Assembly (NCBI GenBank): GCA_032718475.1 | Contig: JAUCBJ010001728.1 | Location: 1 to 64,000 of the forward strand | Source of the DNA: Nemertoderma westbladi | Lineage: Eukaryota; Animalia; Xenacoelomorpha | Direction: 5' to 3' | DNA: 64,000 nt | The notes under the pieces: generated by a model | The model's input: the letters and a program-made list of their open reading frames with translations, nothing else | What the model was told of the DNA's origin: nothing | Databases searched by the model: none | Program-made: the position numbers and the translations under genes | Part shown: positions 1-64,000 of the stretch, in pieces | Layout of the letters: each line of letters opens with the position of its first letter | How positions within the stretch are numbered: the first letter of the stretch is position 1

Positions 1-3000
1 TTAGTCGGTTAACCAAGCGATTAGCTAACCCTTTACCTATTTAGTCGGTTAACCAAGCGATTAGCTAACCCTTTACCTATTTAGTCGGTTACCCAAGCGA
101 TTAGCTAACCCTTTACCTATTTAGTCGGTTAACCAAGCGATTAGCTAACCCTTTACCTATTTAGTCGGTTAACCAAGCGATTAGCTAACCCTTTACCTAT
201 TTAGTCGGTTAACCAAGCGATTAGCTAACCCTTTACCTATTTAGTCGGTTAACCAAGCGATTAGCTAACCCTTTACCTATTTAGTCGGTTAACCAAGCGA
301 TTAGCTAACCCTTTACCTATTTAGTCGGTTAACCAAGCGATTAGCTAACCCTTTACCTATTTAGTCGGTTAACCAAGCGATTAGCTAACCCTTTACCTAT
401 TTAGTCGGTTAACCAAGCGATTAGCTAACCCTTTACCTATTTAGTCGGTTAACCAAGCGATTAGCTAACCCTTTACCTATTTAGTCGGTTAACCAAGCGA
501 TTAGCTAACCCTTTACCTATTTAGTCGGTTAACCAAGCGATTAGCTAACCCTTTACCTATTTAGTCGGTTAACCAAGCGATTAGCTAACCCTTTACCTAT
601 TTAGTCGGTTAACCAAGCGATTAGCTAACCCTTTACCTATTTAGTCGGTTAACCAAGCGATTAGCTAACCCTTTACCTATTTAGTCGGTTAACCAAGCGA
701 TTAGCTAACCCTTTACCTATTTAGTCGGTTAACCAAGCGATTAGCTAACCCTTTACCTATTTAGTCGGTTAACCAAGCGATTAGCTAACCCTTTACCTAT
801 TTAGTCGGTTAACCAAGCGATTAGCTAACCCTTTACCTATTTAGTCGGTTAACCAAGCGATTAGCTAACCCTTTACCTATTTAGTCGGTTAACCAAGCGA
901 TTAGCTAACCCTTTACCTATTTAGTCGGTTAACCAAGCGATTAGCTAACCCTTTACCTATTTAGTCGGTTAACCAAGCGATTAGCTAACCCTTTACCTAT
1001 TTAGTCGGTTAACCAAGCGATTAGCTAACCCTTTACCTATTTAGTCGGTTAACCAAGCGATTAGCTAACCCTTTACCTATTTAGTCGGTTAACCAAGCGA
1101 TTAGCTAACCCTTTACCTATTTAGTCGGTTAACCAAGCGATTAGCTAACCCTTTACCTATTTAGTCGGTTAACCAAGCGATTAGCTAACCCTTTACCTAT
1201 TTAGTCGGTTAACCAAGCGATTAGCTAACCCTTTACCTATTTAGTCGGTTAACCAAGCGATTAGCTAACCCTTTACCTATTTAGTCGGTTAACCAAGCGA
1301 TTAGCTAACCCTTTACCTATTTAGTCGGTTAACCAAGCGATTAGCTAACCCTTTACCTATTTAGTCGGTTAACCAAGCGATTAGCTAACCCTTTACCTAT
1401 TTAGTCGGTTAACCAAGCGATTAGCTAACCCTTTACCTATTTAGTCGGTTAACCAAGCGATTAGCTAACCCTTTACCTATTTAGTCGGTTAACCAAGCGA
1501 TTAGCTAACCCTTTACCTATTTAGTCGGTTAACCAAGCGATTAGCTAACCCTTTACCTATTTAGTCGGTTAACCAAGCGATTAGCTAACCCTTTACCTAT
1601 TTAGTCGGTTAACCAAGCGATTAGCTAACCCTTTACCTATTTAGTCGGTTAACCAAGCGATTAGCTAACCCTTTACCTATTTAGTCGGTTAACCAAGCGA
1701 TTAGCTAACCCTTTACCTATTTAGTCGGTTAACCAAGCGATTAGCTAACCCTTTACCTATTTAGTCGGTTAACCAAGCGATTAGCTAACCCTTTACCTAT
1801 TTAGTCGGTTAACCAAGCGATTAGCTAACCCTTTACCTATTTAGTCGGTTAACCAAGCGATTAGCTAACCCTTTACCTATTTAGTCGGTTAACCAAGCGA
1901 TTAGCTAACCCTTTACCTATTTAGTCGGTTAACCAAGCGATTAGCTAACCCTTTACCTATTTAGTCGGTTAACCAAGCGATTAGCTAACCCTTTACCTAT
2001 TTAGTCGGTTAACCAAGCGATTAGCTAACCCTTTACCTATTTAGTCGGTTAACCAAGCGATTAGCTAACCCTTTACCTATTTAGTCGGTTAACCAAGCGA
2101 TTAGCTAACCCTTTACCTATTTAGTCGGTTAACCAAGCGATTAGCTAACCCTTTACCTATTTAGTCGGTTAACCAAGCGATTAGCTAACCCTTTACCTAT
2201 TTAGTCGGTTAACCAAGCGATTAGCTAACCCTTTACCTATTTAGTCGGTTAACCAAGCGATTAGCTAACCCTTTACCTATTTAGTCGGTTAACCAAGCGA
2301 TTAGCTAACCCTTTACCTATTTAGTCGGTTAACCAAGCGATTAGCTAACCCTTTACCTATTTAGTCGGTTAACCAAGCGATTAGCTAACCCTTTACCTAT
2401 TTAGTCGGTTAACCAAGCGATTAGCTAACCCTTTACCTATTTAGTCGGTTAACCAAGCGATTAGCTAACCCTTTACCTATTTAGTCGGTTAACCAAGCGA
2501 TTAGCTAACCCTTTACCTATTTAGTCGGTTAACCAAGCGATTAGCTAACCCTTTACCTATTTAGTCGGTTAACCAAGCGATTAGCTAACCCTTTACCTAT
2601 TTAGTCGGTTAACCAAGCGATTAGCTAACCCTTTACCTATTTAGTCGGTTAACCAAGCGATTAGCTAACCCTTTACCTATTTAGTCGGTTAACCAAGCGA
2701 TTAGCTAACCCTTTACCTATTTAGTCGGTTAACCAAGCGATTAGCTAACCCTTTACCTATTTAGTCGGTTAACCAAGCGATTAGCTAACCCTTTACCTAT
2801 TTAGTCGGTTAACCAAGCGATTAGCTAACCCTTTACCTATTTAGTCGGTTAACCAAGCGATTAGCTAACCCTTTACCTATTTAGTCGGTTAACCAAGCGA
2901 TTAGCTAACCCTTTACCTATTTAGTCGGTTAACCAAGCGATTAGCTAACCCTTTACCTATTTAGTCGGTTAACCAAGCGATTAGCTAACCCTTTACCTAT

Positions 3001-3774
3001 TTAGTCGGTTAACCAAGCGATTAGCTAACCCTTTACCTATTTAGTCGGTTAACCAAGCGATTAGCTAACCCTTTACCTATTTAGTCGGTTAACCAAGCGA
3101 TTAGCTAACCCTTTACCTATTTAGTCGGTTAACCAAGCGATTAGCTAACCCTTTACCTATTTAGTCGGTTAACCAAGCGATTAGCTAACCCTTTACCTAT
3201 TTAGTCGGTTACACCCAAGCGATTAGCTAACCCTTTACCTATTTAGTCGGTTAACCAAGCGATTAGCTAACCCTTTACCTATTTAGTCGGTTAACCAAGC
3301 GATTAGCTAACCCTTTACCTATTTAGTCGGTTAACCAAGCGATTAGCTAACCCTTTACCTATTTAGTCGGTTAACCAAGCGATTAGCTAACCCTTTACCT
3401 ATTTAGTCGGTTAACCAAGCGATTAGCTATCCCTTTACCTATTTAGTCGGTTAACCAAGCGATTAGCTAACCCTTTACCTATTTAGTCGGTTAACCAAGC
3501 GATTAGCTAACCCTTTACCTATTTAGTCTGTTAATCAAGCGATTAGCTAACCCTTTACCTATTTAGTCGGTTAACCAAGCGATTAACTAACCCTTTACCT
3601 ATTTAGTCGGTTAACCAAGCGATTAGCTAACCCTTTACCTATTTAGTCGGTTAACCAAGCGATTAGCTAACCCTTTACCTATTTAGTCGGTTAACCAAGC
3701 GATTAGCTAACCCTTTACCTATTTAGTCGGTTAACCAAGCGATTAGCTAACCCTTTACCTATTTAGTCGGTTAA
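1..3774. repeat. 40-bp tandem repeat (satellite/minisatellite), unit TTAGTCGGTTAACCAAGCGATTAGCTAACCCTTTACCTAT, about 94 copies in window, truncated at left edge
   Basis: Direct inspection: exact 40-bp period. Copies are identical from ~121 to ~3210. Variants occur only near 92, 3211-3216 (net +1 nt), 3430, 3529/3535 and 3586. The last unit merges into the myosin exon at TTTAG|TCGGTTAA. Confidence 0.99.
3746..3766 (+). promoter_or_regulatory. 3' splice site of the myosin-I exon: branch point GCTAAC (branch A ~3750), pyrimidine tract CCCTTTACCTATTT, AG at 3765-3766
   Basis: Canonical branch point / polypyrimidine / YAG arrangement directly before the in-frame myosin codons TCG GTT AAT TCG GCG ATT CGC AAA (SVNSAIRK). 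The in-frame TAG at 3764-3766 closes the reading frame upstream, so the exon cannot extend further 5'. Confidence 0.85.
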
Positions 3775-4018
3775 TTCGGCGATTCGCAAAGACACCGACG
3801 ACCTTATCATCGGTGTTTTGGACATTTATGGGTTCGAAATATTTCAGAAGAACGGCTTCGAACAGTTCTGCATTAACTTTGTAAACGAAAAACTCCAGCA
3901 AATTTTTATTGAGTTGACTCTGAAGGCGGAACAAGAGGAATATGTTCAAGAAGGCATTAAATGGAAACCTATTGAATACTTTAATAACAAAGTTGTTTGT
4001 GACCTTATAGAAAACAAG
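3767..4018 (+). CDS. MYO1E: Internal coding exon (252 nt, 84 codons, phase 0-0) of an unconventional class I myosin, long-tailed MYO1E/MYO1F type; motor-domain switch II and relay helix
   Basis: Translates as [84 protein letters not shown]. This contains the myosin DIYGFE and [15 protein letters not shown] motifs and the class-I-specific [17 protein letters not shown] stretch, recalled as nearly identical to vertebrate MYO1E/F. Flanked by TTTAG| and AAG|GTGAGT. The symbol is best read as an MYO1E/F co-ortholog. Confidence 0.95.
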
Positions 4019-4024
4019 GTGAGT
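4016..4024 (+). promoter_or_regulatory. 5' splice donor AAG|GTGAGT
   Basis: Near-perfect U1 consensus. The reading frame hits TGA at 4025-4027 right after it, and myosin similarity ends here. Confidence 0.93.
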
Positions 4025-4187
4025 TGACATATGGAACACTTTAATCTATTCTAGACCACACCAACGGCATGTCATTGACACATAGTTAGTTTTCCAAGTT
4101 CCTTATATGGCTGTATTTAATGGCAGTGATTTTTTTTTATGTCCTTTTCTTTGACTTTTTTGTCCTTTTTTTTTACGAATTATGCAT

Positions 4188-4240
4188 AATGACTTTTGTT
4201 GTCCTTTTAATGACTTTTATTGTCCTTTTAATGACTTTTT
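4188..4240 (+). repeat. 21-bp subterminal tandem repeat (AATGACTTTTGTTGTCCTTTT) in left arm, about 2.5 copies
   Basis: Visible period of 21 nt. Mirrored at ~6162-6234 as the reverse complement with one more copy. Confidence 0.85.
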
Positions 4241-4480
4241 ATCTATGTATTTCTTCAAACTGTCAGACTGCTGATTTCTGGACAGTCAGACAGTTGATTT
4301 CACTATGCCTGTGCCAAAACATTCCATGATTCCATGATTTATAGACTATGAGATAGATTTCCATATGCGCCTGTGGTAAAAAGACTCTATATTTAATAGT
4401 TCGTGGTTGTTGTCGATAATCGATTACCACATGACGTAGCAAAACACTCATTTTATAGCCAAAAACAATTACCAATTGAT

Positions 4481-4925
4481 GGAAAGGAGCAGGTTAAGGC
4501 CGAGTTTTCTAACCAAAACAATAAACGATCACTTAACTAATTGAGGGAAAGGAGCAGGTTACAGAGGCGGGATTTTCTAACCAAAACAATAAACGATCAC
4601 TTAACTTATTGAGGGAAAGGAGCAGGTTACAGAGGCGGGATTTTCTAACCAATACAATAAACGATCATTTAACTAATTGAGGGAAAGGGACAGGTTACAG
4701 AGGCGGAATTTTCTAACCAAAACAATAAACGATCATTTAACTAATTGAGGGAAAGGGGCAGGTTACAGAGGCGGCATTTTCTAACCAAAACAATAAACGA
4801 TCATTTAACTAATTGAGGGAAAGGAGCAGGTTACAGAGACGGGAGTTTCTAACCAAAACAATAAACGATAACATTACCAATTGAGAGAAAGGAGCAGGTT
4901 ACAGCCCAGGCGTTGATTTCCTAAC
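4481..4925 (+). repeat. 68-bp tandem repeat in left arm of the foldback element, about 6.5 copies
   Basis: The AACCAA(A/T)AC anchor occurs at 4511, 4579, 4647, 4715, 4783 and 4851 (period 68). Unit approximately GGAAAGGAGCAGGTTACAGAGGCGGGATTTTCTAACCAAAACAATAAACGATCACTTAACTAATTGAG. Confidence 0.92.
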
Positions 4926-5246
4926 GCAATAATTTTTATTGTCCGTTTAAATCCTTTTTTTGTCCTTTTTTTTAATTTTTTATGTCCTCCAAAAATCTAA
5001 TGCCTTCCATGCTACCGGTTCCATGAATGGTTCCATGCTACCGGTTTCTCTACTGCTGTTCTCTCAGGCTATCAGTACCGGTATTAGTATATATAGCACT
5101 ATTTTGCTGTATTGTATGTACAGATGTAGGTATAAAGCAGGTATTTCTGTATTTTAGTACCGGTACCGGCACCGGTACTGCTGTGTAGGCCTACTGTGTA
5201 GCCTACCATTTAAATACGGTACTGGTAGGCCTAACGGCTGACCGGT

Positions 5247-5875
5247 TGTTTTGGTTAGAAAATTCCACCTCTGTAACCTGCTCATTTCCCCCGCCTCTGT
5301 AACCTGCTCCTTTCCCTCAATTAGTCAAGTGATCGTTTATTGTTTTGGTTAGGAAATCAACGCCTGGGCTGTAACCTGCTCCTTTCTCTCAATTGGTAAT
5401 GTTATCGTTTATTGTTTTGGTTAGAAAATACCGTCTCTGTAACCTGCTCCTTTCCCTGATTTGGTAAAGTGACTGTTTATTGTTTTGGTTAGAAAATCCC
5501 GCCTCTGTAACCTGCTCCTTTCCCTCAATTAGTTAAGTGATCGTTTATTGTTTTGGTTTGGAAATCCCGCCTCTGTAACCTGCTCCTTTCTCTCAATTGG
5601 TAATGTTATCGTTTATTGTTTTGGTTAGAAAATCCCGTCTCTGTAATCTGCTCCTTTCCCTGTTTTGGTAAAGTGACTGTTTATTGTTTTGGTTAGAAAA
5701 TCCTCCTCTGTAACCTGCTCCTTTCTCTCAATTGGTAATGTTATCGTTTATTGTTTTGGTTAGAAAATCCCGTCTCTGTAACCTGCTCCTTTCCCTGATT
5801 TGGTAAAGTGACTGTTTATTGTTTTGGTTAGAAAATCCGGCCTTAACCTGCTCCTTTCCTTCAATTGGTAATTGT
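5247..5875 (-). repeat. 68-bp tandem repeat in right arm of the foldback element (inverted), about 9 copies
   Basis: Reverse complement of the left-arm unit (TTGTTTTGGTTAGAAAATCCCGCCTCTGTAACCTGCTCCTTTCCC). Includes the inverted copy of the distinctive CAGCCCAGGCGTTGATTTCC variant at ~5352-5371. Confidence 0.92.
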
Positions 5876-6161
5876 TTTTGGCTATAAAATGAGTGTTTTG
5901 CTACGACATGTGGTAATCGATTATCGACAACAACCACAAACTATTAAATTTAGAGTCTTTTACAACAGGCGCATATGGAATTCTATCTCATAGTCTATAA
6001 ATCATGGAATCATGGAATGTTTTGGCACAGGCATAGTGAAACCAACTGTCCGACAGAACAGAAATCAACAAATTTTGAATGTTTTGGCATAGGCATGTTA
6101 AAATCAACTGTCTGACAGTCCAGAAATCAGCAGTCTGACAGTTTGAAGAAATACATACATA

Positions 6162-6234
6162 AAAAGTCATTAAAAGGACAACAAAAGTCATTAAAAGGAC
6201 AACAAAAGTCATTAAAAGGACAACAAAAGTCATT
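6162..6234 (-). repeat. 21-bp subterminal tandem repeat in right arm (AAAAGTCATTAAAAGGACAAC), about 3.5 copies
   Basis: Direct inspection; inverted counterpart of 4188-4240. Confidence 0.85.
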
Positions 6235-6360
6235 ATGCACAATTCGTAAAAAAAGGAGGACAAAAAAAGTCAAATAAAAGGACATAAAAAATCACTGCCT
6301 TTATTAAATTACAAAGTGACTCAGAATCTGCTGAATGCGGTTTGCTTGCTTAGATTCTTG

Positions 6361-6383
6361 CCCCCCACCCCCCCCCCCCCCCC
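6361..6383. repeat. Poly-C tract (C6-A-C16); G-run on the minus strand
   Basis: CCCCCCACCCCCCCCCCCCCCCC seen directly. Confidence 0.9.
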
Positions 6384-6604
6384 ACACTCATCCTTTCCAA
6401 TCCCCCTGCCACCAACTGCTGTAGCTGAACAATACTAACACTGCAATCGTTCTGCTGTTGTCATAGTATAGCCCACATTAGCATCATAATATACGTTCAA
6501 TTTGAGATACCATAAAGAAATAACTATATACGTTGGTGTTCACTTTATAGCACGGCATGCCGTTGCGGCACGAGTGATATTATCGTTTAATAACAAAACG
6601 AACT

Positions 6605-9600
6605 CATACATAGTAAATGTATGGAGTAGGGACCGAACGAGGGCATACATAGTAAATGTATGGAGTAGGGAAAGAACGTAGAGGCATTCATAGTAAATGT
6701 ATGGAGTAGGGAAAGAAGAACGTAGAGGCATTCATAGTAAATGTATGGAGTAGGGAAAGAACGTAGAGGCATTCATAGTAAATGTATGGAGGAGGGAATG
6801 AAGATCGTAGAGGCATTCATAGTAAATGTTTGGAGGAGGGAAAGAACGTAGAGGCATTCATAGTAAATGTATGGAGTAGGGAATGAAGATCGTAGAGGCA
6901 TTCATAGTAAATGTATGGAGGAGGGAAAGAACGTAGAGGCATTCATAGTAAATGTATGGAGGAGGGAAAGAACGTAGAGGCATTCATAGTAAATGTATGG
7001 AGTAGGGAAGAAGATCGTAGAGGCATTCATAGTAAATGTATGGAGTAGGGAAAGAACGTAGAGGCATTCATAGTAAATGTATGGAGTAGGGAGAGAACGT
7101 AGAGGCATTCATAGTAAATGTATGGAGGAGGGAAAGAACGTAGAGGCATTCATAGTAAATGTATGGAGTAGGGAAAGAACGTAGAGGCATTCATAGTAAA
7201 TGTATGGAGTAGGGAAAGAACGTAGAGGCATTCATAGTAAATGTATGGAGTAGGGAAAGAACGTAGAGGCATTCATAGTAAATGTATGGAGTAGGGAGAG
7301 AACGTAGAGGCATTCATAGTAAATGTATGGAGGAGGGAAAGAACGTAGAGGCATTCATAGTAAATGTATGGAGTAGGGAAAGAACGTAGAGGCATTCATA
7401 GTAAATGTATGGAGTAGGGAGAGAACGTAGAGGCATTCATAGTAAATGTATGGAGGAGGGAAAGAACGTAGAGGCATTCATAGTAAATGTATGGAGTAGG
7501 GAGAGAACGTAGAGGCATTCATAGTAAATGTATGGAGGAGGGAAAGAACGTAGAGGCATTCATAGTAAATGTATGGAGTAGGGAAAGAACGTAGAGGAAT
7601 TCATAGTAAATGTTTGGAGTAGGGAGAGAACGTAGAGGCATTCATAGTAAATGTATGGAGTAGGGAATGAAGAACGTAGAGGCATTCATAGTAAATGTAT
7701 GGAGGAGGGAGAGAACGTAGAGGCATTCATAGTAAATGTATGGAGTAGGGAATGAAGAACGTAGAGGCATTCATAGTAAATGTATGGAGGAGGGAGAGAA
7801 CGTAGAGGCATTCATAGTAAATGTATGGAGTAGGGAAAGAACGTAGAGGCATTCATAGTAAATGTTTGGAGGAGGGAATGAAGATCGTAGAGGCATTCAT
7901 AGTAAATGTATGGAGTAGGGAAAGAACGTAGAGGCATTCATAGTAAATGTATGGAGGAGGGAAAGAACGTAGAGGCATTCATAGTAAATGTATGGAGGAG
8001 GGAATGAAGAACGTAGAGGCATTCATAGTAAATGTATGGAGTAGGGAAAGAACGTAGAGGCATTCATAGTAAATGTATGGAGGAGGGAAAGAACGTAGAG
8101 GCATTCATAGTAAATGTATGGAGTAGGGAAAGAACGTAGAGGCATTCATAGTAAATGTATGGAGTAGGGAAAGAACGTAGAGGCATTCATAGTAAATGTA
8201 TGGAGTAGGGAAGGAAGATCGTAGAGGCATTCATAGTAAATGTATGGAGTAGGGAAAGAACGTAGAGGCATTCATAGTAAATGTATGGAGGAGGGAAAGA
8301 ACGTAGAGGCATTCATAGTAAATGTATGGAGGAGGGAATGAAGAACGTAGAGGCATTCATAGTAAATGTATGGAGTAGGGAAAGAACGTAGAGGCATTCA
8401 TAGTAAATGTATGGAGGAGGGAAAGAACGTAGAGGCATTCATAGTAAATGTATGGAGGAGGGAATGAAGAACGTAGAGGCATTCATAGTAAATGTATGGA
8501 GTAGGGAAAGAACGTAGAGGCATTCATAGTAAATGTATGGAGGAGGGAAAGAACGTAGAGGCATTCATAGTAAATGTATGGAGTAGGGAAAGAACGTAGA
8601 GGCATTCATAGTAAATGTATGGAGTAGGGAAAGAACGTAGAGGCATTCATAGTAAATGTATGGAGTAGGGAAAGAACGTAGAGGCATTCATAGTAAATGT
8701 ATGGAGTAGGGAAGGAACGTAGAGGCATTCATAGTAAATGTATGGAGTAGGGAATGAAGAACGTAGAGGCATTCATAGTAAATGTATGGAGGAGGGAGAG
8801 AACGTAGAGGCATTCATAGTAAATGTATGGAGTAGGGAAAGAACGTAGAGGCATTCATAGTAAATGTTTGGAGGAGGGAATGAAGATCGTAGAGGCATTC
8901 ATAGTAAATGTATGGAGTAGGGAAAGAACGTAGAGGCATTCATAGTAAATGTATGGAGGAGGGAAAGAACGTAGAGGCATTCATAGTAAATGTATGGAGG
9001 AGGGAATGAAGAACGTAGAGGCATTCATAGTAAATGTATGGAGTAGGGAAAGAACGTAGAGGCATTCATAGTAAATGTATGGAGGAGGGAAAGAACGTAG
9101 AGGCATTCATAGTAAATGTATGGAGTAGGGAAAGAACGTAGAGGCATTCATAGTAAATGTATGGAGTAGGGAAAGAACGTAGAGGCATTCATAGTAAATG
9201 TATGGAGTAGGGAAAGAACGTAGAGGCATTCATAGTAAATGTATGGAGTAGGGAAGGAACGTAGAGGCATTCATAGTAAATGTATGGAGGAGGAAGAGAA
9301 CGTAGAGGCATTCATAGTAAATGTATGGAGGAGGGAATGAAGAACGTAGAGGCATTCATAATAAATGTATGGAGGAGGGAAAGAACGTAGAGGCATTCAT
9401 AGTAAATGTATGGAGTAGGGAAAGAACGTAGAGGCATTCATAGTAAATGTATGGAGTAGGGAATGAAGATCGTAGAGGCATTCATAGTAAATGTATGGAG
9501 TAGGGAAGGAACGTAGAGGCATTCATAGTAAATGTATGGAGGAGGAAGAGAACGTAGAGGCATTCATAGTAAATGAGTAGGGAGAGAACGTAGAGGCATT

Positions 9601-12600
9601 CATAGTAAATGTATGGAGGAGGGAATGAAGAACGTAGAGGCATTCATAGTAAATGTATGGAGGAGGGAATGAAGATCGTAGAGGCATTCATAGTAAATGT
9701 ATGGAGTAGGGAAAGAACGTAGAGGCATTCATAGTAAATGTATGGAGTAGGGAAAGATCGTAGAGGCATTCATAGTAAATGTATGGAGTAGGGACGGAGC
9801 GTAGAGGCATTCATAGTAAATGTATGGAGGAGGGAATGAAGATCGTAGAGGCATTCATAGTAAATGTATGGAGGAGGGAATGAAGAACGTAGAGGCATTC
9901 ATAGTAAATGTATGGAGTAGGGAAAGATCGTAGAGGCATTCATAGTAAATGTATGGAGGAGGGAATGAAGATCGTAGAGGCATTCATAGTAAATGTATGG
10001 AGTAGGGAAAGAACGTAGAGGCATTCATAGTAAATGTATGGAGTAGGGAAGGAAGATCGTAGAGGCATTCATAGTAAATGTATGGAGTAGGGAAAGAACG
10101 TAGAGGCATTCATAGTAAATGTATGGAGGAGGGAAAGAACGTAGAGGCATTCATAGTAAATGTATGGAGGAGGGAATGAAGAACGTAGAGGCATTCATAG
10201 TAAATGTATGGAGTAGGGAAAGAACGTAGAGGCATTCATAGTAAATGTATGGAGGAGGGAAAGAACGTAGAGGCATTCATAGTAAATGTATGGAGGAGGG
10301 AAAGAAGATCGTAGAGGCATTCATAGTAAATGTATGGAGTAGGGAAAGAACGTAGAGGCATTCATAGTAAATGTATGGAGTAGGGAAGGAAGATCGTAGA
10401 GGCATTCATAGTAAATGTATGGAGTAGGGAAAGAACGTAGAGGCATTCATAGTAAATGTATGGAGTAGGGAAGGAAGATCGTAGAGGCATTCATAGTAAA
10501 TGTATGGAGTAGGGAAAGAACGTAGAGGCATTCATAGTAAATGTATGGAGTAGGGAAGGAAGATCGTAGAGGCATTCATAGTAAATGTATGGAGGAGGGA
10601 ATGAAGATCGTAGAGGCATTCATAGTAAATGTATGGAGTAGGGAAAGAACGTAGAGGCATTCATAGTAAATGTATGGAGTAGGGAAGGAAGATCGTAGAG
10701 GCATTCATAGTAAATGTATGGAGTAGGGAAAGAACGTAGAGGCATTCATAGTAAATGTATGGAGGAGGGAAAGAACGTAGAGGCATTCATAGTAAATGTA
10801 TGGAGGAGGGAATGAAGAACGTAGAGGCATTCATAGTAAATGTATGGAGTAGGGAAAGAACGTAGAGGCATTCATAGTAAATGTATGGAGGAGGGAAAGA
10901 ACGTAGAGGCATTCATAGTAAATGTATGGAGGAGGGAATGAAGAACGTAGAGGCATTCATAGTAAATGTATGGAGTAGGGAAAGAACGTAGAGGCATTCA
11001 TAGTAAATGTATGGAGGAGGGAAAGAACGTAGAGGCATTCATAGTAAATGTATGGAGTAGGGAAAGAACGTAGAGGCATTCATAGTAAATGTATGGAGTA
11101 GGGAAAGAACGTAGAGGCATTCATAGTAAATGTATGGAGTAGGGAAAGAACGTAGAGGCATTCATAGTAAATGTATGGAGTAGGGAAGGAACGTAGAGGC
11201 ATTCATAGTAAATGTATGGAGTAGGGAATGAAGAACGTAGAGGCATTCATAGTAAATGTATGGAGGAGGGAGAGAACGTAGAGGCATTCATAGTAAATGT
11301 ATGGAGTAGGGAAAGAACGTAGAGGCATTCATAGTAAATGTTTGGAGGAGGGAATGAAGATCGTAGAGGCATTCATAGTAAATGTATGGAGTAGGGAAAG
11401 AACGTAGAGGCATTCATAGTAAATGTATGGAGGAGGGAAAGAACGTAGAGGCATTCATAGTAAATGTATGGAGGAGGGAATGAAGAACGTAGAGGCATTC
11501 ATAGTAAATGTATGGAGTAGGGAAAGAACGTAGAGGCATTCATAGTAAATGTATGGAGGAGGGAAAGAACGTAGAGGCATTCATAGTAAATGTATGGAGT
11601 AGGGAAAGAACGTAGAGGCATTCATAGTAAATGTATGGAGTAGGGAAAGAACGTAGAGGCATTCATAGTAAATGTATGGAGTAGGGAAAGAACGTAGAGG
11701 CATTCATAGTAAATGTATGGAGTAGGGAAGGAACGTAGAGGCATTCATAGTAAATGTATGGAGGAGGAAGAGAACGTAGAGGCATTCATAGTAAATGTAT
11801 GGAGGAGGGAATGAAGAACGTAGAGGCATTCATAATAAATGTATGGAGGAGGGAAAGAACGTAGAGGCATTCATAGTAAATGTATGGAGTAGGGAAAGAA
11901 CGTAGAGGCATTCATAGTAAATGTATGGAGTAGGGAATGAAGATCGTAGAGGCATTCATAGTAAATGTATGGAGTAGGGAAGGAACGTAGAGGCATTCAT
12001 AGTAAATGTATGGAGGAGGGAATGAAGAACGTAGAGGCATTCATAGTAAATGTATGGAGGAGGGAATGAAGATCGTAGAGGCATTCATAGTAAATGTATG
12101 GAGTAGGGAAAGAACGTAGAGGCATTCATAGTAAATGTATGGAGTAGGGAAGGAACGTAGAGGCATTCATAGTAAATGTATGGAGGAGGGAATGAAGATC
12201 GTAGAGGCATTCATAGTAAATGTATGGAGTAGGGAAAGAACGTAGAGGCATTCATAGTAAATGTATGGAGTAGGGAAAGAACGTAGAGGCATTCATAGTA
12301 AATGTATGGAGTAGGGAGAGAACGTAGAGGCATTCATAGTAAATGTATGGAGTAGGGAAGGAACGTAGAGGCATTCATAGTAAATGTATGGAGTAGGGAA
12401 GGAACGTAGAGGCATTCATAGTAAATGTATGGAGGAGGGAATGAAGAACGTAGAGGCATTCATAGTAAATGTATGGAGGAGGGAATGAAGATCGTAGAGG
12501 CATTCATAGTAAATGTATGGAGTAGGGAAAGAACGTAGAGGCATTCATAGTAAATGTATGGAGTAGGGAAGGAACGTAGAGGCATTCATAGTAAATGTAT

Positions 12601-15600
12601 GGAGGAGGGAATGAAGATCGTAGAGGCATTCATAGTAAATGTATGGAGTAGGGAAAGAACGTAGAGGCATTCATAGTAAATGAGTAGGGACGGAACGTAG
12701 AGGCATTCATAGTAAATGTATGGAGTAGGGACGGAACGTAGAGGCATTCATAGTAAATGTATGGAGGAGGGAATGAAGAACGTAGAGGCATTCATAGTAA
12801 ATGTATGGAGTAGGGAAGGAACGTAGAGGCATTCATAGTAAATGTATGGAGTAGGGAGAGAACGTAGAGGCATTCATAGTAAATGTATGGAGTAGGGAGA
12901 GAACGTAGAGGCATTCATAGTAAATGTATGGAGTAGGGAAGGAACGTAGAGGCATTCATAGTAAATGTATGGAGTAGGGAAGGAACGTAGAGGCATTCAT
13001 AGTAAATGTATGGAGGAGGGAATGAAGAACGTAGAGGCATTCATAGTAAATGTATGGAGGAGGGAATGAAGATCGTAGAGGCATTCATAGTAAATGTATG
13101 GAGGAGGGAATGAAGATCGTAGAGGCATTCATAGTAAATGTATGGAGTAGGGAAAGAACGTAGAGGCATTCATAGTAAATGTATGGAGTAGGGAAGGAAC
13201 GTAGAGGCATTCATAGTAAATGTATGGAGGAGGGAATGAAGATCGTAGAGGCATTCATAGTAAATGAGTAGGGACGGAACGTAGAGGCATTCATAGTAAA
13301 TGTATGGAGTAGGGAAGGAACGTAGAGGCATTCATAGTAAATGTATGGAGTAGGGAGAGAACGTAGAGGCATTCATAGTAAATGAGTAGGGACGGAACGT
13401 AGAGGCATTCATAGTAAATGTATGGAGTAGGGAAGGAACGTAGAGGCATTCATAGTAAATGTATGGAGTAGGGAGAGAACGTAGAGGCATTCATAGTAAA
13501 TGTATGGAGTAGGGAAAGAACGTAGAGGCATTCATAGTAAATGTATGGAGTAGGGAAGGAACGTAGAGGCATTCATAGTAAATGTATGGAGGAGGGAATG
13601 AAGATCGTAGAGGCATTCATAGTAAATGAGTAGGGACGGAACGTAGAGGCATTCATAGTAAATGTATGGAGTAGGGAAGGAACGTAGAGGCATTCATAGT
13701 AAATGTATGGAGTAGGGAGAGAACGTAGAGGCATTCATAGTAAATGAGTAGGGACGGAACGTAGAGGCATTCATAGTAAATGTATGGAGTAGGGAAGGAA
13801 CGTAGAGGCATTCATAGTAAATGTATGGAGTAGGGAGAGAACGTAGAGGCATTCATAGTAAATGAGTAGGGACGGAACGTAGAGGCATTCATAGTAAATG
13901 TATGGAGTAGGGAAGGAACGTAGAGGCATTCATAGTAAATGTATGGAGTAGGGAAGGAACGTAGAGGCATTCATAGTAAATGAGTAGGGACGGAACGTAG
14001 AGGCATTCATAGTAAATGTATGGAGTAGGGAAGGAACGTAGAGGCATTCATAGTAAATGTATGGAGTAGGGAGAGAACGTAGAGGCATTCATAGTAAATG
14101 TATGGAGTAGGGAGAGAACGTAGAGGCATTCATAGTAAATGTATGGAGTAGGGAAGGAACGTAGAGGCATTCATAGTAAATGTATGGAGTAGGGAAGGAA
14201 CGTAGAGGCATTCATAGTAAATGTATGGAGGAGGGAATGAAGAACGTAGAGGCATTCATAGTAAATGTATGGAGGAGGGAATGAAGATCGTAGAGGCATT
14301 CATAGTAAATGTATGGAGTAGGGAAGGAACGTAGAGGCATTCATAGTAAATGTATGGAGTAGGGAGAGAACGTAGAGGCATTCATAGTAAATGTATGGAG
14401 TAGGGAGAGAACGTAGAGGCATTCATAGTAAATGTATGGAGTAGGGAAGGAACGTAGAGGCATTCATAGTAAATGTATGGAGTAGGGAAGGAACGTAGAG
14501 GCATTCATAGTAAATGTATGGAGGAGGGAATGAAGAACGTAGAGGCATTCATAGTAAATGTATGGAGGAGGGAATGAAGATCGTAGAGGCATTCATAGTA
14601 AATGTATGGAGTAGGGAAAGAACGTAGAGGCATTCATAGTAAATGTATGGAGTAGGGAAGGAACGTAGAGGCATTCATAGTAAATGTATGGAGGAGGGAA
14701 TGAAGATCGTAGAGGCATTCATAGTAAATGTATGGAGTAGGGAAAGAACGTAGAGGCATTCATAGTAAATGTATGGAGTAGGGAAAGAACGTAGAGGCAT
14801 TCATAGTAAATGAGTAGGGACGGAACGTAGAGGCATTCATAGTAAATGAGTAGGGACGGAACGTAGAGGCATTCATAGTAAATGTATGGAGTAGGGAAAG
14901 AACGTAGAGGCATTCATAGTAAATGTATGGAGTAGGGAAAGAACGTAGAGGCATTCATAGTAAATGAGTAGGGACGGAACGTAGAGGCATTCATAGTAAA
15001 TGAGTAGGGACGGAACGTAGAGGCATTCATAGTAAATGAGTAGGGACGGAACGTAGAGGCATTCATAGTAAATGAGTAGGGACGGAACGTAGAGGCATTC
15101 ATAGTAAATGTATGGAGTAGGGAAAGAACGTAGAGGCATTCATAGTAAATGTATGGAGTAGGGAAAGAACGTAGAGGCATTCATAGTAAATGAGTAGGGA
15201 CGGAACGTAGAGGCATTCATAGTAAATGAGTAGGGACGGAACGTAGAGGCATTCATAGTAAATGTATGGAGTAGGGAAAGAACGTAGAGGCATTCATAGT
15301 AAATGTATGGAGTAGGGAGAGAACGTAGAGGCATTCATAGTAAATGTATGGAGTAGGGAAAGAACGTAGAGGCATTCATAGTAAATGTATGGAGGAGGGA
15401 AAGAACGTAGAGGCATTCATAGTAAATGTATGGAGTAGGGAAAGAACGTAGAGGCATTCATAGTAAATGTATGGAGTAGGGAAAGAACGTAGAGGCATTC
15501 ATAGTAAATGTATGGAGTAGGGAAAGAACGTAGAGGCATTCATAGTAAATGTATGGAGTAGGGAAAGAACGTAGAGGCATTCATAGTAAATGTATGGAGT

Positions 15601-18600
15601 AGGGACGGAACGTAGAGGCATTCATAGTAAATGTATGGAGGAGGGAAAGAAGAACGTAGAGGCATTCATAGTAAATGTATGGAGTAGGGAAAGAACGTAG
15701 AGGCATTCATAGTAAATGTATGGAGGAGGGAATGAAGAACGTAGAGGCATTCATAGTAAATGTATGGAGTAGGGAAAGAACGTAGAGGCATTCATAGTAA
15801 ATGTATGGAGTAGGGAAAGAACGTAGAGGCATTCATAGTAAATGTATGGAGGAGGGAATGAAGAACGTAGAGGCATTCATAGTAAATGTATGGAGTAGGG
15901 AAAGAACGTAGAGGCATTCATAGTAAATGTATGGAGGAGGGAATGAAGAACGTAGAGGCATTCATAGTAAATGTATGGAGTAGGGAAAGAACGTAGAGGC
16001 ATTCATAGTAAATGTATGGAGTAGGGAAAGAACGTAGAGGCATTCATAGTAAATGTATGGAGTAGGGAAAGAACGTAGAGGCATTCATAGTAAATGAGTA
16101 GGGAAAGAACGTAGAGGCATTCATAGTAAATGTATGGAGTAGGGAAAGAACGTAGAGGCATTCATAGTAAATGAGTAGGGAAAGAACGTAGAGGCATTCA
16201 TAGTAAATGTATGGAGTAGGGAAAGAACGTAGAGGCATTCATAGTAAATGTATGGAGGAGGGAAAGAAGAACGTAGAGGCATTCATAGTAAATGTATGGA
16301 GGAGGGAAAGAACGTAGAGGCATTCATAGTAAATGTATGGAGTAGGGAAAGAACGTAGAGGCATTCATAGTAAATGTATGGAGTAGGGAGAGAACGTAGA
16401 GGCATTCATAGTAAATGTATGGAGTAGGGAGAGAACGTAGAGGCATTCATAGTAAATGTATGGAGTAGGGAGAGAACGTAGAGGCATTCATAGTAAATGT
16501 ATGGAGTAGGGAAAGAACGTAGAGGCATTCATAGTAAATGTATGGAGGAGGGAAAGAAGAACGTAGAGGCATTCATAGTAAATGTATGGAGGAGGGAAAG
16601 AACGTAGAGGCATTCATAGTAAATGTATGGAGTAGGGAAAGAACGTAGAGGCATTCATAGTAAATGAGTAGGGACGGAACGTAGAGGCATTCATAGTAAA
16701 TGTATGGAGTAGGGAAAGAACGTAGAGGCATTCATAGTAAATGTATGGAGGAGGGAAAGAACGTAGAGGCATTCATAGTAAATGTATGGAGTAGGGAAAG
16801 AACGTAGAGGCATTCATAGTAAATGAGTAGGGACGGAACGTAGAGGCATTCATAGTAAATGTATGGAGTAGGGACGGAACGTAGAGGCATTCATAGTAAA
16901 TGTATGGAGGAGGGAGAGAACGTAGAGGCATTCATAGTAAATGTATGGAGTAGGGAAAGAACGTAGAGGCATTCATAGTAAATGAGTAGGGACGGAACGT
17001 AGAGGCATTCATAGTAAATGTATGGAGTAGGGAATGAAGAACGTAGAGGCATTCATAGTAAATGTATGGAGTAGGGACGGAACGTAGAGGCATTCATAGT
17101 AAATGTATGGAGGAGGGAATGAAGAACGTAGAGGCATTCATAGTAAATGTATGGAGTAGGGACGGAACGTAGAGGCATTCATAGTAAATGAGTAGGGACG
17201 GAACGTAGAGGCATTCATAGTAAATGTATGGAGGAGGGAAAGAACGTAGAGGCATTCATAGTAAATGAGTAGGGACGGAACGTAGAGGCATTCATAGTAA
17301 ATGTATGGAGGAGGGAAAGAACGTAGAGGCATTCATAGTAAATGTATGGAGTAGGGAAAGAACGTAGAGGCATTCATAGTAAATGTATGGAGTAGGGACG
17401 GAACGTAGAGGCATTCATAGTAAATGTATGGAGTAGGGAAAGAACGTAGAGGCATTCATAGTAAATGTATGGAGTAGGGAAAGATCGTAGAGGCATTCAT
17501 AGTAAATGTATGGAGTAGGGAAAGAACGTAGAGGCATTCATAGTAAATGTATGGAGTAGGGAAAGAACGTAGAGGCATTCATAGTAAATGTATGGAGTAG
17601 GGAAAGAACGTAGAGGCATTCATAGTAAATGTATGGAGTAGGGAAAGAACGTAGAGGCATTCATAGTAAATGTATGGAGTAGGGAAAGAACGTAGAGGCA
17701 TTCATAGTAAATGTATGGAGTAGGGACGGAACGTAGAGGCATTCATAGTAAATGTATGGAGTAGGGAAAGAACGTAGAGGCATTCATAGTAAATGTATGG
17801 AGTAGGGAAAGATCGTAGAGGCATTCATAGTAAATGTATGGAGGAGGGAAAGAACGTAGAGGCATTCATAGTAAATGAGTAGGGACGGAACGTAGAGGCA
17901 TTCATAGTAAATGTATGGAGTAGGGACGGAACGTAGAGGCATTCATAGTAAATGTATGGAGTAGGGACGGAACGTAGAGGCATTCATAGTAAATGAGTAG
18001 GGACGGAACGTAGAGGCATTCATAGTAAATGTATGGAGTAGGGACGGAACGTAGAGGCATTCATAGTAAATGTATGGAGTAGGGACGGAACGTAGAGGCA
18101 TTCATAGTAAATGTATGGAGTAGGGACGGAACGTAGAGGCATTCATAGTAAATGTATGGAGTAGGGAAAGAACGTAGAGGCATTCATAGTAAATGTATGG
18201 AGTAGGGAAAGATCGTAGAGGCATTCATAGTAAATGTATGGAGGAGGGAAAGAACGTAGAGGCATTCATAGTAAATGTATGGAGTAGGGAAAGATCGTAG
18301 AGGCATTCATAGTAAATGTATGGAGTAGGGACGGAACGTAGAGGCATTCATAGTAAATGTATGGAGTAGGGAAAGAACGTAGAGGCATTCATAGTAAATG
18401 TATGGAGTAGGGAAAGAACGTAGAGGCATTCATAGTAAATGTATGGAGTAGGGAAAGAACGTAGAGGCATTCATAGTAAATGTATGGAGTAGGGAAAGAA
18501 CGTAGAGGCATTCATAGTAAATGTATGGAGTAGGGAAAGAACGTAGAGGCATTCATAGTAAATGTATGGAGTAGGGAAAGAACGTAGAGGCATTCATAGT

Positions 18601-21600
18601 AAATGTATGGAGTAGGGAAAGAACGTAGAGGCATTCATAGTAAATGTATGGAGTAGGGAAAGAACGTAGAGGCATTCATAGTAAATGTATGGAGTAGGGA
18701 AAGAACGTAGAGGCATTCATAGTAAATGTATGGAGTAGGGACGGAACGTAGAGGCATTCATAGTAAATGTATGGAGTAGGGAAAGAACGTAGAGGCATTC
18801 ATAGTAAATGTATGGAGTAGGGAAAGAACGTAGAGGCATTCATAGTAAATGTATGGAGTAGGGAAAGAACGTAGAGGCATTCATAGTAAATGTATGGAGT
18901 AGGGAAAGAACGTAGAGGCATTCATAGTAAATGTATGGAGTAGGGAAAGAACGTAGAGGCATTCATAGTAAATGTATGGAGTAGGGAAAGAACGTAGAGG
19001 CATTCATAGTAAATGTATGGAGTAGGGAAAGAACGTAGAGGCATTCATAGTAAATGTATGGAGTAGGGAAAGAACGTAGAGGCATTCATAGTAAATGTAT
19101 GGAGTAGGGAAAGAACGTAGAGGCATTCATAGTAAATGTATGGAGTAGGGAAAGAACGTAGAGGCATTCATAGTAAATGAGTAGGGACGGAACGTAGAGG
19201 CATTCATAGTAAATGTATGGAGGAGGGAATGAAGATCGTAGAGGCATTCATAGTAAATGTATGGAGTAGGGAAAGAACGTAGAGGCATTCATAGTAAATG
19301 TATGGAGGAGGGAATGAAGAACGTAGAGGCATTCATAGTAAATGTATGGAGTAGGGACGGAACGTAGAGGCATTCATAGTAAATGTATGGAGGAGGGAAT
19401 GAAGAACGTAGAGGCATTCATAGTAAATGTATGGAGTAGGGAATGAAGAACGTAGAGGCATTCATAGTAAATGTATGGAGTAGGGAAAGAACGTAGAGGC
19501 ATTCATAGTAAATGTATGGAGTAGGGACGGAACGTAGAGGCATTCATAGTAAATGTATGGAGGAGGGAATGAAGAACGTAGAGGCATTCATAGTAAATGT
19601 ATGGAGTAGGGAATGAAGAACGTAGAGGCATTCATAGTAAATGTATGGAGTAGGGAAAGAACGTAGAGGCATTCATAGTAAATGTATGGAGTAGGGACGG
19701 AACGTAGAGGCATTCATAGTAAATGTATGGAGTAGGGAGAGAACGTAGAGGCATTCATAGTAAATGTATGGAGTAGGGAAAGAACGTAGAGGCATTCATA
19801 GTAAATGTATGGAGTAGGGAAAGAACGTAGAGGCATTCATAGTAAATGTATGGAGTAGGGAAAGAACGTAGAGGCATTCATAGTAAATGTATGGAGTAGG
19901 GAAAGAACGTAGAGGCATTCATAGTAAATGTATGGAGTAGGGAAAGAACGTAGAGGCATTCATAGTAAATGTATGGAGTAGGGAAAGAACGTAGAGGCAT
20001 TCATAGTAAATGTATGGAGTAGGGAAAGAACGTAGAGGCATTCATAGTAAATGTATGGAGTAGGGACGGAACGTAGAGGCATTCATAGTAAATGTATGGA
20101 GTAGGGAAAGAACGTAGAGGAATTCATAGTAAATGTATGGAGGAGGGAATGAAGATCGTAGAGGCATTCATAGTAAATGTATGGAGGAGGGAATGAAGAT
20201 CGTAGAGGCATTCATAGTAAATGTATGGAGTAGGGACGGAACGTAGAGGCATTCATAGTAAATGTATGGAGTAGGGAAAGAACGTAGAGGAATTCATAGT
20301 AAATGTATGGAGGAGGGAATGAAGATCGTAGAGGCATTCATAGTAAATGTATGGAGGAGGGAATGAAGATCGTAGAGGCATTCATAGTAAATGTATGGAG
20401 TAGGGAAAGATCGTAGAGGCATTCATAGTAAATGTATGGAGGAGGGAAAGAACGTAGAGGCATTCATAGTAAATGTATGGAGTAGGGAAAGAACGTAGAG
20501 GCATTCATAGTAAATGTATGGAGTAGGGAAAGAACGTAGAGGCATTCATAGTAAATGTATGGAGTAGGGAAAGAACGTAGAGGCATTCATAGTAAATGTA
20601 TGGAGTAGGGAAAGAACGTAGAGGCATTCATAGTAAATGTATGGAGTAGGGAAAGAACGTAGAGGCATTCATAGTAAATGTATGGAGTAGGGACGGAACG
20701 TAGAGGCATTCATAGTAAATGTATGGAGTAGGGAGAGAACGTAGAGGCATTCATAGTAAATGTATGGAGGAGGGAATGAAGAACGTAGAGGCATTCATAG
20801 TAAATGTATGGAGTAGGGACGGAACGTAGAGGCATTCATAGTAAATGTATGGAGTAGGGACGGAACGTAGAGGCATTCATAGTAAATGTATGGAGTAGGG
20901 ACGGAACGTAGAGGCATTCATAGTAAATGTATGGAGTAGGGAAAGAACGTAGAGGAATTCATAGTAAATGTATGGAGGAGGGAATGAAGAACGTAGAGGC
21001 ATTCATAGTAAATGTATGGAGTAGGGACGGAACGTAGAGGCATTCATAGTAAATGTATGGAGTAGGGAAAGAACGTAGAGGCATTCATAGTAAATGTATG
21101 GAGTAGGGAAAGAACGTAGAGGCATTCATAGTAAATGTATGGAGTAGGGAAAGAACGTAGAGGCATTCATAGTAAATGTATGGAGTAGGGAAAGAACGTA
21201 GAGGCATTCATAGTAAATGTATGGAGTAGGGACGGAACGTAGAGGCATTCATAGTAAATGTATGGAGTAGGGAAAGAACGTAGAGGCATTCATAGTAAAT
21301 GTATGGAGGAGGGAAAGAACGTAGAGGCATTCATAGTAAATGTATGGAGGAGGGAATGAAGATCGTAGAGGCATTCATAGTAAATGTATGGAGTAGGGAC
21401 GGAACGTAGAGGCATTCATAGTAAATGTATGGAGTAGGGAAAGAACGTAGAGGAATTCATAGTAAATGTATGGAGGAGGGAATGAAGAACGTAGAGGCAT
21501 TCATAGTAAATGTATGGAGTAGGGACGGAACGTAGAGGCATTCATAGTAAATGTATGGAGTAGGGAAAGAACGTAGAGGCATTCATAGTAAATGTATGGA

Positions 21601-24600
21601 GTAGGGAAAGAACGTAGAGGCATTCATAGTAAATGTATGGAGTAGGGAATGAAGATCGTAGAGGCATTCATAGTAAATGTATGGAGTAGGGAGAGAACGT
21701 AGAGGCATTCATAGTAAATGTATGGAGGAGGGAATGAAGAACGTAGAGGCATTCATAGTAAATGTATGGAGGAGGGAATGAAGAACGTAGAGGCATTCAT
21801 AGTAAATGTATGGAGGAGGGAAAGAACGTAGAGGCATTCATAGTAAATGTATGGAGTAGGGAAAGAACGTAGAGGCATTCATAGTAAATGTATGGAGGAG
21901 GGAATGAAGAACGTAGAGGCATTCATAGTAAATGTATGGAGTAGGGAAAGAACGTAGAGGCATTCATAGTAAATGTATGGAGGAGGGAATGAAGAACGTA
22001 GAGGCATTCATAGTAAATGTATGGAGGAGGGAAAGAACGTAGAGGCATTCATAGTAAATGTATGGAGTAGGGAAAGAACGTAGAGGCATTCATAGTAAAT
22101 GTATGGAGGAGGGAATGAAGAACGTAGAGGCATTCATAGTAAATGTATGGAGGAGGGAAAGAACGTAGAGGCATTCATAGTAAATGTATGGAGTAGGGAA
22201 AGAACGTAGAGGCATTCATAGTAAATGTATGGAGTAGGGAATGAAGAACGTAGAGGCATTCATAGTAAATGTATGGAGTAGGGAAAGAACGTAGAGGCAT
22301 TCATAGTAAATGTATGGAGTAGGGAATGAAGAACGTAGAGGCATTCATAGTAAATGTATGGAGTAGGGAAAGAACGTAGAGGCATTCATAGTAAATGTAT
22401 GGAGTAGGGAATGAAGAACGTAGAGGCATTCATAGTAAATGTTTGGAGGAGGGAAAGAACGTAGAGGCATTCATAGTAAATGTATGGAGTAGGGAAAGAA
22501 CGTAGAGGCATTCATAGTAAATGTATGGAGTAGGGAAAGAACGTAGAGGCATTCATAGTAAATGTATGGAGTAGGGAAAGAACGTAGAGGCATTCATAGT
22601 AAATGTATGGAGTAGGGAAAGAACGTAGAGGCATTCCTAGTAAATGTATGGAGTAGGGAAAGAACGTAGAGGCATTCATAGTAAATGTATGGAGTAGGGA
22701 ATGAAGATCGTAGAGGCATTCATAGTAAATGTATGGAGTAGGGAGAGAACGTAGAGGCATTCATAGTAAATGTATGGAGGAGGGAATGAAGAACGTAGAG
22801 GCATTCATAGTAAATGTATGGAGGAGGGAATGAAGAACGTAGAGGCATTCATAGTAAATGTATGGAGGAGGGAAAGAACGTAGAGGCATTCATAGTAAAT
22901 GTATGGAGTAGGGAAAGAACGTAGAGGCATTCATAGTAAATGTATGGAGGAGGGAATGAAGAACGTAGAGGCATTCATAGTAAATGTATGGAGTAGGGAA
23001 AGAACGTAGAGGCATTCATAGTAAATGTATGGAGGAGGGAATGAAGAACGTAGAGGCATTCATAGTAAATGTATGGAGGAGGGAAAGAACGTAGAGGCAT
23101 TCATAGTAAATGTATGGAGGAGGGAAAGAACGTAGAGGCATTCATAGTAAATGTATGGAGTAGGGAAAGAACGTAGAGGCATTCATAGTAAATGTATGGA
23201 GGAGGGAATGAAGAACGTAGAGGCATTCATAGTAAATGTATGGAGTAGGGAAAGAACGTAGAGGCATTCATAGTAAATGTATGGAGGAGGGAATGAAGAA
23301 CGTAGAGGCATTCATAGTAAATGTATGGAGTAGGGAAAGAACGTAGAGGCATTCATAGTAAATGTATGGAGTAGGGAAAGAACGTAGAGGCATTCATAGT
23401 AAATGTATGGAGGAGGGAATGAAGAACGTAGAGGCATTCATAGTAAATGTATGGAGTAGGGAAAGAACGTAGAGGCATTCATAGTAAATGTATGGAGTAG
23501 GGAATGAAGAACGTAGAGGCATTCATAGTAAATGTATGGAGTAGGGAAAGAACGTAGAGGCATTCATAGTAAATGTATGGAGTAGGGAATGAAGAACGTA
23601 GAGGCATTCATAGTAAATGTATGGAGGAGGGAAAGAACGTAGAGGCATTCATAGTAAATGTATGGAGTAGGGAAAGAACGTAGAGGCATTCATAGTAAAT
23701 GTATGGAGGAGGGAAAGAACGTAGAGGCATTCATAGTAAATGTATGGAGTAGGGAAAGAACGTAGAGGCATTCATAGTAAATGTATGGAGTAGGGAATGA
23801 AGAACGTAGAGGCATTCATAGTAAATGTATGGAGGAGGGAAAGAACGTAGAGGCATTCATAGTAAATGTATGGAGTAGGGAAAGAACGTAGAGGCATTCA
23901 TAGTAAATGTATGGAGGAGGGAAAGAACGTAGAGGCATTCATAGTAAATGTATGGAGTAGGGAAAGAACGTAGAGGCATTCATAGTAAATGTATGGAGTA
24001 GGGAATGAAGAACGTAGAGGCATTCATAGTAAATGTATGGAGGAGGGAAAGAACGTAGAGGCATTCATAGTAAATGTATGGAGTAGGGAAAGAACGTAGA
24101 GGCATTCATAGTAAATGTATGGAGGAGGGAAAGAACGTAGAGGCATTCATAGTAAATGTATGGAGTAGGGAAAGAACGTAGAGGCATTCATAGTAAATGT
24201 ATGGAGTAGGGAATGAAGAACGTAGAGGCATTCATAGTAAATGTATGGAGGAGGGAAAGAACGTAGAGGCATTCATAGTAAATGTATGGAGTAGGGAAAG
24301 AACGTAGAGGCATTCATAGTAAATGTATGGAGGAGGGAATGAAGAACGTAGAGGCATTCATAGTAAATGAGTAGGGACGGAACGTAGAGGCATTCATAGT
24401 AAATGTATGGAGTAGGGAAAGAACGTAGAGGCATTCATAGTAAATGTATGGAGGAGGGAAAGAACGTAGAGGCATTCATAGTAAATGTATGGAGGAGGGA
24501 ATGAAGAACGTAGAGGCATTCATAGTAAATGTATGGAGTAGGGAAAGAACGTAGAGGCATTCATAGTAAATGTATGGAGTAGGGACGGAACGTAGAGGCA

Positions 24601-27600
24601 TTCATAGTAAATGTATGGAGTAGGGACGGAACGTAGAGGCATTCATAGTAAATGAGTAGGGACGGAACGTAGAGGCATTCATAGTAAATGTATGGAGTAG
24701 GGAAAGATCGTAGAGGCATTCATAGTAAATGTATGGAGGAGGGAAAGAACGTAGAGGCATTCATAGTAAATGTATGGAGGAGGGAAAGAACGTAGAGGCA
24801 TTCATAGTAAATGTATGGAGGAGGGAATGAAGAACGTAGAGGCATTCATAGTAAATGTATGAGTAGGGACGGAACGTAGAGGCATTCATAGTAAATGTAT
24901 GGAGTAGGGAAAGAACGTAGAGGCATTCATAGTAAATGTATGGAGGAGGGAAAGAACGTAGAGGCATTCATAGTAAATGTATGGAGGAGGGAATGAAGAA
25001 CGTAGAGGCATTCATAGTAAATGAGTAGGGACGGAACGTAGAGGCATTCATAGTAAATGTATGGAGTAGGGAAAGAACGTAGAGGCATTCATAGTAAATG
25101 TATGGAGGAGGGAAAGAACGTAGAGGCATTCATAGTAAATGTATGGAGGAGGGAATGAAGAACGTAGAGGCATTCATAGTAAATGTATGGAGTAGGGAAA
25201 GAACGTAGAGGCATTCATAGTAAATGTATGGAGTAGGGACGGAACGTAGAGGCATTCATAGTAAATGTATGGAGTAGGGAAAGATCGTAGAGGCATTCAT
25301 AGTAAATGAGTAGGGACGGAACGTAGAGGCATTCATAGTAAATGTATGGAGTAGGGAAAGAACGTAGAGGCATTCATAGTAAATGTATGGAGGAGGGAAA
25401 GAACGTAGAGGCATTCATAGTAAATGTATGGAGGAGGGAATGAAGAACGTAGAGGCATTCATAGTAAATGTATGGAGTAGGGAAAGAACGTAGAGGCATT
25501 CATAGTAAATGTATGGAGGAGGGAAAGAACGTAGAGGCATTCATAGTAAATGTATGGAGTAGGGACGGAACGTAGAGGCATTCATAGTAAATGTATGGAG
25601 TAGGGACGGAACGTAGAGGCATTCATAGTAAATGTATGGAGGAGGGAAAGAACGTAGAGGCATTCATAGTAAATGTATGGAGTAGGGAGAGAACGTAGAG
25701 GCATTCATAGTAAATGTATGGAGTAGGGAAAGAACGTAGAGGCATTCATAGTAAATGTATGGAGGAGGGAATGAGAACGTAGAGGCATTCATAGTAAATG
25801 TATGGAGGAGGGAATGAAGAACGTAGAGGCATTCATAGTAAATGTATGGAGGAGGGATGAAGAACGTAGAGGCATTCATAGTAAATGTATGGAGGAGGGA
25901 AAGAACGTAGAGGCATTCATAGTAAATGTATGGAGTAGGGACGGAACGTAGAGGCATTCATAGTAAATGTATGGAGTAGGGAAAGAACGTAGAGGCATTC
26001 ATAGTAAATGTATGGAGGAGGGAAAGAACGTAGAGGCATTCATAGTAAATGTATGGAGTAGGGAGAGAACGTAGAGGCATTCATAGTAAATGTATGGAGT
26101 AGGGAAAGAACGTAGAGGCATTCATAGTAAATGTATGGAGGAGGGAATGAAGAACGTAGAGGCATTCATAGTAAATGTATGGAGGAGGGAATGAAGAACG
26201 TAGAGGCATTCATAGTAAATGTATGGAGGAGGGAAAGAACGTAGAGGCATTCATAGTAAATGTATGGAGTAGGGAGAGAACGTAGAGGCATTCATAGTAA
26301 ATGTATGGAGGAGGGAATGAAGAACGTAGAGGCATTCATAGTAAATGTATGGAGGAGGGAAAGAACGTAGAGGCATTCATAGTAAATGTATGGAGTAGGG
26401 AGAGAACGTAGAGGCATTCATAGTAAATGTATGGAGTAGGGAAAGAACGTAGAGGCATTCATAGTAAATGTATGGAGGAGGGAATGAAGAACGTAGAGGC
26501 ATTCATAGTAAATGTATGGAGTAGGGAAAGAACGTAGAGGCATTCATAGTAAATGTATGGAGGAGGGAATGAAGAACGTAGAGGCATTCATAGTAAATGT
26601 ATGGAGGAGGGAAAGAACGTAGAGGCATTCATAGTAAATGTATGGAGTAGGGAGAGAACGTAGAGGCATTCATAGTAAATGTATGGAGTAGGGAAAGAAC
26701 GTAGAGGCATTCATAGTAAATGTATGGAGGAGGGAATGAAGAACGTAGAGGCATTCATAGTAAATGTATGGAGGAGGGAATGAAGAACGTAGAGGCATTC
26801 ATAGTAAATGTATGGAGGAGGGAATGAAGAACGTAGAGGCATTCATAGTAAATGTATGGAGGAGGGAAAGAACGTAGAGGCATTCATAGTAAATGTATGG
26901 AGGAGGGAATGAAGAACGTAGAGGCATTCATAGTAAATGTATGGAGTAGGGAAAGAACGTAGAGGCATTCATAGTAAATGTATGGAGTAGGGAAAGAACG
27001 TAGAGGCATTCATAGTAAATGTATGGAGGAGGGAATGAAGAACGTAGAGGCATTCATAGTAAATGTATGGAGGAGGGAAAGAACGTAGAGGCATTCATAG
27101 TAAATGTATGGAGTAGGGAAAGAACGTAGAGGCATTCATAGTAAATGTATGGAGGAGGGAATGAAGAACGTAGAGGCATTCATAGTAAATGTAGTGGAGG
27201 GACAGAACGTAGAGGCATTCATAGTAAATGTATGGAGTAGGGACGGAACGTAGAGGCATTCATAGTAAATGTATGGAGTAGGGACGGAACGTAGAGGCAT
27301 TCATAGTAAATGTATGGAGGAGGGAAAGAACGTAGAGGCATTCATAGTAAATGTATGGAGGAGGGAATGAAGAACGTAGAGGCATTCATAGTAAATGTAT
27401 GGAGGAGGGAAAGAACGTAGAGGCATTCATAGTAAATGTATGGAGTAGGGACGGAACGTAGAGGCATTCATAGTAAATGTATGGAGGAGGGAATGAAGAA
27501 CGTAGAGGCATTCATAGTAAATGTATGGAGGAGGGAAAGAACGTAGAGGCATTCATAGTAAATGTATGGAGGAGGGAATGAAGAACGTAGAGGCATTCAT

Positions 27601-30600
27601 AGTAAATGTATGGAGGAGGGAAAGAACGTAGAGGCATTCATAGTAAATGTATGGAGTAGGGACGGAACGTAGAGGCATTCATAGTAAATGTATGGAGGAG
27701 GGAATGAAGAACGTAGAGGCATTCATAGTAAATGTATGGAGGAGGGAAAGAACGTAGAGGCATTCATAGTAAATGTATGGAGGAGGGAAGAGAACGTAGA
27801 GGCATTCATAGTAAATGTATGGAGGAGGGAATGAAGAACGTAGAGGCATTCATAGTAAATGTATGGAGGAGGGAAAGAACGTAGAGGCATTCATAGTAAA
27901 TGTATGGAGGAGGGAAAGAACGTAGAGGCATTCATAGTAAATGTATGGAGGAGGGAAAGAACGTAGAGGCATTCATAGTAAATGTATGGAGTAGGGAAAG
28001 AACGTAGAGGCATTCATAGTAAATGTATGGAGTAGGGACGGAACGTAGAGGCATTCATAGTAAATGTATGGAGTAGGGACGGAACGTAGAGGCATTCATA
28101 GTAAATGTATGGAGTAGGGAAGGAACGTAGAGGCATTCATAGTAAATGTATGGAGTAGGGACGGAACGTAGAGGCATTCATAGTAAATGTATGGAGTAGG
28201 GACGGAACGTAGAGGCATTCATAGTAAATGTATGGAGTAGGGACGGAACGTAGAGGCATTCATAGTAAATGTATGGAGGAGGGAAAGAACGTAGAGGCAT
28301 TCATAGTAAATGTATGGAGGAGGGAATGAAGAACGTAGAGGCATTCATAGTAAATGTATGGAGGAGGGAAAGAACGTAGAGGCATTCATAGTAAATGTAT
28401 GGAGTAGGGACGGAACGTAGAGGCATTCATAGTAAATGTATGGAGGAGGGAATGAAGAACGTAGAGGCATTCATAGTAAATGTATGGAGGAGGGAAAGAA
28501 CGTAGAGGCATTCATAGTAAATGTATGGAGGAGGGAATGAAGAACGTAGAGGCATTCATAGTAAATGTATGGAGGAGGGAAAGAACGTAGAGGCATTCAT
28601 AGTAAATGTATGGAGTAGGGACGGAACGTAGAGGCATTCATAGTAAATGTATGGAGGAGGGAATGAAGAACGTAGAGGCATTCATAGTAAATGTATGGAG
28701 GAGGGAAAGAACGTAGAGGCATTCATAGTAAATGTATGGAGGAGGGAATGAAGAACGTAGAGGCATTCATAGTAAATGTATGGAGGAGGGAATGAAGAAC
28801 GTAGAGGCATTCATAGTAAATGTATGGAGGAGGGAAAGAACGTAGAGGCATTCATAGTAAATGTATGGAGGAGGGAAAGAACGTAGAGGCATTCATAGTA
28901 AATGTATGGAGGAGGGAAAGAACGTAGAGGCATTCATAGTAAATGTATGGAGTAGGGACGGAACGTAGAGGCATTCATAGTAAATGTATGGAGTAGGGAC
29001 GGAACGTAGAGGCATTCATAGTAAATGTATGGAGGAGGGAAAGAACGTAGAGGCATTCATAGTAAATGTATGGAGGAGGGAATGAAGAACGTAGAGGCAT
29101 TCATAGTAAATGAGTAGGGAAAGAACGTAGAGGCATTCATAGTAAATGTATGGAGTAGGGACGGAACGTAGAGGCATTCATAGTAAATGTATGGAGGAGG
29201 GAAAGAACGTAGAGGCATTCATAGTAAATGTATGGAGGAGGGAAAGATCGTAGAGGCATTCATAGTAAATGTATGGAGGAGGGAATGAAGAACGTAGAGG
29301 CATTCATAGTAAATGTATGGAGTAGGGAGAGAACGTAGAGGCATTCATAGTAAATGTATGGAGGAGGGAATGAAGAACGTAGAGGCATTCATAGTAAATG
29401 TATGGAGGAGGGAATGAAGAACGTAGAGGCATTCATAGTAAATGTATGGAGGAGGGAAAGAACGTAGAGGCATTCATAGTAAATGTATGGAGTAGGGAAA
29501 GAACGTAGAGGCATTCATAGTAAATGTATGGAGGAGGGAATGAAGAACGTAGAGGCATTCATAGTAAATGTATGGAGTAGGGAAAGAACGTAGAGGCATT
29601 CATAGTAAATGTATGGAGGAGGGAATGAAGAACGTAGAGGCATTCATAGTAAATGTATGGAGGAGGGAAAGAACGTAGAGGCATTCATAGTAAATGTATG
29701 GAGTAGGGAAAGAACGTAGAGGCATTCATAGTAAATGTATGGAGGAGGGAATGAAGAACGTAGAGGCATTCATAGTAAATGAGTAGGGACGGAACGTAGA
29801 GGCATTCATAGTAAATGTATGGAGGAGGGAAAGAACGTAGAGGCATTCATAGTAAATGTATGGAGGAGGGAAAGATCGTAGAGGCATTCATAGTAAATGT
29901 ATGGAGGAGGGAATGAAGAACGTAGAGGCATTCATAGTAAATGTATGGAGTAGGGAGAGAACGTAGAGGCATTCATAGTAAATGTATGGAGGAGGGAATG
30001 AAGAACGTAGAGGCATTCATAGTAAATGTATGGAGGAGGGAAGAAGAACGTAGAGGCATTCATAGTAAATGTATGGAGGAGGGAAAGAACGTAGAGGCAT
30101 TCATAGTAAATGTATGGAGTAGGGAAAGAACGTAGAGGCATTCATAGTAAATGTATGGAGGAGGGAATGAAGAACGTAGAGGCATTCATAGTAAATGTAT
30201 GGAGTAGGGAAGGAACGTAGAGGCATTCATAGTAAATGTATGGAGGAGGGAAAGAACGTAGAGGCATTCATAGTAAATGTATGGAGGAGGGAAAGAACGT
30301 AGAGGCATTCATAGTAAATGTATGGAGGAGGGAAAGATCGTAGAGGCATTCATAGTAAATGTATGGAGGAGGGAATGAAGAACGTAGAGGCATTCATAGT
30401 AAATGTATGGAGTAGGGACGGAACGTAGAGGCATTCATAGTAAATGTATGGAGGAGGGAAAGAACGTAGAGGCATTCATAGTAAATGTATGGAGGAGGGA
30501 AAGATCGTAGAGGCATTCATAGTAAATGTATGGAGGAGGGAATGAAGAACGTAGAGGCATTCATAGTAAATGTATGGAGTAGGGAGAGAACGTAGAGGCA

Positions 30601-33600
30601 TTCATAGTAAATGTATGGAGGAGGGAATGAAGAACGTAGAGGCATTCATAGTAAATGTATGGAGGAGGGAAAGAACGTAGAGGCATTCATAGTAAATGTA
30701 TGGAGGAGGGAAAGATCGTAGAGGCATTCATAGTAAATGTATGGAGGAGGGAATGAAGAACGTAGAGGCATTCATAGTAAATGTATGGAGTAGGGACGGA
30801 ACGTAGAGGCATTCATAGTAAATGTATGGAGGAGGGAAAGAACGTAGAGGCATTCATAGTAAATGTATGGAGGAGGGAAAGATCGTAGAGGCATTCATAG
30901 TAAATGTATGGAGGAGGGAATGAAGAACGTAGAGGCATTCATAGTAAATGTATGGAGTAGGGAGAGAACGTAGAGGCATTCATAGTAAATGTATGGAGGA
31001 GGGAATGAAGAACGTAGAGGCATTCATAGTAAATGTATGGAGGAGGGAATGAAGAACGTAGAGGCATTCATAGTAAATGTATGGAGGAGGGAAAGAACGT
31101 AGAGGCATTCATAGTAAATGTATGGAGTAGGGAAAGAACGTAGAGGCATTCATAGTAAATGTATGGAGGAGGGAATGAAGAACGTAGAGGCATTCATAGT
31201 AAATGTATGGAGTAGGGAAAGAACGTAGAGGCATTCATAGTAAATGTATGGAGGAGGGAATGAAGAACGTAGAGGCATTCATAGTAAATGTATGGAGGAG
31301 GGAAAGAACGTAGAGGCATTCATAGTAAATGTATGGAGTAGGGAAAGAACGTAGAGGCATTCATAGTAAATGTATGGAGGAGGGAATGAAGAACGTAGAG
31401 GCATTCATAGTAAATGAGTAGGGACGGAACGTAGAGGCATTCATAGTAAATGTATGGAGGAGGGAAAGAACGTAGAGGCATTCATAGTAAATGTATGGAG
31501 GAGGGAATGAAGAACGTAGAGGCATTCATAGTAAATGTATGGAGTAGGGACGGAACGTAGAGGCATTCATAGTAAATGTATGGAGTAGGGAGAGAACGTA
31601 GAGGCATTCATAGTAAATGTATGGAGGAGGGAATGAAGAACGTAGAGGCATTCATAGTAAATGTATGGAGTAGGGACGGAACGTAGAGGCATTCATAGTA
31701 AATGTATGGAGTAGGGAGAGAACGTAGAGGCATTCATAGTAAATGTATGGAGTAGGGAAAGAACGTAGAGGCATTCATAGTAAATGTATGGAGGAGGGAA
31801 AGATCGTAGAGGCATTCATAGTAAATGTATGGAGGAGGGAAAGAACGTAGAGGCATTCATAGTAAATGTATGGAGGAGGGAAAGATCGTAGAGGCATTCA
31901 TAGTAAATGTATGGAGGAGGGAAAGATCGTAGAGGCATTCATAGTAAATGTATGGAGGAGGGAAAGAACGTAGAGGCATTCATAGTAAATGTATGGAGGA
32001 GGGAAAGATCGTAGAGGCATTCATAGTAAATGTATGGAGGAGGGAAAGATCGTAGAGGCATTCATAGTAAATGTATGGAGGAGGGAAAGAACGTAGAGGC
32101 ATTCATAGTAAATGTATGGAGGAGGGAATGAAGAACGTAGAGGCATTCATAGTAAATGTATGGAGTAGGGACGGAACGTAGAGGCATTCATAGTAAATGT
32201 ATGGAGTAGGGAGAGAACGTAGAGGCATTCATAGTAAATGTATGGAGTAGGGAAAGAACGTAGAGGCATTCATAGTAAATGTATGGAGGAGGGAAAGATC
32301 GTAGAGGCATTCATAGTAAATGTATGGAGGAGGGAAAGATCGTAGAGGCATTCATAGTAAATGTATGGAGGAGGGAAAGATCGTAGAGGCATTCATAGTA
32401 AATGTATGGAGGAGGGAAAGAACGTAGAGGCATTCATAGTAAATGTATGGAGGAGGGAATGAAGAACGTAGAGGCATTCATAGTAAATGTATGGAGTAGG
32501 GACGGAACGTAGAGGCATTCATAGTAAATGTATGGAGTAGGGAGAGAACGTAGAGGCATTCATAGTAAATGTATGGAGTAGGGAAAGAACGTAGAGGCAT
32601 TCATAGTAAATGTATGGAGGAGGGAAAGATCGTAGAGGCATTCATAGTAAATGTATGGAGTAGGGAGAGAACGTAGAGGCATTCATAGTAAATGTATGGA
32701 GTAGGGAAAGAACGTAGAGGCATTCATAGTAAATGTATGGAGGAGGGAAAGATCGTAGAGGCATTCATAGTAAATGTATGGAGTAGGGAGAGAACGTAGA
32801 GGCATTCATAGTAAATGTATGGAGTAGGGAAAGAACGTAGAGGCATTCATAGTAAATGTATGGAGGAGGGAAAGAACGTAGAGGCATTCATAGTAAATGT
32901 ATGGAGTAGGGACGGAACGTAGAGGCATTCATAGTAAATGTATGGAGTAGGGAGAGAACGTAGAGGCATTCATAGTAAATGTATGGAGTAGGGAAAGAAC
33001 GTAGAGGCATTCATAGTAAATGTATGGAGGAGGGAAAGAACGTAGAGGCATTCATAGTAAATGTATGGAGTAGGGACGGAACGTAGAGGCATTCATAGTA
33101 AATGTATGGAGTAGGGAGAGAACGTAGAGGCATTCATAGTAAATGTATGGAGTAGGGAAAGAACGTAGAGGCATTCATAGTAAATGTATGGAGGAGGGAA
33201 AGATCGTAGAGGCATTCATAGTAAATGTATGGAGTAGGGAGAGAACGTAGAGGCATTCATAGTAAATGTATGGAGTAGGGAAAGAACGTAGAGGCATTCA
33301 TAGTAAATGTATGGAGGAGGGAAAGATCGTAGAGGCATTCATAGTAAATGTATGGAGTAGGGAGAGAACGTAGAGGCATTCATAGTAAATGTATGGAGTA
33401 GGGAAAGAACGTAGAGGCATTCATAGTAAATGTATGGAGGAGGGAAAGATCGTAGAGGCATTCATAGTAAATGTATGGAGTAGGGAGAGAACGTAGAGGC
33501 ATTCATAGTAAATGTATGGAGTAGGGAAAGAACGTAGAGGCATTCATAGTAAATGTATGGAGGAGGGAAAGATCGTAGAGGCATTCATAGTAAATGTATG

Positions 33601-36600
33601 GAGGAGGGAAAGAACGTAGAGGCATTCATAGTAAATGTATGGAGTAGGGAAAGAACGTAGAGGCATTCATAGTAAATGTATGGAGTAGGGAAAGAACGTA
33701 GAGGCATTCATAGTAAATGTATGGAGGAGGGAATGAAGATCGTAGAGGCATTCATAGTAAATGTATGGAGTAGGGAAAGAACGTAGAGGCATTCATAGTA
33801 AATGTATGGAGTAGGGAAAGAACGTAGAGGCATTCATAGTAAATGTATGGAGTAGGGAAAGAACGTAGAGGCATTCATAGTAAATGTATGGAGTAGGGAG
33901 AGAACGTAGAGGCATTCATAGTAAATGTATGGAGGAGGGAATGAAGATCGTAGAGGCATTCATAGTAAATGTATGGAGTAGGGAAAGAACGTAGAGGCAT
34001 TCATAGTAAATGTATGGAGTAGGGAAAGAACGTAGAGGCATTCATAGTAAATGTATGGAGTAGGGAAAGAACGTAGAGGCATTCATAGTAAATGTATGGA
34101 GGAGGGAATGAAGATCGTAGAGGCATTCATAGTAAATGTATGGAGTAGGGAAAGAACGTAGAGGCATTCATAGTAAATGTATGGAGTAGGGAAAGAACGT
34201 AGAGGCATTCATAGTAAATGTATGGAGTAGGGAATGAAGATCGTAGAGGCATTCATAGTAAATGTATGGAGTAGGGAAAGAACGTAGAGGCATTCATAGT
34301 AAATGTATGGAGTAGGGAATGAAGATCGTAGAGGCATTCATAGTAAATGTATGGAGGAGGGAATGAAGAACGTAGAGGCATTCATAGTAAATGTATGGAG
34401 GAGGGAATGAAGATCGTAGAGGCATTCATAGTAAATGTATGGAGTAGGGAATGAAGAACGTAGAGGCATTCATAGTAAATGTATGGAGGAGGGAATGAAG
34501 AACGTAGAGGCATTCATAGTAAATGTATGGAGGAGGGAATGAAGAACGTAGAGGCATTCATAGTAAATGTATGGAGTAGGGAATGAAGAACGTAGAGGCA
34601 TTCATAGTAAATGTATGGAGGAGGGAATGAAGAACGTAGAGGCATTCATAGTAAATGTATGGAGGAGGGAATGAAGAACGTAGAGGCATTCATAGTAAAT
34701 GTATGGAGTAGGGAAAGAACGTAGAGGCATTCATAGTAAATGTATGGAGGAGGGAATGAAGATCGTAGAGGCATTCATAGTAAATGTATGGAGTAGGGAA
34801 TGAAGAACGTAGAGGCATTCATAGTAAATGTATGGAGGAGGGAATGAAGAACGTAGAGGCATTCATAGTAAATGTATGGAGGAGGGAATGAAGAACGTAG
34901 AGGCATTCATAGTAAATGTATGGAGTAGGGAATGAAGAACGTAGAGGCATTCATAGTAAATGTATGGAGGAGGGAATGAAGAACGTAGAGGCATTCATAG
35001 TAAATGTATGGAGGAGGGAATGAAGAACGTAGAGGCATTCATAGTAAATGTATGGAGTAGGGAAAGAACGTAGAGGCATTCATAGTAAATGTATGGAGTA
35101 GGGAATGAAGATCGTAGAGGCATTCATAGTAAATGTATGGAGTAGGGAGAGAACGTAGAGGCATTCATAGTAAATGTATGGAGGAGGGAATGAAGAACGT
35201 AGAGGCATTCATAGTAAATGTATGGAGGAGGGAATGAAGAACGTAGAGGCATTCATAGTAAATGTATGGAGGAGGGAATGAAGATCGTAGAGGCATTCAT
35301 AGTAAATGTATGGAGTAGGGAGAGAACGTAGAGGCATTCATAGTAAATGTATGGAGGAGGGAATGAAGATCGTAGAGGCATTCATAGTAAATGTATGGAG
35401 GAGGGAATGAAGATCGTAGAGGCATTCATAGTAAATGTATGGAGTAGGGAGAGAACGTAGAGGCATTCATAGTAAATGTATGGAGGAGGGAAAGAACGTA
35501 GAGGCATTCATAGTAAATGTATGGAGGAGGGAATGAAGATCGTAGAGGCATTCATAGTAAATGTATAGAGTAGGGAAAGATCGTAGAGGCATTCATAGTA
35601 AATGTATGGAGTAGGGAAAGAACGTAGAGGCATTCATAGTAAATGTATGGAGTAGGGAAAGAACGTAGAGGAATTCATAGTAAATGTATGGAGTAGGGAA
35701 AGAACGTAGAGGCATTCATAGTAAATGTATGGAGTAGGGAAAGAACGTAGAGGCATTCATAGTAAATGTATGGAGTAGGGAGAGAACGTAGAGGCATTCA
35801 TAGTAAATGTATGGAGTAGGAAGAGAACGTAGAGGCATTCATAGTAAATGTATGGAGGAGGGAAAGAACGTAGAGGCATTCATAGTAAATGTATGGAGGA
35901 GGGAAAGAACGTAGAGGCATTCATAGTAAATGTATGGAGGAGGGAATGAAGATCGTAGAGGCATTCATAGTAAATGTATGGAGTAGGGAAAGATCGTAGA
36001 GGCATTCATAGTAAATGTATGGAGTAGGGAAAGAACGTAGAGGAATTCATAGTAAATGTATGGAGTAGGGAAAGAACGTAGAGGCATTCATAGTAAATGT
36101 ATGGAGTAGGGAAAGAACGTAGAGGCATTCATAGTAAATGTATGGAGGAGGGAAAGAACGTAGAGGCATTCATAGTAAATGTATGGAGGAGGGAATGAAG
36201 ATCGTAGAGGCATTCATAGTAAATGTATGGAGTAGGGAAAGAACGTAGAGGCATTCATAGTAAATGTATGGAGGAGGGAAAGAACGTAGAGGCATTCATA
36301 GTAAATGTATGGAGGAGGGAATGAAGATCGTAGAGGCATTCATAGTAAATGTATGGAGGAGGGAATGAAGATCGTAGAGGCATTCATAGTAAATGTATGG
36401 AGTAGGGAAAGAACGTAGAGGCATTCATAGTAAATGTATGGAGGAGGGAATGAAGAACGTAGAGGCATTCATAGTAAATGTATGGAGGAGGGAATGAAGA
36501 TCGTAGAGGCATTCATAGTAAATGTATGGAGGAGGGAAAGATCGTAGAGGCATTCATAGTAAATGTATGGAGTAGGGAAAGAAGATCGTAGAGGCATTCA

Positions 36601-39600
36601 TAGTAAATGTATGGAGGAGGGAATGAAGAACGTAGAGGCATTCATAGTAAATGTATGGAGTAGGGAGAGAACGTAGAGGCATTCATAGTAAATGTATGGA
36701 GTAGGGAGAGAACGTAGAGGCATTCATAGTAAATGTATGGAGGAGGGAATGAAGAACGTAGAGGCATTCATAGTAAATGTATGGAGTAGGGAATGAAGAT
36801 CGTAGAGGCATTCATAGTAAATGTATGGAGTAGGGAAAGAACGTAGAGGCATTCATAGTAAATGTATGGAGGAGGGAAAGATCGTAGAGGCATTCATAGT
36901 AAATGTATGGAGGAGGGAAAGAAGATCGTAGAGGCATTCATAGTAAATGTATGGAGGAGGGAATGAAGATCGTAGAGGCATTCATAGTAAATGTATGGAG
37001 GAGGGAAAGAACGTAGAGGCATTCATAGTAAATGTATGGAGGAGGGAAAGATCGTAGAGGCATTCATAGTAAATGTATGGAGGAGGGAATGAAGAACGTA
37101 GAGGCATTCATAGTAAATGTATGGAGTAGGGAAAGAACGTAGAGGCATTCATAGTAAATGTATGGAGGAGGGAAAGAACGTAGAGGCATTCATAGTAAAT
37201 GTATGGAGGAGGGAAAGAAGATCGTAGAGGCATTCATAGTAAATGTATGGAGTAGGGAAAGAAGAACGTAGAGGCATTCATAGTAAATGTATGGAGGAGG
37301 GAAAGAAGAACGTAGAGGCATTCATAGTAAATGTATGGAGGAGGGAAAGAAGAACGTAGAGGCATTCATAGTAAATGTATGGAGTAGGGAAAGAACGTAG
37401 AGGCATTCATAGTAAATGTATGGAGGAGGGAAAGATCGTAGAGGCATTCATAGTAAATGTATGGAGGAGGGAAAGAAGATCGTAGAGGCATTCATAGTAA
37501 ATGTATGGAGTAGGGAAAGAACGTAGAGGCATTCATAGTAAATGTATGGAGGAGGGAATGAAGAACGTAGAGGCATTCATAGTAAATGTATGGAGGAGGG
37601 AATGAAGATCGTAGAGGCATTCATAGTAAATGTATGGAGTAGGGAAAGAACGTAGAGGCATTCATAGTAAATGTATGGAGGAGGGAAAGAAGAACGTAGA
37701 GGCATTCATAGTAAATGTATGGAGTAGGGAGAGAACGTAGAGGCATTCATAGTAAATGTATGGAGGAGGGAATGAAGATCGTAGAGGCATTCATAGTAAA
37801 TGTATAGAGTAGGGAAAGAACGTAGAGGCATTCATAGTAAATGAGTAGGGAAAGAACGTAGAGGCATTCATAGTAAATGTATGGAGGAGGGAAAGAAGAA
37901 CGTAGAGGCATTCATAGTAAATGTATGGAGGAGGGAAAGAACGTAGAGGCATTCATAGTAAATGTATGGAGGAGGGAATGAAGAACGTAGAGGCATTCAT
38001 AGTAAATGTATGGAGGAGGGAAAGATCGTAGAGGCATTCATAGTAAATGTATGGAGGAGGGAAAGATCGTAGAGGCATTCATAGTAAATGTATGGAGGAG
38101 GGAAAGAAGATCGTAGAGGCATTCATAGTAAATGTATGGAGTAGGGAAAGAACGTAGAGGCATTCATAGTAAATGTATGGAGGAGGGAATGAAGAACGTA
38201 GAGGCATTCATAGTAAATGTATGGAGGAGGGAATGAAGATCGTAGAGGCATTCATAGTAAATGTATGGAGTAGGGAAAGAACGTAGAGGCATTCATAGTA
38301 AATGTATGGAGGAGGGAAAGAAGAACGTAGAGGCATTCATAGTAAATGTATGGAGTAGGGAGAGAACGTAGAGGCATTCATAGTAAATGTATGGAGGAGG
38401 GAATGAAGATCGTAGAGGCATTCATAGTAAATGTATAGAGTAGGGAAAGAACGTAGAGGCATTCATAGTAAATGAGTAGGGAAAGAACGTAGAGGCATTC
38501 ATAGTAAATGTATGGAGGAGGGAAAGAAGAACGTAGAGGCATTCATAGTAAATGTATGGAGGAGGGAAAGAACGTAGAGGCATTCATAGTAAATGTATGG
38601 AGGAGGGAATGAAGATCGTAGAGGCATTCATAGTAAATGTATGGAGTAGGGAAAGATCGTAGAGGCATTCATAGTAAATGTATGGAGGAGGGAATGAAGA
38701 TCGTAGAGGCATTCATAGTAACTAAATGTATGGAGGAGGGAATGAAGATCGTAGAGGCATTCATAGTAAATGTATGGAGGAGGGAATGAAGATCGTAGAG
38801 GCATTCATAGTAAATGTATGGAGGAGGGAAAGAACGTAGAGGCATTCATAGTAAATGTATGGAGGAGGGAAAGATCGTAGAGGCATTCATAGTAAATGTA
38901 TGGAGGAGGGAAAGAACGTAGAGGCATTCATAGTAAATGTATGGAGGAGGGAAAGAACGTAGAGGCATTCATAGTAAATGTATGGAGGAGGGAAAGAACG
39001 TAGAGGCATTCATAGTAAATGTATGGAGTAGGGAAAGAACGTAGAGGCATTCATAGTAAATGTATGGAGGAGGGAAAGAAGATCGTAGAGGCATTCATAG
39101 TAAATGTATGGAGGAGGGAATGAAGAACGTAGAGGCATTCATAGTAAATGTATGGAGGAGGGAATGAAGATCGTAGAGGCATTCATAGTAAACGTATGGA
39201 GTAGGGAAAGAACGTAGAGGCATTCATAGTAAATGTATGGAGGAGGGAAAGAAGAACGTAGAGGCATTCATAGTAAATGTATGGAGTAGGGAAAGAAGAA
39301 CGTAGAGGCATTCATAGTAAATGTATGGAGTAGGGAAAGAACGTAGAGGCATTCATAGTAAATGTATGGAGTAGGGAAAGAACGTAGAGGCATTCATAGT
39401 AAATGTATGGAGGAGGGAATGAAGATCGTAGAGGCATTCATAGTAAATGTATGGAGGAGGGAATGAAGATCGTAGAGGCATTCATAGTAAATGTATGGAG
39501 GAGGGAATGAAGATCGTAGAGGCATTCATAGTAAATGTATGGAGGAGGGAATGAAGATCGTAGAGGCATTCATAGTAAATGTATGGAGGAGGGAAAGAAC

Positions 39601-42600
39601 GTAGAGGCATTCATAGTAAATGTATGGAGTAGGGAAAGAACGTAGAGGCATTCATAGTAAATGTATGGAGGAGGGAATGAAGATCGTAGAGGCATTCATA
39701 GTAAATGTATGGAGTAGGGAGAGAACGTAGAGGCATTCATAGTAAATGTATGGAGGAGGGAATGAAGATCGTAGAGGCATTCATAGTAAATGTATGGAGT
39801 AGGGAAAGAACGTAGAGGCATTCATAGTAAATGTATGGAGGAGGGAATGAAGATCGTAGAGGCATTCATAGTAAATGTATGGAGTAGGGAGAGAACGTAG
39901 AGGCATTCATAGTAAATGTATGGAGTAGGGAATGAAGATCGTAGAGGCATTCATAGTAAATGTATGGAGTAGGGAGAGAACGTAGAGGCATTCATAGTAA
40001 ATGTATGGAGTAGGGAGAGAACGTAGAGGCATTCATAGTAAATGTATGGAGGAGGGAAAGATCGTAGAGGCATTCATAGTAAATGTATGGAGTAGGGAAA
40101 GAACGTAGAGGCATTCATAGTAAATGTATGGAGTAGGGAAAGAACGTAGAGGCATTCATAGTAAATGTATGGAGTAGGGAGAGAACGTAGAGGCATTCAT
40201 AGTAAATGTATGGAGGAGGGAAAGAACGTAGAGGCATTCATAGTAAATGTATGGAGTAGGGAAAGAACGTAGAGGCATTCATAGTAAATGTATGGAGTAG
40301 GGAGAGAACGTAGAGGCATTCATAGTAAATGTATGGAGTAGGGAAAGAACGTAGAGGCATTCATAGTAAATGTATGGAGTAGGGAAAGAACGTAGAGGCA
40401 TTCATAGTAAATGTATGGAGTAGGGAGAGAACGTAGAGGCATTCATAGTAAATGTATGGAGGAGGGAAAGAACGTAGAGGCATTCATAGTAAATGTATGG
40501 AGTAGGGAGAGAACGTAGAGGCATTCATAGTAAATGTATGGAGTAGGGAAAGAACGTAGAGGCATTCATAGTAAATGTATGGAGTAGGGAAAGAACGTAG
40601 AGGCATTCATAGTAAATGTATGGAGTAGGGAAAGAACGTAGAGGCATTCATAGTAAATGTATGGAGTAGGGAGAGAACGTAGAGGCATTCATAGTAAATG
40701 TATGGAGTAGGGAGAGAACGTAGAGGCATTCATAGTAAATGTATGGAGGAGGGAAAGATCGTAGAGGCATTCATAGTAAATGTATGGAGTAGGGAAAGAA
40801 CGTAGAGGCATTCATAGTAAATGTATGGAGTAGGGAAAGAACGTAGAGGCATTCATAGTAAATGTATGGAGTAGGGAGAGAACGTAGAGGCATTCATAGT
40901 AAATGTATGGAGGAGGGAAAGAACGTAGAGGCATTCATAGTAAATGTATGGAGTAGGGAAAGAACGTAGAGGCATTCATAGTAAATGTATGGAGTAGGGA
41001 GAGAACGTAGAGGCATTCATAGTAAATGTATGGAGTAGGGAAAGAACGTAGAGGCATTCATAGTAAATGTATGGAGTAGGGAAAGAACGTAGAGGCATTC
41101 ATAGTAAATGTATGGAGTAGGGAGAGAACGTAGAGGCATTCATAGTAAATGTATGGAGGAGGGAAAGAACGTAGAGGCATTCATAGTAAATGTATGGAGT
41201 AGGGAAAGAACGTAGAGGCATTCATAGTAAATGTATGGAGTAGGGAGAGAACGTAGAGGCATTCATAGTAAATGTATGGAGTAGGGAAAGAACGTAGAGG
41301 CATTCATAGTAAATGTATGGAGTAGGGAAAGAACGTAGAGGCATTCATAGTAAATGTATGGAGTAGGGAAAGAACGTAGAGGCATTCATAGTAAATGTAT
41401 GGAGTAGGGAGAGAACGTAGAGGCATTCATAGTAAATGTATGGAGTAGGGAAAGAACGTAGAGGCATTCATAGTAAATGTATGGAGTAGGGAAAGAACGT
41501 AGAGGCATTCATAGTAAATGTATGGAGTAGGGAAAGAACGTAGAGGCATTCATAGTAAATGTATGGAGGAGGGAAAGAACGTAGAGGCATTCATAGTAAA
41601 TGTATGGAGTAGGGAAAGAACGTAGAGGCATTCATAGTAAATGTATGGAGTAGGGAAAGAACGTAGAGGCATTCATAGTAAATGTATGGAGTAGGGAAAG
41701 AACGTAGAGGCATTCATAGTAAATGTATGGAGTAGGGAAAGAACGTAGAGGCATTCATAGTAAATGTATGGAGTAGGGAAAGAACGTAGAGGCATTCATA
41801 GTAAATGTATGGAGTAGGGAAAGAAGATCGTAGAGGCATTCATAGTAAATGTATGGAGTAGGGAGAGAACGTAGAGGCATTCATAGTAAATGTATGGAGT
41901 AGGGAGAGAACGTAGAGGCATTCATAGTAAATGTATGGAGTAGGGAAAGAACGTAGAGGCATTCATAGTAAATGTATGGAGTAGGGAAAGAACGTAGAGG
42001 CATTCATAGTAAATGTATGGAGTAGGGAAACAACGTAGAGGCATTCATAGTAAATGTATGGAGTAGGGAAAGAAGATCGTAGAGGCATTCATAGTAAATG
42101 TATGGAGTAGGGAGAGAACGTAGAGGCATTCATAGTAAATGTATGGAGTAGGGAGAGAACGTAGAGGCATTCATAGTAAATGTATGGAGTAGGGAAAGAA
42201 CGTAGAGGCATTCATAGTAAATGTATGGAGTAGGGAGAGAACGTAGAGGCATTCATAGTAAATGTATGGAGTAGGGAGAGAACGTAGAGGCATTCATAGT
42301 AAATGTATGGAGTAGGGAAAGAACGTAGAGGCATTCATAGTAAATGTATGGAGTAGGGAAAGAACGTAGAGGCATTCATAGTAAATGTATGGAGTAGGGA
42401 AAGAAGATCGTAGAGGCATTCATAGTAAATGTATGGAGTAGGGAGAGAACGTAGAGGCATTCATAGTAAATGTATGGAGTAGGGAGAGAACGTAGAGGCA
42501 TTCATAGTAAATGTATGGAGTAGGGAGAGAACGTAGAGGCATTCATAGTAAATGTATGGAGTAGGGAAAGAAGATCGTAGAGGCATTCATAGTAAATGTA

Positions 42601-45600
42601 TGGAGTAGGGAGAGAACGTAGAGGCATTCATAGTAAATGTATGGAGTAGGGAAAGAAGATCGTAGAGGCATTCATAGTAAATGTATGGAGTAGGGAGAGA
42701 ACGTAGAGGCATTCATAGTAAATGTATGGAGTAGGGAGAGAACGTAGAGGCATTCATAGTAAATGTATGGAGTAGGGAGAGAACGTAGAGGCATTCATAG
42801 TAAATGTATGGAGTAGGGAGAGAACGTAGAGGCATTCATAGTAAATGTATGGAGTAGGGAGAGAACGTAGAGGCATTCATAGTAAATGTATGGAGTAGGG
42901 AGAGAACGTAGAGGCATTCATAGTAAATGTATGGAGGAGGGAATGAAGATCGTAGAGGCATTCATAGTAAATGTATGGAGGAGGGAAAGAACGTAGAGGC
43001 ATTCATAGTAAATGTATGGAGTAGGGAGAGAACGTAGAGGCATTCATAGTAAATGTATGGAGTAGGGAGAGAACGTAGAGGCATTCGTAGTAAATGTATG
43101 GAGTAGGGAAAGAAGATCGTAGAGGCATTCATAGTAAATGTATGGAGTAGGGAGAGAACGTAGAGGCATTCATAGTAAATGTATGGAGTAGGGAGAGAAC
43201 GTAGAGGCATTCATAGTAAATGTATGGAGTAGGGAGAGAACGTAGAGGCATTCATAGTAAATGTATGGAGTAGGGAGAGAACGTAGAGGCATTCATAGTA
43301 AATGTATGGAGTAGGGAGAGAACGTAGAGGCATTCATAGTAAATGTATGGAGTAGGGAGAGAACGTAGAGGCATTCATAGTAAATGTATGGAGTAGGGAG
43401 AGAACGTAGAGGCATTCATAGTAAATGTATGGAGTAGGGAGAGAACGTAGAGGCATTCATAGTAAATGTATGGAGGAGGGAAAGAACGTAGAGGCATTCA
43501 TAGTAAATGTATGGAGTAGGGAGAGAACGTAGAGGCATTCATAGTAAATGTATGGAGGAGGGAAAGATCGTAGAGGCATTCATAGTAAATGTATGGAGGA
43601 GGGAATGAAGATCGTAGAGGCATTCATAGTAAATGTATGGAGGAGGGAAAGAACGTAGAGGCATTCATAGTAAATGTATGGAGTAGGGAAAGAAGATCGT
43701 AGAGGCATTCATAGTAAATGTATGGAGGAGGGAATGAAGATCGTAGAGGCATTCATAGTAAATGTATGGAGTAGGGAAAGAACGTAGAGGCATTCATAGT
43801 AAATGTATGGAGGAGGGAAAGAACGTAGAGGCATTCATAGTAAATGTATGGAGGAGGGAAAGATCGTAGAGGCATTCATAGTAAATGTATGGAGGAGGGA
43901 ATGAAGATCGTAGAGGCATTCATAGTAAATGTATGGAGTAGGTAGAGAACGTAGAGGCATTCATAGTAAATGTATGGAGTAGGGAAAGAACGTAGAGGCA
44001 TTCATAGTAAATGTATGGAGGAGGGAAAGAACGTAGAGGCATTCATAGTAAATGTATGGAGGAGGGAAAGATCGTAGAGGCATTCATAGTAAATGTATGG
44101 AGGAGGGAATGAAGATCGTAGAGGCATTCATAGTAAATGTATGGAGTAGGGAAAGAACGTAGAGGCATTCATAGTAAATGTATGGAGGAGGGAATGAAGA
44201 TCGTAGAGGCATTCATAGTAAATGTATGGAGGAGGGAAAGAACGTAGAGGCATTCATAGTAAATGTATGGAGTAGGGAAAGAACGTAGAGGCATTCATAG
44301 TAAATGTATGGAGGAGGGAATGAAGATCGTAGAGGCATTCATAGTAAATGTATGGAGGAGGGAAAGAACGTAGAGGCATTCATAGTAAATGTATGGAGGA
44401 GGGAAAGATCGTAGAGGCATTCATAGTAAATGTATGGAGTAGGGAAAGAACGTAGAGGCATTCATAGTAAATGTATGGAGGAGGGAAAGAACGTAGAGGC
44501 ATTCATAGTAAATGTATGGAGTAGGGAAAGAACGTAGAGGCATTCATAGTAAATGTATGGAGTAGGGAAAGAACGTAGAGGCATTCATAGTAAATGTATG
44601 GAGGAGGGAATGAAGATCGTAGAGGCATTCATAGTAAATGTATGGAGGAGGGAAAGAACGTAGAGGCATTCATAGTAAATGTATGGAGTAGGGAAAGAAC
44701 GTAGAGGCATTCATAGTAAATGTATGGAGGAGGGAATGAAGATCGTAGAGGCATTCATAGTAAATGTATGGAGGAGGGAAAGAACGTAGAGGCATTCATA
44801 GTAAATGTATGGAGGAGGGAAAGATCGTAGAGGCATTCATAGTAAATGTATGGAGGAGGGAATGAAGATCGTAGAGGCATTCATAGTAAATGTATGGAGT
44901 AGGGAAAGAACGTAGAGGCATTCATAGTAAATGTATGGAGGAGGGAATGAAGATCGTAGAGGCATTCATAGTAAATGTATGGAGGAGGGAAAGAACGTAG
45001 AGGCATTCATAGTAAATGTATGGAGGAGGGAAAGAACGTAGAGGCATTCATAGTAAATGTATGGAGTAGGGAAAGAACGTAGAGGCATTCATAGTAAATG
45101 TATGGAGGAGGGAATGAAGATCGTAGAGGCATTCATAGTAAATGTATGGAGGAGGGAAAGAACGTAGAGGCATTCATAGTAAATGTATGGAGTAGGGAAA
45201 GAACGTAGAGGCATTCATAGTAAATGTATGGAGGAGGGAATGAAGATCGTAGAGGCATTCATAGTAAATGTATGGAGGAGGGAAAGAACGTAGAGGCATT
45301 CATAGTAAATGTATGGAGGAGGGAAAGAACGTAGAGGCATTCATAGTAAATGTATGGAGGAGGGAATGAAGAACGTAGAGGCATTCATAGTAAATGTATG
45401 GAGGAGGGAATGAAGAACGTAGAGGCATTCATAGTAAATGTATGGAGGAGGGAATGAAGATCGTAGAGGCATTCATAGTAAATGTATGGAGTAGGGAAAG
45501 AACGTAGAGGCATTCATAGTAAATGTATGGAGGAGGGAATGAAGATCGTAGAGGCATTCATAGTAAATGTATGGAGTAGGGAAAGAACGTAGAGGCATTC

Positions 45601-48600
45601 ATAGTAAATGTATGGAGGAGGGAATGAAGATCGTAGAGGCATTCATAGTAAATGTATGGAGGAGGGAAAGAACGTAGAGGCATTCATAGTAAATGTATGG
45701 AGGAGGGAATGAACGTAGAGGCATTCATAGTAAATGTATGGAGGAGGGAAAGAACGTAGAGGCATTCATAGTAAATGTATGGAGGAGGGAAAGAACGTAG
45801 AGGCATTCATAGTAAATGTATGGAGTAGGGAAAGAACGTAGAGGCATTCATAGTAAATGTATGGAGGAGGGAATGAAGATCGTAGAGGCATTCATAGTAA
45901 ATGTATGGAGTAGGGAAAGAACGTAGAGGCATTCATAGTAAATGTATGGAGTAGGGAAAGAACGTAGAGGCATTCATAGTAAATGTATGGAGGAGGGAAA
46001 GAACGTAGAGGCATTCATAGTAAATGTATGGAGTAGGGAAAGAACGTAGAGGCATTCATAGTAAATGTATGGAGTAGGGAGAGAACGTAGAGGCATTCAT
46101 AGTAAATGTATGGAGGAGGGAATGAAGAACGTAGAGGCATTCATAGTAAATGTATGGAGGAGGGAATGAAGAACGTAGAGGCATTCATAGTAAATGTATG
46201 GAGTAGGGAAAGAACGTAGAGGCATTCATAGTAAATGTATGGAGTAGGGAGAGAACGTAGAGGCATTCATAGTAAATGTATGGAGGAGGGAATGAAGAAC
46301 GTAGAGGCATTCATAGTAAATGTATGGAGGAGGGAAAGAACGTAGAGGCATTCATAGTAAATGTATGGAGTAGGGAAAGAACGTAGAGGCATTCATAGTA
46401 AATGTATGGAGTAGGGAGAGAACGTAGAGGCATTCATAGTAAATGTATGGAGTAGGGAGAGAACGTAGAGGCATTCATAGTAAATGTATGGAGTAGGGAC
46501 GGAACGTAGAGGCATTCATAGTAAATGTATGGAGTAGGGAAAGAAGAACGTAGAGGCATTCATAGTAAATGTATGGAGGAGGGAATGAAGATCGTAGAGG
46601 CATTCATAGTAAATGTATGGAGGAGGGACGGAACGTAGAGGCATTCATAGTAAATGTATGGAGTAGGGACGGAACGTAGAGGCATTCATAGTAAATGTAT
46701 GGAGGAGGGAATGAAGATCGTAGAGGCATTCATAGTAAATGTATGGAGGAGGGACGGAACGTAGAGGCATTCATAGTAAATGTATGGAGTAGGGACGGAA
46801 CGTAGAGGCATTCATAGTAAATGTATGGAGGAGGGAAAGAACGTAGAGGCATTCATAGTAAATGTATGGAGTAGGGAAAGAACGTAGAGGCATTCATAGT
46901 AAATGTATGGAGGAGGGACGGAACGTAGAGGCATTCATAGTAAATGTATGGAGTAGGGACGGAACGTAGAGGCATTCATAGTAAATGTATGGAGTAGGGA
47001 AAGAAGAACGTAGAGGCATTCATAGTAAATGTATGGAGTAGGGAAAGAACGTAGAGGCATTCATAGTAAATGTATGGAGGAGGGACGGAGCGTAGAGGCA
47101 TTCATAGTAAATGTATGGAGTAGGGACGGAACGTAGAGGCATTCATAGTAAATGTATGGAGTAGGGAAAGAAGAACGTAGAGGCATTCATAGTAAATGTA
47201 TGGAGTAGGGAAAGAACGTAGAGGCATTCATAATAAATGTATGGAGGAGGGACGGAACGTAGAGGCATTCATAGTAAATGTATGGAGGAGGGACGGAGCG
47301 TAGAGGCATTCATAGTAAATGTATGGAGTAGGGACGGAACGTAGAGGCATTCATAGTAAATGTATGGAGTAGGGAAAGAAGAACGTAGAGGCATTCATAG
47401 TAAATGTATGGAGTAGGGAAAGAAGAACGTAGAGGCATTCATAGTAAATGTATGGAGTAGGGAAAGAACGTAGAGGCATTCATAATAAATGTATGGAGGA
47501 GGGACGGAACGTAGAGGCATTCATAGTAAATGTATGGAGTAGGGAAAGAAGAACGTAGAGGCATTCATAGTAAATGTATGGAGTAGGGAAAGAACGTAGA
47601 GGCATTCATAATAAATGTATGGAGGAGGGACGGAACGTAGAGGCATTCATAGTAAATGTATGGAGGAGGGACGGAGCGTAGAGGCATTCATAGTAAATGT
47701 ATGGAGTAGGGACGGAACGTAGAGGCATTCATAGTAAATGTATGGAGTAGGGAAAGAAGAACGTAGAGGCATTCATAGTAAATGTATGGAGTAGGGAAAG
47801 AACGTAGAGGCATTCATAGTAAATGTATGGAGTAGGGAGAGAACGTAGAGGCATTCATAGTAAATGTATGGAGTAGGGAGAGAACGTAGAGGCATTCATA
47901 GTAAATGTATGGAGTAGGGACGGAACGTAGAGGCATTCATAGTAAATGTATGGAGTAGGGAAAGAAGAACGTAGAGGCATTCATAGTAAATGTATGGAGG
48001 AGGGACGGAACGTAGAGGCATTCATAGTAAATGTATGGAGTAGGGAAAGAACGTAGAGGCATTCATAGTAAATGTATGGAGGAGGGACGGAACGTAGAGG
48101 CATTCATAGTAAATGTATGGAGGAGGGACGGAACGTAGAGGCATTCATAGTAAATGTATGGAGGAGGGAAAGAACGTAGAGGCATTCATAGTAAATGTAT
48201 GGAGTAGGGAAAGAACGTAGAGGCATTCATAGTAAATGTATGGAGGAGGGACGGAACGTAGAGGCATTCATAGTAAATGTATGGAGTAGGGACGGAACGT
48301 AGAGGCATTCATAGTAAATGTATGGAGTAGGGAAAGAAGAACGTAGAGGCATTCATAGTAAATGTATGGAGTAGGGAAAGAACGTAGAGGCATTCATAGT
48401 AAATGTATGGAGGAGGGACGGAGCGTAGAGGCATTCATAGTAAATGTATGGAGTAGGGACGGAACGTAGAGGCATTCATAGTAAATGTATGGAGTAGGGA
48501 AAGAAGAACGTAGAGGCATTCATAGTAAATGTATGGAGTAGGGAAAGAACGTAGAGGCATTCATAATAAATGTATGGAGGAGGGACGGAACGTAGAGGCA

Positions 48601-51600
48601 TTCATAGTAAATGTATGGAGGAGGGACGGAGCGTAGAGGCATTCATAGTAAATGTATGGAGTAGGGACGGAACGTAGAGGCATTCATAGTAAATGTATGG
48701 AGTAGGGAAAGAAGAACGTAGAGGCATTCATAGTAAATGTATGGAGTAGGGAAAGAACGTAGAGGCATTCATAATAAATGTATGGAGGAGGGACGGAACG
48801 TAGAGGCATTCATAGTAAATGTATGGAGTAGGGACGGAACGTAGAGGCATTCATAGTAAATGTATGGAGTAGGGAAAGAAGAACGTAGAGGCATTCATAG
48901 TAAATGTATGGAGTAGGGAAAGAACGTAGAGGCATTCATAGTAAATGTATGGAGGAGGGACGGAGCGTAGAGGCATTCATAGTAAATGTATGGAGGAGGG
49001 AAGGAAGAACGTAGAGGCATTCATAGTAAATGTATGGAGGAGGGACGGAGCGTAGAGGCATTCATAGTAAATGTATGGAGTAGGGACGGAACGTAGAGGC
49101 ATTCATAGTAAATGTATGGAGTAGGGAAAGAAGAACGTAGAGGCATTCATAGTAAATGTATGGAGTAGGGAAAGAACGTAGAGGCATTCATAATAAATGT
49201 ATGGAGGAGGGACGGAACGTAGAGGCATTCATAGTAAATGTATGGAGTAGGGACGGAACGTAGAGGCATTCATAGTAAATGTATGGAGGAGGGACGGAGC
49301 GTAGAGGCATTCATAGTAAATGTATGGAGTAGGGACGGAACGTAGAGGCATTCATAGTAAATGTATGGAGTAGGGAAAGAAGAACGTAGAGGCATTCATA
49401 GTAAATGTATGGAGTAGGGAAAGAACGTAGAGGCATTCATAATAAATGTATGGAGGAGGGACGGAACGTAGAGGCATTCATAGTAAATGTATGGAGTAGG
49501 GACGGAACGTAGAGGCATTCATAGTAAATGTATGGAGTAGGGAAAGAAGAACGTAGAGGCATTCATAGTAAATGTATGGAGTAGGGAAAGAACGTAGAGG
49601 CATTCATAGTAAATGTATGGAGGAGGGACGGAGCGTAGAGGCATTCATAGTAAATGTATGGAGGAGGGAAGGAAGAACGTAGAGGCATTCATAGTAAATG
49701 TATGGAGTAGGGAAAGAACGTAGAGGCATTCATAATAAATGTATGGAGGAGGGACGGAACGTAGAGGCATTCATAGTAAATGTATGGAGTAGGGACGGAA
49801 CGTAGAGGCATTCATAGTAAATGTATGGAGTAGGGAAAGAAGAACGTAGAGGCATTCATAGTAAATGTATGGAGTAGGGAAAGAACGTAGAGGCATTCAT
49901 AGTAAATGTATGGAGGAGGGACGGAGCGTAGAGGCATTCATAGTAAATGTATGGAGGAGGGAAGGAAGAACGTAGAGGCATTCATAGTAAATGTATGGAG
50001 TAGGGAAAGAACGTAGAGGCATTCATAGTAAATGTATGGAGTAGGGAAAGAACGTAGAGGCATTCATAGTAAATGTATGGAGGAGGGAAAGATCGTAGAG
50101 GCATTCATAGTAAATGTATGGAGTAGGGAAAGAACGTAGAGGCATTCATAGTAAATGTATGGAGGAGGGACGGAGCGTAGAGGCATTCATAGTAAATGTA
50201 TGGAGTAGGGACGGAACGTAGAGGCATTCATAGTAAATGTATGGAGTAGGGAAAGAAGAACGTAGAGGCATTCATAGTAAATGTATGGAGTAGGGAAAGA
50301 ACGTAGAGGCATTCATAATAAATGTATGGAGGAGGGACGGAACGTAGAGGCATTCATAGTAAATGTATGGAGTAGGGACGGAACGTAGAGGCATTCATAG
50401 TAAATGTATGGAGTAGGGAAAGAAGAACGTAGAGGCATTCATAGTAAATGTATGGAGTAGGGAAAGAACGTAGAGGCATTCATAGTAAATGTATGGAGGA
50501 GGGACGGAGCGTAGAGGCATTCATAGTAAATGTATGGAGGAGGGAAGGAAGAACGTAGAGGCATTCATAGTAAATGTATGGAGTAGGGAAAGAACGTAGA
50601 GGCATTCATAGTAAATGTATGGAGTAGGGAAAGAACGTAGAGGCATTCATAGTAAATGTATGGAGTAGGGAGAGAACGTAGAGGCATTCATAGTAAATGT
50701 ATGGAGTAGGGAGAGAACGTAGAGGCATTCATAGTAAATGTATGGAGTAGGGACGGAACGTAGAGGCATTCATAGTAAATGTATGGAGTAGGGAAAGAAG
50801 AACGTAGAGGCATTCATAGTAAATGTATGGAGGAGGGACGGAACGTAGAGGCATTCATAGTAAATGTATGGAGTAGGGAAAGAAGAACGTAGAGGCATTC
50901 ATAGTAAATGTATGGAGTAGGGAAAGAACGTAGAGGCATTCATAGTAAATGTATGGAGGAGGGACGGAGCGTAGAGGCATTCATAGTAAATGTATGGAGG
51001 AGGGAAAGAACGTAGAGGCATTCATAGTAAATGTATGGAGTAGGGAAAGAACGTAGAGGCATTCATAGTAAATGTATGGAGGAGGGAAAGAACGTAGAGG
51101 CATTCATAGTAAATGTATGGAGGAGGGACGGAACGTAGAGGCATTCATAGTAAATGTATGGAGTAGGGACGGAACGTAGAGGCATTCATAGTAAATGTAT
51201 GGAGTAGGGAAAGAAGAACGTAGAGGCATTCATAGTAAATGTATGGAGTAGGGAAAGAACGTAGAGGCATTCATAGTAAATGTATGGAGGAGGGACGGAG
51301 CGTAGAGGCATTCATAGTAAATGTATGGAGGAGGGAAAGAACGTAGAGGCATTCATAGTAAATGTATGGAGTAGGGAAAGAACGTAGAGGCATTCATAGT
51401 AAATGTATGGAGGAGGGACGGAGCGTAGAGGCATTCATAGTAAATGTATGGAGGAGGGAAAGAACGTAGAGGCATTCATAGTAAATGTATGGAGGAGGGA
51501 CGGAGCGTAGAGGCATTCATAGTAAATGTATGGAGGAGGGAAAGAACGTAGAGGCATTCATAGTAAATGTATGGAGTAGGGAAAGAACGTAGAGGCATTC

Positions 51601-54600
51601 ATAGTAAATGTATGGAGTAGGGAAAGAACGTAGAGGCATTCATAGTAAATGTATGGAGTAGGGAGAGAACGTAGAGGCATTCATAGTAAATGTATGGAGT
51701 AGGGAGAGAACGTAGAGGCATTCATAGTAAATGTATGGAGTAGGGACGGAACGTAGAGGCATTCATAGTAAATGTATGGAGTAGGGAGAGAACGTAGAGG
51801 CATTCATAGTAAATGTATGGAGTAGGGAAAGAAGAACGTAGAGGCATTCATAGTAAATGTATGGAGTAGGGAAAGAAGAACGTAGAGGCATTCATAGTAA
51901 ATGTATGGAGTAGGGACGGAACGTAGAGGCATTCATAGTAAATGTATGGAGGAGGGACGGAACGTAGAGGCATTCATAGTAAATGTATGGAGTAGGGACG
52001 GAACGTAGAGGCATTCATAGTAAATGTATGGAGTAGGGAAAGAAGAACGTAGAGGCATTCATAGTAAATGTATGGAGTAGGGAAAGAACGTAGAGGCATT
52101 CATAGTAAATGTATGGAGGAGGGACGGAGCGTAGAGGCATTCATAGTAAATGTATGGAGTAGGGAAAGAACGTAGAGGCATTCATAGTAAATGTATGGAG
52201 TAGGGAAAGAAGAACGTAGAGGCATTCATAGTAAATGTATGGAGTAGGGACGGAACGTAGAGGCATTCATAGTAAATGTATGGAGTAGGGAAAGAAGAAC
52301 GTAGAGGCATTCATAGTAAATGTATGGAGTAGGGACGGAACGTAGAGGCATTCATAGTAAATGTATGGAGTAGGGAAAGAAGAACGTAGAGGCATTCATA
52401 GTAAATGTATGGAGTAGGGAAAGAACGTAGAGGCATTCATAGTAAATGTATGGAGTAGGGAAAGAAGAACGTAGAGGCATTCATAGTAAATGTATGGAGT
52501 AGGGACGGAACGTAGAGGCATTCATAGTAAATGTATGGAGTAGGGAAAGAAGAACGTAGAGGCATTCATAGTAAATGTATGGAGTAGGGACGGAACGTAG
52601 AGGCATTCATAGTAAATGTATGGAGTAGGGAAAGAAGAACGTAGAGGCATTCATAGTAAATGTATGGAGTAGGGACGGAACGTAGAGGCATTCATAGTAA
52701 ATGTATGGAGTAGGGAAAGAAGAACGTAGAGGCATTCATAGTAAATGTATGGAGTAGGGACGGAACGTAGAGGCATTCATAGTAAATGTATGGAGGAGGG
52801 ACGGAACGTAGAGGCATTCATAGTAAATGTATGGAGTAGGGACGGAACGTAGAGGCATTCATAGTAAATGTATGGAGTAGGGAAAGAAGAACGTAGAGGC
52901 ATTCATAGTAAATGTATGGAGTAGGGACGGAACGTAGAGGCATTCATAGTAAATGTATGGAGGAGGGACGGAACGTAGAGGCATTCATAGTAAATGTATG
53001 GAGTAGGGACGGAACGTAGAGGCATTCATAGTAAATGTATGGAGTAGGGAAAGAAGAACGTAGAGGCATTCATAGTAAATGTATGGAGTAGGGAAAGAAC
53101 GTAGAGGCATTCATAGTAAATGTATGGAGGAGGGACGGAGCGTAGAGGCATTCATAGTAAATGTATGGAGTAGGGAAAGAACGTAGAGGCATTCATAGTA
53201 AATGTATGGAGTAGGGAAAGAACGTAGAGGCATTCATAGTAAATGTATGGAGGAGGGAAAGAACGTAGAGGCATTCATAGTAAATGTATGGAGTAGGGAA
53301 AGAACGTAGAGGCATTCATAGTAAATGTATGGAGTAGGGAGAGAACGTAGAGGCATTCATAGTAAATGTATGGAGTAGGGAAAGAAGAACGTAGAGGCAT
53401 TCATAGTAAATGTATGGAGTAGGGAAAGAACGTAGAGGCATTCATAGTAAATGTATGGAGGAGGGACGGAGCGTAGAGGCATTCATAGTAAATGTATGGA
53501 GTAGGGAAAGAACGTAGAGGCATTCATAGTAAATGTATGGAGTAGGGAAAGAACGTAGAGGCATTCATAGTAAATGTATGGAGGAGGGAAAGAACGTAGA
53601 GGCATTCATAGTAAATGTATGGAGTAGGGAAAGAACGTAGAGGCATTCATAGTAAATGTATGGAGTAGGGAGAGAACGTAGAGGCATTCATAGTAAATGT
53701 ATGGAGTAGGGAGAGAACGTAGAGGCATTCATAGTAAATGTATGGAGTAGGGACGGAACGTAGAGGCATTCATAGTAAATGTATGGAGTAGGGAAAGAAG
53801 AACGTAGAGGCATTCATAGTAAATGTATGGAGTAGGGACGGAACGTAGAGGCATTCATAGTAAATGTATGGAGGAGGGAAAGAACGTAGAGGCATTCATA
53901 GTAAATGTATGGAGTAGGGACGGAACGTAGAGGCATTCATAGTAAATGTATGGAGGAGGGACGGAACGTAGAGGCATTCATAGTAAATGTATGGAGTAGG
54001 GACGGAACGTAGAGGCATTCATAGTAAATGTATGGAGTAGGGAAAGAAGAACGTAGAGGCATTCATAGTAAATGTATGGAGTAGGGAAAGAACGTAGAGG
54101 CATTCATAGTAAATGTATGGAGGAGGGACGGAGCGTAGAGGCATTCATAGTAAATGTATGGAGGAGGGAAGGAAGAACGTAGAGGCATTCATAGTAAATG
54201 TATGGAGTAGGGAGAGAACGTAGAGGCATTCATAGTAAATGTATGGAGGAGGGACGGAACGTAGAGGCATTCATAGTAAATGTATGGAGTAGGGACGGAA
54301 CGTAGAGGCATTCATAGTAAATGTATGGAGGAGGGACGGAGCGTAGAGGCATTCATAGTAAATGTATGGAGGAGGGAAGGAAGAACGTAGAGGCATTCAT
54401 AGTAAATGTATGGAGGAGGGACGGAGCGTAGAGGCATTCATAGTAAATGTATGGAGGAGGGAAGGAAGAACGTAGAGGCATTCATAGTAAATGTATGGAG
54501 GAGGGACGGAGCGTAGAGGCATTCATAGTAAATGTATGGAGGAGGGAAGGAAGAACGTAGAGGCATTCATAGTAAATGTATGGAGTAGGGAAAGAACGTA

Positions 54601-57600
54601 GAGGCATTCATAGTAAATGTATGGAGGAGGGACGGAGCGTAGAGGCATTCATAGTAAATGTATGGAGGAGGGAAAGAACGTAGAGGCATTCATAGTAAAT
54701 GTATGGAGGAGGGACGGAGCGTAGAGGCATTCATAGTAAATGTATGGAGGAGGGAAAGAACGTAGAGGCATTCATAGTAAATGTATGGAGTAGGGAAAGA
54801 ACGTAGAGGCATTCATAGTAAATGTATGGAGTAGGGAGAGAACGTAGAGGCATTCATAGTAAATGTATGGAGTAGGGAGAGAACGTAGAGGCATTCATAG
54901 TAAATGTATGGAGTAGGGACGGAACGTAGAGGCATTCATAGTAAATGTATGGAGTAGGGAAAGAACGTAGAGGCATTCATAGTAAATGTATGGAGTAGGG
55001 AAAGAACGTAGAGGCATTCATAGTAAATGTATGGAGGAGGGACGGAACGTAGAGGCATTCATAGTAAATGTATGGAGTAGGGACGGAACGTAGAGGCATT
55101 CATAGTAAATGTATGGAGTAGGGAAAGAAGAACGTAGAGGCATTCATAGTAAATGTATGGAGTAGGGAAAGAACGTAGAGGCATTCATAGTAAATGTATG
55201 GAGGAGGGACGGAGCGTAGAGGCATTCATAGTAAATGTATGGAGGAGGGAAGGAAGAACGTAGAGGCATTCATAGTAAATGTATGGAGTAGGGAGAGAAC
55301 GTAGAGGCATTCATAGTAAATGTATGGAGGAGGGACGGAACGTAGAGGCATTCATAGTAAATGTATGGAGTAGGGACGGAACGTAGAGGCATTCATAGTA
55401 AATGTATGGAGTAGGGAAAGAAGAACGTAGAGGCATTCATAGTAAATGTATGGAGTAGGGAAAGAACGTAGAGGCATTCATAGTAAATGTATGGAGGAGG
55501 GACGGAGCGTAGAGGCATTCATAGTAAATGTATGGAGGAGGGAAAGAACGTAGAGGCATTCATAGTAAATGTATGGAGGAGGGACGGAGCGTAGAGGCAT
55601 TCATAGTAAATGTATGGAGGAGGGAAAGAACGTAGAGGCATTCATAGTAAATGTATGGAGTAGGGAAAGAACGTAGAGGCATTCATAGTAAATGTATGGA
55701 GTAGGGAGAGAACGTAGAGGCATTCATAGTAAATGTATGGAGTAGGGAGAGAACGTAGAGGCATTCATAGTAAATGTATGGAGTAGGGACGGAACGTAGA
55801 GGCATTCATAGTAAATGTATGGAGTAGGGAGAGAACGTAGAGGCATTCATAGTAAATGTATGGAGGAGGGACGGAACGTAGAGGCATTCATAGTAAATGT
55901 ATGGAGTAGGGACGGAGCGTAGAGGCATTCATAGTAAATGTATGGAGTAGGGAAAGAACGTAGAGGCATTCATAGTAAATGTATGGAGTAGGGAAAGAAC
56001 GTAGAGGCATTCATAGTAAATGTATGGAGGAGGGAAAGAACGTAGAGGCATTCATAGTAAATGTATGGAGTAGGGAAAGAACGTAGAGGCATTCATAGTA
56101 AATGTATGGAGTAGGGAGAGAACGTAGAGGCATTCATAGTAAATGTATGGAGTAGGGAGAGAACGTAGAGGCATTCATAGTAAATGTATGGAGTAGGGAC
56201 GGAACGTAGAGGCATTCATAGTAAATGTATGGAGTAGGGAAAGAAGAACGTAGAGGCATTCATAGTAAATGTATGGAGGAGGGACGGAACGTAGAGGCAT
56301 TCATAGTAAATGTATGGAGTAGGGACGGAACGTAGAGGCATTCATAGTAAATGTATGGAGTAGGGAAAGAAGAACGTAGAGGCATTCATAGTAAATGTAT
56401 GGAGTAGGGAAAGAACGTAGAGGCATTCATAGTAAATGTATGGAGGAGGGACGGAGCGTAGAGGCATTCATAGTAAATGTATGGAGGAGGGAAGGAAGAA
56501 CGTAGAGGCATTCATAGTAAATGTATGGAGTAGGGAAAGAACGTAGAGGCATTCATAGTAAATGTATGGAGTAGGGAAAGAACGTAGAGGCATTCATAGT
56601 AAATGTATGGAGTAGGGAAAGAACGTAGAGGCATTCATAGTAAATGTATGGAGTAGGGAAAGAACGTAGAGGCATTCATAGTAAATGTATGGAGTAGGGA
56701 AAGAACGTAGAGGCATTCATAGTAAATGTATGGAGTAGGGAAAGAACGTAGAGGCATTCATAGTAAATGTATGGAGTAGGGAAAGAACGTAGAGGCATTC
56801 ATAGTAAATGTATGGAGTAGGGAAAGAACGTAGAGGCATTCATAGTAAATGTATGGAGTAGGGAGAGAACGTAGAGGCATTCATAGTAAATGTATGGAGT
56901 AGGGAGAGAACGTAGAGGCATTCATAGTAAATGTATGGAGTAGGGAGAGAACGTAGAGGAATTCATAGTAAATGTATGGAGGAGGGAATGAAGATCGTAG
57001 AGGCATTCATAGTAAATGTATGGAGTAGGGAGAGAACGTAGAGGCATTCATAGTAAATGTATGGAGTAGGGAGAGAACGTAGAGGCATTCATAGTAAATG
57101 TATGGAGTAGGGAAAGAACGTAGAGGCATTCATAGTAAATGTATGGAGTAGGGAAAGAAGATCGTAGAGGCATTCATAGTAAATGTATGGAGGAGGGAAT
57201 GAAGATCGTAGAGGCATTCATAGTAAATGTATGGAGGAGGGAATGAAGATCGTAGAGGCATTCATAGTAAATGTATGGAGTAGGGAGAGAACGTAGAGGC
57301 ATTCATAGTAAATGTATGGAGTAGGGAAAGAACGTAGAGGCATTCATAGTAAATGTATGGAGGAGGGAATGAAGATCGTAGAGGCATTCATAGTAAATGT
57401 ATGGAGTAGGGAGAGAACGTAGAGGCATTCATAGTAAATGTATGGAGTAGGGAAAGAACGTAGAGGCATTCATAGTAAATGTATGGAGTAGGGAAAGAAC
57501 GTAGAGGCATTCATAGTAAATGTATGGAGTAGGGAAAGAACGTAGAGGCATTCATAGTAAATGTATGGAGTAGGGAAAGAACGTAGAGGCATTCATAGTA

Positions 57601-60600
57601 AATGTATGGAGTAGGGAAAGAACGTAGAGGCATTCATAGTAAATGTATGGAGGAGGGAATGAAGATCGTAGAGGCATTCATAGTAAATGTATGGAGTAGG
57701 GAGAGAACGTAGAGGCATTCATAGTAAATGTATGGAGTAGGGAAAGAACGTAGAGGCATTCATAGTAAATGTATGGAGTAGGGAAAGAACGTAGAGGCAT
57801 TCATAGTAAATGTATGGAGTAGGGAAAGAACGTAGAGGCATTCATAGTAAATGTATGGAGTAGGGAAAGAAGATCGTAGAGGCATTCATAGTAAATGTAT
57901 GGAGTAGGGAGAGAACGTAGAGGCATTCATAGTAAATGTATGGAGTAGGGAGAGAACGTAGAGGCATTCATAGTAAATGTATGGAGTAGGGAAAGAACGT
58001 AGATGCATTCATAGTAAATGTATGGAGTAGGGAGAGAACGTAGAGGCATTCATAGTAAATGTATGGAGTAGGGAGAGAACGTAGAGGAATTCATAGTAAA
58101 TGTATGGAGTAGGGAAAGAACGTAGAGGCATTCATAGTAAATGTATGGAGTAGGGAAAGAAGATCGTAGAGGCATTCATAGTAAATGTATGGAGTAGGGA
58201 GAGAACGTAGAGGCATTCATAGTAAATGTATGGAGTAGGGAGAGAACGTAGAGGAATTCATAGTAAATGTATGGAGGAGGGAATGAAGATCGTAGAGGCA
58301 TTCATAGTAAATGTATGGAGGAGGGAAAGAACGTTGAGGCATTCATAGTAAATGTATGGAGTAGGGAGAGAACGTAGAGGCATTCATAGTAAATGTATGG
58401 AGTAGGGAGAGAACGTAGAGGCATTCGTAGTAAATGTATGGAGTAGGGAAAGAAGATCGTAGAGGCATTCATAGTAAATGTATGGAGTAGGGAGAGAACG
58501 TAGAGGCATTCATAGTAAATGTATGGAGTAGGGAGAGAACGTAGAGGCATTCATAGTAAATGTATGGAGTAGGGAGAGAACGTAGAGGCATTCATAGTAA
58601 ATGTATGGAGTAGGGAGAGAACGTAGAGGCATTCATAGTAAATGTATGGAGTAGGGAGAGAACGTATAGGCATTCATAGTAAATGTATGGAGTAGGGAGA
58701 GAACGTAGAGGCATTCATAGTAAATGTATGGAGTAGGGAGAGAACGTAGAGGCATTCATAGTAAATGTATGGAGTAGGGAGAGAACGTAGAGGCATTCAT
58801 AGTAAATGTATGGAGTAGGGAGAGAACGTAGAGGCATTCATAGTAAATGTATGGAGTAGGGAGAGAACGTAGAGGCATTCATAGTAAATGTATGGAGTAG
58901 GGAGAGAACGTAGAGGCATTCATAGTAAATGTATGGAGTAGGGAAAGAAGATCGTAGAGGCATTCATAGTAAATGTATGGAGGAGGGAATGAAGATCGTA
59001 GAGGCATTCATAGTAAATGTATGGAGTAGGGAAAGAACGTAGAGGCATTCATAGTAAATGTATGGAGGAGGGAAAGAACGTAGAGGCATTCATAGTAAAT
59101 GTATGGAGGAGGGAATGAAGATCGTAGAGGCATTCATAGTAAATGTATGGAGGAGGGAAAGAACGTAGAGGCATTCATAGTAAATGTATGGAGGAGGGAA
59201 AGATCGTAGAGGCATTCATAGTAAATGTATGGAGGAGGGAATGAAGATCGTAGAGGCATTCATAGTAAATGTATGGAGTAGGTAGAGAACGTAGAGGCAT
59301 TCATAGTAAATGTATGGAGGAGGGAATGAAGATCGTAGAGGCATTCATAGTAAATGTATGGAGGAGGGAAAGATCGTAGAGGCATTCATAGTAAATGTAT
59401 GGAGTAGGGAAAGAACGTAGAGGCATTCATAGTAAATGTATGGAGGAGGGAATGAAGATCGTAGAGGCATTCATAGTAAATGTATGGAGGAGGGAAAGAA
59501 CGTAGAGGCATTCATAGTAAATGTATGGAGTAGGGAGAGAACGTAGAGGAATTCATAGTAAATGTATGGAGTAGGGAAAGAACGTAGAGGCATTCATAGT
59601 AAATGTATGGAGGAGGGAATGAAGATCGTAGAGGCATTCATAGTAAATGTATGGAGGAGGGAAAGAACGTAGAGGCATTCATAGTAAATGTATGGAGGAG
59701 GGAAAGATCGTAGAGGCATTCATAGTAAATGTATGGAGGAGGGAATGAAGATCGTAGAGGCATTCATAGTAAATGTATGGAGTAGGGAAAGAACGTAGAG
59801 GCATTCATAGTAAATGTATGGAGGAGGGAATGAAGATCGTAGAGGCATTCATAGTAAATGTATGGAGGAGGGAAAGAACGTAGAGGCATTCATAGTAAAT
59901 GTATGGAGGAGGGAAAGAACGTAGAGGCATTCATAGTAAATGTATGGAGTAGGGAAAGAACGTAGAGGCATTCATAGTAAATGTATGGAGGAGGGAAAGA
60001 TCGTAGAGGCATTCATAGTAAATGTATGGAGGAGGGAATGAAGATCGTAGAGGCATTCATAGTAAATGTATGGAGGAGGGAAAGAACGTAGAGGCATTCA
60101 TAGTAAATGTATGGAGGAGGGAATGAAGATCGTAGAGGCATTCATAGTAAATGTATGGAGGAGGGAAAGAACGTAGAGGCATTCATAGTAAATGTATGGA
60201 GGAGGGAAAGAACGTAGAGGCATTCATAGTAAATGTATGGAGGAGGGAATGAAGATCGTAGAGGCATTCATAGTAAATGTATGGAGTAGGGAAAGAACGT
60301 AGAGGCATTCATAGTAAATGTATGGAGGAGGGAATGAAGATCGTAGAGGCATTCATAGTAAATGTATGGAGGAGGGAAAGAACGTAGAGGCATTCATAGT
60401 AAATGTATGGAGGAGGGAAAGAACGTAGAGGCATTCATAGTAAATGTATGGAGGAGGGAATGAAGATCGTAGAGGCATTCATAGTAAATGTATGGAGGAG
60501 GGAAAGAACGTAGAGGCATTCATAGTAAATGTATGGAGGAGGGAATGAAGAACGTAGAGGCATTCATAGTAAATGTATGGAGGAGGGAAAGAACGTAGAG

Positions 60601-63600
60601 GCATTCATAGTAAATGTATGGAGTAGGGAAAGAACGTAGAGGCATTCATAGTAAATGTATGGAGGAGGGAAAGATCGTAGAGGCATTCATAGTAAATGTA
60701 TGGAGGAGGGAATGAAGATCGTAGAGGCATTCATAGTAAATGTATGGAGGAGGGAAAGAACGTAGAGGCATTCATAGTAAATGTATGGAGGAGGGAATGA
60801 AGATCGTAGAGGCATTCATAGTAAATGTATGGAGGAGGGAATGAAGATCGTAGAGGCATTCATAGTAAATGTATGGAGGAGGGAAAGAACGTAGAGGCAT
60901 TCATAGTAAATGTATGGAGGAGGGAAAGAACGTAGAGGCATTCATAGTAAATGTATGGAGGAGGGAAAGATCGTAGAGGCATTCATAGTAAATGTATGGA
61001 GGAGGGAATGAAGATCGTAGAGGCATTCATAGTAAATGTATGGAGGAGGGAAAGAACGTAGAGGCATTCATAGTAAATGTATGGAGGAGGGAATGAAGAT
61101 CGTAGAGGCATTCATAGTAAATGTATGGAGGAGGGAATGAAGATCGTAGAGGCATTCATAGTAAATGTATGGAGGAGGGAATGAAGATCGTAGAGGCATT
61201 CATAGTAAATGTATGGAGGAGGGAAAGAACGTAGAGGCATTCATAGTAAATGTATGGAGGAGGGAAAGAACGTAGAGGCATTCATAGTAAATGTATGGAG
61301 GAGGGAAAGATCGTAGAGGCATTCATAGTAAATGTATGGAGGAGGGAATGAAGATCGTAGAGGCATTCATAGTAAATGTATGGAGGAGGGAATGAAGATC
61401 GTAGAGGCATTCATAGTAAATGTATGGAGGAGGGAAAGAACGTAGAGGCATTCATAGTAAATGTATGGAGGAGGGAATGAAGAACGTAGAGGCATTCATA
61501 GTAAATGTATGGAGGAGGGAAAGAACGTAGAGGCATTCATAGTAAATGTATGGAGTAGGGAAAGAACGTAGAGGCATTCATAGTAAATGTATGGAGGAGG
61601 GAAAGATCGTAGAGGCATTCATAGTAAATGTATGGAGGAGGGAATGAAGATCGTAGAGGCATTCATAGTAAATGTATGGAGGAGGGAAAGAACGTAGAGG
61701 CATTCATAGTAAATGTATGGAGGAGGGAATGAAGATCGTAGAGGCATTCATAGTAAATGTATGGAGGAGGGAATGAAGATCGTAGAGGCATTCATAGTAA
61801 ATGTATGGAGGAGGGAAAGAACGTAGAGGCATTCATAGTAAATGTATGGAGGAGGGAAAGAACGTAGAGGCATTCATAGTAAATGTATGGAGTAGGGAAA
61901 GAACGTAGAGGCATTCATAGTAAATGTATGGAGGAGGGAAAGATCGTAGAGGCATTCATAGTAAATGTATGGAGGAGGGAATGAAGATCGTAGAGGCATT
62001 CATAGTAAATGTATGGAGGAGGGAAAGAACGTAGAGGCATTCATAGTAAATGTATGGAGGAGGGAATGAAGATCGTAGAGGCATTCATAGTAAATGTATG
62101 GAGGAGGGAAAGAACGTAGAGGCATTCATAGTAAATGTATGGAGGAGGGAAAGAACGTAGAGGCATTCATAGTAAATGTATGGAGGAGGGAATGAAGATC
62201 GTAGAGGCATTCATAGTAAATGTATGGAGTAGGGAAAGAACGTAGAGGCATTCATAGTAAATGTATGGAGGAGGGAATGAAGATCGTAGAGGCATTCATA
62301 GTAAATGTATGGAGGAGGGAAAGAACGTAGAGGCATTCATAGTAAATGTATGGAGGAGGGAAAGAACGTAGAGGCATTCATAGTAAATGTATGGAGTAGG
62401 GAAAGAACGTAGAGGCATTCATAGTAAATGTATGGAGGAGGGAATGAAGATCGTAGAGGCATTCATAGTAAATGTATGGAGGAGGGAAAGAACGTAGAGG
62501 CATTCATAGTAAATGTATGGAGGAGGGAATGAAGATCGTAGAGGCATTCATAGTAAATGTATGGAGGAGGGAAAGAACGTAGAGGCATTCATAGTAAATG
62601 TATGGAGGAGGGAAAGAACGTAGAGGCATTCATAGTAAATGTATGGAGTAGGGAAAGAACGTAGAGGCATTCATAGTAAATGTATGGAGGAGGGAAAGAT
62701 CGTAGAGGCATTCATAGTAAATGTATGGAGGAGGGAATGAAGATCGTAGAGGCATTCATAGTAAATGTATGGAGGAGGGAAAGAACGTAGAGGCATTCAT
62801 AGTAAATGTATGGAGGAGGGAATGAAGATCGTAGAGGCATTCATAGTAAATGTATGGAGGAGGGAAAGAACGTAGAGGCATTCATAGTAAATGTATGGAG
62901 GAGGGAAAGAACGTAGAGGCATTCATAGTAAATGTATGGAGGAGGGAATGAAGATCGTAGAGGCATTCATAGTAAATGTATGGAGTAGGGAAAGAACGTA
63001 GAGGCATTCATAGTAAATGTATGGAGGAGGGAATGAAGATCGTAGAGGCATTCATAGTAAATGTATGGAGGAGGGAAAGAACGTAGAGGCATTCATAGTA
63101 AATGTATGGAGGAGGGAAAGAACGTAGAGGCATTCATAGTAAATGTATGGAGTAGGGAAAGAACGTAGAGGCATTCATAGTAAATGTATGGAGGAGGGAA
63201 TGAAGATCGTAGAGGCATTCATAGTAAATGTATGGAGGAGGGAAAGAACGTAGAGGCATTCATAGTAAATGTATGGAGTAGGGAAAGAACGTAGAGGCAT
63301 TCATAGTAAATGTATGGAGGAGGGAATGAAGATCGTAGAGGCATTCATAGTAAATGTATGGAGGAGGGAAAGAACGTAGAGGCATTCATAGTAAATGTAT
63401 GGAGGAGGGAATGAAGAACGTAGAGGCATTCATAGTAAATGTATGGAGGAGGGAATGAAGATCGTAGAGGCATTCATAGTAAATGTATGGAGGAGGGAAA
63501 GAACGTAGAGGCATTCATAGTAAATGTATGGAGTAGGGAAAGAACGTAGAGGCATTCATAGTAAATGTATGGAGGAGGGAATGAAGATCGTAGAGGCATT

Positions 63601-64000
63601 CATAGTAAATGTATGGAGGAGGGAAAGAACGTAGAGGCATTCATAGTAAATGTATGGAGGAGGGAAAGATCGTAGAGGCATTCATAGTAAATGTATGGAG
63701 GAGGGAATGAAGATCGTAGAGGCATTCATAGTAAATGTATGGAGTAGGGAAAGAACGTAGAGGCATTCATAGTAAATGTATGGAGGAGGGAATGAAGATC
63801 GTAGAGGCATTCATAGTAAATGTATGGAGGAGGGAAAGAACGTAGAGGCATTCATAGTAAATGTATGGAGGAGGGAAAGAACGTAGAGGCATTCATAGTA
63901 AATGTATGGAGTAGGGAAAGAACGTAGAGGCATTCATAGTAAATGTATGGAGGAGGGAATGAAGATCGTAGAGGCATTCATAGTAAATGTATGGAGGAGG
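6605..64000. repeat. 41-bp purine-rich satellite array, consensus CATAGTAAATGTATGGAG(T/G)AGGGAAAGAACGTAGAGGCATT, with 36-bp and 44-bp length variants; roughly 1,400 units, truncated at right edge
   Basis: Uninterrupted head-to-tail array with a near-invariant core CGTAGAGGCATTCATAGTAAATG. The variable part comprises GAGT/GAGG, then AAAGAA, AGAGAA, ACGGAA, ACGGAG, AAGGAA, AAAGAT, AATGAAGA(A/T), AAAGAAGA(A/T) or AAGGAAGA(A/T), plus a 5-bp deletion variant AAATGAGTAGGG. The copy number is estimated as length divided by ~41.7. Confidence 0.99.

Follow-up and report, generated by a model that had tools for sequence, protein, structure and literature searches.

The myosin exon and its predicted splice sites

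The window analyzed here is a stretch of 64,000 nucleotides of contig JAUCBJ010001728.1 from Nemertoderma westbladi, in which a single myosin exon lies between repeats. A tblastn search with 10 of the homologues detected no other myosin exon in these 64 kb. The following features were recognized (strand is given where one was assigned):

1..3766, + strand: 40-bp tandem array of intron-end/exon-start units with 94 upstream TAG acceptors, open at the left edge of the window
3727..3766, + strand: last decoy unit and nearest competitor (AG 3725-3726); splicing to it would produce a frameshifted exon of 292 nt with the reading SVNQAIS-stop
3745..3766, + strand: predicted real acceptor, the intronic half of the terminal unit (CTAAC 3747-3751, short pyrimidine tract, AG 3765-3766)
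3767..3790, + strand: start of the exon, as repeated in the unit (14/18 over 3767-3784, 18/24 to 3790)
3767..4018, + strand: exon of 252 nt, phase 0 at both ends, from a long-tailed class-I myosin, IE/IF type (SVNSAIRK...DIYGFE...DLIENK)
4019..4024, + strand: 5' splice site GTGAGT (AAG/GTGAGT, 9/9 to MAG/GTRAGT)
4120..6300 (approximate): foldback-like element in the next intron, a long inverted repeat whose two arms each carry 68-bp and 21-bp tandem repeats
6605..64000: unrelated 41/44-bp satellite of about 1,378 copies, running to the window end

The exon has an open frame and matches the Pfam Myosin_head domain (PF00063, E 1.9e-37). Its best PDB matches are class I myosins and its named top protein matches are myosin IE/IF (mostly 83-92%); judged by such similarity, it is a segment of a myosin motor, with the DIYGFE motif, closest to myosin IE/IF. 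All 65 near-invariant columns, assessed in 118 of the 120 homologues, are kept by the exon, a comparison that is partly circular because the homologues were chosen by similarity. No identical full-length protein was present among the 120 matches listed (best 92%), and residues S4 and I14 of the exon occur in none of the 118 homologues.

The boundaries proposed in a first-pass annotation of this DNA agree with the sequence on both sides. An open and in-frame exon follows just two of the 283 AGs up to 3830, namely those giving starts at 3767 (phase 0) and 3792 (phase 1), so that 3767 is the sole phase-0 acceptor opening it; use of 3792 would drop SVNSAIRK. The branch point is presumably A 3750, at -17, as assigned from the branch-point consensus. 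At the other end, the proposed GTGAGT donor after a 252-nt exon is the only site scoring at least 6/9 to the donor consensus in 3767-4060. A tblastn extension upstream of the exon (LYLFSRL vs LYSRL) lay in a different frame, was interrupted by stops, and was treated as a chance match.

Related loci were compared among the best 80 of at least 515 confirmed matches, and were printed if they had a DIYGFE-like motif and enough flank. No close relative was found among these 80, the best being 86% identical on a segment. In a distant relative, a genomic myosin-IE-like locus (L073) carries an acceptor, cag/ATA GTC AAC (IVNKAM), at the codon homologous to 3767, and it is the only one to do so among the printed loci of the best 80 of at least 515; most other fetched loci of this set have contiguous coding sequence at that codon. 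TRF found no repeat at the L073 acceptor. In addition, a partial gene model (P0121) begins at the same codon as the exon. Four genomic ORFs (P0122, P0123, P0125, and P0132) read E(S/C)K and then continue into unrelated sequence starting with V, as expected if the donor position is the same as that of the exon. A tree of the exon and 22 hand-picked fetched homologues (23 rows, 84 columns) did not place the exon, so that the resemblance of its SVNxAIRKD start to tunicates gives no more than a hint.

An array built from the intron/exon junction

TRF described the array as a repeat of period 40 over 1-3774 with 94.3 copies and 99% matches; the true copy number must be higher, as the array is cut by the left window edge. 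Each unit consists of 22 nt of intron end followed by 18 nt of exon start, and the junction TTAG/TC occurs 95 times, 94 times upstream and finally at AG 3765-3766. A 26-nt junction pattern gave 94 matches at up to three mismatches, compared with none in 100 shuffles. Within the 64-kb window the 40-bp unit is confined to 23-3770; a Rfam search of 1-9000 gave no match, and an exact 23-nt junction pattern had no match among metagenome contigs.

The complete 40-bp units are highly uniform (89 of 94 identical, with 77 perfectly identical units in the longest run). Variant units begin at 85, 3205 (with 2 additional nt), 3407, 3527, and 3567, four of the five falling within the last 15 of 94 units (P 0.002 for an interval picked post hoc). 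The 22-nt block from the branch-point-like CTAAC to TAG is the same in 92 of the 95 junctions, including the last one; the three deviating blocks are cut by the window edge, contain CTATC (before 3447), or start with AACTAAC (before 3607). The block is thus unchanged in 91 of the 94 decoys, and all 94 keep TAG. At least 93 identical decoys had been claimed: there are indeed 94 decoy AGs, but identity extends over the 22 nt in 91 of them and, by arithmetic from the unit and block counts, from -22 to +8 in 88.

Downstream of the junction, the unit reads AACCAAGCG vs AATTCGGCG in the real exon. The 14/18 in-register match to the exon start was reproduced (binomial P about 6e-6). Its four mismatches are contiguous at 3775-3778, and before them the terminal acceptor is, as had been proposed, an array unit with an identical 22-nt block. 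The exonic half of the unit encodes S-V-N-Q-A-I, in which the Asn and the Ala are each found in 118 homologue rows; retention of these two conserved residues indicates that the repeat came from a coding junction, and the origin of the array from the intron/exon boundary, suggested earlier, is upheld by the composition of the unit.

Decoy acceptors and premature stops

A stop is reached from all 94 decoy acceptors, as the first-pass annotation had stated, but its reading SVNQAIS-stop applies to 90 of them; the other four read SVTQAIS-stop, SVNQAIN-stop, SVTPKRLANPLPI-stop, and SVNQAISYPFTYLVG-stop. These stops had been regarded as a sign of design, a view that did not survive comparison with shuffled 40-nt units ending in TAG: all 20,000 of 20,000 met a stop within three units (9,329 within 13 codons), and the decoy stops therefore need no design. 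Predicted exons from the nearest decoys would measure 292, 332, and 372 nt.

Recursive-splicing (ratchet) sites require AG/GT, an acceptor directly followed by a donor that regenerates the 5' splice site. The array junction is AG/TC, and all scored GTs in the array reach 4/9 to the donor consensus; since the array has no usable donor, the stepwise splicing ladder suggested earlier is not supported. Predicted RNA structure was rejected as a selector of the acceptor, as branch-point accessibility was not different at the real site (0.08 vs 0.02-0.46 at seven decoys). As a crude enhancer proxy, GAA occurs 12 times in the exon vs 0 times in 252 nt of array.

Comparison with known junction duplications

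The array had been treated as new; however, junction-spanning minisatellites have already been described in amphioxus as 'mirages', in Adh3, the globins BflGb6 and BflGb9, troponin C, and PGBD5, and are reported not to disturb splicing (PMC3087553, PMC3902484). Mirage units measure 10-160 bp in the cases described, many of them keep AG/GT signals, and the clusters evolve in concert with divergent edges (PMC3087553; an alignment of acceptor-side units is given in its Additional file 4 and may be relevant to this comparison). The myosin array corresponds to them in several respects. Both are tandem duplications of an intron/exon boundary, and the 40-bp head-to-tail unit lies within the 10-160 bp range (PMC3087553). 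The unit spans a boundary common to L073 and P0121, with the authentic junction at the array end, and splice signals are kept throughout (TAG in 94/94). The cluster is homogenized with a less uniform boundary: at the right edge, the visible one, the terminal unit has its 4-nt difference, and the clustering of variant units nearby is the edge pattern of mirages (PMC3087553). The BflGb6 mirage has the same configuration, joining an intron 3' end to the 5' part of an exon. The differences are in scale and uniformity, with at least 94 copies vs 3 and 6 in BflGb6 and 2-7 in PGBD5, and 89/94 identical units vs 81-100% identity in mirages (PMC3087553, PMC3902484). Normal splicing and length variation have been demonstrated for the amphioxus mirages. 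A literature search by titles and abstract openings, with subscription papers mostly beyond reach, returned no acceptor array of roughly 100 copies.

Three human systems are also relevant. In the 37-bp VNTR of F7 IVS7 (five to nine copies), the end unit is likewise the real junction, and the authentic site alone is used although the identical pseudo-sites are functional (PMC1557585); that array is on the donor side with the authentic site most upstream, whereas the myosin array is on the acceptor side with the predicted site most downstream. In CBS 844ins68, the 3' splice site of an intron/exon junction is duplicated, and the distal acceptor is used (PMC1802585); it has two copies, and G runs between the sites promote the distal choice, whereas the myosin unit has no G runs. 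The exon 8/intron 8 duplication of FGG, in which a second splice site likewise leads to premature stops, produces aberrant transcripts and disease; it is a single 403-bp pathogenic duplication on the donor side and a counter-example to tolerance (PMC9052919).

Origin of the array and choice of the acceptor

Taken together, the locus is probably a mirage-type minisatellite across the junction; splicing likely uses the last copy only, and the array is likely tolerated clutter rather than a switch. It may have started from a single tandem duplication of the intron/exon junction, possibly primed by GC.AA microhomology that the end of the intron shares with exon bases 3786-3790, with later expansion and homogenization through slippage or unequal exchange. 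New copies are upstream of the coding junction and therefore fall in the intron. Because intron sequence extends for at least 3.8 kb before the exon and at least 60 kb after it, recognition must presumably proceed by exon definition. The last acceptor would be favored because it adjoins the full purine-rich exon and is nearest to the strong donor, and far decoy copies would be excluded; leakage, most likely to the last one or two decoys, would yield transcripts with a premature stop, which NMD is expected to eliminate. Bypass of the decoys by exon definition, as proposed in the first-pass annotation, is thus the likeliest mechanism, but exon size does not discriminate against the nearest decoys (292, 332, and 372 nt). 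On the other side, a scanning model for 3' sites would favor an upstream copy, as would globin duplication experiments in which the proximal copy was used (PMC1557585 Discussion).

The next intron bears on the question of tolerance. Its satellite extends over more than 57 kb, with 53 unit variants resolved across 57 kb, contains no myosin exon, and has no acceptor-like sites on the + strand (searched over 6605..64000). The idea that it might be a mirage of the next exon was rejected, as there was neither a next-exon match nor an acceptor-like site on that strand. Because this neighboring satellite is unrelated, the array is most likely a tolerated by-product of general repeat expansion.

Among the alternatives, it is unlikely that the exon represents a dead or stranded piece of myosin (a pseudo-exon or part of a pseudogene) for which acceptor choice is irrelevant and next to which the array grew free of selection. 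Its isolation in 64 kb between satellites, the absence of an identical full-length protein among the 120 matches listed, and the unmatched S4 and I14 fit such a fragment; nevertheless, the open frame, the canonical splice sites at positions common to other species, and the intact near-invariant columns (65/65) argue against it.

A working attenuator appears slightly less probable. A measurable share of transcripts would splice to decoys and enter NMD, or exon inclusion would be slowed or impaired, and copy number would tune myosin-IE output. Such a role is compatible with the acceptor block shared by 91 decoys and the real site, the stops met from all 94, the ordinary exon sizes from the nearest decoys, a predicted structure that masks decoys no more than the real site, and the corruption of splicing by the FGG duplication (PMC9052919). 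On the other hand, stops are unavoidable in such units, splicing is normal in the mirages described and with the F7 VNTR (PMC3087553, PMC3902484, PMC1557585), and the next intron, with its giant satellite of unrelated sequence, speaks for general repeat growth. If exon definition rules, array length should also matter little, because copies at the far end alter only distant acceptors. An NMD-coupled rheostat, in which decoys one to a few units upstream compete, a real share of myosin-IE transcripts is lost to stop-containing exons extended by 40n, and length or terminal variants set the dose of a haplotype, is regarded as equally improbable.

It is a little less probable still that the array is partly a product of assembly, the real locus having fewer or more varied copies that were over-extended or flattened into a consensus. 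The run of 77 identical units and a mirage mis-assembled in the amphioxus draft (PMC3087553) would be consistent with this, but the five variant units are distinct and clustered at the edge, and the second satellite has its variants resolved as an accurate long-read assembly would be expected to do. Finally, the many AG and branch-point-like motifs spaced by 40 nt might lend themselves to a ladder of recursive splicing or to a sponge that binds SF1, U2AF, or U2 snRNP, but such a role is very improbable given the AG/TC junctions, the 4/9 GTs, and the presumably small share of about 100 sites in one pre-mRNA compared with the intron pool of the cell.

Implications

This type of array is already known from the mirages of lancelets, and the locus adds one more gene and one more animal. 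It illustrates how a conserved motor exon may be lodged between satellites of several kilobases or more, one of which is built from the exon's own acceptor. The array also offers a natural ruler for 3' splice-site choice, with about 90 acceptors at 40-nt spacing that share the sequence from -22 to +8 and differ solely in their distance to the donor and in the sequence past +8. Junction counts along the array, in the presence and absence of NMD, would directly reveal how strictly exon definition prevails over first-AG scanning. If leakage or copy-number effects are true, the array would be a splicing dial controlled by a satellite.

Array composition

The array upstream of the myosin exon holds up as a genuine acceptor-side mirage of a myosin-IE/IF gene, large in size and unusually uniform. 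Its 40-bp unit, combining 22 nt of intron end with 18 nt of exon start, is repeated up to 3774 in 94.3 copies (99% matches), a lower bound since the repeat is already running at the left edge of the window and extends past it. Phased on TTAG^TC (caret, splice junction), it contains 95 junctions, 94 upstream and the last at AG 3765-3766, and 89 of the 94 complete units are identical, with 77 in the longest identical run.

Variant units of the array
starts 85, 3205, 3407, 3527 and 3567, forward strand: variant 40-bp units

Of the 95 junctions, 92, the last one included, carry exactly the same 22-nt block AGCTAACCCTTTACCTATTTAG; one of the other three is truncated by the window edge, one lacks CTAAC and one starts AACTAAC. 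A search with a 26-nt junction pattern gave 94 matches in the window and none in 100 shuffles. The first-pass annotation had counted at least 93 identical decoys, which is correct in kind and slightly high in number: by arithmetic on the unit and junction tallies, the 22-nt block is common to 91 decoys, and positions -22 to +8 are identical in 88. The decoy block at 3425-3446 (before acceptor 3447) has lost its CTAAC motif and reads CTATC, and that at 3585-3606 (before acceptor 3607) is nearer to TACTAAC and reads TAACTAAC. These two decoys could act as internal controls when counting junctions.

The myosin exon

The open frame at 3767-4018 (252 nt) hits Pfam Myosin_head (E 1.9e-37), its best solved relatives being class-I myosins and its best named ones myosin IE/IF, and is closed by a donor, AAG^GTGAGT, that agrees with the consensus at 9/9 positions. 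Up to 3830 there are 283 AGs, and just two of them would open an in-frame exon, at 3767 (phase 0) and 3792 (phase 1), as each one upstream is out of frame or hits TAG at 3764-3766; the earlier proposal that the exon needs 3767 is thus borne out by its being the sole open phase-0 choice. Use of 3792 would lose SVNSAIRK, a conserved stretch (SVN[NT]AIRKD in ascidians). An acceptor at the same codon as 3767 (cag^ATA GTC AAC) was found in L073, a distant genomic myosin-IE-like locus and one of the best 80 of 515 loci, in most others of which the coding sequence is contiguous there; a partial frog gene model also begins at this codon. L073 has an additional intron within the segment that forms one exon in the window. 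Four genomic ORFs depart from myosin directly after E(S/C)K, with valine, as predicted by a shared GT donor.

That the exon behind so many decoys is dead appears improbable; it keeps 65 of 65 near-invariant columns, a result that is partly circular because the homologues (118 of 120 listed, two divergent proteins having been removed) were picked by similarity. The relatives suggest that the host is an animal, and an 84-column tree of 23 rows, with 22 hand-picked homologues, did not narrow this down.

Acceptor choice

If live, the exon is flanked by introns of at least 3.8 kb on one side and at least 60 kb on the other. Exons between long introns are recognized through exon definition, and since tblastn with 10 homologues detected no further myosin exons in the window, this one would have to be recognized in that way. 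The scored GTs inside the array match the donor consensus at only 4/9 positions and offer no donor, so the only partner left for a decoy would be the donor at 4019, and the resulting exons would measure 252+40n nt. Exon definition therefore likely disposes of the distant decoys, while the nearest remain, at 292, 332 and 372 nt. Predicted RNA structure showed no preference for the real site over seven decoys (branch-point accessibility 0.08 versus 0.02-0.46). What sets the real acceptor apart is how close it lies to the donor, together with the exon body that follows it, in which GAA, a crude enhancer proxy, occurs 12 times, with none in an array stretch of 252 nt. Splicing would probably pick the last acceptor, and leaked decoy products would be cleared by NMD.

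The array is probably tolerated. An NMD-coupled attenuator is slightly more doubtful even than a dead exon. The stops are no sign of design: when units were shuffled with TAG kept at the end, all 20,000 of 20,000 ran into a stop within three units, and 9,329 did so within 13 codons. An assembly effect has a slightly poorer chance again; four of the five variant units fall within the final 15 (post hoc P 0.002), as expected if homogenization spares array edges. Very improbable, and the weakest of these readings, is the suggested ladder or sponge, the stepwise ladder failing because recursive splicing requires AG^GT, whereas the junction reads AG^TC and the array has only its 4/9 GTs.

Origin of the repeat

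The second half of the unit matches the exon start in register at 14/18 positions (P about 6e-6; 18/24 over a longer stretch), whereas elsewhere, whether in the exon or in the next intron, it reaches 11-12/18 at best; this upholds the earlier view that the array arose by amplification of the intron/exon junction. Translated, this half reads SVNQAI and so retains Asn3 and Ala5, both near-invariant; the four mismatches form one block, 3775-3778, made up of the silent base of codon 3 plus codon 4, which is variable. Together, these features argue that the coding junction was the source of the repeat and was not invaded by it. At codon 4 the unit has Gln where the exon has Ser; among 118 close homologues, Ser occurs in none and Gln in one (P0024). 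The contiguous mismatch block suggests a single event, and the partial unit/exon match reaching 3790 points to possible microhomology at the first duplication.

Neighbouring repeats

Repeats in the next intron (forward-strand coordinates)
about 4120-6300: foldback-like element
4187-4239 and 6162-6235: 21-bp repeats near the outer ends of the foldback arms
4474-4904 and 5290-5871: 68-bp tandem repeats, one set per arm
6605-64000: 41/44-bp satellite, unrelated to the array; begins within the intron downstream of the myosin exon and extends beyond the window

The foldback-like element has long inverted arms that align without gaps over up to 356 nt at 90%; in the pre-mRNA it could fold into a 2-kb hairpin located some 100 nt past the donor. 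The satellite comprises about 1,378 copies over more than 57 kb, and the 1,361 units that were parsed fall into 53 variants, a 36-bp deletion unit occurring 35 times; it is purine-rich on the plus strand (GC skew about 0.63), where it contains no acceptor-like sites, and its extension past the window implies an intron of at least 60 kb. This neighbourhood of foldback element and unrelated satellite points to general repeat growth. Between the two lies a C-rich run at 6362-6385, with about 22 C among its 24 nt; the minus strand there is G-rich. The introns of L073 carry short tandem repeats of 35 and 23 bp at positions 878-946, 1841-1922 and 2119-2189 of that locus, the 35-bp pair beginning about 12 nt past a donor.

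Relation to known junction duplications

Tandem repeats across intron/exon boundaries have been described in amphioxus as mirages: the BflGb6 unit joins an intron 3' end to an exon 5' part in 3 and 6 units, AG/GT is kept in many units, RT-PCR suggests normal splicing, and clusters differ in length, with boundaries that escape homogenization (PMC3087553). Other cases include PGBD5, Adh and troponin C (PMC3902484). The myosin array shares all four sequence-level features in the account of PMC3087553, and its 94.3 copies in the window are far above the 3 and 6 units of BflGb6 and the 2-7 of PGBD5. Human F7 IVS7, a donor-side analogue of this acceptor-side array, has five to nine identical sites, of which the authentic one alone is reported to be used (PMC1557585). 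In CBS 844ins68, the 3' splice site is duplicated and the distal one selected with the help of G runs (PMC1802585); another account says only that an alternative site is created (PMC4296076). Use of the proximal copy in globin duplication experiments, as told in PMC1557585, and a pathogenic FGG junction duplication (PMC9052919) count against automatic tolerance. The acceptor-side mirage is a kind already known, to which the myosin-IE/IF case adds.
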